Source: a virus
Taxonomy: Duplodnaviria; Caudoviricetes
IMG/VR virus record: IMGVR_UViG_3300029705_006902
Coordinates: 1 to 64,000 of that record
Length of the DNA stretch: 64,000 nt
Reading direction: 5' to 3' (one strand)
The position numbers and the translations under genes were made by a program. A model generated the notes under the pieces. That model saw only the letters and a list, made by a program, of their open reading frames with translations, did not search any database and was not told the origin of the DNA. Within the stretch, counting starts at the first letter, position 1; every line of letters starts with the position of its first letter. Positions 1 through 64,000 of the stretch are shown here, in pieces.

Positions 1-204
1 TTATCCGAAAACAGGTGCATCGTAGTGAATTACTCCGCAATCGCAATACTGCTGGATGTTAAAGAGTCTGTAGAAGAATCTGATAATCTTCCAGAAGATG
101 CTCATAATGCCTGACTTGTGGCAAAGGTGATCGCAATTTTCGGAAGGATCTTCAGGCTGTTCGGGTTCAACGGGTTTCTCGAACTCATATCCGCAGCCGT
201 GGTC
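1..204. repeat. 204-bp near-identical repeat, copy 1 (3' end of surface protein 1)
   Basis: Matches 4588-4791 with 3 mismatches found on manual comparison. Confidence 0.9.
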
Positions 205-3200
205 GCAGAGATAGTCACCGTCTTTGTCGGCATGCTCAAGTGCTTCAATTTCCTTTTCATCAGTTGCACCGCAGCCGTGGTCACAGGAAGCAACTTCCTT
301 ACCTGCCTTGCCGCACTCTGCTTCTTCTGTTACTTCGTACTTTGTGTAGGAGTGCTTGAGAGCTGTGCCTTCGACTTCTCTTTCGTCTGTTTCGCCGCAG
401 AACCAGCAGGTGCTTGTTTCTTTTGCATTAACTTCACACTTTGCAGGTGAGGTTACCTCATAATCATTGAAATTATGAGTGCCTCTGAGGCAGTTTTCCC
501 ATGATGCAGAAACAGAATTAAACATTTCGTTGAGCTTTGCAAGATTTTCAGCATTTTCAGCTACAGTACCTTCAAGAGAGACTAAGAAATTTTCTATTTC
601 ATCTACTGCTGCTAATGCTTCATCGGTAAATTTTTGGTTATTTATAAAATCATCACGCTCATCAAGCAATCCTTCTGCTTCAAGCTTTTCATTCCAATTA
701 TCCGAAAATTTAGTGGCGATTTTTTCAGGTCTAACACTAACAAGTGTGCCGTCTTCGATGCCCTTGTCAAGTTCTTCTTCGTAAGCTTCGATTTCCTTTT
801 CAAACTCTGCAACATCTGCTGCACTTGTGTTTTCGTCTGCCTTCATTGCTTCGAACCGCTTCTTGATTTCCTCAAGACCTGCCTTGCCTTCGTCTGTTAC
901 ATCTTCATAAAGAAACTTATCTTTGATCCTATGTATTGCCTGGTAAATTCCATTGTAATCAGCCTTGACATATTCGCCGCTTGCGATTTTTTCGTCAGCA
1001 TCAGCAATGATTTTCTCAAGCTCTGCGGTTACCGCATTAATAGCAGGCTGATCCTCTTCAACGAGGTCACCGCGGACAAAGCCAAATTCGTCGAAAACAT
1101 TACCGTTATTCTTCAGAATGTCTCTATAGCTCTTATCGATTTCGTCTAATGCTTCCTGTGTGAGAGTACTATTACCGATGTATTCCATAACCTTCACGGA
1201 AGCATCGTTTAAGGCTGTGTCATCTGCTCTCTTAGTGGGCTCTGTGTATGAGTGGCCGCAAAGAGTACAGGTGTAGGTATAATAGCCTGCTGTTTCAAAG
1301 GTGGGTCTTGTGAGCACGCCTTCGCCCCACTCGTGAGGACATTCATAACCGCATTTGTCACAAACGCCGTCGGTGTACTTTTCGTGGGGACAAGCATATT
1401 CGCAGACGGTGCAAGTGCCGTTTACCCACTGATGGCCAATATTTTCATTGGTATTGGAGTAACCCAGTTCTCCTTTGCAGTTCTCTACCTGATACACAGT
1501 GCCGCCGGTGAAGCTGGGGTAGGCATCGGTGCCCAGAGTCTGCTTGAAGGTGATGGTGGACTGGTCGCCGCTTAAGAGGTATGCAACCTCACCCGATGCA
1601 AACTGCGCTTCCGTTTTTTCTGTCGCACCGGTGGTGGAAGTGAATTCCGCCTCGGTTACGATTTCGCCATAATAACAATTTTGAACGATACTACTATTGG
1701 AAGTACGAATACCTCCTACAGGGTGCATCACGTAGTTTGCTTCTCCTTCGCCCACGACCAGCTTGCAGTTGTATGCCCAACAATTCACAATGGCGGTAGG
1801 GCCGTTGTTGCCTCCCACGGAAGAAATGGTGACCGCATCTGTGTTGGTATCAGACGCTCCGGTGATCGTACAGCCTACGGCGTAGCAGTTGGTCAGATTC
1901 GCACAGTATCCTGCCACGGCACCGGCGTTCCAGCCGCTGACTGTAGCATTGATAACACCCAAATTCTTGATCTGTGCGCTGCTGTAATTGCAATATCCAA
2001 ACAGACCCTGAGAGCCGTTGCCGATTGCGGTGAAATTGGAGACGGTATGATTGTTTCCGTCAAAAGTGCCTGCATATTGTTGTTGAACAGGTGAGCCGTT
2101 TGCCTCGGCAATATCATTGTAAAGACCGATGGGATACCAGATTCTATTTTCAAGGTCGATGTCGGCCATCAGCTTGCCGTTTGCAGCAGCGTTGCCTTCA
2201 ATATTGACCTGCTGTGCAAACCAATAAAGCTGACCGGCGTTGGAGATTTCATATACGTCTCCGTTCAGAACAGCAGGCTCATAGCATCCGTATTCGCAGA
2301 AGCCGTTTTTGTCATAGTTAACACTGCTGTCGTGGTTGTCGGGATCAAGTTCACCGTAGCTTTTGCCGCAGACGTCGCATACTGCCTTAGCGATGCAGGT
2401 TGCGGTGCCGCCGGAGCAGGCTTCGGGTGCTGTCACTTTTGTGTGAAGCGCACAGCTGCAGTAACGGCTGTGGGTGGCATCGCCGTTGGAGGTGTAAGTG
2501 TCGCTCAGATGCTGGGCGGTGACCAGTTCAAAATATGTTTCCCTGACCGTCCCGGTAAGCGGAGCATCGGTGCTGTGGGCAAAGGTCTTGTCCGTACCGT
2601 CTCCCGAAGCGTAGTAGTAATAATCCTCGGGGAGATTTCCCACTGGAATCTCATTGCCGGAGCTGCCGCCAGTGGCCAAAATATGGCTGTCGCCGCTGAC
2701 GCTGATACTGTTCGGATATGTGTACACACCGAATTTTTCTCCCTTGGCGGTGAGGCTGCCACCGTTGACGGTGATGCTGCCGCCGCTTTCTCTGGTGCCG
2801 GCTACATACACGCCCGTGTCTTTTCCGGTGGCCTCCAAGATGCCGCCATTCTCAACGGTGATGCTGTATGCGTCCACGCCGCGGCTAGCACTGCTATTAC
2901 CGGTGAGGCTGCCGCCGTTGACGGTGATGCTGCCTGAATATGCATATACGCCGTAGCTATTACTGCTATTGCCGCCATTGCCGGTGAGACTGCCGCCGTT
3001 GACGGTGATGCTGCCTGTACTTGCATACACACCGTGGCCGCCGTTTTCGCCGCCATTGCCGGTGAGACTGCCGCCGGCATTGACGGTGATGCCACCTGTA
3101 CCTGCTGCAACCACACCGGTGCCGTCGCTTTCGCCGCCATTGCCGGTGAGACTGCCGCCGGCGTTGACAGTGATGCTGTCTGCATACACGCCGCTGCCGG

Positions 3201-3708
3201 CCCAGCCGCCAGTGGCAACGAGGGTGGTGCCGCTGTCAACGGTGATGTTACCTCCCGTTGCATACACACCGTAACCGCTGGCGATGCCAGTGGCGGTGAG
3301 GGTGCCTCCTCCGGAGAAGAGGATGTTAGTGTTCGTATTGAAAAGACCTACGCCGGAGTGTGGCGCTGTGGCCGCGCCGAAGCCGCCGGTGACGCTGTTG
3401 TTGCCCACCAGCTCGATGCGCAGTGTCTCCGCGCTTCCGTCATAGAAGATTCCCGTCGCGGCATCGGTGGCAGAGGTAAAGTTGTTGAGGGTGAGGGTAT
3501 TGCTTGCGGCATCCCAGTAGGCATAGCCGGTTTCGGGCTGTGTTGCCGATGCCTCTTTACTGCCGCTGGCCAGATAGGGTGTGCTGCTGCTCATATTCAC
3601 GCCGGAGATTGCTAAGTCGTCGCCATCCGCGGAGGCAGCCGCAAAGGCAAAGGGAATTGCTGTCACAACCATTAAGATTGAGAGGATGATTGATAAGAAT
3701 TTTTTCAT
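1..3708 (-). CDS. Large secreted surface protein (1235 aa): signal peptide, Gly-rich beta-helix-like repeats, GLUG-like region, Cys/His repeats, conserved Cys/His C-terminal domain
   Basis: N-terminal MKKFLSIILSILMVVTAIPFAFA signal peptide; repeated GVYAxxGxITVNGGSLTGxGG units; ISNAGQLYWFA...GTFDGNNHTV...GLFGY GLUG-type segment; RBS AAAGGAGAA overlapping the TetR stop. Confidence 0.85.
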   Translation of the reverse strand: MKKFLSIILSILMVVTAIPFAFAAASADGDDLAISGVNMSSSTPYLASGSKEASATQPETGYAYWDAASNTLTLNNFTSATDAATGIFYDGSAETLRIELVGNNSVTGGFGAATAPHSGVGLFNTNTNILFSGGGTLTATGIASGYGVYATGGNITVDSGTTLVATGGWAGSGVYADSITVNAGGSLTGNGGESDGTGVVAAGTGGITVNAGGSLTGNGGENGGHGVYASTGSITVNGGSLTGNGGNSSNSYGVYAYSGSITVNGGSLTGNSSASRGVDAYSITVENGGILEATGKDTGVYVAGTRESGGSITVNGGSLTAKGEKFGVYTYPNSISVSGDSHILATGGSSGNEIPVGNLPEDYYYYASGDGTDKTFAHSTDAPLTGTVRETYFELVTAQHLSDTYTSNGDATHSRYCSCALHTKVTAPEACSGGTATCIAKAVCDVCGKSYGELDPDNHDSSVNYDKNGFCEYGCYEPAVLNGDVYEISNAGQLYWFAQQVNIEGNAAANGKLMADIDLENRIWYPIGLYNDIAEANGSPVQQQYAGTFDGNNHTVSNFTAIGNGSQGLFGYCNYSSAQIKNLGVINATVSGWNAGAVAGYCANLTNCYAVGCTITGASDTNTDAVTISSVGGNNGPTAIVNCWAYNCKLVVGEGEANYVMHPVGGIRTSNSSIVQNCYYGEIVTEAEFTSTTGATEKTEAQFASGEVAYLLSGDQSTITFKQTLGTDAYPSFTGGTVYQVENCKGELGYSNTNENIGHQWVNGTCTVCEYACPHEKYTDGVCDKCGYECPHEWGEGVLTRPTFETAGYYTYTCTLCGHSYTEPTKRADDTALNDASVKVMEYIGNSTLTQEALDEIDKSYRDILKNNGNVFDEFGFVRGDLVEEDQPAINAVTAELEKIIADADEKIASGEYVKADYNGIYQAIHRIKDKFLYEDVTDEGKAGLEEIKKRFEAMKADENTSAADVAEFEKEIEAYEEELDKGIEDGTLVSVRPEKIATKFSDNWNEKLEAEGLLDERDDFINNQKFTDEALAAVDEIENFLVSLEGTVAENAENLAKLNEMFNSVSASWENCLRGTHNFNDYEVTSPAKCEVNAKETSTCWFCGETDEREVEGTALKHSYTKYEVTEEAECGKAGKEVASCDHGCGATDEKEIEALEHADKDGDYLCDHGCGYEFEKPVEPEQPEDPSENCDHLCHKSGIMSIFWKIIRFFYRLFNIQQYCDCGVIHYDAPVFG

Positions 3709-3711
3709 AGT

Positions 3712-4416
3712 TTATTCTCCTTTAGGGAATGGGTATTTGGTTTGTATCTGAAGTTCATCGAAAACACTTTGCACCGCCTCTTTTGCAACGGTCGCAAAAT
3801 CAATTTTTTCGATAAACTCAATTGCCTCGGTGATTTTTTCATCTTCCGCCTTATAAATACGCAGAAGCATTGTTACGAGTCTTTTTGCTTTTCCCTCAAT
3901 AGTAAAATACATATCGCAGGGAATAGTCATATATGCTCTCATAATGCCCATAGAAGCGATTTCCGTTTCGTAGAAGTCTTTTAGCTTGAAAGTTTTAAAC
4001 GTTTCGCTGAAGGATTCATGCATCATGTTTGCTCTTCGTTTCAGCACCTCTTCACTTGTTTTCGGCATCGAATAGCCTGCAAGGTAAAGGTTGCGCATAT
4101 CCTCGTTCATTTCTGCCATATAAAGCTGTAAAACCTCATTGGCCAAAAAGATCAGAACGAGGTCATCCGTAAGCTTTTTTGAAACCGCATCCGATGCACT
4201 CGTCACACCGTCCAGAAAACGTGTGACAAGCAAGCCCAGAATTTCCTCCTTACTGCTGAATTCATAAAGAATTTTGCTTTTGGGCACCCCGGAAAGCTTT
4301 GCAATATCGGAAAAGGTGGTTCGCTCAAAGCCCTTTTGCATAAACAGCGTTGTTGCTGCAATCAGAATTTTTCTGTGCAGCTCAGCGGTTGCCTGTTCAC
4401 TTCTTATATTCGCCAT
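3712..4416 (-). CDS. TetR/AcrR family transcriptional regulator (234 aa)
   Basis: N-terminal HTH signature KILIAATTLFMQKGFERTTFSDIAKLSGVPKSKILYEFSSKEEIL. Confidence 0.92.
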   Translation of the reverse strand: MANIRSEQATAELHRKILIAATTLFMQKGFERTTFSDIAKLSGVPKSKILYEFSSKEEILGLLVTRFLDGVTSASDAVSKKLTDDLVLIFLANEVLQLYMAEMNEDMRNLYLAGYSMPKTSEEVLKRRANMMHESFSETFKTFKLKDFYETEIASMGIMRAYMTIPCDMYFTIEGKAKRLVTMLLRIYKAEDEKITEAIEFIEKIDFATVAKEAVQSVFDELQIQTKYPFPKGE

Positions 4417-4443
4417 AAGTTAAACTCCTTTTCGCACTCCCTG

Positions 4444-4463
4444 AAATAAACCGCGGTTTATTT
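4444..4463. promoter_or_regulatory. Perfect 20-bp palindrome, candidate TetR operator
   Basis: AAATAAACCGCGGTTTATTT lies between the -10 box and the RBS of the TetR gene. Confidence 0.65.
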
Positions 4464-4472
4464 TCTTTTATT

Positions 4473-4501
4473 ATTTTAAAGTAATAAAACAAATCTGTCA
4501 A
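4473..4501 (-). promoter_or_regulatory. Sigma-70/A promoter of TetR-surface protein operon 1
   Basis: TTGACA-17 nt-TAAAAT on the minus strand. Confidence 0.75.
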
Positions 4502-4539
4502 TAGCTAAAATAATAATTTTCTACATAATAGTGAACAAC

Positions 4540-4565
4540 ACCGCCGAGGATTTCTCCCCGGCGGT
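4540..4565 (-). terminator. Probable intrinsic terminator after surface protein 2
   Basis: ACCGCCG...CGGCGGT stem about 20 nt past the stop codon; weak U-tract. Confidence 0.5.
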
Positions 4566-4587
4566 AAGTTTTAGTAAGTATTAAATT

Positions 4588-4791
4588 TTATCCGAAAACG
4601 GGTGCATCGTAGTGAATCACACCGCAATCGCAATACTGCTGGATGTTAAAGAGTCTGTAGAAGAATCTGATAATCTTCCAGAAGATGCTCATAATGCCTG
4701 ACTTGTGGCAAAGGTGATCGCAATTTTCGGAAGGATCTTCAGGCTGTTCGGGTTCAACGGGTTTCTCGAACTCATATCCGCAGCCGTGGTC
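4588..4791. repeat. 204-bp near-identical repeat, copy 2
   Basis: Matches 1-204. Confidence 0.9.
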
Positions 4792-7700
4792 ACACTTATA
4801 GTCGCCGTTGTCGTCCTTATGGGTGAGCTTATCAATCGTCTGTTGTGCGGTAATAACGGCACCGCATATTGCACACTTGACACCGTCTGTAAGACCTGCC
4901 TTTTCGCAAGTTGCGGCATAGCCCTTTACAGTTTCTTCGGTGTGCTCTGCCACGGGGATTTCCTTATAAGTTGTGTAGTCACAGGCGGTGCAGTATTCGT
5001 AAGCTTCCCAACCGATTTCTGTGCAAGTAGGTGCCTGTGCTTCTACCTGCACAAGAGTATCCTTGTGGTTGGTCGCAGGGATTTCTCTTGGGTTCACAGC
5101 ATCACAGTAGTCGCAAGGTGATGTTTCCTGACCTGCTTCGGTGCAAGTGGGAGCCTTTGTTTCGACAAAGCTTGTGAAAGAGTGTTCGCAAGCTTTACCA
5201 CATTCAGTACATTCACCGAATTTCCATGTATGTCCGGATTCTTCACTGATAAGACCGCAGTCACATTCCTTCCAGTGCTTTTCTGCATCATTCTTCCATT
5301 CGCCGCTGAAATCGCAGGTGTGAACGGATGTGACCTCAAATGTATCCGACATTTCGGTGGTGCCGTCCGCAAAGGTGACTTCACAGGCATACTGACCGAT
5401 TGTATCGGGTGTGAGGGTGTCGGTGGTCTGACCGTCAATTGCGGTGTAAACACTGCCGTCCATGTAGGCTCTGACTGCTACGCCGGAAACGTTGGGGATT
5501 GAAAAACCGTAATAACCGTCTGCCGGTGCGGTAAACGAAATCGTTGTGCCGTACTGCTCAACAGTCCACTCATCCGTGAACATACCCGGATTCTGTACAT
5601 AGGCGATCCACCATTTGGAAACCGATTCGGAGGCTTCAAGTTCAACCGTTTCGCCTTCCTGCAATTCAATGACGAAATAATAACCTTCGGGGCTGGTCCA
5701 ACCGATTTCGGAATCATACTCACCGTAAATCTCGGAGGGAGCACCCAGCAAACCCCAGGAGCCGGTTGCTTCTTCATCCGTAATTTCGACTATGCCGCCT
5801 TCAACTGTGTACCACTGATAAGAAGCATCGGTGTTGTCATTGAGTTCCACATAGGGTTCTTCTTCGGTAGGCTGATGGGTGATGGCATACTTGTATTCAA
5901 AGGAATCGGATACTTCGGTTGTGCCGTCTGCAAAGGTGACTTCGCAGAGATAATGGTTCCCGTATGCAGGATTGCTGAGTGCAGCCCCGGTCTCACCTTC
6001 AATTGCACTACAGACCAAATCGTCCATGTAAGCTTTGACGGTGACAACACCACTGTTTACATAAGTATAGAACGTATAATTGCCATCGGCTGTTACCGTT
6101 ATTTCATATGTATTGACACCGGATTCGACTTCTTCACCGAAATCCTCGTCGGCCGCGTAATCATAAAGACCGACCCAGTCATAGAAATCTCCCGTAAGTT
6201 CGATTATTACCGTATCTCCCGCTTCAAGTGCAAGCGTAAAGAAGTCATGTCCGTAATCACCTTCATTACACGGCACACCGGTCCAACCCGCTTCTGCATC
6301 ATAAGAGCTATCGCCCCAATCGTAAGAAACAGTGCCGGCATTTTCTTCTGTGATCTCAATCGTTTTGTATTCGATCTCATACCACTGATAAGAAGCATCG
6401 GTATCATTGCTGAGTCCTACATAAGGCGCTGTTTCTGTGGGCTGATGAGTAATTGCATAAACAAAGCTTCCGCAAATTGCGCATACAGCACCTTCTTCTA
6501 AATAATGACCGCAATCAACGCCGCATTCAAAGCCGCACTTTTTGCAGACTTTTCCGTCAAGCTCATGCTTGCATTGAATTGTTATAACTCTGTAGTTTTT
6601 CGCATTGGCACTGTCGTATTCGACAAGATAAGTTGCGTCAGCCTTTTCACTTGCGAGAACCATGTACTCAGAGTTGTATTCGCTGAAATCGGGAGCAACA
6701 TCGAAAACGGGATATTCCGCTGTATTGTTACCTGCAACAAGAGTACCGCCGGTAATCTTTATTGAGTCAGCTGAAATTGCTTTTTCATATTCACTGCTTA
6801 CAATTAACTTGCCCGCATTGACAGTAACCTCTGCGACATAAATTCCCGGATAACCGTTTCCGCCGTGGGCTTTCAGGCTTCCGCCGTCAACAGTAACCAC
6901 ATCTGCTTCAATGCTTTCTTCATCAACGGCAATATAAACATCAGCATTGCCGCTTACAATGACTGTTTCGCTTTCATTTGCAGAGATATAAATACCTTCT
7001 TCGTCGTTATTTACAAGCGAAACCTTTGCATGATCAGTAAAGGTTACAGTCGCTTTGGCAGTATCGACGATATAGATACATTCATCTTCGCCGTCTACTG
7101 TTAATATGCCGTTATCCTTAACAAGAATTTCAACGCTGTTGGAATCGCTCGACACAACAACACCTTCTGAAATTGCTTTTATGTTCAATGTACTGTTTTC
7201 GTTTACAGTAAGCTTGATATCATTATTGGAATCAATATCCACACCGTCAGTTTCGGAGTTTACATTAAGTGTTACGCTGTCCTTGACGTTTATTTCAATG
7301 TTTTCATCAGAATCATTTGCAGAGTCAGCATATATTCCGTTATCGATAGCTTCTATGTCTAATTTACCTGTTCCGCCGATATTGATAACAGTGTCATCCT
7401 CTGCATATATACACAGACCGTCAACGGCAACAATTTTGTTTTCGCCCTTCACTTCAATATTCAGAGAGCCGTCACAAATAATGCCGCAGTCCGCTCCCTC
7501 ATAGCTGAAGCCGTCAAGAACAAGAGTATTTGTATCCGGAACATAATATACCGTTGCACCCTCATCTGCATCACCGAGAATATCGGTGTAATTACTGCCG
7601 TCTACATAGATTCCGCCAACGTAAATCCCGGGTGCACCAATCAGAGCATTGCAAATATCACAGATATTGTCGCCGTTTTCGTCTGCGCATTTGCTTACTG

Positions 7701-9873
7701 TTATTCCGCATTCTGTACAAAAATGTTTTTCTACATCATCGATGTGAGGACATTCATAGCCGCAAACACCACATTTGCCGTTTGTTACATTTTCGTGAGG
7801 ACAGCTGTAACCACAGCCCTTTGCGCAGATACCGTCTTTATTTGACAAGTCATGCTGACAAGTTGTATAAATAATCTGTCCGTCTGTAAGAGTGCTTCCG
7901 TCTGCACAGCTGTAAACCGTTTCACCGTCAACTACAACGGCAAAGTTACACTCTTCGGAATAATTTCCTGCAACCCAATTGAAGGTATAAATACTGTCTT
8001 TGGGGAGAAATACTGTCAGGCTTCCGTTTTCGCCGTATTCAATGGTTGCTGTTCCCACTTCCGTATTTACTCCGTCAACAAGAAGCTTAATTACAACGGC
8101 ATTTCCGTTCCAACCGTCACCGTAGCTGTCGGTCATTTCAATTGTAACGATTGTACCTTCTGTGCCGCAGCCATCACACTTGTTGCCTGTGATACTTTCA
8201 TGAGTACATTCATAACCGCAGATGCACTTGCCGATATAATCCAAGCTATGCTCGTGTGTATCAATTTTGATTTCCGCATAGGTCTTGCCGTCAAGGGCTG
8301 CTTTCATGTCAGAAACAGGTGTAAATTCACTTTCTGTGTCATATCTTACAAAGAAATAATCACTTTCAGTAAGCCCGTCTGCTTTTAAAATATCACCATT
8401 GTCCTTATCAATAAGTTTGTATGCACCGCTTACAGTAAGCAAAGCACCCTTATCTATTGTTATTTCATTGCGTATAGCTTTATATTCTCCCGAAGTGCTG
8501 ATAACATTCAGTGTACCGCCGTTGAGTTTAACCGGTGAGCCGATTACTTCGTAAGAATCATTTGAAGCAGTTACCGTGCCATCATTGATTATAAAATTAC
8601 CGCAGTTTATAGTATAAATGCTTTGGCCAACAGTTTCAAGAACCATATTGCCGCCGTTTACTGTAACGGAGCTGTCGCTGTTACCACCGTTATAAAAGCG
8701 GGCAGCCTTGAATGTGGCATCATCACTTCCTTCAAAAACAAGATGTTGTTTGTAAAGAGCTACCCTGCCTGCAATCTCGTTCGTTCCTTCAAATGCTATA
8801 TTTATCACTGCGTTATCAGCAACAGCTATATTTAAACCGGAAACTGTAACATTATTGAATGTCAAGTCACAGGCTTCATAAACAGAAACCTCACCCGAAG
8901 TCGTGCCGGTTAAAATAATGCCGTCTTCATCGTAATTGGATGAGTCGATGGACACATATGATTCATCTGTTACATCAATAACAAGCTTGCCGAGATTTGC
9001 ACCGCAGACTTGACAGGAGCCGTTCTGTCCTTCGTGAGGACATTCATAGCCGCAAACACACTTGCCGTTTTCAAAGCTATGCTCATGTGTGTCAATTTTG
9101 ATTTCTGCATAGGTCTTGCCGTCAAGAGCTGCTTTCATGTCAGAAACAGGTGCAAATTCACTTTCTGTGTCATATCTCACAAAGAAGTAATCGTTTTCTT
9201 CTGCATCGTCAGCCATAACGATATCTGAATACATATCAAGTATTCCCTTTGTGGCACTTACGGTAAGCAAAGCGCCTTTTTCTATAATGATACCACCCAA
9301 GATAGCTTCATAATCGGTCGATGTACTTATCATATTCAGCTCACCGCCGTTAAGCGTAACGGGGTCAAGTACCACATAATAATAATTGTTAGAAGCGGTA
9401 ACCGTTCCGCCGTTGATTATAAATCCGCCTGCACAGATTATTGTAGGTAAAGTGTCTTCTGTAACGCAGTCAAGAATGATATTACCGCCGTTTACGGTAA
9501 CGGAGCCGGGGTGACCAGCGGTATTAAAACTCGAGGTCTTTAATGTATCCGTTTCGCCACCGTCAAAGATAATATGTGATTTATATACATCTACGAATTC
9601 TACCTCTGTTGTTCCGTCAAGGGTTATATTAATCACGGAATTATCAGGTGCATACTGAAAAACAAGACGTCCTGTAGTAAGATTGCTAAGTATCAGATCT
9701 GTTTCTTCACGAACATAAACCATTGCATCCGGATTTGTTCCTGTGATAATATAGCCGTCCTCGTCATAATACGGATAACCCTTACCGATATCCACAGTTA
9801 ATTCGTCGGTAACATCAATGACCAGCTTGTCAAGATTTGCACCGCAGACTTGACAGGAGCCGTTCTGTCCTTC

Positions 9874-10179
9874 GTGGTGACATTCGTAGCCGCAAACATC
9901 GCAAATGCTGTTTGTGTAGCCTTCGTGGGGACATTCATAGCCGCAAACATCGCAAATGCTGTTTGTGTAGCCTTCGTGGGGACATTCGTAGTCGCAAACA
10001 TCGCAAACACCGTCTGTGTAGCTTTCGTGGGGACATTCGTAGCCGCAAGCATCACATTTGCTGTCGGTGTAGCTTTCGTGGGTGCATTCATAGCCGCAAG
10101 CATCACATTTGCTGTCGGTGTAGCTTTCGTGGGTGCATTCATAGTCGCAAACATCACAAACACCGTCTGTGTAGCTTTC
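9874..10179 (-). repeat. Six tandem 51-bp coding repeats (17-aa Cx-HExYTxxxCDxCxYE)
   Basis: Direct inspection: 6 x 51 bp, in frame in surface protein 2. Confidence 0.85.
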
Positions 10180-11003
10180 GTGTTCACCGGTTGCAGGAAT
10201 CACTTCACCTGATAAATAAGCATCACATTGTGCACAGTAAAGACCGGCTGTGTGTCCGTCAGCCCCGCAAGTTGCATCTCGGGCTGTCTTTTCCTCCAAT
10301 GCACCGAAATGAACGGGAATTGTGTTAATTCTATCTGTTTCGTTTTCGGGCTTCGTGATTGCTTCCCACTGTGCTTCAGTTCCCGTGAAGTGCACTGCTT
10401 CAAGCGCATCACAATAGTTTATTACATCATTTTCGATTGAAATTACATTACTGCCGATTACAAGGTTTTCAAGATAACTGCAGCTATAAAACATACTGGA
10501 GATAATTTCAGTAAGCTTTTCAGGTAAAACTATATTTTTAATTTCTGAACAACTGAAAGCGTTATAGTCTATAAAATTTACATTTTTTCCGAAATGAACT
10601 GTTTCAACCGAAGAATAAAAAAAACAAGACTCATTCATTGTAGTAACATCGTCAGAAATGTTTATTGTTTTAAGGTTTTCAGAAGACGAAAATGAATCAT
10701 TGCCTAAGATCAGAACACCTGCCGGAACGGTATAGGTTTCGTCTGCCTTTCTTACAGGATACATAACAAGCTCAGTTTTATCGGCATTGAAAAGAACACC
10801 GTCAATAAGAGCGTAGGTGGAATTTCCTTCCGCGAGCTTAAACTCGGCAAAATAGTTATTGCCATAAGCATCCATCTCATTCACAGTTGAAGGGATTGAC
10901 AGAGAAACAGCATTGGACAAATCATAAAAAGATCCCTGTCGAATATTCGTTATACCTTCCTCAATTACAACATCTTTAATGCTGCTTTCATAAGCCAGCC
11001 AGG

Positions 11004-11562
11004 TGTGCCGAAAACAAAAATTCTTTATGAAATGAACAGCAAAGAAGAAATCCTTGTTCACCTCGTGACGAGATTTCTTGACGGTGTTACGGCGGCATCG
11101 GATGCGGTTTCAAAAAAGCTTACGGATGACCTCGTTCTGATCTTTTTGGCCAATGAGGTTTTACAGCTTTATATGGCAGAGATGAACGAGGATATGCGAA
11201 ACCTGTATCTTGCAGGCTATTCAATGCCGAAAACCAGCGAAGCGGTTCTGAAAAGAAGAGCCGAAATGATGTATGCGCATTTCAGTTTCAGATTTCCCGA
11301 GCAGGAATTAAAGGACTTTTACGAAATCGAAATTGCTTCAATGGGAATAATGAGGGCATATATGACCGTTCCCTGCGATATGTATTTTACTATTGAGGCA
11401 AAAGCAGAAAGGCTTGTAACAATGCTGCTGCGTATTTACGAGGCAGAAGAGAAAATAATCAACGAAGCGCTTGAATTTATTCAAAAAATTGACTTTGAAG
11501 CAGTGGCCGTAAAAGCTGTTGAAAGTGTATTCAATGAGCTTGAAATAAAAACTAATAAATGA
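11004..11562 (+). pseudogene. TetR regulator 2, C-terminal fragment (inside the inversion)
   Basis: VPKTKILYEMNSKEEILVHL... is closely similar to 3712-4416 from the second HTH helix onward. Confidence 0.88.
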
Positions 11563-11584
11563 TTTTCGAAAGGAGAATAAACAA

Positions 11585-12243
11585 ATGAAAAAACTTTTAT
11601 CAATCATCCTCACAATCTTAATGATTGTGACGAGCGTACCCTTTGCCTTTGCGGCAGATGTCAGTCTTGTAATCAATATGACCGACAGCTACGGTGACGG
11701 CTGGAACGGCAATGCAATTCAAGTGGGCACTGTTTCCGGCGGTGAATTCACAAAAATTGCAGATGTGACATTTGACGAAGGCGCAACTGCCACCTATGAG
11801 GCAGCTATATCCGACGAAAATGTTTATGCTTTCAGATGGACCAAGGGTTCTTATGCCGAAGAATGCAGCTTCAGCATCGTTATAGGCGGTAAAACTGTTT
11901 TAGAGGCATCTGATTGCAATGCTTATGCACCGGATGGTATTATTTATACCACTTGCAATCACAGCTTCAGCGACAGCATCTGCTCAATATGCGAACTTGA
12001 ATGCGGTGTCGATTTTGCACACACTATGAACAGTGACAGTGAATGTACCGCTTGCGGTTTTATATGCAGCCATAGCTATACTAACCATTATTGCAAAACC
12101 TGCAAAACTACAGAGAACGGATATTATGCCGGTGTCTGCGGTGCAGAAAACATGAACGATGCAATCTGGTCACTTGATTCACAGGGAACTCTTACTATCA
12201 GCGGTACAGGTAAGTACGATGTAGAATATCTTAACGCTCCCTG
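11585..12243 (+). pseudogene. Surface protein 2, N-terminal fragment with signal peptide (inside the inversion)
   Basis: MKKLLSIILTILMIVTSVPFAFA is paralogous to the protein 1 signal peptide; DSYGDGWNGNA domain recurs in the C-terminal fragment; frame ends in TGA at the junction. Confidence 0.88.
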
Positions 12244-12367
12244 ACATTTTTGCGATGTCCGTTATTGTGGTGCGCTCAAAGCCTTTCTGAATAAACTGTG
12301 CCGTTGCAGCTGTGAGAATTTTTCTGTGTAATTCTCTGCTTTCTGCTTCACTTCTTACATTCGCCAA
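12240..12367 (-). pseudogene. TetR regulator 2, N-terminal fragment (TTG start, outside the inversion)
   Basis: (M)ANVRSEAESRELHRKILTAATAQFIQKGFERTTITDIAKMSG matches the paralog N-terminus; RBS GAAAGGA upstream. Confidence 0.88.
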
Positions 12368-12397
12368 ATCATCACATCCTTTCTGAAACACACTTCA

Positions 12398-12455
12398 AAG
12401 TAAACCGTGGTTCAATTTCCGAAGTAATATTATCACAATGTTAAAATATTGTCAA
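12398..12455 (-). promoter_or_regulatory. Promoter (TTGACA-17-TAATAT, 12427-12455) and degenerate operator (12398-12417) of TetR operon 2
   Basis: AAGTAAACCGTGGTTCAATT matches 16/20 positions of the 4444-4463 palindrome at the equivalent position. Confidence 0.6.
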
Positions 12456-12537
12456 TATGTTTGATGTAAAAAAATTTAATTTTTTTACGGTTTTACGACA
12501 GCATAAAAATGTTACTTTTATTTGTATGCAAAAAAAA

Positions 12538-12726
12538 GGTTCCTCACGGAAAGTTGTGGGATTTTTGATTAAGGGAAATGCAAATTACGGTTTATCGGGG
12601 TCTTTGCAAAGTGAATTTCCCTCTCAAACACTTGCCGCCCCTGAAAGGGGGATTGATGAGCAACAAAGAAAGAGAGCGATAAACCGTAATTTGTTTTCTT
12701 CATCCCACAACTTTCCGTGAAGAACC
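12538..12726. mobile_element. 189-bp non-autonomous MITE with ISL3-family-like terminal inverted repeats
   Basis: 25-bp TIRs GGTTC(C/T)TCACGGAAAGTTGTGGGAT (1 mismatch); internal perfect 17-bp IR (12581-12597/12677-12693); A-runs of 8 and 7 nt on either side, consistent with an AT-rich target duplication; no transposase. Confidence 0.7.
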
Positions 12727-12734
12727 AAAAAAAT

Positions 12735-12771
12735 AATCCTACGCTCATTGTATCAAAACAAGCGTAGGATT
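12735..12771 (-). terminator. Intrinsic terminator downstream of the tRNA 3' end
   Basis: 11-bp stem AATCCTACGCT/AGCGTAGGATT followed by a U-tract on the minus strand. Confidence 0.75.
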
Positions 12772-12772
12772 T

Positions 12773-12794
12773 TGGTGCCGGTGACCGGGCTCGA
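12773..12794 (-). tRNA. 3' fragment of a tRNA (Leu-like; T-loop to CCA), candidate integration-site remnant; not a full tRNA
   Basis: Minus strand TCGAGCCCGGTCACCGGCACCA: T-arm 3' side, acceptor strand pairing with a 5' GCCGGTG, discriminator A, CCA; no D arm or anticodon arm upstream. Confidence 0.65.
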
Positions 12795-12877
12795 CTCTCG
12801 CGTTGCGACGCTTAGGTCACTGCGCGGCTCTGAACATTCACTGAATGTTCATTCACTCCCGCGCCGCTTCGAGCCCG
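12786..12877. repeat. 92-bp nested hairpin element fused to the tRNA 3' end
   Basis: 9-bp outer IR CGGGCTCGA/TCGAGCCCG, inner CGCGG/CCGCG and a perfect 10-bp TGAACATTCA/TGAATGTTCA stem. Confidence 0.7.
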
Positions 12878-12889
12878 TTTCATGGAAAT

Positions 12890-12929
12890 AAAAAAACACA
12901 CGCAACCGCAAGGGCGCGCGTGTTTTTTT
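12890..12929. terminator. Probable bidirectional terminator at the island edge
   Basis: A7-CACACGC...GCGCGTG-T7 with a GCAA apical loop. Confidence 0.6.
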
Positions 12930-12965
12930 GTAGTTCCACGCATATTTTAATACAAAGTTTGAAAT

Positions 12966-13016
12966 TTTGCAACCCCCTATTTTAGGGGTTTCAATTTTTA
13001 TTTAGGGGGTTGCAAA
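12966..13016. other. 14-bp perfect inverted repeat, candidate recombinase att/binding site
   Basis: TTTGCAACCCCCTA-N23-TAGGGGGTTGCAAA, with related GGGTTTCAAT motifs at ~12986 and ~13028. Confidence 0.4.
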
Positions 13017-13040
13017 TTGGTTTCAGAGGGTTTCAATGGT

Positions 13041-13373
13041 TCAATCGCACTCATTTGCGATGAAATCATACAGTGCCCCAGGCTCTTTCAAACACCATTT
13101 CTTATCCCCATTAGGAATAGACACCTCATAGTTATCAGTTGCATCGTAAAGCCACCAGGAAATGTACTCGTACTTGTCGTTCATCGCTTCAGCCAATACG
13201 AGCAGCAGAGCCTCCTGGTATTTGTTTTTCACACCGAATACAAAGCACCCGTCTCCGACTTTCTGTAGCGCCTTACTGAAATCAATATCGGTTGATTCTT
13301 GTTCCCGTATCAATTCCAAAGCTTTACAAAAAGTGTCTTTTGAAATCATAGGTTTTTCTTTCATCTGTTTCAC
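13041..13373 (-). CDS. Hypothetical protein (110 aa; phage/ICE type)
   Basis: ORF overlaps the upstream stop (ATGA coupling); ends the minus-strand gene run. Confidence 0.65.
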   Translation of the reverse strand: MKQMKEKPMISKDTFCKALELIREQESTDIDFSKALQKVGDGCFVFGVKNKYQEALLLVLAEAMNDKYEYISWWLYDATDNYEVSIPNGDKKWCLKEPGALYDFIANECD

Positions 13374-13846
13374 CCAAGCAATGACTCATCTGCATCTGCC
13401 ACAGAGTTTAGAAACAGATTTTTTTCAATGCAATCAAACAGAAAGTTTACTACTTCGAAATTACACTCTTCCTCCGGCTTCGCAAATTCCCAATGGATTA
13501 TCTCCATTATTTCAGCTTTTGTGAAGTACAAACCCGTGGCATAAAGATTCTTGATTTCTTCCAAAGTATATTCAGGAGGTGTAAAATACATATCAAGATA
13601 TTTTGCTAAATAGATTTCAGCAACTAAATCTTTCTGCCATTCAGGTAATCTCTTTTTCATTTTCTTTATGGCTTTTAACTCATCAGCAGATAACTGTTCT
13701 GGGGCCATTTGTTGCAACAATAAAGCATTAAGAATTGTTTCTCCCGTTTCAATCATTTTCTGCCGTTCTTCAATTGAATCTATGCCACACAAAGAGGGGC
13801 TGTATGAAATTAACTCATCTAATTTGCATCTATTCATTGCTTTCAT
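13370..13846 (-). CDS. Hypothetical protein (158 aa)
   Basis: RBS GGAAGG upstream; coupled to the next gene. Confidence 0.65.
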   Translation of the reverse strand: MKAMNRCKLDELISYSPSLCGIDSIEERQKMIETGETILNALLLQQMAPEQLSADELKAIKKMKKRLPEWQKDLVAEIYLAKYLDMYFTPPEYTLEEIKNLYATGLYFTKAEIMEIIHWEFAKPEEECNFEVVNFLFDCIEKNLFLNSVADADESLLG

Positions 13847-13895
13847 CCTTCCATCTCGTTATGGTTAATTGTGGCTTTTTCGCCATAATTAGGTT

Positions 13896-14087
13896 TTAGT
13901 AAGTGAAGGGTATTCTTCCCGTTCTAATTATCTCCTTGAACAACCCATTAATTAGTTCTTGAAATGAAATGTTTTGTTCAACAAGAATTTGATTAAGCTG
14001 CAAGTATTCTTCTTCGGGCATTGACACAATTAGCTGAAAAGAACCATCCTTGTTCCTCTCAAATCTTATGTTCTCATCCATTTTCAT
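13896..14087 (-). CDS. Small protein, RelB/DinJ antitoxin-like (63 aa)
   Basis: Size, helical middle and C-terminal IIRTGRIPF resemble RelB/DinJ ends; RBS GAAGGG. Confidence 0.4.
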   Translation of the reverse strand: MKMDENIRFERNKDGSFQLIVSMPEEEYLQLNQILVEQNISFQELINGLFKEIIRTGRIPFTY

Positions 14088-14148
14088 TCACCCTTCGTAA
14101 TATAAGTGTCGGAAACAAGAAAAAGTAACAAAACTTTTCATAAAATAT

Positions 14149-14403
14149 TTATGCTTCATCGTAGAAACACGAAAACCGGAAAAATTCCGCTATAATTCGT
14201 ATAGTGTTTGACAACTCATAACACACATTTTTTAATTCCTCGTTGTTCAATACATCGAGGTATTTTTTCTGTTCTTCTCGGCTCAAGTCCGAAAAGCACC
14301 TCTCAACGGTTTTTCCATTTCTTTCAACTTCGCTGTAAAGCCTATCCAAACCCCTGGGTTCAGGAATTTGGCTTTCGTCTTTGATATCCATATTTCTCTG
14401 CAA
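14149..14403 (-). CDS. Hypothetical protein (84 aa), paralog of 15953-16255
   Basis: Shared R-x-LD...V-x-RNG...E-x-CF-x-DLS..EQ...LD....EEL...C..L pattern; RBS GGAGG. Confidence 0.7.
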   Translation of the reverse strand: MQRNMDIKDESQIPEPRGLDRLYSEVERNGKTVERCFSDLSREEQKKYLDVLNNEELKNVCYELSNTIRIIAEFFRFSCFYDEA

Positions 14404-14479
14404 CCTCCATTTTTAGTTCAGTATCTGTAAAAAACTATTTGCTTTGTTTGAGGATTTCCTCAATGGTTTTAGAACAGAT

Positions 14480-15181
14480 TTAAACACCAGAGTAAAATTC
14501 CTCCATATCATCAAGGCGCAAGCAAGAAAGCCGTCCTATGTCGCCATAAGCACAGCCACAATCTATTCCTATACGGTCATCCCATTTGCAGATTTTCATT
14601 ATTTCATCATCTTGATACTGCCAAGTAGGGGTATGACCGAAAATCATAGTTTTGCCTTCCGGCACAGATGCCGTTTCCGAATCGCGAGTCCAAACGGCAT
14701 ATTGTTTGACGCTGTCGTATTTACTTAATCTGTCGATGTAATTATCAGTAATACCTGCGTGTACAAGAATATAGTTTTTATCATTTACTGTGACCTCGAT
14801 ATTTAACGGCAACGAATCAAGATATTCAAAGATTTCTTTTCGGACTTCTTTCCTCGTATGTTTTATGCTGTTATGGGTAACTGCTCCGCCATTGCTATAC
14901 CAATTGTTCAACCGGGCAAATGATTTGAAATTTTTTGAAAATTTATCCACATCATCAATTGGATAGTACAAAACATTTAACATCATAAGCTCGTGATTGC
15001 CGAGCAGCATTTTTATATTTGGAGTTTTCATTATGTATCGCAGTATTCTTATACCGCCATCGCCTCGGTCAACCACATCGCCTAAAATATATAAAGTGTC
15101 CTTTTCGCTGAATTTTATTTGCTTTAACATATCACGGAAACGGGCTTCATTGCCGTGAATATCTGACATTACATAAACCAC
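14480..15181 (-). CDS. Metallophosphoesterase, PPP/lambda-phosphatase-like (233 aa)
   Basis: Motifs SDIHGN, GDVVDRG, LGNHE, HAG, FGHT. Confidence 0.9.
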   Translation of the reverse strand: MVYVMSDIHGNEARFRDMLKQIKFSEKDTLYILGDVVDRGDGGIRILRYIMKTPNIKMLLGNHELMMLNVLYYPIDDVDKFSKNFKSFARLNNWYSNGGAVTHNSIKHTRKEVRKEIFEYLDSLPLNIEVTVNDKNYILVHAGITDNYIDRLSKYDSVKQYAVWTRDSETASVPEGKTMIFGHTPTWQYQDDEIMKICKWDDRIGIDCGCAYGDIGRLSCLRLDDMEEFYSGV

Positions 15182-15218
15182 TTTATTCTCCTTTCAATTA
15201 TTAGGGGTTCCATACATT

Positions 15219-15956
15219 TCATTCTTCTCGTTGTCGGTAATACCATTCCTTTTTTCTTTCGAGTTCTTTTTTTATTTCGGTTACATCGTAGTCACTATAT
15301 TTTTCAACAGCCTCAATAAAATCTACAATTATTCCACCTGACAAACAATGCTCATAGCCTTCAAACCAGGAAAAATTGTTGTCTGATTTCACTGGAATAA
15401 TCGGCTCATCGTAAGAAACAAAAAGGTAATCGTATTTAAGATAATGGTTGTCGATGAGGTAATTAGGTTTATACCATAAATGCTTTACCCCTTTTGCAGA
15501 AATATAGCCGTGTCTTTTATACAAATATCCAAACACATACCAAGGTGGTAAATCAGAAGCATATATCTTCGTTGGGTATTTGCCTTGCGACAACAAATAA
15601 CGGTTCGGTTGGGCTGTAGGGTCAAAACTATGCCTACCCAACCTTGCCCCCATATATAAAGTTGAATTGATTTTTTTCTTTGTTTTCTTTTTTCCGTAAT
15701 CGAGCTCCTCGAAAACGATTGTGCCGTCATTCGTTTTTATGGTGTGTATACCCGTTGTTTCATCAAGACTATGCTCGTTTACTACAACATTTACGAACAA
15801 GCTATATTTATAGAGTATGTGTCGAAATTTGAGTATTTCACCAATTACTATATCATCAACATTCGCATACAAACCGGTAAATCCTTCATATGGGCTACCT
15901 TCACAATCTAAATCTTTACCCTCATCTGACATTGCAGAGATTATCACAATATTCAT
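15219..15956 (-). CDS. Hypothetical protein (245 aa)
   Basis: Long ORF coupled to upstream gene; no recognisable motif. Confidence 0.7.
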   Translation of the reverse strand: MNIVIISAMSDEGKDLDCEGSPYEGFTGLYANVDDIVIGEILKFRHILYKYSLFVNVVVNEHSLDETTGIHTIKTNDGTIVFEELDYGKKKTKKKINSTLYMGARLGRHSFDPTAQPNRYLLSQGKYPTKIYASDLPPWYVFGYLYKRHGYISAKGVKHLWYKPNYLIDNHYLKYDYLFVSYDEPIIPVKSDNNFSWFEGYEHCLSGGIIVDFIEAVEKYSDYDVTEIKKELERKKEWYYRQREE

Positions 15957-16255
15957 TTCTTAACCTGCTTTCTTTTACACGGGATTTTAATCACAAAGCC
16001 GAAACGCTTCATACCTTCAGTAGCTTCAGGATGATTACTTAAATCCTCAACTTCTGCAACATTACGAAAATCAGTAGCAAGAGTTTTGCACAGTTTAATG
16101 AGTTCCTCACGAGAGGCACCATCTAAAATTGCATTTTGCTCTTTTTCAGAAAGGTCTGTAAAGCAAAGTTCAAGTTCTGTGCCATTGCGAACTGTGTTAT
16201 AAATCGTGTTGTCCAAATAGCGTACTAATGGATAATTTTCTGTCTTAATATTCAT
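15953..16255 (-). CDS. Hypothetical protein (100 aa, start MNIKTENY), paralog of 14149-14403
   Basis: RBS GAAGG before ATG at 16255; the longer ORF-track start overlaps the upstream gene. Confidence 0.7.
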   Translation of the reverse strand: MNIKTENYPLVRYLDNTIYNTVRNGTELELCFTDLSEKEQNAILDGASREELIKLCKTLATDFRNVAEVEDLSNHPEATEGMKRFGFVIKIPCKRKQVKK

Positions 16256-16268
16256 GTTTTTTACCTTC

Positions 16269-16901
16269 TCAACCATCACCGAAAATATCGTTACAAAATT
16301 CTGTAAAGTTAATATCGATTCCGGGTTCAAAATTTTCATCGTCATTTTGCAATTCGTCAATTGATCTGAATACTTTTTCTTGAACTGCAAGTTGGGTACG
16401 TGTGTGTGGTGGCTCATTAATGATAATGTTTGGGAACCCCCAATAATCATCGTCACGATTCAGCCATTCTCCACGTGTGTTTTTATATTGCAAACCAACA
16501 ACATCGGTGCTTAAGCAACGGAAGTAGTTATTCTCTGCTTGAAACCAGTAATGTTTTACTTTAGCTGATTTGAAACGCATATAATAAGGAAAGCCATAAA
16601 TATTTTTATGCTCCCAAGTATAATCTCTCATTTCGTGTTCAAATGTAGCTATGAGATTTACCGGTTGCAAAAGCCTATGCTGATTGTATGCAACATAATG
16701 TGTTACTTCCGTATCGCCAGAACAAAATTTATCAAAGGCATCAATTAAACAGCCATGGTCTTTTGATAGTTTTTCATCAGCCTTCAATGAATTAATTAAT
16801 GATGCGATTTCACCTAATGTTCCGAAGTATTGTTTATCACCACTTGCGATACCAGGAAGTGCGTAGTCATCCAAGGTTAATGCGTAATACTGTTCTTTCA
16901 T
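16269..16901 (-). CDS. Hypothetical protein (210 aa)
   Basis: ATGA-coupled to the upstream phosphoesterase. Confidence 0.7.
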   Translation of the reverse strand: MKEQYYALTLDDYALPGIASGDKQYFGTLGEIASLINSLKADEKLSKDHGCLIDAFDKFCSGDTEVTHYVAYNQHRLLQPVNLIATFEHEMRDYTWEHKNIYGFPYYMRFKSAKVKHYWFQAENNYFRCLSTDVVGLQYKNTRGEWLNRDDDYWGFPNIIINEPPHTRTQLAVQEKVFRSIDELQNDDENFEPGIDINFTEFCNDIFGDG

Positions 16902-17596
16902 TCCATCCCTCCCACAAAGCCTTTAAATAAAAAGACCATATTATCAATTTTTTTGTCTATATGCCAATGACCGCAAAACCACTTTTTATATTCAAGTTTG
17001 TCCTCAATAAAGTCGAGCCAAGTTTCAGTGCTTTTATCAATCAATTCTTGATTCAATCCGGGAAGAAAGGCTTCCTTGGGTTCGTACTTCAAAGGACATG
17101 TATGGCTTAAGACCTGGTCAATTTTCCAATCAATACTTTCAAGTTTTGTTTCTACGCGGGCCTTTGTTTCTTCTGAAGGCTGTTCGTCTGGAAACCAAGA
17201 TAAACCATGTTTTAGCCGATAAGGTTTATCTACCGAATAGGCTCCTCCGATAACAAGAGTTGAACAACCGTCAAGGTCGTATATTTCACCATCTTTAGCA
17301 AATTTTATGTAGGGGTATTGCTCTTCTGTATATACTACGCCACCATTCCATATACTTTCTTTATAAGTTGATATGGTTTCTGGGCGCATTTCGTGATTGC
17401 CGTGAATACAGAAAATATTTACCCCCATATAATTAAGCCGATATTTGTTCCTTCTCTCTCCGAGCGTGTTTCCATAATAATTAAGACCAACATCACCAAG
17501 TATTACAATGGTATCTTTTTCGGTTAAATTAAATCTGCGTATGAAATTTTGTATTGGGAGTACATTCCCGTGAATATCACCTGTATAATAAATCAT
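16898..17596 (-). CDS. Calcineurin-like metallophosphoesterase (232 aa)
   Basis: Motifs GDIHG, LGDVG, HGNHE, SHTCP, GHWH. Confidence 0.9.
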   Translation of the reverse strand: MIYYTGDIHGNVLPIQNFIRRFNLTEKDTIVILGDVGLNYYGNTLGERRNKYRLNYMGVNIFCIHGNHEMRPETISTYKESIWNGGVVYTEEQYPYIKFAKDGEIYDLDGCSTLVIGGAYSVDKPYRLKHGLSWFPDEQPSEETKARVETKLESIDWKIDQVLSHTCPLKYEPKEAFLPGLNQELIDKSTETWLDFIEDKLEYKKWFCGHWHIDKKIDNMVFLFKGFVGGME

Positions 17597-17612
17597 TATT
17601 TTTCCTCTCTTT

Positions 17613-17831
17613 CTACTTTGTGTTTTCAGTATCAGGAATTATTTCCATAATGTCCCCAAGCTTACAATTGAGTACCAGGCATATTTTTTCTAATACATCG
17701 GTTCGCATGTTTCCGCCTTTACCCATTTTGGTTAATGAAAAATTACTAATGCCAGCGGCTTTTGCCAGATCTCCTTTTTTCATTTCTTTATCAATCAGTA
17801 GTTTCCATAGCTTTTTATAACTTACTTTCAT
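17613..17831 (-). CDS. Cro/C1-type HTH protein (72 aa from MKVSYKKLW)
   Basis: SYKKLWKLLIDKEMKKGDLAKAAGIS...LEKICLVLNC is the HTH_26 pattern; RBS AAGGAG. Confidence 0.85.
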   Translation of the reverse strand: MKVSYKKLWKLLIDKEMKKGDLAKAAGISNFSLTKMGKGGNMRTDVLEKICLVLNCKLGDIMEIIPDTENTK

Positions 17832-17981
17832 TTTGAACACTCCTTAAAGATAAATCTTTAATTACAACGATTGTACCTTTGCCGAAAAATATGGTCAATA
17901 ATTTTGGCGTTTTCATATCAGATATGATTTCAAAGAGACTCCAAGTATTATCTCGGAGCCTCTTTTTTGTGCATAAGCACA

Positions 17982-18359
17982 TTAGTAATAAAACGAAGTC
18001 GGCTCTTGATTTGTCTTCATCCATTCATTACCGCGCAAGCTCTCTTTTACAGCGAGTGCAACATCATAAATAATACGTTTTTCACAGGTGTTGCAATCCT
18101 TGACAAGTTCGGTCAGCTCATTACAGTATTGCTTTTTGTCACTAACCTGGTTGCCATAAAGAAGTTGGTCAACAGTAATGCCGAGAACATTTGAAATGCG
18201 AACCAAACTTTCGAGACTTGCTTTCTTGAGACCCGTTTCAATATGACTTATGTACGAAACGGAAAGGTCTGTAAATTCAGCCAAGTCCGCTTGAGACAAT
18301 TGCTTCAAAATACGAACCTCCTTTACCCGTACACCTATCATTTTGTGGTTCAAAACCAT
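17982..18359 (-). CDS. Xre-family HTH regulator (125 aa from MVLNHK)
   Basis: IGVRVKEVR...LSQADLAE...SYISHIETG; RBS AGGAGG. Confidence 0.88.
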   Translation of the reverse strand: MVLNHKMIGVRVKEVRILKQLSQADLAEFTDLSVSYISHIETGLKKASLESLVRISNVLGITVDQLLYGNQVSDKKQYCNELTELVKDCNTCEKRIIYDVALAVKESLRGNEWMKTNQEPTSFYY

Positions 18360-18373
18360 ACTTTTTTCACCTC

Positions 18374-18471
18374 CTATCGTAAAATTATGATGCATTATAA
18401 CTACGATAGTGGAAGATATCCAGTATAGTTTATTCTTTTTGTCGACTATACACGATATAATCTTGTATAGT
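18374..18471. promoter_or_regulatory. Divergent control region with two operator-like inverted repeats
   Basis: CTATCGTA/TACGATAG (18374-18409) and ACTATACA/TGTATAGT (18445-18471). Confidence 0.45.
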
Positions 18472-18495
18472 GATAGTTTTTTAGGTGGTAATATT

Positions 18496-18840
18496 ATGGT
18501 AACTGATAGGAAAACATTAGGCAAACGAATACATGACGCCCGTAAGTCCAAAAAAATGAGTCAATTTGAACTTGCTGAAAAGGTTGACATCTCTATTTCA
18601 CATTTAAGTAGTATTGAAAACGGGCGCACAAGTTTTGGGGTTGAAATATTTATGAAAATAGTTGAAGCCCTTGATATTTCTTCTGATGAATTGCTTCTCA
18701 TCAAGACCCCCGCTGTAAAAGATATGTTGAACACTGAATTTGAAGAAATAATTTCTGATTGCAGTCCCGCAGAAGTAATTAGCATTTTGAAAATGGCAAA
18801 GGAAATGCGAGAAGCAATCAGGACGGCAAAATCAGAATAA
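18496..18840 (+). CDS. Xre-family HTH regulator (114 aa from MVTDRK)
   Basis: LGKRIHDARKSKKMSQFELAEKVDIS...SIENG; RBS AGGTGG. Confidence 0.88.
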   Translation: MVTDRKTLGKRIHDARKSKKMSQFELAEKVDISISHLSSIENGRTSFGVEIFMKIVEALDISSDELLLIKTPAVKDMLNTEFEEIISDCSPAEVISILKMAKEMREAIRTAKSE

Positions 18841-18863
18841 AACTTAATAAATGTATTTTGTTT

Positions 18864-18899
18864 AATAACCATAGGTATAGGAATGTACCTGTGGTTATT
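18864..18899 (+). terminator. Probable terminator after the Xre gene
   Basis: AATAACCATAGGTA/TACCTGTGGTTATT stem followed by T-rich run. Confidence 0.55.
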
Positions 18900-18959
18900 T
18901 TTCTTTTCTTCTTAACTAATGTACACTTTGATACATAAAAGTAAAACGGAGTGACTTAA

Positions 18960-20858
18960 ATGTTAAACAGTTCAAAACGGCTGCTCAAAGCCGAGCAGAA
19001 AGAAAAAATCAGGCAGAGATATAGGGGCATGGACACATCCAATATGGAAGTAATTCCGGCTGAAGCTGCTCCCGATTTTTATGATGAAAAATTTAAACGA
19101 GTGGCAGTATATGTTCGTGTTTCGACAGATAATATCCAACAAACCACCTCATTTGAAATTCAAAAGAATTACTATGAAGACATGGTTGACAAGCACGATA
19201 ACTGGGCCTTGGTAGACATCTATGCCGATGAAGGTATTTCAGGTACTTCTTTGATGCATCGAGAGGCTTTTAATCAGATGATTGATGACTGCAAAGCTGG
19301 AAAAATCGATTTGATAATTACAAAGAGCGTGTCCCGTTTCGCGAGAAATATCGTTGATTGCATTAGAATTGTAAGAGAGCTGTCCGAGATGAGAGACCCG
19401 GTTGGCGTTTTCTTTGAGACGGAGCACATATTTACTTTAAAAGAAGACACCGAAATGACGCTCTCGTTTCAAGCGGCTATGGCACAGGAGGAGTCTCATG
19501 CAAAGAGCCGCATAATGAACTCCTCATTAGAGATGCGATTTAGCCATGGTATTTTGTTGACCCCCGAACTTTATGGTTACCGCCATAACGAAGAAGGCAA
19601 ATTGATAATTTGTGAGGAAGAGGCACCCGTTGTACGATTAATTTTCTTTATGTATCTTTATGGTTATACGAGTCAGCAGATAGCTGATACACTAACTAAA
19701 CTTGAAATATTAACCCCAAAAGGAAAAAGTGAATGGGCGTCAGGAACTGTTCTTGGAATTCTCCGCAATGAAAGACATTGTGGCGATGTTTTAACAAGAA
19801 AAACATATACACCTAATTATCTAAATCATAAATCTGTCAAAAACAGAGGAAATAAGACGCAGCATCTATGGAGAGAGCAACACGAGGGCATCGTTTCTCG
19901 TGACGATTTTATTGCCGTGCAGCACTTAATTAATAATGCTAAATACGGAAACAAAGGAATTCTGCCCGAATTAAAAGTAATCTCAAGCGGTGCATTAAAA
20001 GGATTTGTATCCATTAATCCCCGATGGGGAGGTTTCACACGGGACGATTATTACGAGGCATCTGCGAGCGTTGTTCCGGATACCCCTACGCAAGATGAAC
20101 CAATACAGGTAACTGCTAAATCAGGTGAGTTTGATTTGCGTGGTTTTGAAATTGCTCGGTCGCAGTTTTTCGATACCCAAGATAAAATGTGCATATCATT
20201 TTTCTGCGACCATGTCACATTTTCTACATCGTGTATTAAAAAGTTCGACAAAAAAATGTATGTAGAAATCCTTGTCAATCCGGTTCAACATTTACTTGCA
20301 GTTCGACCTTGCGATAAAACTGTGAGGAATGCTCTCAAGTGGTCACGCCTTACCCCCGATGGTGATTATGTTCCGAAAGTAATCAGCGGAGCAGCTTTTA
20401 TAAAAACCATGTATGATTTGTTTGAATGGATCCCGGAATACCGATATCGAATAAGAGGTATAAAGAGAACAAAAGGAGATGAATCTATACTTATATTCGA
20501 TTTAAAAGAAACAGAACTTTTCATCCCCAAAGCCGTGCTTGATGCCGAAACCCAAGATGCCGAACATAGCGATGTTACTCCGGTAATGCCTGATGTTCGT
20601 GAAAAAGTCGTAGCATATCCAAATGATTGGGCGGACAGCTTTGGTAGTGATTATTATTTGCACGCCCAAACAAATGAAACCCCTATGTGTATGGATGGCG
20701 AGGAAAAATGGGAAAAAGCGGATGCAAAAAGCATACCTTTCATGCCAGAATTACAAGTTACGGCACCGAACGATATTGCAAACAATATTCAACAAATAAT
20801 TAGTGATATTAAAAACACAGCTTCCAAAGACGGAGCAGATTTAGGAGGAAATGAATAA
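18960..20858 (+). CDS. Atypical large serine recombinase (632 aa): resolvase + recombinase domains, no zinc ribbon, novel C-terminal domain
   Basis: RVAVYVRVST catalytic motif, DEGISG, TKSVSRFARN, ILRNERHCG; no CxxC zinc ribbon after the recombinase domain. Confidence 0.9.
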   Translation: MLNSSKRLLKAEQKEKIRQRYRGMDTSNMEVIPAEAAPDFYDEKFKRVAVYVRVSTDNIQQTTSFEIQKNYYEDMVDKHDNWALVDIYADEGISGTSLMHREAFNQMIDDCKAGKIDLIITKSVSRFARNIVDCIRIVRELSEMRDPVGVFFETEHIFTLKEDTEMTLSFQAAMAQEESHAKSRIMNSSLEMRFSHGILLTPELYGYRHNEEGKLIICEEEAPVVRLIFFMYLYGYTSQQIADTLTKLEILTPKGKSEWASGTVLGILRNERHCGDVLTRKTYTPNYLNHKSVKNRGNKTQHLWREQHEGIVSRDDFIAVQHLINNAKYGNKGILPELKVISSGALKGFVSINPRWGGFTRDDYYEASASVVPDTPTQDEPIQVTAKSGEFDLRGFEIARSQFFDTQDKMCISFFCDHVTFSTSCIKKFDKKMYVEILVNPVQHLLAVRPCDKTVRNALKWSRLTPDGDYVPKVISGAAFIKTMYDLFEWIPEYRYRIRGIKRTKGDESILIFDLKETELFIPKAVLDAETQDAEHSDVTPVMPDVREKVVAYPNDWADSFGSDYYLHAQTNETPMCMDGEEKWEKADAKSIPFMPELQVTAPNDIANNIQQIISDIKNTASKDGADLGGNE

Positions 20859-21565
20859 TGGATACATATATTAATGACCCTGTAGCTTTAGCCTTAAATG
20901 AAGAAAAAGCATCTGATACAAGAATTGAGATTATTGAAGACCCGGATTTTTCATATGAGGGATTCCAAGTTGTTCGTGGCGAGTTTTTTGCTCATATGTA
21001 TGAGCCATCTATAACATTTAATAACTGCAAGGTTTCTTTAAATACTGCGTGTATAAAGAAACTACCTGAGGTTGAGTATGTGCAGATACTTGTAAATCCC
21101 GAAACAATGAAACTTGCAGTACGCCCCTGTAATGAGGATGATAAAGACTCATTTTTGTGGTGCAACAATAAGAATGGAAAACGCAAACCCAAGCAGATTA
21201 CTTGCCGTTTGTTTTTTGCAAAGCTTGTAAGTTTGATGGGTTGGAATCCTAACTACAGATATAAGATGCTCGGCAAAATTATAAAAAGCGGAGATGATTT
21301 TCTTATCCTCTTCGACTTAAATGCAACCGAAATGTATCAGCGAACAGTAAAGGATGATGGTAAAATCAGAACCTCACGCACACCAATTTTTCCTGCTGAA
21401 TGGCAAGATCAGTTCGGTCTTCCGGTTGAAGAGCATCAAAAACTGTTGCAAGTTAATATATTTGATGGTTATACCGTTTTTGGAGTTCAGGAGAAAAAAG
21501 AAAACAACGCACCCACTGCCGAACTTACAATAGAAAGTATTCCTGAAGGAGGGGAAAATGTATGA
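20858..21565 (+). CDS. Hypothetical protein (235 aa) homologous to the recombinase C-terminal domain
   Basis: GFQVVRGEFF...CIKKL..VEYVQILVNP...LAVRPC...W..NYRYK...ILFDL aligns with the recombinase region encoded at ~20130-20520. Confidence 0.85.
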   Translation: MDTYINDPVALALNEEKASDTRIEIIEDPDFSYEGFQVVRGEFFAHMYEPSITFNNCKVSLNTACIKKLPEVEYVQILVNPETMKLAVRPCNEDDKDSFLWCNNKNGKRKPKQITCRLFFAKLVSLMGWNPNYRYKMLGKIIKSGDDFLILFDLNATEMYQRTVKDDGKIRTSRTPIFPAEWQDQFGLPVEEHQKLLQVNIFDGYTVFGVQEKKENNAPTAELTIESIPEGGENV

Positions 21566-21951
21566 CAGCAGGATTACCGGCTTCATTGCTTGTGGATTTT
21601 TCAAAATTCAGAGTTTGCATACATACCAGGGTTCTGTCTGCTTTAGGCAATCCCGATTACATATTGCTTATGGTAAACCCAAACGAAAAGAGTATCGCAA
21701 TTATGCGAGGCTCTGAAAAGTTTGCAGACACACATAGAGTTTCGTATAACAAATTGAAAGATGGTCGATGTTGCGAAATTTATAGTCGTTCTTTTGTAAA
21801 AAAATTATTAGAGGTTTGTCCCGAATGGAGAGTAAAAAGCACCTACAGATTAAGTGGCGATGTGATTCAAGGAAAATCAATAGCTGTATTTTCAATGACA
21901 GGTGCGGAGGAATTACGAGTTAGCAAGGAGGCTGATATTGATGGTCAATGA
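21562..21951 (+). CDS. Hypothetical protein (129 aa), third, more divergent copy of the same domain
   Basis: RVCIHTRVLSALGNPDYILLMVNP...IAI...W....YRLSG...AVF. Confidence 0.75.
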   Translation: MTAGLPASLLVDFSKFRVCIHTRVLSALGNPDYILLMVNPNEKSIAIMRGSEKFADTHRVSYNKLKDGRCCEIYSRSFVKKLLEVCPEWRVKSTYRLSGDVIQGKSIAVFSMTGAEELRVSKEADIDGQ

Positions 21952-22891
21952 GAGCCTCTATCTTAAAACCAACCCGGAATGGGAGCATTACATTTACCCG
22001 CTAACACCAAAAGAGGTAAAAGACCTACATAAAGAATTGGATGAAAAAGGTTATCAAGGAACTATTAAAGTTTGGAATCTTTATGTCTTAACCGACCATG
22101 AGGCCTTTGAATATTGCAAGAAAAATGATATATCATACCGCATCGAACACATAAAAGCCAAAAATATGGAAGAGGCACTTTTGTGGATTTGCAAATATGA
22201 ACTTGCAAATCGCAAATGGCTCCCTGAAGAAATGAAAAAATATTTGATTGGAAAAAGGTATATTTTTGAAAGGGTTCTTGGTGCTCACTCTCATATGGAA
22301 GCGAGAAAACTTGCAAATAGGAATCCTAAATATAAACAGCAAATCGGGGGTACAAAGTATGATGAAACTGCAACCAGTACCAGACAAAGAATAGGTGCTG
22401 ACTACCACATTTCATATGTTACGGTACGAAAATATGGAATTTACGCAGAAATGGTAGATACCATTATGGAAGTTTCGCCTGATTTGGCAAAAGGCATCAT
22501 CAGCGGAAATATTCGCATTTCACACGAAAATATGGAAGCTATCGTTTCTCTGCCCCCCAATGAAATAAGGACAGCAGCGGAAAAAATATTAACCGAGCAT
22601 AAGAATAATAAAAACTATTCAGCACCCCGTGAAATATTATTGCAAACCCCCGGATTTGAGAGTAAAACAATGCCTACAGTTGGCTTGATAAAAAATATGC
22701 CAGAATATGACCCGGATGCAGAGGTTTCAAGCCTTACTCTGACAATTCCGATGTGGATAAGTTCTGTTAATAGAACTAAGGCAGCAACGGATATGACAAA
22801 GGTAAGCGCCCTGGCAAAAACACGATTAAAAAAAGCATTAAGAGAACTTAATAGTGCTATTCAATCAATGTATTCAGAAATAAAGGAGTAA
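21902..22891 (+). CDS. ParB-like N-terminal domain plus HTH protein (up to 329 aa; true start probably near 21938-21947)
   Basis: IYPLTPKE..L...L...G...I.VW...VLTDHEAFEYC...WIC...L..R...E.KKYLIGKRY, a degenerate ParB/Srx motif, followed by an HTH-like segment. Confidence 0.6.
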   Translation: MRRNYELARRLILMVNESLYLKTNPEWEHYIYPLTPKEVKDLHKELDEKGYQGTIKVWNLYVLTDHEAFEYCKKNDISYRIEHIKAKNMEEALLWICKYELANRKWLPEEMKKYLIGKRYIFERVLGAHSHMEARKLANRNPKYKQQIGGTKYDETATSTRQRIGADYHISYVTVRKYGIYAEMVDTIMEVSPDLAKGIISGNIRISHENMEAIVSLPPNEIRTAAEKILTEHKNNKNYSAPREILLQTPGFESKTMPTVGLIKNMPEYDPDAEVSSLTLTIPMWISSVNRTKAATDMTKVSALAKTRLKKALRELNSAIQSMYSEIKE

Positions 22892-22896
22892 AAACA

Positions 22897-23838
22897 ATGG
22901 AAGATAATATCCAAGATTTATTTGAAAATACCGAACCGAGTGAAGATATTCTTGACTTGAGTTTGTTTATTCCCAATGTAAAATTTGAACTTATTCCAAT
23001 TAAAAATCTTGTATCAAACCAGGATTATCAAAGAAATCTTTCTACCTCACATATCAGAAGAACCGTTGAGAGTTTTGATATTTATCAAGTAAATCCGGTA
23101 AAAGTTAGTAGGCGTGATGGTATAAATTATGTTTTCAATGGACAGCACACCATCGAAATAATCGCAGCGGTATCAAACTCCCGTGAGACCCCTGTATGGT
23201 GTATGGTTTACGATGATATGGATTACACAATGGAAGCCGATGTTTTTGCAAATCAGCAAAAATGCGTAAAGCCTCTCGTACCATATGAAATCTTTATGGC
23301 AAACCTTGAAGCGGGCAACGATATGCAGCTTATAATAAAAGACCTTGTTGAGTCCTATCAGTTGGTTATTGGGGCTACCAGGGGCATAAATACTATTTGT
23401 GCTGTTTCTTCATTAGAATACATTTATGAAAAATTCGGGTTTCATGTTCTTGACCGTACCCTTCGTCTTACCGTCAGCACTTGGGAAGGTGAACCGTACT
23501 CCTTGTCTTCAAATATGCTTAAAGGCATAGCTCGCCTTATTGTAGCTTTCGGTGACAAGTTGAGAGATGACCTTTTCAAGGATAAAGTTGGTATATATTC
23601 AGCGAAGGACATTACTCGAACAGCAAAAGAAAGAGCATCCGGCTCTATGGGATATGCCGAGGCTATGCTTTTAGCTTATAATAAAAAGATGCGTTATCCA
23701 TTGCGTTGGGCAAACCTATACTCCAACAAAAAGGCACATCTTCAAGAAACCTTTGAGTTTTCTTCTGCAAGTGATGATTATCAAGAAGCAGATGAAGTAT
23801 CACTTGATGACGCAGTTGAGGAGACTTTTGAAGATTGA
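22897..23838 (+). CDS. ParB-like/DGQHR-related protein (DUF6551-like, 313 aa)
   Basis: IPIKNL...QDYQRNLS...VKVSRR...VFNGQHT ParB/Srx-type core; RBS AAGGAG. Confidence 0.7.
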   Translation: MEDNIQDLFENTEPSEDILDLSLFIPNVKFELIPIKNLVSNQDYQRNLSTSHIRRTVESFDIYQVNPVKVSRRDGINYVFNGQHTIEIIAAVSNSRETPVWCMVYDDMDYTMEADVFANQQKCVKPLVPYEIFMANLEAGNDMQLIIKDLVESYQLVIGATRGINTICAVSSLEYIYEKFGFHVLDRTLRLTVSTWEGEPYSLSSNMLKGIARLIVAFGDKLRDDLFKDKVGIYSAKDITRTAKERASGSMGYAEAMLLAYNKKMRYPLRWANLYSNKKAHLQETFEFSSASDDYQEADEVSLDDAVEETFED

Positions 23839-24014
23839 AAATAAAGGTTATATTGCCAGTATCAGAGGAGGGAAAAGAAAAACTTTCACGAGCTATATGT
23901 AAAGCTCATCTTGATATGGTAGTAAAAAACATTAACAAACTAAATATATCTTACGAGCTAAAGCTGAAACTGTTTGATGCCGTTTGTGAAGAAATACAAA
24001 GCCGAAACAAGTAA
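23835..24014 (+). CDS. Small helical protein (59 aa, TTG start; not in the ORF track)
   Basis: TTGA overlap with the upstream stop; RBS GAGGAG at 23818; MKIKVILPVSEEGKEKLSRAICKAHLDMVV... Confidence 0.55.
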   Translation: MKIKVILPVSEEGKEKLSRAICKAHLDMVVKNINKLNISYELKLKLFDAVCEEIQSRNK

Positions 24015-24149
24015 ATAGCGTTAATACAATGCTATTTGCTTGTTTTATTTCATAAAATATGTTAATCTGTATGTATTAGAACTATAAAGCCATTCCAAGA
24101 CCTTTTTATAGGACAGAGGCTATTATTAAATACTTTCGGAGGTGTTTTT

Positions 24150-24560
24150 ATGAAACTAATTTTTTGTATTGATGACAAGAACGGCTTGATGTTTAATGGC
24201 CGCCGACAGAGCCAAGACCGAGTGTTGCGTGAACGAATTCTTAATTTAGCCACAAACTCACGCCTTTGGATGAGTGATTATTCATCAAGGCAATTTACCG
24301 AAGGCGGTAACATAACAATTGATAATGATTACGTTAATAAGGCAGAAAAAGACGACTACTGTTTTATCGAAGATGGTGGATACAACTTTGAAAACTGTAC
24401 GGAAATAGTCCTTTATAACTGGAACCGTCATTATCCTTCTGACATACAGTTTGATTTCGATTTAAAGGCAAATGGATACAAGCGTGTATCTAAAACTGAT
24501 TTTGCCGGATCATCACACAAGAAAATCACAGAAGAAATCTATGTCAGAAAGGATGGTTAA
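24150..24560 (+). CDS. Conserved hypothetical protein (136 aa)
   Basis: RBS GGAGG; MKLIFCIDDKNGLMFNGRRQS...VLYNWNRHYPSD; coupled to the nuclease gene. Confidence 0.75.
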   Translation: MKLIFCIDDKNGLMFNGRRQSQDRVLRERILNLATNSRLWMSDYSSRQFTEGGNITIDNDYVNKAEKDDYCFIEDGGYNFENCTEIVLYNWNRHYPSDIQFDFDLKANGYKRVSKTDFAGSSHKKITEEIYVRKDG

Positions 24561-24562
24561 TA

Positions 24563-25879
24563 ATGAAAAAGATAAGTAACACCCTTTCTTCTGCCTTGCA
24601 GTGGGCATTTGCAGTATTGTGTTTTTTAGGTGTTTTAGTCTATGGTTTTACCTTTGGTAGCTTTTTGATTTTGCTTGCGGGACTTATAGCAATGCCGATT
24701 AAGCCTGTTAGAAAATTCTTGAGAGAAAAACTGAAGGTAAAAACACTCGTTGCTGTTCTTTTATCAATAGTTTTATTCGTTGGTGGCTGTATGGTTATGC
24801 CACAGCTTGAGACGGATGTTCCAATAGATGAAACAACAGTTACTACAACCGAAGAAGAAGAGCCAGCCACCACTGTTGCTCAAACAACCGAAGAGCTAAC
24901 TTCTGAAGTTGCAACCACGGAAGAACCAACTACCGAACCAACTACCAAACCAACTACCGAACCAACTACCGAACCAACTACCGAAACAGCAACCTCCTCA
25001 ATCGTAGCTAATAAAGAGAACTTAAGTTCAAATAAGGTTTCTGTTGCGGACATCCCCAATTTTTCTGGCAAAGCATATATAGCTGTAAATGGCAACAAAC
25101 CATATTTCACCGAGTCTGAAATAACCTCAAAAGCCTTTGAGACTTATACATCTCTTGACAGTAATGGAAGATGCGGTGTTGCGATGGCTTGCTGTGGTGC
25201 AGAAATAATGCCGGGGCCCGGTGAAGAAAGAGGTAGCATAAGCAGCATAAAACCGTCCGGTTGGGTTCAAGCTCAATACGATTGTGTAAGTGGTAAATAC
25301 TTATATAACCGCTGTCATCTTATTGGTTGGCAGCTCTCCGCAGAAAATGCAAACAGAAGAAATCTTATAACCGGAACAAAATATCTGAATATTGAGGGTA
25401 TGCTGCCTTTTGAAAATATGGTAGCCGACTACATAAACGAAACCGGAAACCACGTTATGTATCGAATAACCCCAATTTTCAAGGGTAACAATCTTGTAGC
25501 AAGTGGTGTGCAAATGGAAGCATACTCTGTCGAAGACGGCGGAGATGGTATTTGCTTTAATGTTTATTGTTATAATGTTCAGCCCGGAGTTGTGATAAAC
25601 TATGCTACGGGCAGTAGCTATCTTGAAGGTGGTTCTTCTGAAACCTCAACAAAAAAAGAAACAACCACTAAGGAAACAACGACAAAGGCCCCCACTACTA
25701 CAAATAGCGGTAGCCATAATGTTTCAGCTTCATACATTCTTAATACGAATACGAAAAAAGTTCATTACCCCGGTTGTAGGTCCGTAAAACAAATGGCGGA
25801 TAAAAATAAGCAAGAATATAATGGTAGCCTCGATGACATCTTGTCTCGTGGATATACAACTTGTGGGAACTGTTTCTAA
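24563..25879 (+). CDS. Membrane-anchored DNA/RNA non-specific endonuclease (DNA-entry nuclease type) with C-terminal Ada-like metal-binding domain (438 aa)
   Basis: N-terminal TM helices; EPTT linker (5 x 12 bp at 24923-24982); LDSNGRCG...YNRCHLIG...NLITGTKYLN; YILNTNTKKVHYPGC...C..C. Confidence 0.85.
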   Translation: MKKISNTLSSALQWAFAVLCFLGVLVYGFTFGSFLILLAGLIAMPIKPVRKFLREKLKVKTLVAVLLSIVLFVGGCMVMPQLETDVPIDETTVTTTEEEEPATTVAQTTEELTSEVATTEEPTTEPTTKPTTEPTTEPTTETATSSIVANKENLSSNKVSVADIPNFSGKAYIAVNGNKPYFTESEITSKAFETYTSLDSNGRCGVAMACCGAEIMPGPGEERGSISSIKPSGWVQAQYDCVSGKYLYNRCHLIGWQLSAENANRRNLITGTKYLNIEGMLPFENMVADYINETGNHVMYRITPIFKGNNLVASGVQMEAYSVEDGGDGICFNVYCYNVQPGVVINYATGSSYLEGGSSETSTKKETTTKETTTKAPTTTNSGSHNVSASYILNTNTKKVHYPGCRSVKQMADKNKQEYNGSLDDILSRGYTTCGNCF

Positions 25880-25884
25880 AACAA

Positions 25885-25915
25885 AGGCTCGATGGTAGAA
25901 AATATCAACGAGCCT
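25885..25915. terminator. Hairpin between convergent nuclease and recombinase genes
   Basis: AGGCTCG/CGAGCCT stem with A- and T-rich flanks. Confidence 0.55.
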
Positions 25916-25923
25916 ATTATTTT

Positions 25924-27504
25924 TTATATAGTAACTTCCGTTCCTCCTTTGAAGAAAAACTGCATCTTCTCATCGTGATATATTACAACCCTGTCAATCA
26001 TATGTAACCACAGCCTTTCATCAAAATCTGTGAGGGGCTCATCGTTTTCTTTTAACTGGAACATAAATGCGCCTATAGCTTCAGCTTGTTCTTCTTTACG
26101 CTGCCTTTCCGCTTCAAGGGATTTAAGGCTTTTTACGGCTTTGGAATGCCTTGTTTCAAGTTTAGAATACTTGTGGGAAAACTCCTCCTGGTCTTGCGCC
26201 TTCATAGTATTTTCTATTATTGCTTTTTTTATAAGTTCTTCTATTATTTCTATGTCCGAATACAACTCCTCGATTTTTTCATCAATTTCAGTTGTATCGG
26301 TTAGTACTTCTTGCATAATTCTGCAGTTTTCAAGCAGCTCATCACGCTGTGAAAGGAGTTTATTAAAAGCTGTAATAAAGGCAGTACGTATTGCTTCTTC
26401 ATCCAGGTGCGATGTGCTGCAATGCTCACCATTTTTGAATTTATTATTACATTGCCATATTGTTCTTCGGTATTTACTGTTAGAGTGCCATACCTTTGAA
26501 CCATAGTAACCACCACAATCACCGCAAACTATGCGAGTTGAAAAAATGCTGTTACCACTGTAACTTTTTCCCATTTCTTTTCTTCTCTTTAATTCCAGTT
26601 GAACTGCTTCGAAGATTTCAGGGGAAACAATAGCTTCGTGGCTGTGTTCAATATAGTACTGCGGAACTTCGCCTTCATTCTTTTTCATTTTTTTCGTAAG
26701 GAAATCCAAGGTATATTCCTTTTGCAATATTGCCGAACCTTTGTATTTTTCATTCTGCAAAATGCTTGAAATTGTGGAAGGACGCCATTTGGTTTTTCCC
26801 GCCGGTGTAGGTATCCCTTCTTGGGTTAAAATATTTGCTATCATACAAGGAGTTTTTCCATTCAAGAATTCCTTGTATATTCTTCTCACAATTACTGCCT
26901 GGCTTTCGTTAACTATTGGAAAATCACCATTACCTTTTTCAAACCCAAGGAAGTGGCTATACGGAAGTGTAACCTTACCATCGGCGAATCGCTTTCTTTG
27001 GCCCCAAGTAATATTCTCGGAAATTGACCTGCTTTCTTCCTGTGCAATTGAGGACATAATTGTTATAAGAAGTTCACCGCTTGTGTCGAGGGTATGGATG
27101 TTTTCTTTTTCAAAAAACACCTCAACACCGATTTCCTTAAGCGTTCTAACGGTTGTAAGAGTATCAACGGTATTTCTTGCGAATCTACTAATTGATTTGG
27201 TTACAATGAGGTCGATTTTGCCTGCTTCAGCATCATCTATCATTTCTTGAAATCCGTATCTCTTTTTAATGTTCGTTCCTGAAATACCCTCATCGGTGTA
27301 TACTTTTACGAAATCCCAGTCTTCATGGGAATTAATATAGTTAGTGTAATAATCTATTTGGGCAACATAACTCGTTTTTTGTTCCTCGCTGTCAGTTGAA
27401 ACACGAGCGTAAGCTGCAACCTTTCTTCGTTTGTTTTCAGCTAATAATCTTCTTGTTTTTGGGTCTTTTATGGCTGGTATTATCTGAACTATTCTTTCTT
27501 TCAT
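25924..27504 (-). CDS. Large serine recombinase (526 aa)
   Basis: KVAAYARVST, DEGISG, recombinase domain, CGDCG zinc ribbon, coiled coil. Confidence 0.95.
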   Translation of the reverse strand: MKERIVQIIPAIKDPKTRRLLAENKRRKVAAYARVSTDSEEQKTSYVAQIDYYTNYINSHEDWDFVKVYTDEGISGTNIKKRYGFQEMIDDAEAGKIDLIVTKSISRFARNTVDTLTTVRTLKEIGVEVFFEKENIHTLDTSGELLITIMSSIAQEESRSISENITWGQRKRFADGKVTLPYSHFLGFEKGNGDFPIVNESQAVIVRRIYKEFLNGKTPCMIANILTQEGIPTPAGKTKWRPSTISSILQNEKYKGSAILQKEYTLDFLTKKMKKNEGEVPQYYIEHSHEAIVSPEIFEAVQLELKRRKEMGKSYSGNSIFSTRIVCGDCGGYYGSKVWHSNSKYRRTIWQCNNKFKNGEHCSTSHLDEEAIRTAFITAFNKLLSQRDELLENCRIMQEVLTDTTEIDEKIEELYSDIEIIEELIKKAIIENTMKAQDQEEFSHKYSKLETRHSKAVKSLKSLEAERQRKEEQAEAIGAFMFQLKENDEPLTDFDERLWLHMIDRVVIYHDEKMQFFFKGGTEVTI

Positions 27505-28808
27505 CTGTGTGCTCCTTTTCTCATCAATTCAGCTTGTCTTGCTCTTTCTTTCATTTCAGGTGTCCAACTGTCTTTTCGTGAAATAGGGACCCAGGTTTTC
27601 GTGACCGCATCTCCGTTTTTTAAGAAAAAAACTACTTTATAGTTATTTTCAATTTTAATTTGCTTAATCTGTGCCTTGATGTATTCTTCGTCGAAAAAAT
27701 CTATACCCAGGATATCCAAGGTTAAGGTTTTCAGCGTCTCTTCCGGGATAGCCTTTGAAGCACAGATGCTTTTTCCTTTGGTGTTATAAGTGTTGCAAAT
27801 ATAAACTACTCTTTTGCTCGTCACTTTTCTTCTATAGGTGTCACCGCAGTTGCCACAAACAAGCAATCCCGAAAAAGTATAAAGGTTCTTTTTTCTTCCC
27901 TTTGGTGAATGCTTGTCAGCTCTCCGTATTAATTCTGCTTGAACCAGGTCAAATTCTTCCTGGCTGACAATAGCCGGATGACTGTTTTCAACATAATATT
28001 GCTGCTTTTCACCATTGTTATATACTTTTTTCTTTGTGATGTGGTTTTCTATGTATGTTGTCTGCAACATCAAATTTCCGGTATAAGAAAGGTTTTGAAG
28101 AATGCACCTTACGCTTGATTTACCCCAGGGTTTCTCATGTCTTGTTTTTGCTCCTTGTAAATTCAGCGTTTGGGCTATAGCTTCAAGCCCCATACCATCA
28201 AGGAAAGAAGTGAAAATAAACCTTACTGTTTCAGCTTCTTTTGGTTCAATTTCAAATTCACCATTTTTACATCTGTAGCCGAGCATTGTGCAGTTCCAGG
28301 GCAGTCCTTTTTCAAAATTCTGCTTCACCCTCCATTTTTGGTTTTGGCTCACAGAAAGACTCTCTTCCTGGGCAAACGATGCAAGGATGGTGAGGAGCAA
28401 TTCTCCAGCACCACTCATTGTATGAATGTTCTGTTCTTCAAAAAACACATCAACACCGAGTTCTTTTAGCTCTCGAACCGTCTGCAATAAGGTCAGCGTA
28501 TTGCGAGCAAATCGTGATATGGACTTGGTTACTATCATATCAATTTTTCCTTTTCGGCAGTCATCAATCATCCTCTGAAACCCTTCACGATTAACCTTTG
28601 TACCGCTGATTGCTTCATCGGTATAAATTCCGGCAAAAGACCATTCGGGGTTGGACTGTATGAAACTGTTATAATAACTGATTTGTGCTGCCAAAGAATG
28701 AAGCATTGCATCTTTACCAGAAGACACCCTGGTATACGCAGCAACTTTCTTTAGCCTTGCAATGCTCAATGTATCAAACGCTACCCGTTCAATTACTCTT
28801 TCCATCAA
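27501..28808 (-). CDS. Large serine recombinase (435 aa), coupled to the previous one
   Basis: KVAAYTRVSS, TKSISRFARN, CGNCG zinc ribbon; ATGA overlap with 25924-27504. Confidence 0.95.
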   Translation of the reverse strand: MMERVIERVAFDTLSIARLKKVAAYTRVSSGKDAMLHSLAAQISYYNSFIQSNPEWSFAGIYTDEAISGTKVNREGFQRMIDDCRKGKIDMIVTKSISRFARNTLTLLQTVRELKELGVDVFFEEQNIHTMSGAGELLLTILASFAQEESLSVSQNQKWRVKQNFEKGLPWNCTMLGYRCKNGEFEIEPKEAETVRFIFTSFLDGMGLEAIAQTLNLQGAKTRHEKPWGKSSVRCILQNLSYTGNLMLQTTYIENHITKKKVYNNGEKQQYYVENSHPAIVSQEEFDLVQAELIRRADKHSPKGRKKNLYTFSGLLVCGNCGDTYRRKVTSKRVVYICNTYNTKGKSICASKAIPEETLKTLTLDILGIDFFDEEYIKAQIKQIKIENNYKVVFFLKNGDAVTKTWVPISRKDSWTPEMKERARQAELMRKGAHR

Positions 28809-28831
28809 AAATCACCTCCTTGGTATGACAC

Positions 28832-28862
28832 ATATTACCTCTGTTATCTATTATTATCCAGT
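28832..28862 (-). promoter_or_regulatory. Phage-type promoter upstream of the recombinase pair
   Basis: ACTGGATA-17-TAATAT, same motif and spacing as the four promoters at 53.6-57.7 kb. Confidence 0.6.
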
Positions 28863-28865
28863 AAA

Positions 28866-29024
28866 TTACAAACATAAAGTACACGAATTTAAGCCGTATT
28901 TTTTGAGCATAATTGTATCAATTTTGTCGTACTCTTCTTCGTTTATTATGCCTTTTTCAAGCATAGATTTAGCCAAAGACATCGTAACAATGTACGCATT
29001 TTTCTTCTCATTCAGATCTAACAT
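28866..29024 (-). CDS. Small SHOCT-like protein (52 aa; not in the ORF track)
   Basis: MLDLNEKKNAYIVTMSLAKSMLEKGIINEEEYDKIDTIMLKKY...; RBS GAAAGGGTG. Confidence 0.65.
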   Translation of the reverse strand: MLDLNEKKNAYIVTMSLAKSMLEKGIINEEEYDKIDTIMLKKYGLNSCTLCL

Positions 29025-29397
29025 CGTTTTCACCCTTTCTTATGTGGTCAAGGTAGCAGTCACGGCTGCAATATTTTTGTGAGGGACGTTTAATCGGCAA
29101 AAAACTCTGTCCGCAATGTTCACAGAACTTAGGTTTAATAAATCGATGCTTTATTATTTTTCTATTTCGATTCCACCATTTTGTTTTGCACTCCTCTGAA
29201 CAGTATTTTTTCGACTTTCTGCCTGGTGTTTGAACGATAGGTTCACCACAATATCTGCATTTGCCACTGCCGACCTTATTTCGGGTACAATATGATTTTA
29301 TGGTTCCGGTAGGAAGATTAAGCTCAATTGCGATTGCTTTATAGCCTTTACCCTTGGAGCGTAAATCCCATATCTTTTTTTCTTCAAGTTCGGTCAT
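29008..29397 (-). CDS. HTH plus zinc-finger protein (129 aa), recombinase-associated
   Basis: LRSKGKGYKAIAIELNL..GTIKSYC (sigma-r4-like HTH); CRYCG...YCSEEC and CEHCG...YCSRDC. Confidence 0.8.
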   Translation of the reverse strand: MTELEEKKIWDLRSKGKGYKAIAIELNLPTGTIKSYCTRNKVGSGKCRYCGEPIVQTPGRKSKKYCSEECKTKWWNRNRKIIKHRFIKPKFCEHCGQSFLPIKRPSQKYCSRDCYLDHIRKGENDVRSE

Positions 29398-29542
29398 AAC
29401 AGCACCTCCTTCACCATATGGAGAAAAAGAGAGTTTTTGTCAGGGTGTTTTATAGCTGTTTTCAGAATTTTTTTATAAAAATGGGTAAAAAAATATACCC
29501 ATCGAGGTTTTTACACCTTAATGGGTATCCGAATCGGTATTA

Positions 29543-29701
29543 TCAGAACAATTTCCCGACAATCCATAAAATACATATAATAGCAACTATCCAAACTAAA
29601 AGGTTCGCATTCTCACCACTACCATTTCCACCGCTTTTATTACTGCCTCCGTTATTGGAAGATGTCATCTTAAAAGCATAAAAATCGTTTAGATCAGGCA
29701 T
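29543..29701 (-). CDS. Small membrane protein (52 aa from MPDLNDF)
   Basis: 8-bp overlap with the upstream stop; Gly/Ser linker plus a C-terminal TM helix. Confidence 0.55.
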   Translation of the reverse strand: MPDLNDFYAFKMTSSNNGGSNKSGGNGSGENANLLVWIVAIICILWIVGKLF

Positions 29702-31646
29702 TGGTTTCCTCTGTGCAATCTTCAACCATCGCTTCAAGAATTGTTTCACCCGAAGGTAAGGCGAAGGGTTCTCTCTCACTTATAACGGAGTCAAAGTAAG
29801 GGGTAAGAAAAACACGGATGGTTTCTTCTTGTTTCTCTGCTTTTAATATTTTACCAAACAACGGCTTGAATTCTTTTTGTGGAATTTCATCGAGCTTTTC
29901 GATGAGCTTATCCATTTCAGTGGCATCGAGCAAATATTCACCAATTAAGCACGATACTACTGCATTGAAAAGTCTGCCGATTATTTCAGCATCATCTTCT
30001 CGTAGCGCATCGCCCACGAGGTCTATGGCTTTCGAGCTTACCATACCACCAACAAAACCACCAACGATTCCGACTGCTGTTCCTACACCGGGAGCAACAG
30101 CTGTTCCGGCTGCCCCCGCAACTTTGGCGGCAACAACCCCGGCGGCTAAAGCACCACCAGCTCCACCTGCGATAGAGCCAATAAGTACAGACATATTTTT
30201 GGCATATTGCGCCACAGAAATTTTTCTTGAAGCAACCTTATATGTTTCAGGAATTGAAAAAACGGCAAAAGAAAGAGCCGAGGTTACAGCATTGCTTCGA
30301 AGAATTTTTGCTAAATGTTTTGATGCGGCAATACCATAAATTGCACTTTTACCGGACAGCGCCCTTATGCCATTTACGATAGTAGCTGATGCCTGGAAAC
30401 CTAACTTTTGAACAACAAACTGACTTGGGGCCATTAATGCGTTGGCAAGTCCCGTTCTTGCAATCTGCGAAACAACCATATGTTGAACGAAAGAAATACC
30501 GAACACTTGAAGACCGGCAGAAACACCTGCCTTAACAGCCTCCTTAATATCCCCGGTTCTGCGCCAGGTAAGAAAAACTGTAGCAACGAAGGTTATACCA
30601 AAAGCACAGCTACAAATAACGGCTCCGGTTGCAGCATCATAAGCAATAGATTCAACCGTGCCAGGCTTTGTGAGATTTACAGCCTGTTTATATGTTAATC
30701 GTCCTTTGCGAACAATCTTTTTTGCATCAGCAGGGTCAGTAACACCTGGAACCTTTCCTTGCTTGATTTTCATTTCAAACCTATTAAGGACAGCCTCGTA
30801 TTGGTCTTTGGGAACTTCAAGCTGCATAGGCTTATTACCATTCATATAACGATACATTCCTGTTTCGCTACTGAAACAAGCCTCGCAAGAGCCTGTTGCT
30901 GATTTGTAGTATTTTGTCTGTATAAAAGCTCTGTCTACCCAACGGTCAGCACCATCTTTTGCATTATCTCTACCTATAACAAAAGCCTCATGCCCCAACA
31001 TTTTATCCATTATTGTAATTGCTTCTTCCGCCATTTCACCATGTCCGGCAGGAGAATTGATAGCAGACTTCTGTTCAACAAAAACTGCTGAATCTGCTGA
31101 TTGCCACGCAGCGACATCAAGAGGTACAACTTTAGCAAGTAATTCTTCGATGTCTCGGTCTTCCATAAGGAAATCAAAAGCGTCGGGCTCATCGGTTGCT
31201 TTGCTTGATTCGGCTAAAGATTTACATCCATTTATAAAATGTTCTGTACATTGGGGTTCAACCATCAAGGCTCTGTTTTCTTCAGCGTCATCACTAACGA
31301 ACCAAGATGGCTCAAAATCCTCCCAACGATAGTAGAAAAGGTGCGATTTTGCTTTTTCCTTTTTACCATCTTTGTTTTTTACCTTTTTGGCTATAACATC
31401 AACATTGGTTTTTATGAAAACGCCCTCATCGGTGCAGACTATACCACTTGGGCGCAAATCAAACTCTGCATCTGCCCACAATATCTGTTGCTCTCTTGGA
31501 ATGGGAAAAATCTCTTTTATTTTTGACTTTTTTCCTTTGTTAAGTTCAACGGGTGATTTACCAAGGGCATCAACAACTATTTGAGCCATTGGGTGTAACT
31601 CTGCAGAAATTTCTGTTGCATTGTCAGGAGTTTCTTTCGTAGCCAT
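29694..31646 (-). CDS. Hypothetical moron protein (650 aa): possible PD-(D/E)xK-like domain plus glycine-zipper membrane segment
   Basis: GHGEMAE...DNAKDGADR...IQTKYY; hydrophobic GGAGGALAAGVVAAKVAGAAG...GGFVGG; own promoter. Confidence 0.75.
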   Translation of the reverse strand: MATKETPDNATEISAELHPMAQIVVDALGKSPVELNKGKKSKIKEIFPIPREQQILWADAEFDLRPSGIVCTDEGVFIKTNVDVIAKKVKNKDGKKEKAKSHLFYYRWEDFEPSWFVSDDAEENRALMVEPQCTEHFINGCKSLAESSKATDEPDAFDFLMEDRDIEELLAKVVPLDVAAWQSADSAVFVEQKSAINSPAGHGEMAEEAITIMDKMLGHEAFVIGRDNAKDGADRWVDRAFIQTKYYKSATGSCEACFSSETGMYRYMNGNKPMQLEVPKDQYEAVLNRFEMKIKQGKVPGVTDPADAKKIVRKGRLTYKQAVNLTKPGTVESIAYDAATGAVICSCAFGITFVATVFLTWRRTGDIKEAVKAGVSAGLQVFGISFVQHMVVSQIARTGLANALMAPSQFVVQKLGFQASATIVNGIRALSGKSAIYGIAASKHLAKILRSNAVTSALSFAVFSIPETYKVASRKISVAQYAKNMSVLIGSIAGGAGGALAAGVVAAKVAGAAGTAVAPGVGTAVGIVGGFVGGMVSSKAIDLVGDALREDDAEIIGRLFNAVVSCLIGEYLLDATEMDKLIEKLDEIPQKEFKPLFGKILKAEKQEETIRVFLTPYFDSVISEREPFALPSGETILEAMVEDCTEETNA

Positions 31647-31675
31647 AATAAGCCTCCGTTTTCTTTGATACTTTA

Positions 31676-31703
31676 ATTATATAATTTTTTTCAGCGAAAT
31701 CAA
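31676..31703 (-). promoter_or_regulatory. Sigma-70/A promoter of the 650-aa moron
   Basis: TTGATT-16-TATAAT. Confidence 0.55.
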
Positions 31704-31754
31704 TAGGTGTGTGCGTTAGTAGATAGTCAAGTCCTATAAAACGGACTCACAAAA

Positions 31755-31796
31755 CAAAAAAAACGCCCACCGAACCGGTTAAGGCACGATGGGCGT
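31755..31796 (-). terminator. Terminator after the endolysin
   Basis: ACGCCCA/TGGGCGT stem with a U-tract on the minus strand. Confidence 0.7.
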
Positions 31797-31801
31797 AATG
31801 G

Positions 31802-32875
31802 TTAGTTGGGGATTTTAAGTTTCTGACCCTCATAAATTGTATCGTTCTTGAGATTGTTGAGCTTTACAATTTCGGTATATCTTAAACCGCTGCCGAGCTT
31901 GGCTTTGGCAATATCCCAAAGGGTATCATTTTCTTTCACTGTGTAAGTAGTATACGCAGGAGTGGTTGTAGTTGTGGTTGTAGTCTTACCCACAAGCGTG
32001 AGATTTTCAATAGCTACCCAGGTGTTAATACCATCCTCGGTCTTTCCGGTCTTTTTATTAACCTTTTCACCAAGAAGAACACAAGTCTTGCCGCCCTTCT
32101 TCACAGCCTTGCCATTCGACTTGGTCTGTGTAACGATGTGGTAATAATCATCCTTTACCCATTCGGGAATAGTAGAAGAAGAAGGATTGTACTTCTTTGC
32201 AGATTCCTTAAATGCGACCTTTGTGCCTTCCTTGAATGTAGCCTTCGAGGTGGTGGTTGTTCCCGTTGTAGGTGTCGCAGGCTTTGTTGTAGTTGATGTT
32301 TCGGTCTTTTTATCTGCATCAAGAGCTTTCTTGACGTCTGCTCTGAAGGTATCCATAGACTTACCATGTTTGGGAAACCAATGCATAACATCACCGTGGT
32401 TAGTAGCGATACCTTTCTTATAACCTTCGCTGTGGCAGATAATGTTATCAGCTGTAAGACCGTAGAGTTTGCAGAGATATACACAGAGTTCAACAGCTTC
32501 TTTGTAAACCTTATTGAAGTAGGTCTTATCGGTAAGACCATCCTCGCAGATTTCAAAGCCGATGTGTGTGTTGTTGGCAGCCCCACCTGCGTGCCAGCCT
32601 CTGTGGTCCCAAGGCAATGTTTGGTACGTCGCAATGCTGCCATCCTTGAGTTTACCGATAAAAGCGTGACAGCAAATCTGTCTGCCACCGGGGGTATAAG
32701 TATTCCAGTGGTTACCATAGGTGTTTACACCAAGGTAACCATCATCAGGACCGACATAACGCTTCAACCAGGGGTTATTAGCCCCGGTTGAATGAACCAT
32801 TATGCCTTTGACCTTGATTTTCTGATTCGCCTTGTAACAGGCGTTGTTAGTGAGAATCTGTTTCTTCAGTTCCAT
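31802..32875 (-). CDS. Endolysin: N-acetylmuramoyl-L-alanine amidase (Amidase_2) with C-terminal LysM (357 aa from MELKKQIL)
   Basis: GIMVHSTG, GWHAGG, IGFEICE, IICHSEG..HGD; YTVKENDTLWDIA LysM; overlaps the holin end by 29 nt. Confidence 0.92.
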   Translation of the reverse strand: MELKKQILTNNACYKANQKIKVKGIMVHSTGANNPWLKRYVGPDDGYLGVNTYGNHWNTYTPGGRQICCHAFIGKLKDGSIATYQTLPWDHRGWHAGGAANNTHIGFEICEDGLTDKTYFNKVYKEAVELCVYLCKLYGLTADNIICHSEGYKKGIATNHGDVMHWFPKHGKSMDTFRADVKKALDADKKTETSTTTKPATPTTGTTTTSKATFKEGTKVAFKESAKKYNPSSSTIPEWVKDDYYHIVTQTKSNGKAVKKGGKTCVLLGEKVNKKTGKTEDGINTWVAIENLTLVGKTTTTTTTTPAYTTYTVKENDTLWDIAKAKLGSGLRYTEIVKLNNLKNDTIYEGQKLKIPN

Positions 32876-33290
32876 TGCTGTTTTCCTCGTCTTTCTCTTC
32901 TTCGTTAATCTGTTCGAGAATTTCCTTGAGCTTCTTGGGGTAAGGCATACCGAGAGTTGCCGTGTTCTCAAGAATTGAAATACCTTCATTCGACAGATAG
33001 AAGAAGATAACTGCCGAGCGAAGAACCCCTGCATCACCGAGAATGTAAACATCAAGGATATTGCCTACACCCACGAGTAGGAAAATAAGCACCTTTTTGA
33101 AGATGCCCGTAAAACCTACTCTGCTTGAGAGGGTTTTGTTGCTGATGGCTACCATAATGCCACTCACATAATCGATTACCACAAAGGCAATGAGGGCATA
33201 AAGGAAACCATCAAAGCCTCCGAGGAACCAACCTACGACTCCACCGAAAGCTGTGAATGCTGCTTGAATTACTGTCCAGATGTTTTTCAT
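32847..33290 (-). CDS. Phage holin (toxin-secretion/holin family 4 type; 147 aa from MKNIWT)
   Basis: GWFLGGFDG...VIDYVSG...GIFKK...FYLSNEGISILEN; RBS AGGAGG. Confidence 0.92.
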   Translation of the reverse strand: MKNIWTVIQAAFTAFGGVVGWFLGGFDGFLYALIAFVVIDYVSGIMVAISNKTLSSRVGFTGIFKKVLIFLLVGVGNILDVYILGDAGVLRSAVIFFYLSNEGISILENTATLGMPYPKKLKEILEQINEEEKDEENSNGTEETDSH

Positions 33291-33360
33291 AGTTTTTTGC
33301 CTCCTTTGACAAAAATTTTTTATATTAAAAAAAGGCACCCTGGACGAGTACCTAATTTCC

Positions 33361-33729
33361 TTATGTTAGCCAACCGGGTCTTTCCGGTATTAGCAAGGTT
33401 TCTGTAACATCAAGCCAGGCTTGATACCACAATTGAAGTTCTGCAACTTGCGTTTCTGAAAGCATCTCATACCATAGTTGGCCTCTGTTAATAATTGGAA
33501 AGCACTGCTGTTCTCTCTCAAAACGAAGGTCATCAAGGATATGCTGATTGTCAAGTTGTAAGCGTTTATCTTCATCAAAAATAAGAACACCATCTTTTAC
33601 TTGATAGGCTTCGAAGTTCACTTCAAAGTGTTCAAGGTCAGAAGGTGCTTCAATTTCTATTCCGTTTGTTAGATTCCCTATTTCGGCATAGCTTTGAACA
33701 TAGCCGTTTTCATTGATGCGTATTTGCAT
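33361..33729 (-). CDS. Probable tail-fibre assembly/chaperone protein (122 aa)
   Basis: Follows the fibre gene; C-terminal WYQAWLDVT...P..P. Confidence 0.5.
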   Translation of the reverse strand: MQIRINENGYVQSYAEIGNLTNGIEIEAPSDLEHFEVNFEAYQVKDGVLIFDEDKRLQLDNQHILDDLRFEREQQCFPIINRGQLWYEMLSETQVAELQLWYQAWLDVTETLLIPERPGWLT

Positions 33730-33742
33730 TATTTATTTCACC

Positions 33743-36253
33743 TCAATTCACACCGAATACTCTTGATATATAACCATCAGAACTTCGTGTTGAAATTGTA
33801 ACTGTTCCGGTTGTACCAGAATAAGACAACGTAAATGCTACATAATTCACTTCATCGGCAAATTGATATTTAAGTCCCGATGTTGTAATCATAGATTTCG
33901 GAGTTATCATAGTGCAAACCGCAGAGCCATCTTTCGGTCGCCCCATGATGATGTATGCCTTGTGACTACCATAAGTAAAAGTAGCGGACCCCTCCGTAAG
34001 CGTTCCTTTATACAAACTCGTACAAGCAAGGCCGAGGTTGCTTCGTGCATCTGCCGCCGATGTCGCACCTGTACCGCCTTTACCCAAAGGAATGGTAGCT
34101 CCACCCGAATGATAAACTTGGTAGCGTGTTCCGGGATGGGTCTGGTGTTCAACGTTCGGAGCATAGTATAATGTACCAGAAGCAGAATAAAGTCTGTCCC
34201 AGGTTGTTGCACTTCTGTAAAAGTTTATACCTTCACCTTGAGAGTCTACAGCATCTTTGAAATATAAGCCGTTAATATTTATGATATCAGAGTTCTGCAT
34301 ATCTATGCCGTAAGCATCATCTACCCAATACTGACCTCCCGTTACTTTTATAATTTTAGGGGCTATGGTTTGTCCATTTATTATGTTAGCAATAGCATTT
34401 GCAACTGTTGTAGCCCCTGTACCGCCTTTCGCAATAGGAACCGCAGAGGATAATGATGAAGGTGCAACAGAACCGGAAAAAGAAGTTGCTGTAACCGCAC
34501 CGGATATTTTTGTATCACCCACAACGTGGAGAGCTGCAGTGGGATTTGGGGTATTGATACCTACTTTTTGTTTTCTCAAGGCTACAAGAGGTGTACCTTG
34601 CGGAACAACATAATAAAGATCAAGCGAGGACGAGGAGCCTAAACTATCTCGTATTTGTATGTGAAAGTCATAAGAGCTTCCCGCATCGAGAGAACAAAGC
34701 TCAAGATTTGAAAATGAGAAAGACGAACCACTCTTGGTAACCGATGAAAGAATGCTCACATATGAGCCATAGCTACTTGCATTGGTTTTCTTGTACCTAT
34801 ACCTTACATAGGTTAAACTATTTTTCTGCGTACTGCTTACGGTCACGGGGGAAATTGTACCGCTGAAAGTAAGTTGCATTTCGGCTTCAATTTCATTGGT
34901 TCGTCTTAATGATAAAGATGAAACTTTCGGCTTTGCATAAGCAATAACCGTAATATCCATACTTTTACTTACCGTGTAACCTCTTGAGTCGGTCGCTGTT
35001 ACAACGACACTTAAAGTACCGGATTTTGAAATAGCACCAACGGTTAAAGCAGCACCTGTTGTATTCGATTTCGTCACTCCGTTACAAGTAGCAGAATATT
35101 TTACAATGCTTGCTCCGTTTTTTGCTGTAGCGGTAGCCGGGGTTACTTGTAAAGTAGAATAACCTTGTATAAAAAGTTGGTTATTTCCCGTAACTCCTGT
35201 GGTAGTTGTGTTCGTATCAGCCACTGTAAAGGCCCCTATCGTGGGTGAGGAATTACCCGATGAAGTTTGAACAGTAGCTGTTTTTGACGATGCCGAACCA
35301 ATCTGTGTTGAGCCGTTCAATGTTGTAAGCACGAATGTTCCCGTGAAAGATTTGATGCTCGCCATCGCATTGAGAAGGGTTGTTCTTTGTGCAGAGGTCA
35401 AGGTTATCGTATTATCCGTTGTTCCCTTTGTAAGGGTAATACCGGTAATTGTAAGATAAGTTGTGCTGCCGTTTTTAATAGCCAAGGTGTGGCTATATGA
35501 CGCTTCATAAACCGTTGTTTTCAGAGTTATTTTTACTGTGGATGCATCAGCCGTTACCGTACCGACCGAAGATAAAACCGAACCGCCGAGGGTTTTGGCA
35601 GTTGTTGCTGACGAAGTACCATACACATGGTTACTTTGTTTTCTTGCTTTTACCTTTACCGAATAAGAAGTGTTCGGCGTAAGACCGGAAAGAGATATAC
35701 TTGCACTCGTTCCGGCAGTCGTTGAAAACTGCGTCCAAGAAGAACCTCCGTTTGTGCTGTACTGCCATATATCGGCTTTAGCGGATGATGTGGCTGAAAT
35801 CTTAAAGCCGTTAGCTGTTATTGAACCTACAGTACATTTAATGGTGGGTGCAGTACGGTCGATTGCATCGAGGCTTATTGTTGCCGATGCGGTAATTGTA
35901 CCTATTGAAGTTCCGGCATAAGTACCATCGAAACGCCAAGAGGCAGACAGTTTGACCCCAGTCTTTGTACCATCGCTGTTATGATTTACTCGTACTTTTT
36001 TTGTTTTTAACAGCTTCGAATGAGCCGTTGATGAATCATCCTCCGAAACGGCGGGACTTGAGAACGTTTCGCTTGTTCCGTTAATTGAAACCGTGCAGTC
36101 ATCTCTTGCACCTACATAAAGGGATGCATATTTCAGATAGACCTTTAAGGTAACATCAGAATAGTTTCCCGTAACGCTTTGTGTGGCTGACCAGGTACAG
36201 TACAAGCCAAGATATGTAGACGGATATTTTGAAAAATTACCACTCAATGCCAT
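33743..36253 (-). CDS. Tail fibre/receptor-binding minor structural protein (DUF859-like, 836 aa)
   Basis: N-terminal W..TQSVTGNYSDVT; Ser/Thr-rich beta/FN3-like body; two P(I/L)xKGGTGAT fibre motifs; position after Tal. Confidence 0.7.
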   Translation of the reverse strand: MALSGNFSKYPSTYLGLYCTWSATQSVTGNYSDVTLKVYLKYASLYVGARDDCTVSINGTSETFSSPAVSEDDSSTAHSKLLKTKKVRVNHNSDGTKTGVKLSASWRFDGTYAGTSIGTITASATISLDAIDRTAPTIKCTVGSITANGFKISATSSAKADIWQYSTNGGSSWTQFSTTAGTSASISLSGLTPNTSYSVKVKARKQSNHVYGTSSATTAKTLGGSVLSSVGTVTADASTVKITLKTTVYEASYSHTLAIKNGSTTYLTITGITLTKGTTDNTITLTSAQRTTLLNAMASIKSFTGTFVLTTLNGSTQIGSASSKTATVQTSSGNSSPTIGAFTVADTNTTTTGVTGNNQLFIQGYSTLQVTPATATAKNGASIVKYSATCNGVTKSNTTGAALTVGAISKSGTLSVVVTATDSRGYTVSKSMDITVIAYAKPKVSSLSLRRTNEIEAEMQLTFSGTISPVTVSSTQKNSLTYVRYRYKKTNASSYGSYVSILSSVTKSGSSFSFSNLELCSLDAGSSYDFHIQIRDSLGSSSSLDLYYVVPQGTPLVALRKQKVGINTPNPTAALHVVGDTKISGAVTATSFSGSVAPSSLSSAVPIAKGGTGATTVANAIANIINGQTIAPKIIKVTGGQYWVDDAYGIDMQNSDIININGLYFKDAVDSQGEGINFYRSATTWDRLYSASGTLYYAPNVEHQTHPGTRYQVYHSGGATIPLGKGGTGATSAADARSNLGLACTSLYKGTLTEGSATFTYGSHKAYIIMGRPKDGSAVCTMITPKSMITTSGLKYQFADEVNYVAFTLSYSGTTGTVTISTRSSDGYISRVFGVN

Positions 36254-36267
36254 AGCTTTTTACCTCC

Positions 36268-38703
36268 TTAGTCAAGAATTACAATATTAAGTCCGTCAGA
36301 AGCTGTGGGCATCGGAACGAACTTTGTTTTACCAACGGTAAGCTCACCGTCAACAGTGGTTTTCTTTGTTATGGTTTCATCCTTATTTAGGGTGAATATT
36401 TTCTCATCGTTGTAATAACCGGAAAACTCCGTGTTGTTAATAACCGTTCTTTGTGGTGAATCGGCATTGGAAACTTCAATACCTCTTCGGTCGATTTTCA
36501 CCTCGGTGGTGTATATCTCGTTGGGTGCGGGAGTCCATTTCTGAACTATAGAACCCTCGGTAATCATAATGTCACCTATATACAAAGAGGCAGCTCTGCT
36601 GTATGCGTAAATGGTTATGGTACCGTCTTGCACATCATCGATTACTGCAGTAAAATCCTGCCAATCAAATGCAGAAGAAGTATTGAATAAATCCACATAC
36701 TTATCACCGTTATATGTCACACGGAAATAACCTGAGTATGTGCTTGTCTTTTTTGCTCTCAATGACACCACATAGGAAGTTCCGGTAACAACGCCCGTTA
36801 TAACCTGGGTAAGGTCAGAATAAGCACCGAGAACGAAGCAAGAATCGGCTGTCGTGTTATTCTGCGTGTCAGTGGCGCTATTTGAGGATACTGTTCCGCT
36901 GTAAGTCCAGTCATCGGATAATCCGTTAAGACCCGATGAGTTTTTCACCAGGTTTATACCACCGATGAAACGCTCCGATACTTTGACACCCAAACCTTCA
37001 ACCGTGTGTTCAAGTTCGGAGATTTTCTCTTGAGCAACAATAAGTTCATCGCTTTGATTACCAAGTTCATCGGTTACTGTTTTCACTGTTTCCGTAAGGT
37101 CTGATACATAGCTTGTAAGACCTTCGGCTGTTGTTTGAAGTTCAGATGTTTTCTCGTTTGTTTTTACGATGTCTTCTTGTATACCCTCTATTGAAAGATT
37201 TGTCTCTTCAAGGGAAGAGGTTGTTGCATAAGCATTTAAATGCACTTCGCCCGTTTCCAAGTCCCAATAGGAAGAACCATCTTGTGACTGAAGGACACCC
37301 GCTTTGATGATATTGGCAACAAGAGTACCGGAAGTAATAAAATCAGCTACGATTTCACCACCGGAGGTTATTGCCGTTGTATAGGGTCCGTTATAACCAT
37401 TACTGCTGAAACCGAGACCACCCACATTCCAACGCCACACATTTACGGCAGTGTTAATATCGGGGTTGTCAAGAATAAGCAGTTCATACGGCTGTCCGTT
37501 CTCGGAATAGGTATTGATAACCACGTATCCACCGCTTTGACCGGTAATAAGACCGGTAGCTCTTTCGATAGCTGCGTTCATCAATTTTGGAAAACGCTCT
37601 ACTTTTGCCACGGCTTTATCGGTGTTTTCCTGTACCTCGGAAATGGTGTGCAGCAAGTTCGCACCGGACGCGCCGAGGGTTATGGATACATATTTTTCGG
37701 AAAGCGTATCGTAGACCGTGGTTATTACTTTTGCTTTTGCCTTTAAACCGAGCTTTGAGTGTCTCACCAACAAAGTATCGCATAAAGAAACTCGTTCCAA
37801 TACAGTGGCATATTCGGGGTATTTCCATAAAGGTTCAAAGGAAACTTTGATGTTCGGAATTACAGTGCCGAGAGCATTGTTCTCTATGTATGTGTTTGCT
37901 TTTGACCTCAGAGCGGACTCCGTCAACTCTTCTCCTTCAGAGAAAGAATCGGAGAAATCCTTGATGAGGGTTTTTCTTGTAGTAAGAGATGTGTCAACCA
38001 CCGGAAGCAGAACTTCTGAAAGAGTAACAACGGTTTCGTTACCGTCCATGTCGCTTGAAACAGCAAAGGGCAAAATATCTGTATATAAAGCGGTGTTGTC
38101 ATTTTCATGTTCAAGAGCCGTTAGGTTCTTTCCGTATTCAATAACAACACCGGTCTTTGTGCCTCTGCCTTGATGATGAATAATGTGGAAATTATCCCAT
38201 TCAAATTCGCCACCCCATAAAGACAACATCGAACCTTCAGCACCACCGAGACAAGCTCTTACGCTTTGGGGCCTGGAAACAGAGAAAGGCTTTGATGAAG
38301 AATAGTCTGTACTGCAAATAAAATTATGGGTTGTTGCCGTATTGGAAAAGATTTTATTCATTACAAGCGGTGCAGACATATTTTCATCCGACCATATTAG
38401 CTCTGCAATATTGCAAAGGTCATAAGAGATGTGCTGTGCGTAAACAGTTATGATGTTTTCAATGGGAGTAGTTATTCTGTAAATTCGGAACAACTGATTA
38501 TCGGAGGTATCATTCGGTTTAGCTTTTATAAGCCTTTCCGTTTGTATCTCTGTGTATAAGGGTCCGTTGGTAGGATACTTCAGCACGAGTTCATAGGAGC
38601 CGTTTCTTTCCTCAGTAACTTCACAAAAGGTGCAATCCGTAAGAGTTCCTATGCCGTAGGTTTTGAAGTTGGTAGCGTTTGCCTTGTATAAAACAGGAAT
38701 CAT
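36268..38703 (-). CDS. Tail spike/Tal (prophage endopeptidase tail family, 811 aa from MIPVLY)
   Basis: CEVTEERNGSYELVLKYP, WGGEFEWDNF, IEYGKNL, ADFITSGTL; carbohydrate-binding-like C-terminal module. Confidence 0.85.
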   Translation of the reverse strand: MIPVLYKANATNFKTYGIGTLTDCTFCEVTEERNGSYELVLKYPTNGPLYTEIQTERLIKAKPNDTSDNQLFRIYRITTPIENIITVYAQHISYDLCNIAELIWSDENMSAPLVMNKIFSNTATTHNFICSTDYSSSKPFSVSRPQSVRACLGGAEGSMLSLWGGEFEWDNFHIIHHQGRGTKTGVVIEYGKNLTALEHENDNTALYTDILPFAVSSDMDGNETVVTLSEVLLPVVDTSLTTRKTLIKDFSDSFSEGEELTESALRSKANTYIENNALGTVIPNIKVSFEPLWKYPEYATVLERVSLCDTLLVRHSKLGLKAKAKVITTVYDTLSEKYVSITLGASGANLLHTISEVQENTDKAVAKVERFPKLMNAAIERATGLITGQSGGYVVINTYSENGQPYELLILDNPDINTAVNVWRWNVGGLGFSSNGYNGPYTTAITSGGEIVADFITSGTLVANIIKAGVLQSQDGSSYWDLETGEVHLNAYATTSSLEETNLSIEGIQEDIVKTNEKTSELQTTAEGLTSYVSDLTETVKTVTDELGNQSDELIVAQEKISELEHTVEGLGVKVSERFIGGINLVKNSSGLNGLSDDWTYSGTVSSNSATDTQNNTTADSCFVLGAYSDLTQVITGVVTGTSYVVSLRAKKTSTYSGYFRVTYNGDKYVDLFNTSSAFDWQDFTAVIDDVQDGTITIYAYSRAASLYIGDIMITEGSIVQKWTPAPNEIYTTEVKIDRRGIEVSNADSPQRTVINNTEFSGYYNDEKIFTLNKDETITKKTTVDGELTVGKTKFVPMPTASDGLNIVILD

Positions 38704-39428
38704 AATGTCACCCACCTCGGCATTACATACGCACCGGTTATCCCACCGGAAAAAGTGAATGTATTTCCGCCGGGATAAAGGATCGGGAAACCTTCACCCT
38801 CAACAGCATCGTTTTCCGGTGTCGAACCTTTATAAAAGTTCATAAGGTCGCTGTCTATTTCGATATACTGCTGAATATTGGAAAAGGTCCAGCTCTTTTT
38901 TGAGCCGGGAGAGGTTATTGTAAGAGTTCCGCTACCATTGCCCGTAAGCATAATATATGGTTTTGCTTCAAAGGCTGTGGGATTTTCAATGACGGTACCG
39001 GAAGACACGCTGATTTCATTAAAACCATCTACTGCATATCTGAAAGGCAAACAAGAAAAGCTGATAGTGAAAACGCCTATTCGATTAAGCTCATCTTCAA
39101 TATCAAGCTTGCTTGCAAACACAGCCTTTCTGAAATACTTCTCATCGTAAGTATCACGCAGTTCGTGATAAACATTCGGTTCTGCGTAAAGCCAGGCTTT
39201 AACGGCTGAAATCTTATCTGCAAGTTCTTCTTTCGATTTTGCGGGTAAGAAAACAGAATAGACCACTTGCACATTTCCATATCTGCCATTCGGTGATATT
39301 AAATCTCCGTTTCTTCCCGGAATAGCGGTAAATTCAGTTTCATATTTCGGCGCAGAAAAAACATCCTTCTTTTCGATGCGAAGACCCATATAATCTGAAT
39401 TCACGCCTGCATATTCAAAGTAGTTCAC
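38700..39428 (-). CDS. Distal tail protein (Dit, 242 aa)
   Basis: Directly after the tape measure gene; IPGRNGD...FSCLPFRY...FPILYPGGN...PRW. Confidence 0.85.
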   Translation of the reverse strand: MNYFEYAGVNSDYMGLRIEKKDVFSAPKYETEFTAIPGRNGDLISPNGRYGNVQVVYSVFLPAKSKEELADKISAVKAWLYAEPNVYHELRDTYDEKYFRKAVFASKLDIEDELNRIGVFTISFSCLPFRYAVDGFNEISVSSGTVIENPTAFEAKPYIMLTGNGSGTLTITSPGSKKSWTFSNIQQYIEIDSDLMNFYKGSTPENDAVEGEGFPILYPGGNTFTFSGGITGAYVMPRWVTL

Positions 39429-42037
39429 GCAAAGACCACTCCTTTCCTTTGAGCAAACTGTCCGGCTGTTACAAGAATTTCATTTGTAAGGTCACGGACA
39501 TCTTCACTCGAATAATTATTGAATTTATCGATGTTAAGCTGAAGAGTAAGACCACTCGTTTTTGAATGCCCCGTCGGAGCATAGAGCTCGTCTCCAAGAC
39601 TGCTATCAACAGAAAAATTCGTGGGAAGAGCTGTTGACATATCCTCTGCGAGAGAATGCATAACATCATTAATGTCTCCGCTCATCTTTTCTGCTGCTTT
39701 TACAGCTTCACCACCGTTGCTGTCAATTGAACCGGAGAGACCCTTTACAAGCATCTCACCGATCCAAGCCATCTCACGAGAAGGTGATCTGATACCGAAG
39801 AAATCACAAATGCCGTCCCAGATGCTGTTTATCCAGGCACTGACCTTGTTCCATAACCAGGATTTTAAGGTTTGAATACCTGACCATAAACCCTGAACGA
39901 TATTTTTACCGACATTGGTAATTTTGTAGATTTGTCCGGTTAAGGTATTTACAATGCCTGTGATGATTTGAGGTACGGCCTTTACAATACTTGCAATTAC
40001 AGACGGCAGATTTTTAATGAGTGATACAAGCAAGGTAACACCGACTTTCGCAATCTTACCTACATTGTTCGTAAAGAGCGTCACAATAGAAGTAACAATC
40101 TGTGGAAGAGCTGCTACGATTGTTGTAATAATCTGCGGTAATGAACTTATCAAAGAAACAAGTAATCTGACACCAGCCTCAATGATGAGAGGTATATTGC
40201 TTAAAATTGCATTGATAACACTTGTAATAATCTGCGGAATAGCAGTAAGTATTGTTTGAATGATGGTCGGTAGATTTGTAATCAGTGAAGTTAAGAGCTG
40301 TATACCTGCGTCAATGATAAGGGGTATCGATTCAAGTAAGAAATTTACTATCGCACCGATTACCTCGGGCAGAGCTTCAACCAACACAGGTATTGCTGCG
40401 AGAATACCCTCAACCAAGCCAAGCACCAACTGCAAGGCCGCATTGAGAATGAGAGGCAGGTTTTCTACCAAGGTAGTACAAATCTGTACAACCATACTGA
40501 TAATCGATGGTATAAGGGTCGGCAATGCAGTACCTATTCCCATAGCCAAAGTTGCTACAACTTGTAAAGCTGTCTCAAGTATCATCGGCAAGTTTGCGAT
40601 TATACCCTCCAGCAGCGTAACTACAAGCAATAAAGCCGCCTCACCGATTTGCGGTAACGCTTCGGTAAGACCCGTCAAAATAGTAAAAATAATCTGTGAA
40701 GTACTTTCTACTATTTGAGGTAGGTTATCGACAATAGCACCGCCCAATGCAGAAATAATCTCACCGACTATTTCAATCATTTCAGGTACGAACTCCATCA
40801 TAAGGTCAAGAGCTTTCGGTAAAATCCCACCGATTACATCTGACATTGCTCCTATGTCACCATTTGCATCAAGTATTCCGTTGGTGAACTCACCGAGAAG
40901 ACCTACGCCTTCTCCGGCAAGCTGTGTCAGGATGGGAAGAAGAACAGTGCCGAGAGCATTTTTGGCAGCATCAGCGCCGACTGCCAAATACTGAAGTTGG
41001 TCATCGAAAGCACCATAAGCATTGAGCATATCATCGCTGATGACATATCCGGCAGCTTGTGCTTGTTCACCAAGTTCATTCATTCTTTCAGCTCCGGCTT
41101 CAATTAATGGGTTTAATTCCTGCGCGGATTTACCGAGAATTTGCATTGCAAGAGCATCACGCTCGGTTTCATTTTCCATTTTGCCGAGTGCATCGATAAC
41201 TTCCCAATATACGGTATCCGAATCACGCATGGTACCGTCAGCATTGAGAACAGACACACCAAGTGCATCGTAGGCTTCAACGGAGAGTTTGGTACCGTCT
41301 TGCACAGCCTTCATCGATTTGATTTGTTTTGCCATCGACTTGGTGAGAGTTTCGGTAGAAACATCCACAAGTTCAGCGGCATACATATATTCCTGGAGCT
41401 TATCTGTGGCAATGCCTGTCTGCGTTGATGTAGTTAAAACATCATCGGCATAAGCTGCACCTTCTTTTGACATGTCAATAAGAGCCTTGCCGGCGGCAAC
41501 AGCAGCTGTGCCTACGGCAGCGAAAGCTGTAGCCATTGCTGCACCTACTGCCTTACATACACTGCCGAGCTTTTCGAACTTGCCACTGGCATCTTCACTT
41601 TCCTTGCCGGCATCTTCGATTTCCTCTCCGAAATCATCTGCATTCTTTTCTGCATCATCGAGTCCATCGGAAGCCTTTTCGAGTTGGCTATTGTTTTCCT
41701 TAAGCTCACTTTCAAGGCCATTAAGGGCTGCCTCAGCGTTGTTTAATTGTATCTGCCAGTTTTGTGTTCTTCGGTCATTTTCACCAAAAGAAGTGGCGGC
41801 ATTTTCCAGTGCCGCCTTAAGAGTTTCAATTTTCTGTTTTTGTGCTTCAATTTCTTTATTTAAAACCTGGTTACGAGCAGTGAGAGCTTCGACAGAGTTA
41901 TCATTTTTACCGAACTGCGACTGAACGAGCTTCATTTCAGAACCGAGAACCTTAAAACTCTGATTAATTTCAGATAAGGCTTTCTTGAACTCTTTTTCAC
42001 CTTCAAGTCCGATTTTTAAACCGAAATCATCTGCCAT
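39425..42037 (-). CDS. Tape measure protein (870 aa)
   Basis: MADDFGLKIGLEGEKEFK start, coiled coil, 11/22-residue hydrophobic repeats. Confidence 0.9.
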   Translation of the reverse strand: MADDFGLKIGLEGEKEFKKALSEINQSFKVLGSEMKLVQSQFGKNDNSVEALTARNQVLNKEIEAQKQKIETLKAALENAATSFGENDRRTQNWQIQLNNAEAALNGLESELKENNSQLEKASDGLDDAEKNADDFGEEIEDAGKESEDASGKFEKLGSVCKAVGAAMATAFAAVGTAAVAAGKALIDMSKEGAAYADDVLTTSTQTGIATDKLQEYMYAAELVDVSTETLTKSMAKQIKSMKAVQDGTKLSVEAYDALGVSVLNADGTMRDSDTVYWEVIDALGKMENETERDALAMQILGKSAQELNPLIEAGAERMNELGEQAQAAGYVISDDMLNAYGAFDDQLQYLAVGADAAKNALGTVLLPILTQLAGEGVGLLGEFTNGILDANGDIGAMSDVIGGILPKALDLMMEFVPEMIEIVGEIISALGGAIVDNLPQIVESTSQIIFTILTGLTEALPQIGEAALLLVVTLLEGIIANLPMILETALQVVATLAMGIGTALPTLIPSIISMVVQICTTLVENLPLILNAALQLVLGLVEGILAAIPVLVEALPEVIGAIVNFLLESIPLIIDAGIQLLTSLITNLPTIIQTILTAIPQIITSVINAILSNIPLIIEAGVRLLVSLISSLPQIITTIVAALPQIVTSIVTLFTNNVGKIAKVGVTLLVSLIKNLPSVIASIVKAVPQIITGIVNTLTGQIYKITNVGKNIVQGLWSGIQTLKSWLWNKVSAWINSIWDGICDFFGIRSPSREMAWIGEMLVKGLSGSIDSNGGEAVKAAEKMSGDINDVMHSLAEDMSTALPTNFSVDSSLGDELYAPTGHSKTSGLTLQLNIDKFNNYSSEDVRDLTNEILVTAGQFAQRKGVVFA

Positions 42038-42048
42038 GCTAACACCTC

Positions 42049-42846
42049 CTAATCAGTAATTTTTACGGCAACAACTATGCCTTGTCCCGTAGTTGCCGGG
42101 TTTGGAGTAATGGCAACGGAAACTATAGTAGGCGGAGTTGTGTCCGGTATCTTTTCAAATGTTGCTGTGTATGATTTTGATGTTGTGAAAGCGTTTATAA
42201 GATTTGCATCTACACTAAAAGTGCGCGATGCATTTGTGTTGCCATCAGACCAGGAAACGAATCTGTACCCGGCAGAGGGTGTAGCTTTTATCGTATAAGA
42301 AGTTCCGAATTTATATGTCCCTGCTCCGCTGACAGTGCCACCGCCATTTGAGTTCACGCTGACAACACAAGACGGTTCCGTATAGTCGATGGCAAAGGAT
42401 GAGCTTTTCCAATACCACTTTCGGGTGATGGTTGCCGAAAACCATATACACAAGTTTTTTGTTCCTGAATAAACTCCGGCTTTTGATGTCATTGAATTAA
42501 ACATATCCGTCAAACGTTTTGACGTACCATCAATAACACTGTTTTTGTTAATCGCAGCAGTTAAGTAATCTTTACCCGTTTGAAACAAAGGATCTATTTT
42601 GTAGCCACCGGCTGAAAAATATGAATCCGTTTCTGCTTCAAGGTTGTAACGACAGTCACCTTTGGTAGAAAGACTGGTTTTAAATTGTAATGTAACTCTT
42701 ACATCATCAATTCTTGAATATGCTGGAATGTACATCTGCATCTGACTAACAGAGGATGAGGCGTTTGTTACAAGTAAACAGTGGGTCATTTTAAGACCGG
42801 TGCCCTCTGTATTATCACTACAGAAAGACACAGAACGTGTAGGCAT
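42049..42846 (-). CDS. Inserted structural/accessory protein with a beta-repeat domain (265 aa from MPTRSV)
   Basis: GGGTVSGAGTY..G...TIKATPSAGYRFVSWSDG (InlB-B/Flg_new-like repeat); C-terminal PPTIVSVAITPNPA. Confidence 0.65.
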   Translation of the reverse strand: MPTRSVSFCSDNTEGTGLKMTHCLLVTNASSSVSQMQMYIPAYSRIDDVRVTLQFKTSLSTKGDCRYNLEAETDSYFSAGGYKIDPLFQTGKDYLTAAINKNSVIDGTSKRLTDMFNSMTSKAGVYSGTKNLCIWFSATITRKWYWKSSSFAIDYTEPSCVVSVNSNGGGTVSGAGTYKFGTSYTIKATPSAGYRFVSWSDGNTNASRTFSVDANLINAFTTSKSYTATFEKIPDTTPPTIVSVAITPNPATTGQGIVVAVKITD

Positions 42847-42847
42847 A

Positions 42848-43144
42848 TTAATCACGCTCCTTAACAACAATATCTATATATGCTTTCAACTTTTCAGGTG
42901 GAATTTCAACATTCACCACGAGATGATATAAGCCTTTATGCGAGGGGGATAAAAATACACGAAGGCATCTGCCGTCAATTTGGCAGACACCCTCGCTTTC
43001 AATTGATTCAGTTTTATGCTCAATCAGTTTATATTTTGCATCAGTGATAACAATCGTTTCATCAGCATCTTTGCTGCAAACCATAAAGTCGATATACTTT
43101 TCTTCACCGAGCAAAAATGTGCGTGATTCAATCACAGTTACCAC
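42848..43144 (-). CDS. Hypothetical beta-rich phage protein (98 aa)
   Basis: Coupled ORF with RBS GGAGG-like AGGACGG. Confidence 0.6.
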   Translation of the reverse strand: MVTVIESRTFLLGEEKYIDFMVCSKDADETIVITDAKYKLIEHKTESIESEGVCQIDGRCLRVFLSPSHKGLYHLVVNVEIPPEKLKAYIDIVVKERD

Positions 43145-43427
43145 CGTCCTTTATAATAACAAGTTCGAGTTTTTGAGGTAGGAGCTGAATTTTATATTTG
43201 CTTTCTTTTAAACAAAGATGAACCCTGCCTTTAAGCATATATAGAATTCCCGTCCAATAAGCAAAATAGCCCTCACTGTCGAGGGCGTAAATCTCTGTAG
43301 CGTATTGACCATCAGTCATATCGGGAGGTACGGTGCATTCCCACTCATTACCTCCCGTTGGTGTAAACTCAAGGTCAAAGTTATCAGCCTTGCCGTAAAC
43401 TCGAACTATCTGTCTGTCAGTTCTCAT
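43128..43427 (-). CDS. Small Ig-like phage protein (99 aa)
   Basis: VRVYGKAD...WECTVP...GQY..EIYA.D..G. Confidence 0.6.
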   Translation of the reverse strand: MRTDRQIVRVYGKADNFDLEFTPTGGNEWECTVPPDMTDGQYATEIYALDSEGYFAYWTGILYMLKGRVHLCLKESKYKIQLLPQKLELVIIKDGGNCD

Positions 43428-44337
43428 CGACTACTACCGAAATGGTATAAGTCTTACCTGCATCGGCAGGATTAGGCTCGATGACAACGGAACGGATAAC
43501 GGGAGCGTTGGTTTTTACTGTAACAGTCCTTGTAACAGTTGTAGTCTTGCCGGCAGAGTCTGTTGCGGTAACTTTGATTTCGTTAACGCCTTCATCAAGG
43601 GTTATATCCTTGGTAAACGAACCATCACCGCTTACAGTAACCGTACCTTGGTCCTTTGTACCTACAGAAATCTTAACCGTTACAGGTGTTGAAATACTGT
43701 CGGAGGTTGTACCGGAAACAGTGATAGTTTTCTTATTGGTGATTGAACCCTGGGTAGGACTTGTAACATTAAGAGAAGGAGCAACTGTGTCAACTGTAAA
43801 CGAAACGGATTTTGTTACTGCGGCGTTACCATCGTTATCCGATACATCGATTGATATGTTGTTTTCTCCATCGGGAAGAACGGATGAAGGTGTGTAGGTG
43901 CAGTTGTATCCACCCGTGACAGGACTTGAGGAAATCTTCGATACATCGACTTTTGCACCGTTAACTTTAAGCACAAGGCTTGAAAGATTAATACCGGAGA
44001 AGCCTGATGTCTGTGATACATTATCAAGAATAGTAAATGCAATTGCGGGTTTGCCATCCGTATTAAGAGCACCATCTGTAGGTGAAATAATACTGATAAC
44101 AGGAACAACTTTCTCTTTAACAACAAGACGAAGGCTCGAACCGAGGGTAGAATGGTTACTGTCTGCTGTCGCTGTGTTTCCGGCATCATCAGTAGCCGAA
44201 ACCGACACAGGATAATAGCCGCCATCAAGATTAAACGATGAACCCTGGGGAGCATTGAGCGTTGCTTCATAAGCACCCGTTGAAGAGTTATATGTCAAAG
44301 TATATGTTTGACCATTTATGGTTGTTGTTACTTGCAT
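43417..44337 (-). CDS. Multi-Ig-domain phage protein (306 aa)
   Basis: Tandem Ig-like units (DGENNISIDVSDNDGN, DEGVNEIKVTATDSAG); RBS GAAAGGA. Confidence 0.8.
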   Translation of the reverse strand: MQVTTTINGQTYTLTYNSSTGAYEATLNAPQGSSFNLDGGYYPVSVSATDDAGNTATADSNHSTLGSSLRLVVKEKVVPVISIISPTDGALNTDGKPAIAFTILDNVSQTSGFSGINLSSLVLKVNGAKVDVSKISSSPVTGGYNCTYTPSSVLPDGENNISIDVSDNDGNAAVTKSVSFTVDTVAPSLNVTSPTQGSITNKKTITVSGTTSDSISTPVTVKISVGTKDQGTVTVSGDGSFTKDITLDEGVNEIKVTATDSAGKTTTVTRTVTVKTNAPVIRSVVIEPNPADAGKTYTISVVVDEN

Positions 44338-44354
44338 ATTCTTTTATCCTTTCG

Positions 44355-44564
44355 TTAGATTCCGTCGGGGATAATATCATCAATGAAATTTTCCCTTTTC
44401 GGTTTGGATATGCCTGTGAATTGTTTGTGGCACTCCCACAGGTCAAGGAGTAATCCGAAAGGCATCAGCATGGTTTCATCCATTGTAAGATTGAGCTGTG
44501 CCATTCCGTAATAAAGAAGTCGAGTAAACAACTCTTCGTCACTTACTCGACCACTGCGTTTTTT
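44355..44564 (-). CDS. -1 frameshift extension of the tail assembly chaperone (gpGT-like; not in the ORF track)
   Basis: Slippery A AAA AAC at 44558-44564; 9-bp stem 6 nt downstream; open -1 frame RSGRVSDEELFTRLLYYG...IPDGI. Confidence 0.8.
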   Translation of the reverse strand, partial: KKRSGRVSDEELFTRLLYYGMAQLNLTMDETMLMPFGLLLDLWECHKQFTGISKPKRENFIDDIIPDGI

Positions 44565-44926
44565 GGCTCGTTTTCGCTTTCGATATTACGCTTCGTTCCT
44601 TTATACAGAGCCTCTGTAATTGCTGTCTTGTATTCGGCAAATTCAAAGGGTGTGGTGAGGATTTCAACCTCTTCTTCCGTTAAGAGAGGTTTTGGGGTTT
44701 CCTTATTCTTAAGATTGAAAATAAGGATAGACTGATTTGCGAGAAGAGTAACAAGCCACACAATTTCGGCTATTGCCATTTCAAAGTTTTCACTTTTCAT
44801 CAGCTTATCACCGAGATTTTCAAGACCGCCGTAACGACTTGCTATTTCCTTGGTGGCTCTTGTCGAAAGCACAAGTTCGTACTCTTCACCACCGATGGTG
44901 ATTTTAGCACTGCGTTCGTCAATCAT
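44543..44926 (-). CDS. Tail assembly chaperone (gpG-like, 127 aa)
   Basis: Position between major tail and tape measure genes; slippery site at the 3' end. Confidence 0.8.
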   Translation of the reverse strand: MIDERSAKITIGGEEYELVLSTRATKEIASRYGGLENLGDKLMKSENFEMAIAEIVWLVTLLANQSILIFNLKNKETPKPLLTEEEVEILTTPFEFAEYKTAITEALYKGTKRNIESENEPKNAVVE

Positions 44927-44929
44927 TTA

Positions 44930-45532
44930 TTAACCCTCCTCACTTGCTGCTGAAGCCTGGGAAGGCTCATAAACTTCATCATACCAACCTTTGATGATTG
45001 CTGTGTTTACAGAACTGTCACCTTCGGTAACTTCTGCTTTCCAGGGGTGTTTCCCGTTTGCGGAGGGTTTGTTTCTGCGAAGAATAGTACCCTCAATGGT
45101 AGGTGTTGAGAAAGTGATTGAATCGCCCTTGGTAGCAAGGTTAGTAGCAGGAATGCCGAACTTAACTCTATACAGCCAGTAGTATTTATACTTTCCGTTT
45201 GATTTCTTTGCTCTGAAACCGACTGCAACGGGGTCAGCACTGTCCTCAGTAGAAGAAACAAGTACATAGTTGTCATCAATCGTTGCGCCTGTAAGGTCAG
45301 AAGCAACGGAAGCACCGATATCATCGATGCCGAGTGAGAGTGTACCTGACTTGAATTCCTTAACGATTTCAGCAGCACCATCATCAGCATAGAGAGTTGC
45401 CTCTGCAAGTTCAACCGAAAGTTCTGCTGTCATTGCTTTTGCAAGGGGTACAGGCTTTGCATAGGTTTCATTGCCGTCTTTGTCTTCGGTAATTTTTGAA
45501 TAATAAAGTTTATCAAGACCAATGGTAGCCAT
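44930..45532 (-). CDS. Major tail protein (phi13 family, 200 aa)
   Basis: MATIGLDKLYY...LYADDG...YWLYRVKF. Confidence 0.88.
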   Translation of the reverse strand: MATIGLDKLYYSKITEDKDGNETYAKPVPLAKAMTAELSVELAEATLYADDGAAEIVKEFKSGTLSLGIDDIGASVASDLTGATIDDNYVLVSSTEDSADPVAVGFRAKKSNGKYKYYWLYRVKFGIPATNLATKGDSITFSTPTIEGTILRRNKPSANGKHPWKAEVTEGDSSVNTAIIKGWYDEVYEPSQASAASEEG

Positions 45533-45876
45533 TAGATTTCCTCCATTTCATAATTTTTTGCCACGTCAATGGCATAATGGTGATATCCGGTACTATCCTC
45601 ATGGGTGATGTACCTTCTATCCGTTATGGTTATATCCGCCTGTAACAACAACCGGACTATTTGATTTTTCTTCTTCGTGTAATTTCCCTTGTCAAAAAGA
45701 GAAATCCGAACTTCTTGTATTTCGTTTATCGGAAAGTTGTCAGCCGATAAAGGAAAAGTATCCACCGTTGGTGTAAGCACGACATAACTTTCCGGGGCAG
45801 TATCTGAAAAAACACCCGTTTCGACAGCAATACCGATACTTTCAATAATGCTTTTAAGTTCCGATAAAAGGCTCAC
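45532..45876 (-). CDS. Tail terminator/completion protein (114 aa, GTG start)
   Basis: Synteny; GTGA overlap with the upstream gene. Confidence 0.7.
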   Translation of the reverse strand: MSLLSELKSIIESIGIAVETGVFSDTAPESYVVLTPTVDTFPLSADNFPINEIQEVRISLFDKGNYTKKKNQIVRLLLQADITITDRRYITHEDSTGYHHYAIDVAKNYEMEEI

Positions 45877-46304
45877 AAACCGCCCACCTCGCTTTCGAGG
45901 ACTTCTTTCATCCGTGCAATACAAGCGGATTTAGAGGAGGTTTTCGCGGGTTTCAGAAAGGGTTTAGCAGGTTGTCCGTGCCTTCCATATTCGATGATGT
46001 TCGCAATTTTTGCATTGCTTTCACCGTCTGTACGAGGTTCAGAGAAACCTATCTTAATATTGTGGTTGCCGTTTCGGTCGAGCTTCACAGAGGAGAGACC
46101 TAAACTTCGTTCAAGTTCGCCTGTGGAGCGTGACTCATATTTTGTTCCGCTGCCTATAACGGAAGAAAGATTACTTTTTACCTTGGCAAGAACAACCTCA
46201 CCACCGGCTTCAAGAACTCTTTCAGCAACCGCATCACTTTTTTCTGCTAATTTCGAGAACTTTGTGAGTAAGTCTTCGGGCAATTTTACTGTAACTTTAG
46301 CCAC
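45873..46304 (-). CDS. HK97 gp10-like tail-completion protein (143 aa)
   Basis: STGELERS...EYG...QPAKPFLKPA. Confidence 0.85.
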   Translation of the reverse strand: MAKVTVKLPEDLLTKFSKLAEKSDAVAERVLEAGGEVVLAKVKSNLSSVIGSGTKYESRSTGELERSLGLSSVKLDRNGNHNIKIGFSEPRTDGESNAKIANIIEYGRHGQPAKPFLKPAKTSSKSACIARMKEVLESEVGGL

Positions 46305-46629
46305 TTTCTTTTACCTCCTTTGCAAGAACTTCAACATACATTCCTCTTCCTTTTACATCCTCAACGGAGATTATTTCAAACACTCTGCCATCGCAGTGTA
46401 TTTGCATTTCGGTTGTTACCGTCAAATGTGGGATTGAACGAAAGCGGAAAAGTTCTGTGGCATCAGAGAACACAGCTCTGTTTGCCCATCTTTCACTTCC
46501 GTGTCTGCCTTCACGATAAGCTCTCACAGAAACAATCACATCGTGGCCTATGGTTTTGAAGCCTTCGTTATCTATGGATATTCTCTTGCCCGTAATGTAA
46601 ATGGGAGTATTCATTTTTCCGAAAGACAT
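46297..46629 (-). CDS. Head closure/head-tail adaptor (110 aa from MSFGK)
   Basis: Synteny; FRFR...I.CDGRVFEIISVEDVKGR. Confidence 0.8.
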   Translation of the reverse strand: MSFGKMNTPIYITGKRISIDNEGFKTIGHDVIVSVRAYREGRHGSERWANRAVFSDATELFRFRSIPHLTVTTEMQIHCDGRVFEIISVEDVKGRGMYVEVLAKEVKESG

Positions 46630-46634
46630 AAGGC

Positions 46635-46946
46635 TCACACCTTCCAATCTCTATCGAGTCGTAAAAGAAGATTTACTGTATTCCACACCTGGCTTGATGC
46701 CTGGGTGTTGTCCGCAAAGAAACCGCCCGTAGAGCCATCTCTACTTTCATAGAAATGGCTTACGAGCATAATTACCGCTTGTTCTGTAGTTGGAGGCATT
46801 TTGTTTTCCTTATAGAACCCCTCTTGAATATGTTGATAGCTTTCGGCGTAGGAAACCGCAGCCGTTATATATTGTAAGAGAAGTGCATCATCGGCTGAAT
46901 GCTCAAGTATAAGGTTTTGCTTAACTTTCGTTAATAAATGCTCCAT
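46635..46946 (-). CDS. Head-tail connector (gp6-like, 103 aa)
   Basis: LLTKVKQNLIL...DDALL..YITAA...QAVIMLVSHFYESR. Confidence 0.85.
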   Translation of the reverse strand: MEHLLTKVKQNLILEHSADDALLLQYITAAVSYAESYQHIQEGFYKENKMPPTTEQAVIMLVSHFYESRDGSTGGFFADNTQASSQVWNTVNLLLRLDRDWKV

Positions 46947-46961
46947 AGTAGGTCACCTTTA

Positions 46962-48158
46962 TCAAGCACCCATCTGAAGAACCTTAACAGCTTCGGGTAC
47001 GATAAGTCTCGCATCCACACGCTTGGTGGCAAGGAAACCTACCTGGCCTGTTGCTGCATAAAGCTCGTTGAGACGCTTGAATGTAACGCCCTGGCGGTCA
47101 CCAATCCAGTAATATGAAAGGTCACCGAATGCGATAGTCTTCGCGCTTGCTTCAATACCAGGAACGGAAACAGAAGTATAAACAGGCTTACCAAGGAGAG
47201 TATCGGGCTGACCTTCCTTGAGAGCTGCCTGCCAAATATACTGGCCGTTGTTATCCTTGAGCTTGCGAATTGCAGCGATGGTTGAATCGTTAAGAAGCCA
47301 TACAGCTTTCTTTCTGTAAGGCGCACGAAGTGAGTAATAAAGGTTGATGATTTCATCAGCTGTGATTTCAGTTGCGGATGCAGCTGTTACACCGACTTCA
47401 GCACCCTCTGCATCAGTAAAGAGACCGAGAGGCTTACCATTACCGTTACCGATAAGGAATGCTTCCTCTTCGGCACTGCTCATACGCTTGGTGAATTCAT
47501 CACGGAAATATCCTTCAAGGTCAAATGCAGAGTCATTAAGAAGCTCTTCGGAAACCTTAATAAGAGCTGTGAGCTTGTGAGCGCCGATTGACTTCTGACC
47601 GAATGTATCATCACTTTCGGGAATAGCACCTGCTTCTTCAACCCAAGAAGCAACGCCACGGGATGCAACAACAGGAATTCTGTGAACACCTGTTGAGGTT
47701 GTAAATGTGTGTGCAAGTTTACGGAAGATAAGATCATCGTGAAGAGCTGTGATGAGGTTCTTCTCAAAGGTTTCAGGAACAAGGAAACCGCCCTCGGTAT
47801 CCACACCTTCGCTCAAAGCGTTACGCACTTCAATAGAAGAACGGTCACGCATCTGATTCCAGAACGCATTCTTGTATGTATCGGAAGCTCTGCCGGTCTT
47901 GTCATCGGTTTTCTTTGCTTCGGGTTTTTCTGTGATGGGTGTGCTTGTAGGAGCACTAAGCTGACGCTCAAGAGCATCGGCTCTCTGCTGACGTTCGATT
48001 TCACGAGTAAGGTCAGCAATTTCCTTTTCCATCTTGTCGTAGGTTTCGGTATCTTCAGCTGAAAGAATACCCTTGTCGTTTCTGTGCGAATCAAGGAATG
48101 CTTTTGCATCTTCCCAGGCCTTTGCACGTGTTGTCATTAATTCGTTAATTTTACTCAT
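46962..48158 (-). CDS. Major capsid protein, HK97 fold (398 aa from MSKINEL)
   Basis: EGGFLVP, WVEE, ELLNDS, GNGNGKPLG, LLGKPV, FGDLSYY. Confidence 0.93.
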   Translation of the reverse strand: MSKINELMTTRAKAWEDAKAFLDSHRNDKGILSAEDTETYDKMEKEIADLTREIERQQRADALERQLSAPTSTPITEKPEAKKTDDKTGRASDTYKNAFWNQMRDRSSIEVRNALSEGVDTEGGFLVPETFEKNLITALHDDLIFRKLAHTFTTSTGVHRIPVVASRGVASWVEEAGAIPESDDTFGQKSIGAHKLTALIKVSEELLNDSAFDLEGYFRDEFTKRMSSAEEEAFLIGNGNGKPLGLFTDAEGAEVGVTAASATEITADEIINLYYSLRAPYRKKAVWLLNDSTIAAIRKLKDNNGQYIWQAALKEGQPDTLLGKPVYTSVSVPGIEASAKTIAFGDLSYYWIGDRQGVTFKRLNELYAATGQVGFLATKRVDARLIVPEAVKVLQMGA

Positions 48159-48174
48159 AGTAATTTTTCTCCCT

Positions 48175-48897
48175 TCAAGGTTTAATAAGTTCGAGTCTTT
48201 TAATAAGCTCGTCATAGGATGTACCGGGTTTAACCGGTTCTTTCGCTGCTTCGGTTTCTCTTTTTCGAGAGAGTCTTGACATCAGTGAATTTGTCACTGC
48301 TTTACGGCTGAAGGTGAAGCTATCTTCAACCTTGAGTGTTTCTTCATCTTCTGAATCCTTTTTGAAAAGCAAGTCATCGGCAAAACCGAGTTCGATTGCT
48401 TTCTTTGCATTCATCCAGGTTTCAGCATCCATGAAGTGGGACAGCTTTGCACGGGACAGACCCGTTTTGATTTCATAAGCGTTGATGATGCTTTCCTTTA
48501 CTTCAGCAAGCATATCCATAGCTTTCTTCATCTCATCGCTGTCTCCAATGGCTACGGTCAAGGGATTGTGAATCATCATAAGTGCTGTGGGTGACATCAG
48601 TACTTTCGTACCTGCCATAGCAATTACTGAAGCGGCGGATGCAGCAATACCGTCAATCTTCACGGTTACATTTCCCTTGTAATCCATAAGCATGTTATAA
48701 ATCTGTGCGGCAGCAACGCAGTCACCACCGGGTGAGTTAATCCAAACAACAATGTCACCCTGACCGGCTTCCAACTCAGCTCTGAACGCCTTGGGGGTGA
48801 CATCGTCGTCGAACCAACTTTCATCTGCGATAGAACCGCAAAGGTAAAGGGTGCGAGTTCCATCGTTTTCTGTTTTGAAATTCCAGAATTTATTCAT
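48175..48897 (-). CDS. ClpP-type prohead maturation protease (240 aa)
   Basis: INSPGGD, AASAASVI, MIHNP, ETWMNA. Confidence 0.93.
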   Translation of the reverse strand: MNKFWNFKTENDGTRTLYLCGSIADESWFDDDVTPKAFRAELEAGQGDIVVWINSPGGDCVAAAQIYNMLMDYKGNVTVKIDGIAASAASVIAMAGTKVLMSPTALMMIHNPLTVAIGDSDEMKKAMDMLAEVKESIINAYEIKTGLSRAKLSHFMDAETWMNAKKAIELGFADDLLFKKDSEDEETLKVEDSFTFSRKAVTNSLMSRLSRKRETEAAKEPVKPGTSYDELIKRLELIKP

Positions 48898-50155
48898 CTG
48901 TGGGTTCTTCCTCCTTTTCAGGTATTTGTCCCGCGAATATTCCGGCGTCGGACATTTTACACATGTTGCCGTTTATAAGGTAAAGGTCGCCACCTTCATC
49001 CGCAGGGATTCTGTTAAGATTTTCAAGTTCCCTGATGTCATTAGCGGAAAGCCAACCGTTCTGTCTGCCGATTGCATAGCCGGACATACGGCTTGCATAG
49101 TCGCCACGCAGAAGACCATCTACATTAAACTTGAAGAAAAGCTCACCTTTTTCTTTTTCGTTTAACAGCACACGGAACAAGGCTTGCTCCCAACGAATCA
49201 ACCAGGGTTGCAAGGTATAGGTCACGAATTCCAAACTCTGCTGCTCGATGTTTGAAAAGCTTGACTTTTCGAGGTCTCCAACCATATGGGGAGGGACTCG
49301 GAATATGCGAGCAATTTCATTAATTTGAAATTTCCTCGTTTCAAGAAACTGTGCCTGTTCAGGTGAAATACCTATAGGAGTGTATTTCATACCTTCTTCA
49401 AGCACGGCTATCTTGTTAGCATTATGGCTACCACCGAAAGTGGACTGCCAACTTTCACGCACTCGCTGTGGGTCCTTAATTGTTCCGGGGTGTTCAAGCA
49501 CCCCACCGGGGGCAGCACCGTTAGCAAAGAACTTAGCTCCGTATTCCTCGCAGGCTATTGCCATACCAATTGCGTTTTTTGCCATAGCGATAGGGCTATA
49601 ACCGACAAGACCATCGAATCCAAGTCCGGGAATATGCAGAACATCGGAAGGTGTCAAATATACATTTGAACCCTCCATGGTGTTTGCCTCTTCCTTTGAG
49701 TGCGAATAGGTGTAGTAAAGCTGACCTTTATCATCACGGTCAACTGTCATTTTGTTTGGCATTAAGGGATACAAGGCAATAACCTCGCCCTTGCCATTTC
49801 TTATTATCTGTGCATAAGCATTACCCCAAAGGAGCAAGTGTGTCATCAGGGTTTCTCTGAAAACGAATGAGCTCATTTCAGGGTTCGGTTCATCGTGAAG
49901 AAGTCTGTAAAGCGGATGGTCGATGGCTTTATCCTTACTACCACTCTCACCGTAACGATAAAGATGCAACGGCAAACCCGCCAAGGCTTCAGCGAGGATT
50001 CGAACACAAGAGTACACAGCCGTCATCTGCATAGCTGAACGCTCTGTTACAGATTTTCCCGATGTACTGTTTCCGAAGAAGAAACTGTATCCACTACCCG
50101 CTGTACTGTTCGAAGGCTTATCTCTGGAACGAAACAAGCCTGAAAAGATGTTCAT
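48890..50155 (-). CDS. Portal protein, HK97 family (421 aa from MNIFSG)
   Basis: AVYSCVRILAE, LLLWGNAY, DVLHIPG...GYSPI, IARIFRVPPH. Confidence 0.95.
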   Translation of the reverse strand: MNIFSGLFRSRDKPSNSTAGSGYSFFFGNSTSGKSVTERSAMQMTAVYSCVRILAEALAGLPLHLYRYGESGSKDKAIDHPLYRLLHDEPNPEMSSFVFRETLMTHLLLWGNAYAQIIRNGKGEVIALYPLMPNKMTVDRDDKGQLYYTYSHSKEEANTMEGSNVYLTPSDVLHIPGLGFDGLVGYSPIAMAKNAIGMAIACEEYGAKFFANGAAPGGVLEHPGTIKDPQRVRESWQSTFGGSHNANKIAVLEEGMKYTPIGISPEQAQFLETRKFQINEIARIFRVPPHMVGDLEKSSFSNIEQQSLEFVTYTLQPWLIRWEQALFRVLLNEKEKGELFFKFNVDGLLRGDYASRMSGYAIGRQNGWLSANDIRELENLNRIPADEGGDLYLINGNMCKMSDAGIFAGQIPEKEEEPTDE

Positions 50156-50319
50156 AAAATCAACTCCTGTTTGTAAATTTTGGTATATAAAAAGCACCTA
50201 CCTAAAAAACGATAGATGCCTTTTATGCTATTCCGAGGATTTCCAACAGCTTAATAATCTGCACAAGGAAAGCTGTGATGTACAGCCCAGGCAGTACTAA
50301 AAGTCCGTGAATCATATGA

Positions 50320-51102
50320 CTACTCCTTTCCATTAAAATCATCAAGCCTTTTCCTTAATTCAGAAAAGAACACTTTTCCTTTAATTGGCAATCCCTGGGC
50401 AGTTCTTTCTTCTTCAAAACTGAAGCGTATTTCAAGTTCTTCTGCCGAGTAGTTCTTTAAGAACTTACGCCAAGTGTGCTTATCCATATATCTCAACTTT
50501 TCCCATAGTTCGGGAAAGTGAGTGCGAAGTTTGCGTAATTCATCAAAAGACTGAAGAGGACAGCACCAACAGGATACGCGATGGAAGATATCATAAAGAC
50601 CTTCCCAATCGAAACCTCTCTCTTTGCAGTATTGAAGGCAGTCCTTTTCGGTCATACCCCAATCAATGAGGGGGTAATTAAACTCGTGTACTCTCTGAGG
50701 CTCATCTGCTGCAATGCCGATGTACTGCTCGATTTCATAATCTTTAGAAAGACCACGGAGATAGTGATTTATTACCCTTGTTTTCAAGGTTGCCGTACAC
50801 CAACGATTCCTCGGCCCCGCCCAACTGAATCCTTTTCTACCTTGAAGTTCGGGGTTTCTTCGTTTAGGTTCGTGTTCAAAGAAAAGGTATTCAAAGCTGT
50901 CTTTTCCTTTTAGTCTTGTTATAGGTCTGTCAATGTACTTTTCAAGTTTATCAATGTGTCTGTACATCGCATCAAACTCAAGCCCGGTATCGCAGAACAA
51001 AATAATATCCACGGGCATCCCTTCTTCAAGCATTCGAAGAAGCATAGCCGTGGAGTCTTTGCCACCGGACAGCGATACAATATGTAATTTTGGTTTACTC
51101 AA
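50320..51102 (-). CDS. Phosphoadenosine phosphosulfate reductase family protein (260 aa)
   Basis: SLSGGKDS PP-loop, DTGLEF, RWCT..LK, GIAADE, RVSCWCCP Cys cluster. Confidence 0.85.
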   Translation of the reverse strand: MSKPKLHIVSLSGGKDSTAMLLRMLEEGMPVDIILFCDTGLEFDAMYRHIDKLEKYIDRPITRLKGKDSFEYLFFEHEPKRRNPELQGRKGFSWAGPRNRWCTATLKTRVINHYLRGLSKDYEIEQYIGIAADEPQRVHEFNYPLIDWGMTEKDCLQYCKERGFDWEGLYDIFHRVSCWCCPLQSFDELRKLRTHFPELWEKLRYMDKHTWRKFLKNYSAEELEIRFSFEEERTAQGLPIKGKVFFSELRKRLDDFNGKE

Positions 51103-51114
51103 TGTAAGACCTCC

Positions 51115-52716
51115 TTATATAAATAGAATACCTCGGTCGTCATAAACCGAAGCACCAGATTCTCCACCACAGCGGATTGCTCGGTCAAGTGCCATTATGA
51201 GGGCAACGGCACCGTCAATCTTCTCTGTAGATTTTTCCTTGTCAGGCTTGATATTTCCCGCCGGATCTGTTCGTATAAAAATGTTATCCATCATCCATCG
51301 GAGAACCGGGTGTCCGCTGTGTGCCATTTTTTCTTCAAGGGTAAGCTTCATCAATTCTTTTGTCGGAGGACTCATGTCCTTAAACCCTTGCCCGAAAGGT
51401 ACAACAGTGAATCCCATACCCTCAAGGTTCTGAACCATTTGCACCGCACCCCAGCGGTCAAATGCTATTTCTTTTATGTTATATTTCTTACCGAGTTCTT
51501 CTATGAAGTTCTCGATGAAGCCATAGTGAACAACATTTCCTTCGGTAGTCTTAAGATAACCTTGGCGTTCCCATACATCATACGGTACATGGTCTCTTCG
51601 AACACGAAGGTCAAGGTTGTCTTCCGGTATCCAAAAGAACGGCAGTACAGAGTATTTATCATCTTCATCTTCTGGTGGGAAGACAAGAACAAAGGCAGTG
51701 ATATCTGTAGTGGATGAAAGGTCAAGACCACCATAACATACACGCCCTTCAAGTGAATCGGGGTTTGTAGGGAACGAGCATTTATCCCATTTGTCCATTG
51801 GCATCCATCGTACTGCTTGTTTTACCCATTGATTTAAGCGAAGCTGTCTAAAACTGTTCTCCTCGGCAGGGTTTTGTTTTGCCGATTCACAGGCTGCCTC
51901 TACTTTATCAATGCCTACTGTTATGCCGAGTGAAGGGTTCGCTTTTGCCCACACCTTCGGGTCAGTCCAATCATCGTTCTCATCTGCTCCATATATAACA
52001 GGATAGAATGTAGGGTCGATTTTTCTACCTTCCATTATGTCTTTAGCTTTTTGGTGAGTTTCATAACAAATACTGTTAGTGTCTGTTCCTGCTGTAGTAA
52101 TCAGAAAGTATAATGGTTGCATACGAGCATCACCGGAACCCTTTGTCATGACATCAAAGAGTTTTCTGTTTGGCTGTGTATGAAGCTCATCAAACAGCAC
52201 TCCGTGGATGTTGAAGCCGTGCTTTGAATAGGCTTCGGCTGAAAGAACCTGGTAGAAACTGTTTGTAGGTTCGTATACAATTCTTTTCTGCGACGCAAGT
52301 ATTTTTACTCGTTTATTCAGAGCCGGACACATTCTTACCATATCAGCTGCAACCTCAAAAACGATTGACGCCTGCTGTCGGTCAGCCGCACAACCATAGA
52401 CCTCGGCTCGTTCTTCACCATCACCGCAAGTGAGCAAAAGAGCAATGGCGGCTGCAAGTTCCGATTTGCCCATTTTCTTTGGTATTTCTACATATGCATA
52501 ATTGAACTGTCTATACCCGTTAGGTTTCATTGTACCGAAAAGGTCTCGGATAATCTGTTCTTGCCAATCAATTAACTCGAAAGGCTTACCCGCCCAGGAA
52601 CCTTTTGTATGGCAAAGGCACTGCACAAAGTCAACAGCATAATCAGCAGCATCTTTATCGTAGTAAGAGTCTTTTGACATAAACTTTGTCGGTTTATATT
52701 TTTTCAGCTTTCTCAC
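51115..52716 (-). CDS. terL: Terminase large subunit (533 aa)
   Basis: Walker A PKKMGKS, LFDELH, GLDLSST, KIDGAVA. Confidence 0.96.
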   Translation of the reverse strand: MRKLKKYKPTKFMSKDSYYDKDAADYAVDFVQCLCHTKGSWAGKPFELIDWQEQIIRDLFGTMKPNGYRQFNYAYVEIPKKMGKSELAAAIALLLTCGDGEERAEVYGCAADRQQASIVFEVAADMVRMCPALNKRVKILASQKRIVYEPTNSFYQVLSAEAYSKHGFNIHGVLFDELHTQPNRKLFDVMTKGSGDARMQPLYFLITTAGTDTNSICYETHQKAKDIMEGRKIDPTFYPVIYGADENDDWTDPKVWAKANPSLGITVGIDKVEAACESAKQNPAEENSFRQLRLNQWVKQAVRWMPMDKWDKCSFPTNPDSLEGRVCYGGLDLSSTTDITAFVLVFPPEDEDDKYSVLPFFWIPEDNLDLRVRRDHVPYDVWERQGYLKTTEGNVVHYGFIENFIEELGKKYNIKEIAFDRWGAVQMVQNLEGMGFTVVPFGQGFKDMSPPTKELMKLTLEEKMAHSGHPVLRWMMDNIFIRTDPAGNIKPDKEKSTEKIDGAVALIMALDRAIRCGGESGASVYDDRGILFI

Positions 52717-52740
52717 GCTGTTACCTCCTTTATGAGTAAT

Positions 52741-52762
52741 AAAAAAACAGCCCTGTAGGCTG
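52741..52762 (-). terminator. Intrinsic terminator between the small-gene array and terL
   Basis: CAGCC/GGCTG stem with a long U-tract on the minus strand. Confidence 0.55.
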
Positions 52763-52811
52763 CTACGAGAGAAAGAGCCGAACGGCTCCTTCAGTTATAT
52801 GTGATTAAAAC

Positions 52812-53081
52812 TTACTTGCTAAAATAATGGGTTGAGGAATAACAGTCTGAACCATCCTCTTCGTTGACCACTTCATCAACAAGGTTGAGGTTGAAGTTAT
52901 TCTTAATTAGCACATTAAGAAATGCGTGGTCGTGCTTCCAATCACCCCAGGAAATGTCAATTGCTATCGTTCCATCCGCTGTAAGTTCGACATTGTAATA
53001 TCTTCCGTTTTCTTCGAGCTTGTTGCCGATGTCTCTTATAAGCTTCATCTTATCTTTTCTTGTCATTGCTTTTCCCTCCAT
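52812..53081 (-). CDS. Small hypothetical protein (up to 89 aa)
   Basis: RBS GGAGGG; acidic C-terminus. Confidence 0.7.
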   Translation of the reverse strand: MEGKAMTRKDKMKLIRDIGNKLEENGRYYNVELTADGTIAIDISWGDWKHDHAFLNVLIKNNFNLNLVDEVVNEEDGSDCYSSTHYFSK

Positions 53082-53084
53082 TTC

Positions 53085-53351
53085 TTATTTTGCCATTTGC
53101 TGAATGCACCAGGCAATTGCGTGTCCGTTGTCTTCAAACGAAACTTCAGAGGTTTTTATAAGGGAAATTCTGCATTCGCAATCTGCAAGTCCGGTTTCTT
53201 CAGGGGTTTCAATGAACTCCCAAATCTCTGCGATAAATCCGCCTCTCCAATTTACATCTGTTACGAAAACCTTGTCTCCGTACTGTAAAACGGCTCCGTA
53301 GCTTGCTGAAACATTGCACTGTAATTTTTCCATTGTTGTAAAGCCTGCCAT
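53085..53351 (-). CDS. Small acidic hypothetical protein (88 aa)
   Basis: RBS GGAGGA. Confidence 0.75.
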   Translation of the reverse strand: MAGFTTMEKLQCNVSASYGAVLQYGDKVFVTDVNWRGGFIAEIWEFIETPEETGLADCECRISLIKTSEVSFEDNGHAIAWCIQQMAK

Positions 53352-53364
53352 TGTTTTGTCCTCC

Positions 53365-53571
53365 TTAATCGTTGATTACCACTGCTTTGTAGTATCCGAA
53401 AGCGTCTCTTGCAATTCCGTAGTTGCATTCAACCCCGTACTTGCGGTCAAAGGCTTTTGCTTTCTTCGCAAGGTTTGTAGCTGCGTTTCTGCTTTCTTCT
53501 CTTGTCATTCCTTCGAAGCGGTATTCTCCGGTCTTCTGAAGGGTGCGAATCTGTTCGTTAAGGTTTGTCAT
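53365..53571 (-). CDS. Small hypothetical protein (68 aa)
   Basis: First gene after repeat promoter A; RBS GGAGGA. Confidence 0.75.
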   Translation of the reverse strand: MTNLNEQIRTLQKTGEYRFEGMTREESRNAATNLAKKAKAFDRKYGVECNYGIARDAFGYYKAVVIND

Positions 53572-53624
53572 TGTTGTGTCCTCCGTTCTTTATTGTGTAC
53601 TCATATTAACTCTAAAAGCACATA

Positions 53625-53658
53625 ATATCCAGTCATTTCGGAGATATATATTACACAA
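53625..53658 (-). repeat. Repeated promoter/operator unit, copy A
   Basis: 34-bp ATATCCAGTCATTTCGGAGATATATATTACACAA identical at 54694 and 56547; TGGATA-17-TAATAT. Confidence 0.85.
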
Positions 53659-53725
53659 ACATTAGGCTTAAATACTGTGTATATTTGTACGAGAGAAAGA
53701 GCCTATAAAAGACTCCTTCCTGTTA

Positions 53726-54157
53726 TTATTTTATGCCGTTGTCGAACCTTTCTTTAAGGTAGCAATAGCAATAGATGTTATATTCGCCTTTGTTCGGATT
53801 CAAGCGAAAGAGGTATGTGTGTTTCTCTGTATCCGCTCTGAACCCGTAATGGTTTCTGTCATCGTTAAAAGCACTGTTCGGGTTCGCATTACAGTATGCT
53901 TTAAGACGCTCTCTGCAAAAGAGCACTTTTCCGTATTCGGCTGCGAAACGAAGGGTGTTTATAACAATGTCGAATTCCTGGGTAAAGGCAGCCGTTTTAA
54001 ATTCGGTCATCAATTCATTCCAGGTTGAATAAAACTCTTTCCCGGTACTGCCGAAATCGGCTCGTAGGTAACCGATGCAACCGAGTTCTTCATACCCGTT
54101 GGGGGATTGCTTAAAAGTATAAGGCCTTTCAATTGCTGTTAATGCTCTGAATGTCAT
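53726..54157 (-). CDS. Hypothetical protein (143 aa)
   Basis: LGCIGYLRADFG...; RBS GGAGGGG. Confidence 0.75.
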   Translation of the reverse strand: MTFRALTAIERPYTFKQSPNGYEELGCIGYLRADFGSTGKEFYSTWNELMTEFKTAAFTQEFDIVINTLRFAAEYGKVLFCRERLKAYCNANPNSAFNDDRNHYGFRADTEKHTYLFRLNPNKGEYNIYCYCYLKERFDNGIK

Positions 54158-54171
54158 TTTCTTGCCCCTCC

Positions 54172-54462
54172 TTAACCTTCTACAATCTTGTATCCGTTGT
54201 ATTTGAAATTCTTAACCATCTCAATGGCTGTTTGAAGAGCTATAACAAAGTCCTCTGTTTGCTCAATAGTTTTTGTTCCGCAAGCTGACCAGTTGAGTCC
54301 GAGCTGAATGGTTGCATTAGGGTCTCCCCAGGTGGGCAACTCGTATGCTTCGATTCTGTCATCGGAAAGGCGCCTGATTTCCTTTGTAAGGGCTCTGTAT
54401 TCGTTTCTGAATTCTTCGTAAGCAACTGTCTTTACCATTTTAAAAGCCTCCTTAACGCTCAA
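54172..54462 (-). CDS. Small hypothetical protein (up to 96 aa)
   Basis: RBS GGAGG before MVKTV. Confidence 0.7.
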   Translation of the reverse strand: MSVKEAFKMVKTVAYEEFRNEYRALTKEIRRLSDDRIEAYELPTWGDPNATIQLGLNWSACGTKTIEQTEDFVIALQTAIEMVKNFKYNGYKIVEG

Positions 54463-54640
54463 TTCTGAAAAGGAAATCGCCGTCGTTGGAAACTGCGAAA
54501 TCGGTTACAATGCAATCATCAAATGTGTCGGGGATAGACTTCATCGAGCCTTCGAAGTAAGTCTTGTCCAGGCTTGTGTTTGCAAGGGTTACTGTTGCGT
54601 TTCGGTTAATCAGTTCGTAAAATTTGTAAAGCTTAATCAT
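54452..54640 (-). CDS. Small hypothetical protein (62 aa)
   Basis: First gene after repeat promoter B. Confidence 0.7.
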   Translation of the reverse strand: MIKLYKFYELINRNATVTLANTSLDKTYFEGSMKSIPDTFDDCIVTDFAVSNDGDFLFRIER

Positions 54641-54687
54641 TGGAATGTTCTCCGTTCTTTATTGTGTACCCATATTAACTCTAAAAG

Positions 54688-54756
54688 CCTGATATATCCA
54701 GTCATTTCGGAGATATATATTACACAATCATTTGCACAGAAAACTGTGTATTTTAT
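54688..54756 (-). repeat. Repeated promoter/operator unit, copy B
   Basis: 69 bp identical to 56541-56609. Confidence 0.88.
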
Positions 54757-54962
54757 TGCACCATTTCCGCTGTGTGCTTATGGATGACATCAAGGATTTT
54801 GTCCTGTTCGGAAACGGGTAGACCGAGAGTTTCAAGAGACTCACGGATTCCGCAATCAGGGCATATCATAGTTTCGTTGTCTGTTCTTGAAAGAGCAGGA
54901 ACACCGTTATATTCTTTTCCGCATTTGGGGCATATACCCCTGCGTGTATTATTGGTTTTCAT
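54753..54962 (-). CDS. Small zinc-ribbon protein (69 aa from MKTNN)
   Basis: CPKCG...CPDCG; RBS GGAGG. Confidence 0.75.
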   Translation of the reverse strand: MKTNNTRRGICPKCGKEYNGVPALSRTDNETMICPDCGIRESLETLGLPVSEQDKILDVIHKHTAEMVQ

Positions 54963-55425
54963 AGTGAACCTCCTTATAACTTTCAGCATAGGCTTTCATA
55001 AGATAAAGCTGTTCGAACCTGAAATTTCTGTAACCCTCACTGCAAACGGAAATGTATCCGGTGGAGGGTAAACCCAAAGGTCGGTCTTCGTGCATAATGT
55101 AAATGAAACAATCACGCTCTCTGACCTTGTCGGTTATAATACCTTTGATTTTCAAGCGGAGTTCCTTTTTATAATAGAAGTCCGGATAGCCTTCATATCG
55201 GTCGAGTCTTAACTCATCCCTTTCATCGACTTCCCAAACCCCCAAAGGTACTCTCGAACCCTTTTTCGGTTCGACTGTAAGGTAAGAACCTGTCTTACTG
55301 CCTTTGAAAAGCAATTGATAATCTTCAAGCCAGGCCGTGCCTATGACTTTTGCATTGGGGCAGCGGTAACGCATTTGAGCAACATTCAGGTTGCTACCAT
55401 AAGCTACATAGTATCGTTTGTTCAT
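54949..55425 (-). CDS. Gamma-glutamylcyclotransferase/AIG2-like protein (158 aa)
   Basis: YYVAYGSNL, LDRYEG.P..Y. Confidence 0.9.
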   Translation of the reverse strand: MNKRYYVAYGSNLNVAQMRYRCPNAKVIGTAWLEDYQLLFKGSKTGSYLTVEPKKGSRVPLGVWEVDERDELRLDRYEGYPDFYYKKELRLKIKGIITDKVRERDCFIYIMHEDRPLGLPSTGYISVCSEGYRNFRFEQLYLMKAYAESYKEVHYENQ

Positions 55426-55540
55426 TTTTTATCATCCTTTCCGAAAGGGTATCCCTTTCACCACCATAAGGACGGTCAAGCCGTCCGAGGTGTTTATAGG
55501 GTCTGTCCCTTCGGTCAATTTTTGGTTAACCGCTGTTCCT

Positions 55541-56491
55541 TCAAGCTGCGTCTCTTCCGTTACGGAAGGCTGCATCTCCTGTAAGGTTTTTTGTAAGGAA
55601 ATCTCTTGCTGTTTCAAACTCCTCACCGATGAAACCCAAGCGGAGTAACCAGGTTCTCATTGCGTATTTTGGGTTTTCGTTCTGCTGTGGTTTCGAACTT
55701 GCTGTTCTTACTTCCTTTGCCATTTGACTGAGGGCAAGGCAAAGCTGAATGTAACTTTTAAGCTGTCCTGCGTGGATGCCGTTTCTTCTTTCGGCAGTCG
55801 GTGCATCGAATTGGAAAAGCCTGAACTCAACTGTACCCTTTGTGAAGGTTGCGTGGAGGTTAAGCATATGGTATCTGCTGTCGTTGTAGTGTCCGCTTCT
55901 GTTCCAAGAAGCTCCTTGTGTACCGTACCAAATGTCTGCAAGGTCGGACATTGTTTTCGGCTTCTTTTGGTTGAGTTTTGAAAGAAATCTTGCATCAACT
56001 GTTCGACAGTATCTTTCCATTCTGTAGCTGTCCAGTTTAAGGGATTGTGCAAGAAGGTCTTCGTGGCTTGCCATGATGTTTGCCAGGTTGCGAAGTGTCT
56101 GCGGTGTGTGGCCTTTTGCTCCGATGTGAATGTGAACTCCGCATCCTCTTGTTGCATCGCTCTTTGCTCCGGCTTTGCGAAGCTTTCTGCAAAGTTCCTG
56201 TAAAAGTTCAATGTCCGTGTATTTAAGAATCGGTGTAACAAGTTCGCATTTTTGTTCGTCGGGTCCGTTGATGCTGACATCCTTTGAGAATTTCCATTCT
56301 CTGCCTTCGCTATCCCAAGCTGACCAGGTTTCGTAGCCGTTTCGTGAGGCTGTGTATTCGTAGCGGTCTGTGCCGAAAAGCTCGGCTGCAAGGCGGGCTG
56401 CATTCTTTCTGGTGATGTTGTTCATTTCAACCTCAACCCCTATGGTCTGCTTCTTCATTTCCTCAATCTGTCTTTGTGTTTTTGTATTCAT
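55541..56491 (-). CDS. Phage amidoligase (COOH-NH2 ligase, Amidoligase_2; 316 aa)
   Basis: IGVEVEM, W....D.SI, ELVTP, CGVHIHIG, RYHMLN, TVEFR. Confidence 0.9.
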   Translation of the reverse strand: MNTKTQRQIEEMKKQTIGVEVEMNNITRKNAARLAAELFGTDRYEYTASRNGYETWSAWDSEGREWKFSKDVSINGPDEQKCELVTPILKYTDIELLQELCRKLRKAGAKSDATRGCGVHIHIGAKGHTPQTLRNLANIMASHEDLLAQSLKLDSYRMERYCRTVDARFLSKLNQKKPKTMSDLADIWYGTQGASWNRSGHYNDSRYHMLNLHATFTKGTVEFRLFQFDAPTAERRNGIHAGQLKSYIQLCLALSQMAKEVRTASSKPQQNENPKYAMRTWLLRLGFIGEEFETARDFLTKNLTGDAAFRNGRDAA

Positions 56492-56540
56492 TTTTGTGTC
56501 CTCCGTGTTTCTTAATGTGTCTGTATATTACCGTCAATTC

Positions 56541-56609
56541 CCTGATATATCCAGTCATTTCGGAGATATATATTACACAATCATTTGCACAGAAAACTGT
56601 GTATTTTAT
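56541..56609 (-). repeat. Repeated promoter/operator unit, copy C
   Basis: 69 bp identical to copy B. Confidence 0.88.
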
Positions 56610-56618
56610 GGTGGATTT

Positions 56619-56849
56619 TTACTCTTCGATTATCTTACAGGAGTCCTCTCCGTAGGCTACGCCGAGAGACGAACCACAATCCCAACGCACATGGATTGTA
56701 CCCATATCATCAACAAATCGAACTGTGCCACGACAACCGGGTACAAGCTTTGTATTATAAGGGTCATCCATTTTTACAAGTTCGACCCTGGTACCCTCCG
56801 TATACTTTTCCTTAAGTGATTTTACAACCGCTTCACTTGGGATAATCAT
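56619..56849 (-). CDS. DUF4314-like protein (76 aa)
   Basis: GTRVELVKMDDPY...GTVRFVDDMGTIHVRWDCGSSLG. Confidence 0.85.
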   Translation of the reverse strand: MIIPSEAVVKSLKEKYTEGTRVELVKMDDPYNTKLVPGCRGTVRFVDDMGTIHVRWDCGSSLGVAYGEDSCKIIEE

Positions 56850-57586
56850 TATTCTTCCTCCTTTTCTTTCTTGTGTCCGTTCTTGAATGCTGCCGAACCC
56901 GTAAAGTTCTGAAGCAGAATTTTTCTTTCGGTCTTATATTCCGCACCGATGAAACCGAGCCTTAAAAGGAAACAGCGGAAAGCGTACTTTTCATTTTCAA
57001 CTGTTTTCTCACCTTTGTTAATGCGAGTGAGCTTCTTTGCCATTTCGCAAAGTGCCGTTACAAAATGCATATAGGCTTTGACTTCATCCGGGTTCGATGT
57101 TTCTTTGAACCAGGGAAAATCTATTTTTTCACCGAATGTATGAATGGTAAGGTTATCTGTACCGAGTGCTTTTTTTATAAGGTCGGCTTTTGAATCAATC
57201 AGGTCTTTAAGGTTCTGCAGAGCCTTTTCATCGAAGTGTTCTTTAGGCATCTGAATGATGATTCCCATTTCTTCCTGCTCTTCAAGCCTCTGTTCGATGA
57301 GCATTTCTTCGATGTCTTCTTCGCTGTAGGCCTCGCTTGTGGTTTCGTTGCTGAAATCCTCAAGTTCGAACCCCTCATTGTGAAGGTGTTCGAGAAGTCT
57401 TTCAACAACCTCTCCGCCGAGTCCGCTGTCGAATGTAAGGGTGCCGTTTTTGTCAATTGTGAAGCAACCGACCTGGTAAGCAAAGGTAGGGGCTCCGAGA
57501 TAGTTTACTTCGTGGCCTGCCCATTTTGCTATGGTCAATGCGAGCTGCTTTCTTTTGTTACCGGGTACATTGTAATTTACTGTCAT
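56849..57586 (-). CDS. Phage 'virulence-related'-type hypothetical protein (245 aa)
   Basis: YLGAPTFAYQVG; C-terminal ENEKYAFRCFLLRLGFIG, homologous to the amidoligase tail NPKYAMRTWLLRLGFIG. Confidence 0.7.
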   Translation of the reverse strand: MTVNYNVPGNKRKQLALTIAKWAGHEVNYLGAPTFAYQVGCFTIDKNGTLTFDSGLGGEVVERLLEHLHNEGFELEDFSNETTSEAYSEEDIEEMLIEQRLEEQEEMGIIIQMPKEHFDEKALQNLKDLIDSKADLIKKALGTDNLTIHTFGEKIDFPWFKETSNPDEVKAYMHFVTALCEMAKKLTRINKGEKTVENEKYAFRCFLLRLGFIGAEYKTERKILLQNFTGSAAFKNGHKKEKEEE

Positions 57587-57617
57587 TGGTATGACCTCCT
57601 TTAAATTTGGTAGTCAC

Positions 57618-57654
57618 ATATTACCGTCAGGTGTGAGATATATCCAGTCATTTC
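57618..57654 (-). repeat. Repeated promoter unit, copy D (partial)
   Basis: ATATTACCGTCA shared with copy C plus ATATCCAGTCATTTC; TGGATA-17-TAATAT. Confidence 0.75.
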
Positions 57655-57850
57655 TGCATATTCGGATGTAGAATAAAAGCCTCAATTTTATGTGCTTTAT
57701 TGTGTACTATACACACCCCAAAAAAGAACTGTTAGGAAATTCCGAATTGTTCAAAAGGAGGTCAGAGGCATACCGAAAAAGGAGCAAAATCGGTATGCCT
57801 CTGTTTTGGAGGACACATACGCCGAAAGTGCGTAAAATGGAGTTGGTTAT

Positions 57851-60157
57851 TTAATCAGAGAAAGCATAATAAGCAATGCCGGCAAGAACAAAGAAAACAC
57901 ACGGCAGAGCTACTCCGTTGCCCCACATCTTATACTCTGCAGCATCGGAGTAGGGGTCGGTTAACCATTTCCTTATTTGCTTTTCTGTTTTCGGCTTTGA
58001 AGAGCCGTTTGTTATGATTCTATAAGATTCAAAGACTTCACTCCAGAATTGCACATCTTCTTCAGTGGGGTCGCTATTAAGATTTGAACACCACCAATCA
58101 GGAAAGCCCTGTAGCCTGGCACATTCTGTGGGTGTAAGTCTTCGAACTGCATAATGGGGATCTATAATGCCGTTTTGATAACCGGGGTTCGTACCATTCA
58201 CAAGGGTGTTTGATACATTAGTTCTCGGTGATTGGCATTCCGCTTTCATCTGCGGATAAAATGACACCGGTTGTGCTACAGCACCGGGGCCACGGGAAGT
58301 GAGCGTAGGTTGTTTGTCTTTTTCAATGCCCGGTTTATACTGTGCGTTCTGACCTTGATTAAAGGCTGCACGGTCTATTCCGTAGCAAGGTTCATTTACG
58401 ATTGCAGCATCTTTATAATCTCTTGAAAGAAGAGTTGGAGATTTTTCTTTTATCGGCTGTGCATAATATCCGGTGGTCATCGAGTAAACCGCGTGTCGGT
58501 CAACAGTATTGAGAGTATACATAACATCGGATTCTTTGAAACCATCACCTTGGTGAGAGGGTCGAGAACCATTACCTTCAATAACAATAGTTTTATCCTT
58601 GACGCAAACAGCGGGTTCACCACCATGAGTACAGGCAAGAGTAGGAGCAACCTCCTCACTTACACTGCACGAGCTTTTACCCCCACCTTGGTCTACACAC
58701 ACCACAGCAATACCGCCTTGATTGCAACCGGGATTTCCTCCGTTGGCATCAAGGGTTCTGCTTGTATCTGCTTCATAAATACCGCTGTGAGGGTTATCGG
58801 ACAGCATCGCATTTGATTTATCGGCACTAATACCGAAAGGTTGAAGAACGCAATTGAAATGGTTTTTGTCAGGCATTCGCTGACTACCACCGGCATTATG
58901 AGCTGTAAGGGTTCCGGCTGTTTGTTCACCATCCCAATTACACGGCTCAAAAAGAGTCTGATCATTGTTGCAAGCGAGGGTTGCCGATTTGTTTTCCTGT
59001 ATCAAAGGACCCTTCCCACCGCCTTCACAGCCACTGCGTATTTTCATAACGAGAGGGACATTCCCTCCACCTGTTCCCATTCGGGAAGTTAGGGTTTGTA
59101 TTGTTTCACTCTCGTCAAGTTTAACTCTGCTGTCTGCCGGATGATTCTCAAGAGCGATTGCGGCCGGAACAACCCCTGCACGGAGTGTAGGTGAGCGTTC
59201 CTCTTCATATCCTATGGTTCGGCTTTTGGCTGAATGCTCTGTACAAAAACCTGCGGACTCCATTACACACGGAGGATGATGTGCTTCGGCTCTTAATGTA
59301 GCCGTAACATCTTCTGTTACATCCATTCGGCTTCCGCCTTGGTCATTCAGAATAATTCCGTTCCTACCTGTGGACATCCCACAGTTCACTCCAAGAGTTG
59401 AAGAAACCTCATCGGTTACGACTCCGTTATAGCCATCGAAGCCTGACGCTCCAACGCAAGTCGAAGAACCTCCGGTAGCTCTTTGCCACGCACGGAAGCT
59501 CTCCGCAGAATACCTTGACAGGCCTTCTGACTCAAATAGTATTTTTCCGGCACTCCTACTTGCAAAATCTGCGACAAGATAGATGCGTTTTCTTCGTTGG
59601 GGTACTCCGAAATATTGTGCGTCAAGAACGCGGTAAGCAATGCTCCATCCGTCTCCCATGATAAGGTCGGCGTAAGCCCATCTTCCTTTTTCAGGCATAG
59701 GCACCTGGGCATTCGGTTCGATGACACCAATGAACGCTTCGAGTACGGCACGGAAATCTTCGCCTTTGTTTGAGGAGAAGGCTCCGGGGACATTTTCCCA
59801 GACTGCGTATCTTGGGTATTTGCCATTTGTGGCACACCTCATTTCTTTTATAATTCTGATTGCTTCATAAAACAAAACCGACTGTGTTCCATCAAGTCCG
59901 GCTCTCTTACCCGCAACTGACATATCCGTGCAAGGAGAACCAAATGAGATTATATCGACGGGTTCAACTTCTGCACCATTGATTTTTGAAACATCTCCGT
60001 AGTGTTTCATGAAAGGAAGTCGCTTTGTTGTTACCCTTATAGGGAACGGCTCAATCTCCGATGCCCACACAGGAGTAATTCCTGCAAGCAAACCACCTAA
60101 AGGAAACCCACCAGACCCATCAAAGAGACTGGCGAGCGTTAATGTATTATCTTTCAT
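57851..60157 (-). CDS. dcm: C5-cytosine DNA methyltransferase with a greatly expanded variable region (768 aa; alpha subunit)
   Basis: LFDGSGG (I), GSPC (IV), ENV (VI), QRRKRIY (VIII), RRLTPTEC.RLQGFP, GNGV (X); about 12 TL-centred repeats. Confidence 0.93.
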   Translation of the reverse strand: MKDNTLTLASLFDGSGGFPLGGLLAGITPVWASEIEPFPIRVTTKRLPFMKHYGDVSKINGAEVEPVDIISFGSPCTDMSVAGKRAGLDGTQSVLFYEAIRIIKEMRCATNGKYPRYAVWENVPGAFSSNKGEDFRAVLEAFIGVIEPNAQVPMPEKGRWAYADLIMGDGWSIAYRVLDAQYFGVPQRRKRIYLVADFASRSAGKILFESEGLSRYSAESFRAWQRATGGSSTCVGASGFDGYNGVVTDEVSSTLGVNCGMSTGRNGIILNDQGGSRMDVTEDVTATLRAEAHHPPCVMESAGFCTEHSAKSRTIGYEEERSPTLRAGVVPAAIALENHPADSRVKLDESETIQTLTSRMGTGGGNVPLVMKIRSGCEGGGKGPLIQENKSATLACNNDQTLFEPCNWDGEQTAGTLTAHNAGGSQRMPDKNHFNCVLQPFGISADKSNAMLSDNPHSGIYEADTSRTLDANGGNPGCNQGGIAVVCVDQGGGKSSCSVSEEVAPTLACTHGGEPAVCVKDKTIVIEGNGSRPSHQGDGFKESDVMYTLNTVDRHAVYSMTTGYYAQPIKEKSPTLLSRDYKDAAIVNEPCYGIDRAAFNQGQNAQYKPGIEKDKQPTLTSRGPGAVAQPVSFYPQMKAECQSPRTNVSNTLVNGTNPGYQNGIIDPHYAVRRLTPTECARLQGFPDWWCSNLNSDPTEEDVQFWSEVFESYRIITNGSSKPKTEKQIRKWLTDPYSDAAEYKMWGNGVALPCVFFVLAGIAYYAFSD
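59416..59826 (-). CDS. Nested out-of-frame C5-MTase beta polypeptide, M.EcoHK31I-type (136 aa from MANTQ)
   Basis: Own RBS GAGGTG 8 nt before ATG; C-terminal LSQIL...VPEKYYLSQKACQGILRRASVRGKELPEVL. Confidence 0.7.
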   Translation of the reverse strand: MANTQDTQSGKMSPEPSPQTKAKISVPYSKRSLVSSNRMPRCLCLKKEDGLTPTLSWETDGALLTAFLTHNISEYPNEENASILSQILQVGVPEKYYLSQKACQGILRRASVRGKELPEVLRLALERQASMAITES

Positions 60158-60170
60158 ATATTAACCCTCC

Positions 60171-61421
60171 TTAAAAAAGAGGAATAACATCGTCTTCACC
60201 GGAAACCTCGTCAAAACTGTATGTTAAGCCGTCACGCTGCACGGAAACTTCTGCCGAAGAGCCGACCTGCTCAATATACCTTTTTACGATTACATCGCAG
60301 AACTTCTCATCAAGCTCTACAGTGTAGCAAATTCGGTCGGTCTGTTCACAGGCAATAAGGGTACTGCCCGAACCACCGAAGGGGTCAAGGACGATTGAGT
60401 TTGACATACTTGAATTCATAATGGGATAGGCAAGAAGCGGTATAGGTTTCATTGTAGGATGTTCACCGTTTTTCTTCGGCTTATCGAATTCCCAAATGGT
60501 CGATTCTTTTCTTCCTGTGTACCACAAATGCTTACCCTTTTTCTTCCATCCGAAAAGGCAAGGCTCGTGCTGCCACTGATAAGGACTCCTGCCAAGCACT
60601 AATGACTGTTTTTTCCAAATGCAACAACCTGAAAGATTGAAGCCAGCGTCGTTGAATGCTTTTCTGAAATTCAAACCCTCTGTGTCTGCATGGAAAACAT
60701 AAATGGAAGCATCATCTGCCATAGCACTTTCAGTGCATTTGAAAGCATCAAGAAGGAAATTATAAAATGAATCGTTATCCATATTATCGTTTTTGATTTT
60801 ACCAGCCGAACCTTCGTAGTTTACATTGTAGGGAGGGTCGGTAATAACGAGGTTTGCTTTCTTACCACACATGAGCAGTTCAAAAGTTTCTGCTTTAGTG
60901 CTGTCACCGCAGACGAGTCTATGTCTGCCAAGTGTCCACACGTCACCGGGTTTAGAAAAAGACGGGTTTTGGAGTTCGGCTTCAACATCGAAGTCATCTT
61001 CCTTTATCCCGTCCTTAACGCTATCTTTAAATAAATCATCAAGCTCTGCTGTTTCAAAGCCTGTGAGGCTTACATCAAAATCCGCAGCCTGGAGATCAGT
61101 GATAAGAAGAGCAAGTTTATCTTTATCCCACTCACCGCTGATTTTATTAAGAGCGATGTTGAGAGCCTTTTCTTTTTCTTCTGAAAGTTCGACTACAACG
61201 CAGTCAACTTCGGTGTAGCCCATATCCATAAGAACCTTGAGTCGCTGATGACCGCCAACAACTTTTCCGGTGGTCTTGTTCCATATGACGGGTTCTACAT
61301 AACCGAACTGTTCAATTGAACGCTTCAGCTTTTCATACTCGGCATCACCGGGTTTGAGGTCTTTTCGAGGATTATATTCCGCTGGCAGAAGTTCTGCTAC
61401 TTTCTTTTTCTCAATAATCAT
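60171..61421 (-). CDS. ParB-N plus N6A/N4C DNA methyltransferase (416 aa from MIIEKK)
   Basis: PAEYNPRK...GGHQR ParB-like domain; TDPPYNV; HPTMKP; LDPFGGSGS. Confidence 0.93.
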   Translation of the reverse strand: MIIEKKKVAELLPAEYNPRKDLKPGDAEYEKLKRSIEQFGYVEPVIWNKTTGKVVGGHQRLKVLMDMGYTEVDCVVVELSEEKEKALNIALNKISGEWDKDKLALLITDLQAADFDVSLTGFETAELDDLFKDSVKDGIKEDDFDVEAELQNPSFSKPGDVWTLGRHRLVCGDSTKAETFELLMCGKKANLVITDPPYNVNYEGSAGKIKNDNMDNDSFYNFLLDAFKCTESAMADDASIYVFHADTEGLNFRKAFNDAGFNLSGCCIWKKQSLVLGRSPYQWQHEPCLFGWKKKGKHLWYTGRKESTIWEFDKPKKNGEHPTMKPIPLLAYPIMNSSMSNSIVLDPFGGSGSTLIACEQTDRICYTVELDEKFCDVIVKRYIEQVGSSAEVSVQRDGLTYSFDEVSGEDDVIPLF

Positions 61422-62200
61422 ACGAGACCCCACTCGGCAAATTTCTCAAAGCCACCAATGTCGCTTATGTATTTTCTTGCCGTTTCTACAATTTCAGAAT
61501 AAGGAACACCGTTTACTTTCTCATCACCGATTGAACAGCAAAACTCAACAGGCTTACCCGTTTTCTGTGCTTCAAGGAAAGCATAAATATTTACGCTCAC
61601 ATCAGCCTTTGATAAGTCCTTACCGTGAAGGCCACCACCGGTTACTCCATCGGCCATATCAGAACCGAGCTTTCTGTTTGTAGCACCCGTGTCAACATTA
61701 ATACCACCGGTCCAGTCACCGAGAGGATTTACCTTTGCGCCGGGATACAGTCTTTCAAGAATGCGAGAAGAAACATTGCTCTGACAAATGGTGAGTTCGA
61801 TGCCGTTGATTATGAACTTACCATCATAAGGGCAGAGACTATATAAATCTCTTGCAATATGTGACAGTTCTTTTTGTTCGGGTGTTAAAGGCATACCTTT
61901 AAAGATGCCGTTATCACCACAGCGGATTGTATTCTTCTGATTGTTTGCGAGATGCTTATCCTGGGGTACGATATGAATATCGAAACCGACATTACCTGCA
62001 ATTCTTGCTATAACCTTGGCTACATCAATTTCATCAATGTCAGCAGAGGTTTCAACAATCACCGTGCAGTTTCCGTGACCGATAAGAACCTCAACTGCAA
62101 TCTTGGGGTCTTTTTCTTTTCTGTATGCCAGGTCAACAATACCCCCGGCAATTCTGTCCGCTATCTTATCAGGATGCGAAGGGTTTACTTTTTCAAACAT
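61418..62200 (-). CDS. metK: Short phage S-adenosylmethionine synthetase (260 aa from MFEKV)
   Basis: SHPDKIAD, GDNGIF, DTGATNRKL, GGGLHGKDLSKADVS; RBS GAAAGGA. Confidence 0.85.
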   Translation of the reverse strand: MFEKVNPSHPDKIADRIAGGIVDLAYRKEKDPKIAVEVLIGHGNCTVIVETSADIDEIDVAKVIARIAGNVGFDIHIVPQDKHLANNQKNTIRCGDNGIFKGMPLTPEQKELSHIARDLYSLCPYDGKFIINGIELTICQSNVSSRILERLYPGAKVNPLGDWTGGINVDTGATNRKLGSDMADGVTGGGLHGKDLSKADVSVNIYAFLEAQKTGKPVEFCCSIGDEKVNGVPYSEIVETARKYISDIGGFEKFAEWGLV

Positions 62201-62234
62201 AATGTTAATCCTTTCCGAGCTGTATGCTCTTTGT

Positions 62235-62792
62235 TTATTTTCTTCCCTTGCGAGCTTGCAGCAAACGCTCCATAGCATCGTCCTGGGGTGTTGCACCTCC
62301 ATACTCTCCGGTGCAGTTTTCTTTGACAATCTGGAAAATCTCCATCCACAGTCTGTTGGTCTGTGACATGAAGTTTTGAGCCATAGCTACATAGGGACTC
62401 TGAATCGCATTACCCGTCGTTGGGTGTTTCGCAAGGAAACCGAACTCGGTAATTGCCGTTTCGCATTGAATCCATCTTGCTACGCTCATCGCATATCTTT
62501 CCAGGAGCTGCGGTGAAACCAAGGCGGTACATTTTCTTTCCGCCAACCACTGCCAGGTTGTTTCATACACATCGGCAGCTATCAGTTTCTTACCGTCTTT
62601 TTGGGTTGCAGATAACATCTCGGAAGGTTTCGGCATCGGTTGACCTTCTAAATCGACTGAATCATTATTAAAGTCGATGACAGTCAGCTTTCTTTTTCCG
62701 GGGTTTCCTTCAGCAATTTTATCTGCAAGAGGCTTCTTTTTAGCACCCGAGCCAACACGAGCGCCGCCTCTATTGGTGCCGTCTTTTGCCAC
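62235..62792 (-). CDS. terS: Terminase small subunit, P27 family (185 aa)
   Basis: GGARVGSGAKKKP...GNPGKR; QSPYV; located between HNH and the head genes. Confidence 0.9.
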   Translation of the reverse strand: MAKDGTNRGGARVGSGAKKKPLADKIAEGNPGKRKLTVIDFNNDSVDLEGQPMPKPSEMLSATQKDGKKLIAADVYETTWQWLAERKCTALVSPQLLERYAMSVARWIQCETAITEFGFLAKHPTTGNAIQSPYVAMAQNFMSQTNRLWMEIFQIVKENCTGEYGGATPQDDAMERLLQARKGRK

Positions 62793-62819
62793 TTTTTTAC
62801 CTCCTTTTTAGTATTTAGG

Positions 62820-62910
62820 GGTTAATACCCCCTTTGAAATCGCGGTTTTGTGCGTGATACCCCACGCCCGTTGCACAAAAAATTAGTCGTGGAGATTTTG
62901 ACCGCCCCTA
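62820..62910 (-). other. Putative cos/packaging-initiation region
   Basis: GC-rich GGGGCGGTCAAAATCTC...GGGCGTGGGG tract between HNH and terS, the usual cos position in HK97-like phages. Confidence 0.45.
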
Positions 62911-62913
62911 CCA

Positions 62914-63273
62914 TCAGGAGTTGTGCCATCTGTCACCACGCTCTGCATGAATTTTTGCGTGACAACTCTTACAAAGAGCTATGAGGTTATCTCGGCTGTG
63001 TGTTCCACCTTCTGACAACGGTTTCTTATGATGAACCTCTTGTGTCGGTACGAGTTTGCCATCAGCTTGACACCTCTCACACAGTGGGTGTTCTTCAACA
63101 TACTTGTCTCTGATTCGTTTCCAGGCTCTACCATACCTACGACGTACAGCAGGGTCTCTGTCATACTTCTCGTAGCGTTTGGCTTCAGCCTTGGTGTGTT
63201 CTTCGCAAAACCTACCATCCGTAAGGTTAGGACATCCAGGATGAGAGCAAGGTCTCTTCGGTTTCTTTGGCAT
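62914..63273 (-). CDS. Packaging-associated HNH endonuclease (119 aa from MPKKPK)
   Basis: CSHPGC...FCEEH; CERC...EVHHKKP...NLIALCKSCH. Confidence 0.93.
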   Translation of the reverse strand: MPKKPKRPCSHPGCPNLTDGRFCEEHTKAEAKRYEKYDRDPAVRRRYGRAWKRIRDKYVEEHPLCERCQADGKLVPTQEVHHKKPLSEGGTHSRDNLIALCKSCHAKIHAERGDRWHNS

Positions 63274-63441
63274 TGGGTTCACCTTCTTTCCGGGCAAAAC
63301 GAAAACCATCGAAAGTTGGTGTGAACTCTCGATGGCTTTCATTCGCAGTTTCAAACAGGGTACTAAAACAAAAACTTTAGAAAGGAACTAATAGTTTTAT
63401 TTTCAAACTCCCTATTATAATAATAACATATGGTGGCAGTC

Positions 63442-63873
63442 TCATTCCATCTCTTTTTCTCTCATTGCAAGGAGCTTATCAATTTCTGCTATTGCTTTAT
63501 CGTGGAGTCGATGAATATGCTGTATACTGTAGTACATTTCTACAGCTACTTGTTCCCAGGTTTTGTAGCAAACGTATCTTAGTTCAAGTAACATTTGCAA
63601 CTCGGGTTCTTTAACAGCTCCGATTAATTTAATAATATCTCTTTTAAGGTCAACAAGCCTATCAATGTCATCATTGATACTGTGTTCAAGGTCAATGATT
63701 TTTACAATAGTATCTTCCATTCTTGACGAGCCACGGTTAGGATTTCGAGGCATATCAGAGTATGTGGCTGTACATTTAGTAGAAAGGTCGTTCAAGTTAG
63801 AAAGAGCTTCAAGCTTGCTGTTAATTCTTTGGTCGAGTTTATAGCCTTGATTTAAATATTCTCTTGCGTCCAT
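63442..63873 (-). CDS. Late transcriptional activator (ArpU/DUF1492-like, 143 aa)
   Basis: AREYLNQ..LD..I; LLELRYV...WEQVA.EM.YS C-terminal HTH. Confidence 0.8.
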   Translation of the reverse strand: MDAREYLNQGYKLDQRINSKLEALSNLNDLSTKCTATYSDMPRNPNRGSSRMEDTIVKIIDLEHSINDDIDRLVDLKRDIIKLIGAVKEPELQMLLELRYVCYKTWEQVAVEMYYSIQHIHRLHDKAIAEIDKLLAMREKEME

Positions 63874-63875
63874 AT

Positions 63876-64000
63876 TTATACCTCCAATGTCGCTTTTACT
63901 GCATCGATGAGAGCAGTTTGTATTTTTTCTTTTCGGTTTAAGGCTTTCATAATATTTTCATCGATTGTGCCTTTTGTAATAATGTGGTGAATGACTACGG
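63876..64000 (-). CDS. C-terminal end of a SNF2-type helicase (partial)
   Basis: VVIHHIITKGTIDENIMKAL...LIDAVKA. Confidence 0.75.
   Translation of the reverse strand, partial: VVIHHIITKGTIDENIMKALNRKEKIQTALIDAVKATLEV

Follow-up and report, generated by a model that had tools for sequence, protein, structure and literature searches.

Our analysis indicates that the 1,244-bp segment at 11000..12243 of the window (the whole 64,000-nt stretch of DNA analysed here) now stands inverted relative to its ancestral orientation, breaking a tetR gene and a giant surface-protein gene at once. Very probably this was a recent, strain-specific, one-off inversion by illegitimate short-homology recombination and not the work of a programmed switch. 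The record is filed as viral and consists of a single contig of 74.7 kb, of which the window covers the first 64 kb; the first ~13 kb of the window are bacterial flank, and the inverted segment belongs to a ruminant-gut Clostridia chromosome. The ancestral locus would have been a minus-strand two-gene operon with one promoter, in which tetR (228 aa) was followed after 22 nt by a gene for a 2,356-aa secreted surface protein of the LRR_5 (BspA) type. A reciprocal break-and-rejoin between CAGG, in the helix-turn-helix codons of tetR, and CCTG, 1,240 bp downstream in the giant gene, would then have turned the intervening DNA around without loss of a base.

The present arrangement is a set of four gene fragments around two short matches. 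The left copy of the inverted microhomology, CAGG (11000..11003), contains the crossover somewhere inside it, and the right copy, CCTG, lies at 12240..12243. On what is now the plus strand, the segment carries the 3' part of tetR, a 22-nt spacer and the opening 219 codons of the giant gene. The 5' fragment of tetR (12244..12367, minus strand; 41 codons) encodes the first half of the helix-turn-helix and continues in translation into 21 unrelated codons, forming a hybrid open reading frame at 12179-12391, while the 3' fragment (11002..11562, plus strand; 186 codons), with the second half of the helix-turn-helix and the ligand/dimerisation domain, is separated from its own start and promoter. 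The spacer contains an AGGAG-type ribosome-binding site and leads into the 5' fragment of the giant gene (11585..12244, plus strand; 219 codons), which encodes a signal peptide and a Cys-rich N-terminal domain, stops at a TGA made by the junction itself (12242-12244) and is now oriented towards the tetR promoter. The remaining 2,136 codons of the giant gene (4588..10999, minus strand) encode LRR_5 repeats, 17-aa repeats of a CxxC type and, at the C-terminus, a domain rich in Cys and His that includes a hydrophobic stretch; inspection of the in-frame starts of this remainder found none with a Shine-Dalgarno sequence. Upstream of tetR, outside the inversion and thus retained, a consensus scan found a putative promoter, TTGACA-17-TAATAT with TG (12427..12455, minus strand). 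Rfam and ARAGORN searches gave nothing credible in 12250-13300 or across the window.

Profile scans covered the separate pieces of both restored proteins. The 41-aa tetR stump alone matched TetR_N (PF00440) at 27.2 bits (cut-off 24) over profile positions 1-24 of 47, which places the breakpoint inside the helix-turn-helix, at position 24; the paralogous TetR encoded nearby scored 45.6 bits with the same profile. With a TetR_N match above the gathering score at its N-terminus, the broken regulator is a predicted TetR-family protein. The 3' piece of the giant gene matched LRR_5 (PF13306) at 91.8 bits (cut-off 27.7; E 4e-26), and the 5' piece begins with a signal peptide that looks typical by eye (MKKLLSIILTILMIVTSVPFAFA). 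The combination of LRR_5 above its cut-off and a secretion signal identifies the giant protein as a predicted BspA-type LRR_5 surface protein.

Reverse-complementing 11000-12243 in silico joins these pieces exactly. One product is a 228-aa TetR (...AKMSG|VPKTK...) and the other a 2,356-aa LRR_5 protein (...LNAP|WLAYESS...), neither with a stop, a missing base or an extra base at the junction. The paralogous TetR at 3712-4416, identical at 177/234 positions, reads AKLSGVPKSK at the position of the tetR junction. These results uphold what the original prediction had drawn from the sequence, namely a clean 1,244-bp inversion at 4-bp CAGG/CCTG matches whose reversal rebuilds both proteins with no base lost, and the paralog motif was found at the same position as claimed. 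Given the junctions seen in relatives and in contigs of other samples (below), the exact match of the restored genes is far beyond chance.

Relatives of the locus preserve the re-inverted arrangement. A scan of one genome per prokaryote species for relatives of the TetR piece recovered 80 loci, nearly all in Acutalibacteraceae or Clostridia MAGs from sheep, goat, deer and similar guts. In 78 of these, an intact TetR gene shared 66-92% identity with the tetR 3' fragment (39-45% in the two outliers), and the intact open frames encode 237-243 aa in the three that were checked. When the re-inverted operon was aligned, the tetR junction was colinear in all 80 loci, and the second junction was colinear in both available orthologs of the giant gene (L074, 92.5% identical over 2.3 kb, and L016, 91%). 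By BLAST, the present sequence instead breaks into pieces at 11000-11003 and 12240-12243 against the relatives. Two relatives contain the restored junctions letter for letter over about 75 nt, L004 at tetR and L074 at the second site. From the colinear relatives and these verbatim junctions, we conclude that the inversion is the derived state and that the reconstruction is exact. Recurrence of the same breakpoints in related genomes, which the original prediction had proposed to look for, was not found: none of the 80 cassettes is inverted at the tetR site, nor are L074 and L016 at the second. Among viral contigs, neither fragment had a relative and a 35-mer from the segment had no exact match, and in a search of metagenome contigs the N-terminal domain of the giant protein had only distant relatives (30-51% identical).

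The record is a metagenome-derived contig, and multiple-displacement amplification typically generates inverted chimeras joined at short microhomologies; both points favour an artefact, i.e., an assembly misjoin or amplification chimera that is absent from cells, as the original prediction had allowed. Public sequencing runs make this extremely unlikely. Twenty runs match part of the stretch, and four of them (X1, X2, X7 and X10) were examined, all as Logan contigs, an assembly independent of the one behind the record. Two 2018 faecal metagenomes, X1 and X2, carry the window's strain in pieces with 0 mismatches and probably come from the record's source campaign. In both, the inverted right junction is spanned by a mismatch-free contig of 388 nt (12188-12575) whose depth is 10-13, compared with 15-26 (X1) and 13-19 (X2) for flanking pieces, and the ancestral joint occurs on no contig of either run. 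Thus, the junction is present in the real DNA of at least two runs. The inverted left junction was absent from the pieces listed for X1 and X2, whose contig ends at 10996; strain variants best account for this end, which is uninformative about the junction. Support for the left junction is indirect and comes from 185-aa gene calls in public contigs.

By exact look-up, the truncated 219-aa and 185-aa products were found on 13 public contigs from JGI/IMG, NCBI, ENA and GEM, the longest of 404,980 bp, and the 70-aa hybrid open reading frame spanning the right junction is present in an NCBI record. X1, X2 and the 13 contigs may derive from one sampling campaign, i.e., one strain seen many times. 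A chimera would be expected to have the backing of one assembly or library only, whereas here independent junction contigs coincide with truncated reading frames on 13 contigs of up to 405 kb, and on these grounds an artefact is excluded for practical purposes. Moreover, a 4-bp repeat is too short to mislead a k-mer assembler, and two exactly reciprocal junctions are not expected of a chimera.

Strains from other studies show the alternative arrangement. X7 (2025) and X10 (2024) contain strains 97-99.7% identical to the window in the giant gene, and contigs of both runs connect 11003 with 12239 on opposite strands through 4 shared letters, the un-inverted joint; one X7 contig also spans the un-inverted tetR junction. 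Both orientations therefore exist in near-identical strains, and none of the four runs shows both at contig level, a level at which rare variants are dropped. Two other opposite-strand joints (9074 to 11678 and 10005 to 11716), with sides of only 31-38 nt, were taken as matches to paralogous genes and set aside.

The junction sequences themselves point to illegitimate short-homology recombination because the exchange was conservative within 4 bp, the breakpoints are free of elements, repeats and recombinase genes, and the two sites are otherwise unlike each other. CAGG/CCTG is the only sequence common to both junctions, and the exchange was reciprocal, with nothing inserted or lost. In agreement with the original prediction that longer inverted repeats are absent, a seed-6 search found none in register at the junctions; the best pairs (71-85% matches) were out of register and at chance level. 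No mobile element, repeat or recombinase gene lies at the breakpoints. By chance, about 1.6% of random joins would show a junction microhomology of at least 4 bp (probability about 0.016). A CCWGG site that is lost at one junction and gained at the other was considered and dismissed as coincidence.

These features place the event in a known class, spontaneous short-homology inversions, and it calls for no new mechanism: a microhomology of a few bp (4 bp, at both junctions) joins breakpoints that carry no element or site, and the state is derived and lineage-specific among colinear relatives. Spontaneous inversions at short inverted homologies have been documented in Salmonella, and those mapped genome-wide in S. 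Typhimurium LT2 likewise arose without long homology of the RecA type, ended in short inverted matches with no mobile element or recombinase site at the junctions, and were strain-specific and gene-disrupting.PMC3411829 They differ from the present case in that verified LT2 inversions had at least 12 bp of junction homology, compared to 4 bp here, and were detected as rare junctions in a chemostat, whereas this inversion appears to be fixed in a natural gut population.PMC3411829

The enzymology of the inversion can be framed in two ways. Type IIA topoisomerases cleave DNA with a 4-nt stagger, and the reciprocal exchange here, which lost no base, falls within exactly 4 bp. The neatest route would accordingly be for two cuts of 4-nt stagger to be religated crosswise, following the subunit- or interface-exchange (Ikeda) model of illegitimate recombination by DNA gyrase, which this exchange resembles in both respects.PMC11164529 The evidence for that model comes from in vitro and phage-packaging systems, and its operation in vivo is itself unproven,PMC11164529 and gyrase is a candidate here by resemblance. 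Microhomology-guided end joining could alternatively have produced the same junctions.

A further reading, which the original prediction had offered as short-core phase variation, is that a recombinase with a very short core reversibly flips the segment and so turns the TetR and surface-protein operon off and on. The perfectly conservative exchange, the otherwise intact state of both genes (as expected of a reversible element), the occurrence of both orientations in near-identical strains and the presence of recombinase genes 7-17 kb away would all fit such a switch. Surface proteins are also typical targets of phase variation, as in intragenic and partial-intergenic invertons, and like invertons and shufflons the inversion overlaps coding sequence and decides whether a surface protein is made.10.1101/2023.03.11.532203 However, described invertons are defined by the inverted repeats that their recombinase recognises,10.1101/2023.03.11.532203 usually of at least 10 bp, and here the matches do not exceed the 4 bp of CAGG/CCTG, with no recognisable inverted repeats. 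The stretch 4588-12500 and its immediate surroundings are free of recombinase genes, and three large serine recombinases are encoded 7-17 kb away inside a mobile element.

The distribution of the two states also argues against a switch. All 13 contigs with the exact 219-aa product are necessarily in the OFF form, and a contig of this exact strain in its ancestral form was not found; at contig level, none of the four runs contained both orientations. The inversion is not conserved in relatives (0 of 80 cassettes at the tetR site and 0 of two orthologs at the second), a goat-caecum MAG with the same mobile element (L012) has an intact tetR, and the "ON" state requires no flip in any relative. 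In contrast to invertons, one of the two orientations here is merely a pair of dead genes. We consider a reversible switch very unlikely, and phase variation of this kind found no support in the missing flanking repeats, the single orientation per run at contig level or the breakpoints, which recur in no relative.

The three large serine recombinases lie at 18960-20858, 25924-27504 and 27501-28808 (Resolvase and Recombinase domains, with or without Zn_ribbon_recom), at the distance the original prediction gave for them. Their presence in an adjacent mobile element raises the possibility that a prophage large serine recombinase acted once, off target, on the two ancestral sites as inverted pseudo-att sites. 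Such enzymes need only an identical 2-bp crossover dinucleotide, the exchange was conservative, and the right breakpoint lies ~0.7-0.8 kb from the end of synteny with element-free strains (12930-13019). Yet no breakpoint coincides with an end of the element, the ancestral sites are dissimilar outside the 4 bp, and no dyad symmetry was seen around it by eye. L012, moreover, carries the same element beside an intact tetR: its positions 1-9510 are 99.3% identical to window positions 12770-22276 over 9.5 kb, a shared stretch that includes the first 3.3 kb of the 632-aa recombinase module and runs to the end of the L012 locus at window position 22276. In this MAG, the element stands at the same place next to a different allele of tetR and the giant gene. 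The X7 strain, which lacks the element, diverges from the window at about 13019; from L012 and X7 together it follows that the same element occupies one site in different hosts, with its left end near 12930-13019. We regard off-target action of such a recombinase as unlikely. A one-off event, which the original prediction had listed among its possible causes, fits the data best, but nothing shows that a recombinase carried it out.

A hairpin of ~217 bp (12510-12726), formed by a long, near-perfect inverted repeat, is located between the tetR promoter and the point where synteny ends. In each of the four runs, its contig depth was 2.5-9 times as high as that of adjoining sequence, and some contigs omit exactly 12510-12726 and have 21 other letters instead. 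It looks like a multi-copy, MITE-like miniature mobile element.

The inversion would have left neither gene functional. The TetR allele is predicted to be null because the cut falls within the recognition region, through the DNA-binding helix. For the giant gene, a null allele is likewise predicted because the remainder is severed from its start, its signal peptide and the first 219 codons with the Cys-rich N-terminal domain, and begins without a Shine-Dalgarno sequence. The retained promoter, if functional, would now transcribe a stump of 62-70 aa followed by antisense RNA across the flipped segment. The original prediction held that the inversion "switches off" both genes; that two genes are broken and that both are restored by the flip stands, but the wording of a switch overstates the case. 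Its other option, a fixed pseudogenising event if only this orientation exists, agrees with our data, as holders of the inversion show this orientation alone as far as contigs tell.

Since the broken genes have acquired no further stop or frameshift in 7.8 kb, the event appears to be young. We infer fixation, or at least dominance, of the allele in the source-sample strain that carries the adjacent prophage; closely related strains elsewhere retain the intact operon. The loss was probably tolerated at little cost because cassettes of TetR plus a giant protein are multi-copy: a second cassette lies directly downstream (TetR 3712-4416, giant gene 1-3708), and many MAGs in the 80-locus scan contributed two TetR loci. 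The loss might also have been selected, for instance if it evaded phage attack or recognition by the host.

Several features of these cassettes vary between strains or recur between loci. Six tandem 51-bp units at 9871-10182 encode 17-aa CxxC...CPHE repeats in the giant protein; an X10 contig omits 303 nt (9843-10145) and L074 lacks the same stretch, from which we conclude that the repeat number of the giant protein differs between strains. For most of their length the two giant proteins encoded side by side show no relationship, yet they share an identical C-terminal domain of 78 aa (window 1-240 and 4588-4830), Cys/His-rich with a hydrophobic stretch (...GIMSIFWKIIRFFYRLFN...), which could be a shared anchor or reflect recent gene conversion between cassettes. 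In the X7 strain, identity to the window is only about 91% over 11002-11895, which carries the tetR 3' part and the opening 300 nt of the giant gene, whereas adjoining parts of the giant gene (11867-12239 and 10094-11003) are 98-99.7% identical. This mosaic suggests that tetR alleles have been exchanged, either from cassette to cassette or from strain to strain. Acutalibacteraceae MAGs from ruminant guts contain many TetR genes of this type (L001-L078), often with at least two loci per MAG. Among the few loci inspected, TetR stands directly upstream of a very large secreted protein in the window, L074 and L016; pairing each giant surface protein with a private repressor of its own may be a trait of the family.

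For annotation, the locus is a warning, as four open reading frame fragments represent two pseudogenes in a record filed as viral. The inversion can also serve as a strain marker. If orientations were truly mixed, the locus would be a notable case of a repeat-less switch of a surface-protein operon. It is also conceivable, with a very small probability in our estimate, that an enzyme-made and potentially reversible reaction left the exact 4-bp footprint, either subunit exchange by a type IIA topoisomerase or a prophage serine recombinase acting on repeat-less sites. In that case, the TetR-plus-giant-surface-protein cassettes of gut Acutalibacteraceae could be silenced, and rarely reactivated, by inversions invisible to repeat-based inverton finders. 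As a probable one-off event, the inversion is a well-documented natural gene-killing micro-inversion, with both states seen in near-identical strains.

Follow-up and report, generated by a model that had tools for sequence, protein, structure and literature searches.

We identified a recombinase cassette of five genes in a 64,000-nt stretch of viral DNA (IMGVR_UViG_3300029705_006902:1-64000, hereafter the window). It encodes SRX, a serine recombinase without a zinc ribbon; X2 and X3, two free copies of the domain (X) that stands in the zinc ribbon's place; and ORF4 and ORF5, two predicted ParB-fold proteins. Comparative evidence argues against SRX being the integrase of its element and favors an accessory role. 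We consider it fairly probable that this is the "third serine recombinase" cassette of phi1207.3-type/Ca. Heliusvirales phages and of some other Firmicute islands in its full-length version, and that SRX performs a second, att-proximal reaction. The original prediction described this architecture as uncharacterized, and we found no functional characterization of the cassette in the literature searched.

SRX and the X domain

The SRX gene (18960-20858, plus strand; ORF call, Pfam and BLASTP) encodes a protein of 632 aa. Pfam places the catalytic domain (Resolvase, PF00239, E 2e-24) at aa 48-187 (19101-19520, plus strand) and the Recombinase domain (PF07508, E 4e-22) at aa 219-325 (19614-19934, plus strand), and it gave no match to Zn_ribbon_recom (PF13408) in SRX at E up to 0.1. 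The ORF calls and Pfam matches thus bear out the original prediction as to where the genes lie, the retained catalytic motif and recombinase domain, and the missing zinc ribbon. SRX homologues from 11 loci also have PF00239 and PF07508 only, with PF13408 present in the neighboring large serine recombinases (LSRs). Across 70 homologues, the SRX motifs RVA.Y.RVST, IYADEGISGTSL.HR and K.V.RF.RN are at least 95% conserved, and the catalytic core was shown, as judged from sequence, to be intact and under strong purifying selection. The zinc-ribbon region is replaced by the β-rich X domain of ~130 aa (about 20127-20519, plus strand), and a tail motif, P..W...FG (20616-20645, plus strand), is common to SRX and X2. 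The traits of small serine resolvases and invertases (about 180-200 aa with a C-terminal HTH_7) are absent from SRX, which is far longer, gave no HTH_7 match and has a Recombinase domain; its best PDB sequence matches are 3g13, SPbeta YokA and TP901-1.

X2 (20858-21565, plus strand; BLASTP and family search) is a free X-domain protein, and X3 (21562-21951, plus strand; BLASTP and hhalign) is a short, diverged one. The original prediction held that one domain is common to all three proteins, a claim to be abandoned if profile alignment found no real homology. BLASTP aligned SRX aa 390-562 with X2 aa 30-187 at 32% identity (E 1e-27), and X2 and X3 matched at E 1e-7 as single sequences and with an hhalign probability of 98.3% (E 2.5e-14) as family profiles; the direct comparison of SRX with X3 gave only E 0.06. 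These alignments confirm real homology among the three X domains.

Searches for the X family returned 2,528 matches and 3,106 representative clusters, and by sequence the X domain belongs to no known family. The Pfam scan of 86 members found no recurrent family, the PDB sequence search with X gave no match, the ESM Atlas search returned the X family only, and a BFVD search with the X model returned uncharacterized small phage proteins only. The AF2 model of X2 (pLDDT 86) has a strand-strand-helix-strand-strand order that occurs twice and fits an MraZ/AbrB swapped-hairpin or a B3 pseudo-barrel topology; no internal repeat was found when the two halves of X were compared by hhalign. Foldseek against the PDB gave no match for this model, and its VIA-align similarities to MraZ 1n0e (Z 3.5, rmsd 4.3, 95 aligned), B3 1wid (Z 2.7) and ARF2 6sdg (Z 2.3) are weak and non-significant. 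Because no solved structure is significantly similar to the X fold, a DNA-binding role for X is conjecture. The core and X occur fused in some lineages and split in others, which suggests, by the Rosetta-stone argument, that X works together with the recombinase core.

Composition and spread of the cassette

For ORF4 (21941-22891, plus strand; family consensus, AF2 and Foldseek), ATG 21941 is a more probable start codon than GTG 21902. Pfam gave no match for ORF4, and its AF2 model (pLDDT 91.5) matched Spo0J, ParB, Noc and KorB with a Foldseek probability of 1.0 (1vz0, 7bnr, 7ng0, 8qa9 and 5k5a), the TM-scores being low (0.2-0.4) across the multi-domain match. The model points to a ParB N-terminal domain fold followed by a helical HTH-type domain. 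The NTP-box of the window copy is degenerate, reading TDHEAF against the family consensus DGHxRY (GxxR-type). ORF5 (22897-23838, plus strand), which has an invariant NGQHT motif, matched Pfam DUF6551 (PF20188; E 1e-25, 90.9 bits, gathering cut-off 26.8). DUF6551 has been joined to the ParB-CTPase fold in phage proteins, and binding of CTP or ATP has been reported (bioRxiv 10.1101/2025.10.10.680097). The two ParB/Srx-type proteins expected after the X genes are thus present, although hhalign detected no kinship between the ORF4 and ORF5 profiles (probability 0.1) and the PDB sequence search with ORF4 or ORF5 gave no match.

The genes from SRX through ORF6 are tightly coupled, as had been noted, with intergenic gaps of -1, -4, -11, +5 and -4 nt. 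In the neighborhood survey, the five genes from SRX to ORF5 were co-conserved and kept the same order in 68 of 80 species-level (GTDB-species) loci. ORF6 (23835-24014, plus strand), a 59-aa ORF that the original prediction counted as a sixth member, had no tblastn homologue in any related locus; since ORF6 is not conserved, the module comprises five genes.

The cassette appears to have its own HTH regulators. The SRX operon begins with an HTH_3 regulator (18496-18840, start approximate, plus strand; Pfam HTH_3, E 1.9e-13), an arrangement also found in L094, L037 and PV036436, where the gene is annotated "transcriptional repressor". A second HTH_3 regulator, identified from its HTH sequence, is divergent from the operon (17982-18359, start approximate, minus strand); L001-L007 and L092 have a divergent HTH gene at the corresponding place. 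Beyond it lies a leftward operon (13041-17840, minus strand) with a small HTH gene, two metallophosphoesterases (Pfam Metallophos) and unknown genes. This cluster is beside the module in L094-L096 and has homologues in L013, L014, L047, L048 and L091; judging from gene content, it co-travels with the module in some lineages.

Alignments showed much stronger conservation in the cassette than in the surrounding DNA. Between L037 and L030 the module is 95.7% identical and the flanks about 70%; in Streptococcus suis a 2.5-kb cassette is 96% identical, and the homology breaks abruptly 38 bp after the X gene, with other cargo beyond. The window is too diverged from the other loci for block borders to be drawn by DNA comparison, and no conserved motif was found downstream of ORF5 across loci. 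Comparison of the loci further showed that the cassette always adjoins the att site of its element, on one side or the other and in both orientations. The SRX block of L094 and of phi1207.3 is oriented differently from that of the window, and what separates the "open" from the "closed" layout is only the side of attP that holds the block.

The host prophage and its attachment site

The mobile unit and att sites, which the original prediction proposed to define by comparative genomics, proved to be a ~77-kb Ca. Heliusvirales prophage with palindromic attP arms in the 3′ end of tRNA-Leu. The left end of the integrated phage is the phage-side attP arm at 12931-12956 (GTAGTTCCACGCATATTTTAATACAA), directly preceded by a host terminator (12889-12930). 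It was located by contig starts and read depth: contigs from the independent runs X10 and X7 start at 12923 and 12934, and X10 depth is about zero on 11.0-12.3 kb versus 23x on the block. The inverted partner arm adjoins tRNA-Leu at G006:C1:146762. Together the two ends make up an imperfect palindrome centered on TG, and they have TTGTATCAAA in common with the attP arms of phi1207.3 and HCJ31; the match of the right arm is marginal alone (5/24 mismatches, with 1 of 20 shuffles equally good). From these sequences, the attP that bounds the prophage appears to be palindromic and of the serine-integrase type, resembling that of phi1207.3. A model with two alternative attP sites, in which one would lie in the ORF5-LSR526 gap and the other, used by SRX, past the regulators, was rejected: the two regions share no similarity, and the real window ends are a single LSR-type palindromic attP.

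Two overlapping canonical LSRs are encoded near the cassette on the minus strand. LSR526 (25924-27504; PHROG integrase match), a probable integrase subunit with a zinc ribbon, is 52% identical to phi1207.3 Orf57 and has homologues with PF13408; LSR435 (27501-28808; PHROG) is 42% identical to Orf56. The window therefore has the phi1207.3-type layout, an overlapping zinc-ribbon LSR pair after the lysis genes and a third recombinase without a zinc ribbon near att. The related PV0364xx records have been assigned to Ca. Heliusvirales, and PHROG matches in the window include PolA, a Gp2.5-like/DUF2815 SSB, a primase-helicase, SNF2 and a ParB-methylase, as in Table 1 of PMC4260502. The LSR pair, acting on the palindromic attP, probably inserted the phage, here at the tRNA-Leu 3′ end. 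Read joints inside the block (e.g., 19251 to 28559, opposite strands) have sides of at most 35 letters and link homologous recombinase catalytic regions; we treated them as cross-organism chimeras. Public contigs showed no excision, inversion or circle junction that involved the block.

The role of SRX and its relation to known systems

Phage phi1207.3 is reported to have three serine recombinases and to integrate site-specifically at a GA site in comEC; the annotation of its Orf2 goes no further than "resolvase", Orf3 is listed as a hypothetical protein, and neither was functionally tested there (PMC4260502). Orf2 is 40% identical to SRX aa 13-356 (E 7e-80), and Orf3 matches the X3 family with an hhalign probability of 96%; by homology, the two appear to be a split SRX, a core plus a free X. 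PV036428 is another split core/X variant, without the ParB genes.

The original prediction implied that SRX acts as the integrase, a role not supported by the LSR-type attP of the prophage. In S. suis, rum-type and comEC-type phages have SRX cores that are 99% identical, while their terminal LSRs are only 47% identical. The target site thus tracks the zinc-ribbon LSR pair and not the SRX core, which argues for SRX as an accessory third recombinase near att rather than the integrase.

The main alternative, that SRX, X2, X3 and the ParB-like pair form an autonomous multi-subunit integrase at its own att, with X replacing the zinc ribbon in att recognition, we regard as unlikely. The intact catalytic core and the constant position at an element end are in its favor, as are the 36 of 56 loci with no LSR within 3-8 kb downstream of the module and its occurrence in islands without a related terminase (G003 and G005), where SRX is possibly the primary integrase. 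However, besides the S. suis target sites, LSR-type palindromic arms lie at both ends of the window element, and in G001 and G002 the LSR pair is at the opposite prophage end, 45-60 kb from the module and outside the surveyed flanks; the SRX contigs of G003-G005 carry other LSR-like genes at a distance of 20-40 kb from SRX, and phi1207.3 is reported to integrate site-specifically with a reduced module only. It is quite improbable that the module is a directionality or excision-control complex for the LSR pair, assembled at att. The module is att-proximal, usually in elements that also have canonical LSRs, it has its own HTH switch, and no obvious RDF was identified; yet an RDF needs no catalytic serine and the SRX active site is nearly invariant. 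Moreover, the LSR 3′ end marks the boundary of all three related G001 prophages, of which only one has SRX, so the two with the LSR pair alone must manage direction without the module.

ParB-fold and DGQHR-like proteins are known from DNA-modification and defense systems, and the accessory zone around the cassette carries restriction-modification, McrBC, TA, Fic and phosphoesterase genes. Both facts would fit a module that is lysogen-benefit cargo unrelated to mobility, a defense/exclusion or plasmid-like stability (resolution/partition) system. This is very doubtful, since no PADLOC model matched any module protein, the scanned window proteins included no ParA-like partner, the elements are integrated, and plasmid records gave one weak match only.

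Under the accessory third-recombinase reading, the Recombinase domain and X of SRX would together choose its site, X2 and X3 would serve as trans-acting paralogous subunits, and the two ParB-fold proteins may be DNA-bound accessory factors. SRX would catalyze a second site-specific reaction on the att-proximal DNA of its own element, that is, resolution, inversion or exchange of an accessory block and not host integration. No recombination site for SRX was identified. A bolder version, which we think improbable, makes SRX, the X paralogues and the ParB-fold partners a new multi-subunit machine that acts at the edge of its own cassette and captures, inverts or exchanges accessory blocks next to the prophage att, as a resolvase or an integron might. 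It would explain the abrupt changes of cargo, the conservation of the cassette above its surroundings and the placement of the block on either side and in either orientation of attP. Homologous recombination plus selection, without SRX activity, could also produce the conservation and the abrupt homology breaks.

Among temperate phages of the human gut, Ca. Heliusvirales, the home of the cassette, is reported to be one of the most widespread lineages, and the reduced form occurs in streptococcal prophages with mef(A)/msr(D) macrolide resistance. If the cassette does move or reshuffle prophage cargo, it would offer phages a route to gain and swap accessory genes, resistance included. The cassette unites an active-looking serine recombinase, two ParB-fold proteins and three copies of a domain that belongs to no known family, and a zinc-ribbon-less enzyme with site choice in separable subunits would interest recombinase engineers.

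Like the canonical large serine integrases (phiC31, Bxb1, TP901-1, A118 and SPbeta SprA), SRX has an N-terminal catalytic domain with a serine nucleophile followed by PF07508. Unlike them, it has the novel X domain in place of the zinc ribbon, its operon adds two free X paralogues and two ParB-fold proteins, and comparative evidence suggests that it does not set the attB site. CcrA/CcrB of SCCmec and the triple serine-recombinase sets of streptococcal ICEs also place several serine recombinases near an element end. To our knowledge, all of these are full-length zinc-ribbon enzymes that share no domain with free-standing paralogues and lack ParB-fold partners. The N-terminal and HTH domains of ParB/Spo0J, Noc and KorB are matched by the ORF4 model, and ORF5 belongs to the DUF6551 group of ParB-CTPase-fold phage proteins; in contrast to these systems, ORF4 in the window has a degenerate nucleotide box and both genes sit inside a recombinase operon. 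The closest relatives are phi1207.3/Tn1207.1, phi-m46.1-type and S. suis elements, which have the same phage backbone and three-recombinase layout as the window. Orf2 of phi1207.3 has domain coordinates identical to those of SRX and likewise no zinc ribbon, and its cassette also adjoins one arm of a palindromic attP. There, however, the core and X are separate genes with a single X protein, the ParB-fold genes are absent, resistance or sugar-use cargo follows directly, and the cassette, which reads away from att, and the LSR pair lie on opposite sides of attP.

A new domain in place of the zinc ribbon

The ORF list of the window confirmed the originally predicted positions of six ORFs, the first of which encodes SRX, a serine recombinase of 632 aa (18960-20858) with a resolvase catalytic domain (aa 48-187) and a recombinase domain (aa 219-325). 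Among solved structures, its sequence is closest to large serine recombinases of clostridial and SPbeta type, in their catalytic and recombinase parts. As had been predicted, a domain search of SRX gave no zinc-ribbon match. The catalytic motifs are nearly invariant among 70 homologues, so SRX looks like an active enzyme, judged by sequence. The proposed sharing of a domain, here called X, with the products of the next two genes, X2 and X3, was also borne out. SRX aa 390-562 align with X2 aa 30-187 (32% identity, E 1e-27), X2 aligns with X3 (E 1e-7), and the family profiles of X2 and X3 match with an hhalign probability of 98.3% (E 2.5e-14). SRX and X2 have a short P..W...FG tail in common, which X3 lacks. 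These results show that X, a new domain, stands in SRX where the zinc ribbon would be and also exists as free proteins. Neighbouring genes of the module overlap or are almost contiguous, the gaps being -1, -4, -11, +5 and -4 nt.

AF2 modelled X2 confidently (pLDDT 86, core above 95), with the order strand-strand-helix-strand-strand, twice over, followed by the tail; no internal sequence repeat in X was detectable by hhalign of its two halves. Foldseek found no solved relative of X2 in the PDB. Exhaustive structural alignment of the model gave MraZ as the top match (Z 3.5), followed by plant B3 DNA-binding domains (Z 2-2.7), so the AbrB/MraZ-like barrel suggested originally is matched in rank, but the scores fall far short of significance. 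Across 86 members of the X family, no Pfam family turned up repeatedly. In BFVD, the model matched small (113-130 aa) uncharacterised proteins with an X2-like predicted fold from unrelated phages (Lactococcus KSY1 gp105, Bacillus Mgbh1, Klebsiella FBKp24 and a crAssphage), which suggests that the fold may be a broader phage domain.

The two proteins that follow X3 were correctly described as ParB-like. ORF4 gave no Pfam match, but its AF2 model (pLDDT 91.5) matches Spo0J, ParB-CTP, Noc and KorB with a Foldseek probability of 1.0, and the family consensus contains a ParB-type DGHxRY box that is degenerate in the window copy. ORF5 is a DUF6551 protein according to Pfam, and phage proteins in which DUF6551 is joined to the ParB-CTPase fold are reported to bind CTP or ATP (2025 preprint, bioRxiv 10.1101/2025.10.10.680097). 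ORF4 and ORF5 have no profile similarity to each other. The 59-aa ORF6 has no homologue at any related locus, so the conserved unit comprises five genes instead of the six first proposed.

X2 has 2,528 matches in a protein collection clustered at 90%; most of the best 120 of these are 60-80% identical, the taxonomic spread covers many Firmicutes, and a Pfam domain occurs in none of the same 120. The X-domain profile search returned 3,106 representative clusters at 50% identity, consisting of X2-like proteins, SRX-like proteins of about 610-633 aa, and fragments. The order SRX-X2-X3-ORF4-ORF5 is kept in 68 of 80 loci, each from a different GTDB species; among the remaining 12, 11 appear to be cut by the contig end and one (L086) has no detectable ORF4. 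Together, these data show that the five-gene module is real, very widespread and strictly syntenic.

The element and its ends

The window belongs to a prophage of siphovirus type, whose terminase, capsid, tape measure and endolysin genes are on the minus strand. Further right come PolA, a Gp2.5-like SSB, an exonuclease, a primase-helicase and SNF2. After the lysis genes lie two overlapping canonical Zn-ribbon large serine recombinases, LSR526 and LSR435 (the LSR pair, 25924-28808). Between the module and this pair, 24563-25879 encodes a cargo protein of 438 aa with N-terminal membrane helices, Thr/Glu/Pro-rich linkers and a non-specific DNA/RNA endonuclease domain (PF13930). The same layout is found in 15 deposited 'Ca. 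Heliusvirales' genomes (PV0364xx), where all five module genes are annotated as hypothetical; a text search of two Heliusvirales papers found neither 'integrase' nor 'recombinase'.

At the left end, public contigs from independent sheep and goat samples begin at 12923 and 12934, and in one public sample the block has 23x depth and the left flank almost nothing. A match to the inverted left-end arm lies on the host contig and stops precisely where a tRNA-Leu(TAA) gene has its 3' end, and the former terminator of the tRNA-Leu precedes the left arm. The reconstructed attP of the window element, TTGTATCAAAATAAGAGTGGAGTTA-TG-TAGTTCCACGCATATTTTAATACAA, is an imperfect palindrome around the shared TG. 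By itself the arm match is marginal (1 of 20 shuffles was equally good), but it is convincing because of its position and the outer motif TTGTATCAAA, which is common to the window attP and streptococcal attP arms. The element is about 77 kb long, and the boundaries of the IMG/VR record are off: window 1-12930 is host DNA (TetR, giant LRR surface proteins), and the element runs about 15.6 kb beyond the record end (past base 74708), where it carries HTH regulators, a Y-family polymerase, ImmA, two C5 methylases and a McrBC/LlaJI-type system. A model in which the phage could use either of two attP sites was withdrawn, as the candidate regions have no similarity and the window ends form a single canonical palindromic attP.

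A 22-nt copy of the tRNA-Leu 3' end (TGGTGCCGGTGACCGGGCTCGA), followed by a hairpin element, was seen at 12775-12796, about 135 bp left of the left junction; the intact tRNA-Leu(TAA) lies 77 kb off at the right junction (host contig G006:C1, 146762-146848; 17763-17849 in its locus L097). The short copy appears to be an att scar that a different element once left at this tRNA. A gene cluster with two metallophosphoesterases, oriented divergently to the SRX operon, occupies 13041-17840 on the minus strand. It recurs beside the module in unrelated samples (loci L094-L096), has homologues in L013, L014, L047, L048 and L091, and in some lineages apparently moves together with the module.

Roles of the three recombinases

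Two S. suis relatives at different sites (rum and comEC) have SRX-core proteins that are 99% identical and terminal Zn-ribbon recombinases that are only 47% identical and of unequal length, which indicates that the choice of site goes with the Zn-ribbon pair. Anaerocolumna MB42-C2 contains three related prophages (TerL 86-87% identical), each of which ends directly after the LSR gene; only one of the three contains the SRX module, at the other end beside comEC. Combined with the canonical attP of the window element, these comparisons point to the LSR pair as the integrase and to SRX as a third recombinase with an accessory role. By these comparisons the SRX module does not determine the integration site, and the same evidence argues against SRX as the element's integrase.

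The cassette always adjoins the att site, but the side varies and so does its orientation to the LSR pair; the two converge in the window and in the PV0364xx genomes and run in the same direction in the Streptococcus prophage phi1207.3 and in L094-L096. Between L037 and L030 the module is 95.7% identical and the surroundings about 70%, and the 2.5-kb S. suis cassette is 96% identical next to an LSR region almost without DNA similarity. Beyond the cassette, homology stops abruptly and different cargo follows: mef/msr in one S. suis phage versus a tagatose operon in the other, a secreted nuclease in the window, and SRAP with a Y-family polymerase, or Fic, at other loci. The module also occurs in islands without a related terminase, near IS, TA and defence-type genes, and none of the PADLOC defence models matches it.

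Several further observations concern the borders. Compared with window 12931-28808, some lineages have the SRX block inverted with respect to the LSR pair, and others have it on the opposite side of attP (L094-L096; phi1207.3, L106/L107); either evolutionary rearrangement or an active inversion may account for this. Homology between streptococcal cassettes breaks off 38 bp past the X gene, at ...GGGAGTACAACTAT (L109 3771-3792, L111 4815-4836, L106 2461-2482); in comEC-type phages this breakpoint falls inside a small palindrome, GTACAA-CTA-TTGTAT. The cargo beyond the breakpoint differs, and the breakpoint is a candidate for the site of crossover. In the probable source sample, one contig joins the catalytic-domain regions of SRX (19251) and LSR435 (28559) on opposite strands, with a short side of 35 letters. 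This joint was rejected as an inversion; the likeliest explanation is a chimera between homologous recombinase genes from other organisms.

We infer, with low confidence, that SRX catalyses a further site-specific reaction within the accessory region of its own element, which might be resolution, inversion or exchange of cargo blocks. X would supply site choice to SRX, X2 and X3 would act as its trans subunits, and the ParB-fold proteins would be DNA-bound helpers. That the module is instead an autonomous integrase is unlikely, given that the site follows the Zn-ribbon pair. A directionality complex serving the LSR pair is a decidedly improbable role for it, and we give equally little credence to the module being cargo that benefits the lysogen.

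Comparison with phi1207.3

The nearest described relative is phi1207.3, an S. pyogenes prophage of 52.5 kb that encodes three serine recombinases and integrates at a GA dinucleotide in comEC (PMC4260502). Its own LSR pair corresponds to that of the window, with Orf57 52% identical to LSR526 (25924-27504, minus strand) and Orf56 42% identical to LSR435 (27501-28808, minus strand). The third recombinase, Orf2, has 370 aa and no Zn ribbon; it shares 40% identity with SRX aa 13-356 and ends at the point where X starts in SRX. The gene after it encodes Orf3, a free X-domain protein (hhalign probability 96%). Whereas the SRX core and X are fused in the window, phi1207.3 has a split form with a core and one X and without the ParB-fold genes, which is also found in other Heliusvirales genomes. 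The occurrence of core and X fused in one lineage and split in another argues, at the level of sequence, that the two work together. The ends of phi1207.3 form a near-perfect inverted repeat around GA and are a classic serine-integrase attP, one arm of which is directly adjoined by the Orf2/Orf3 cassette.
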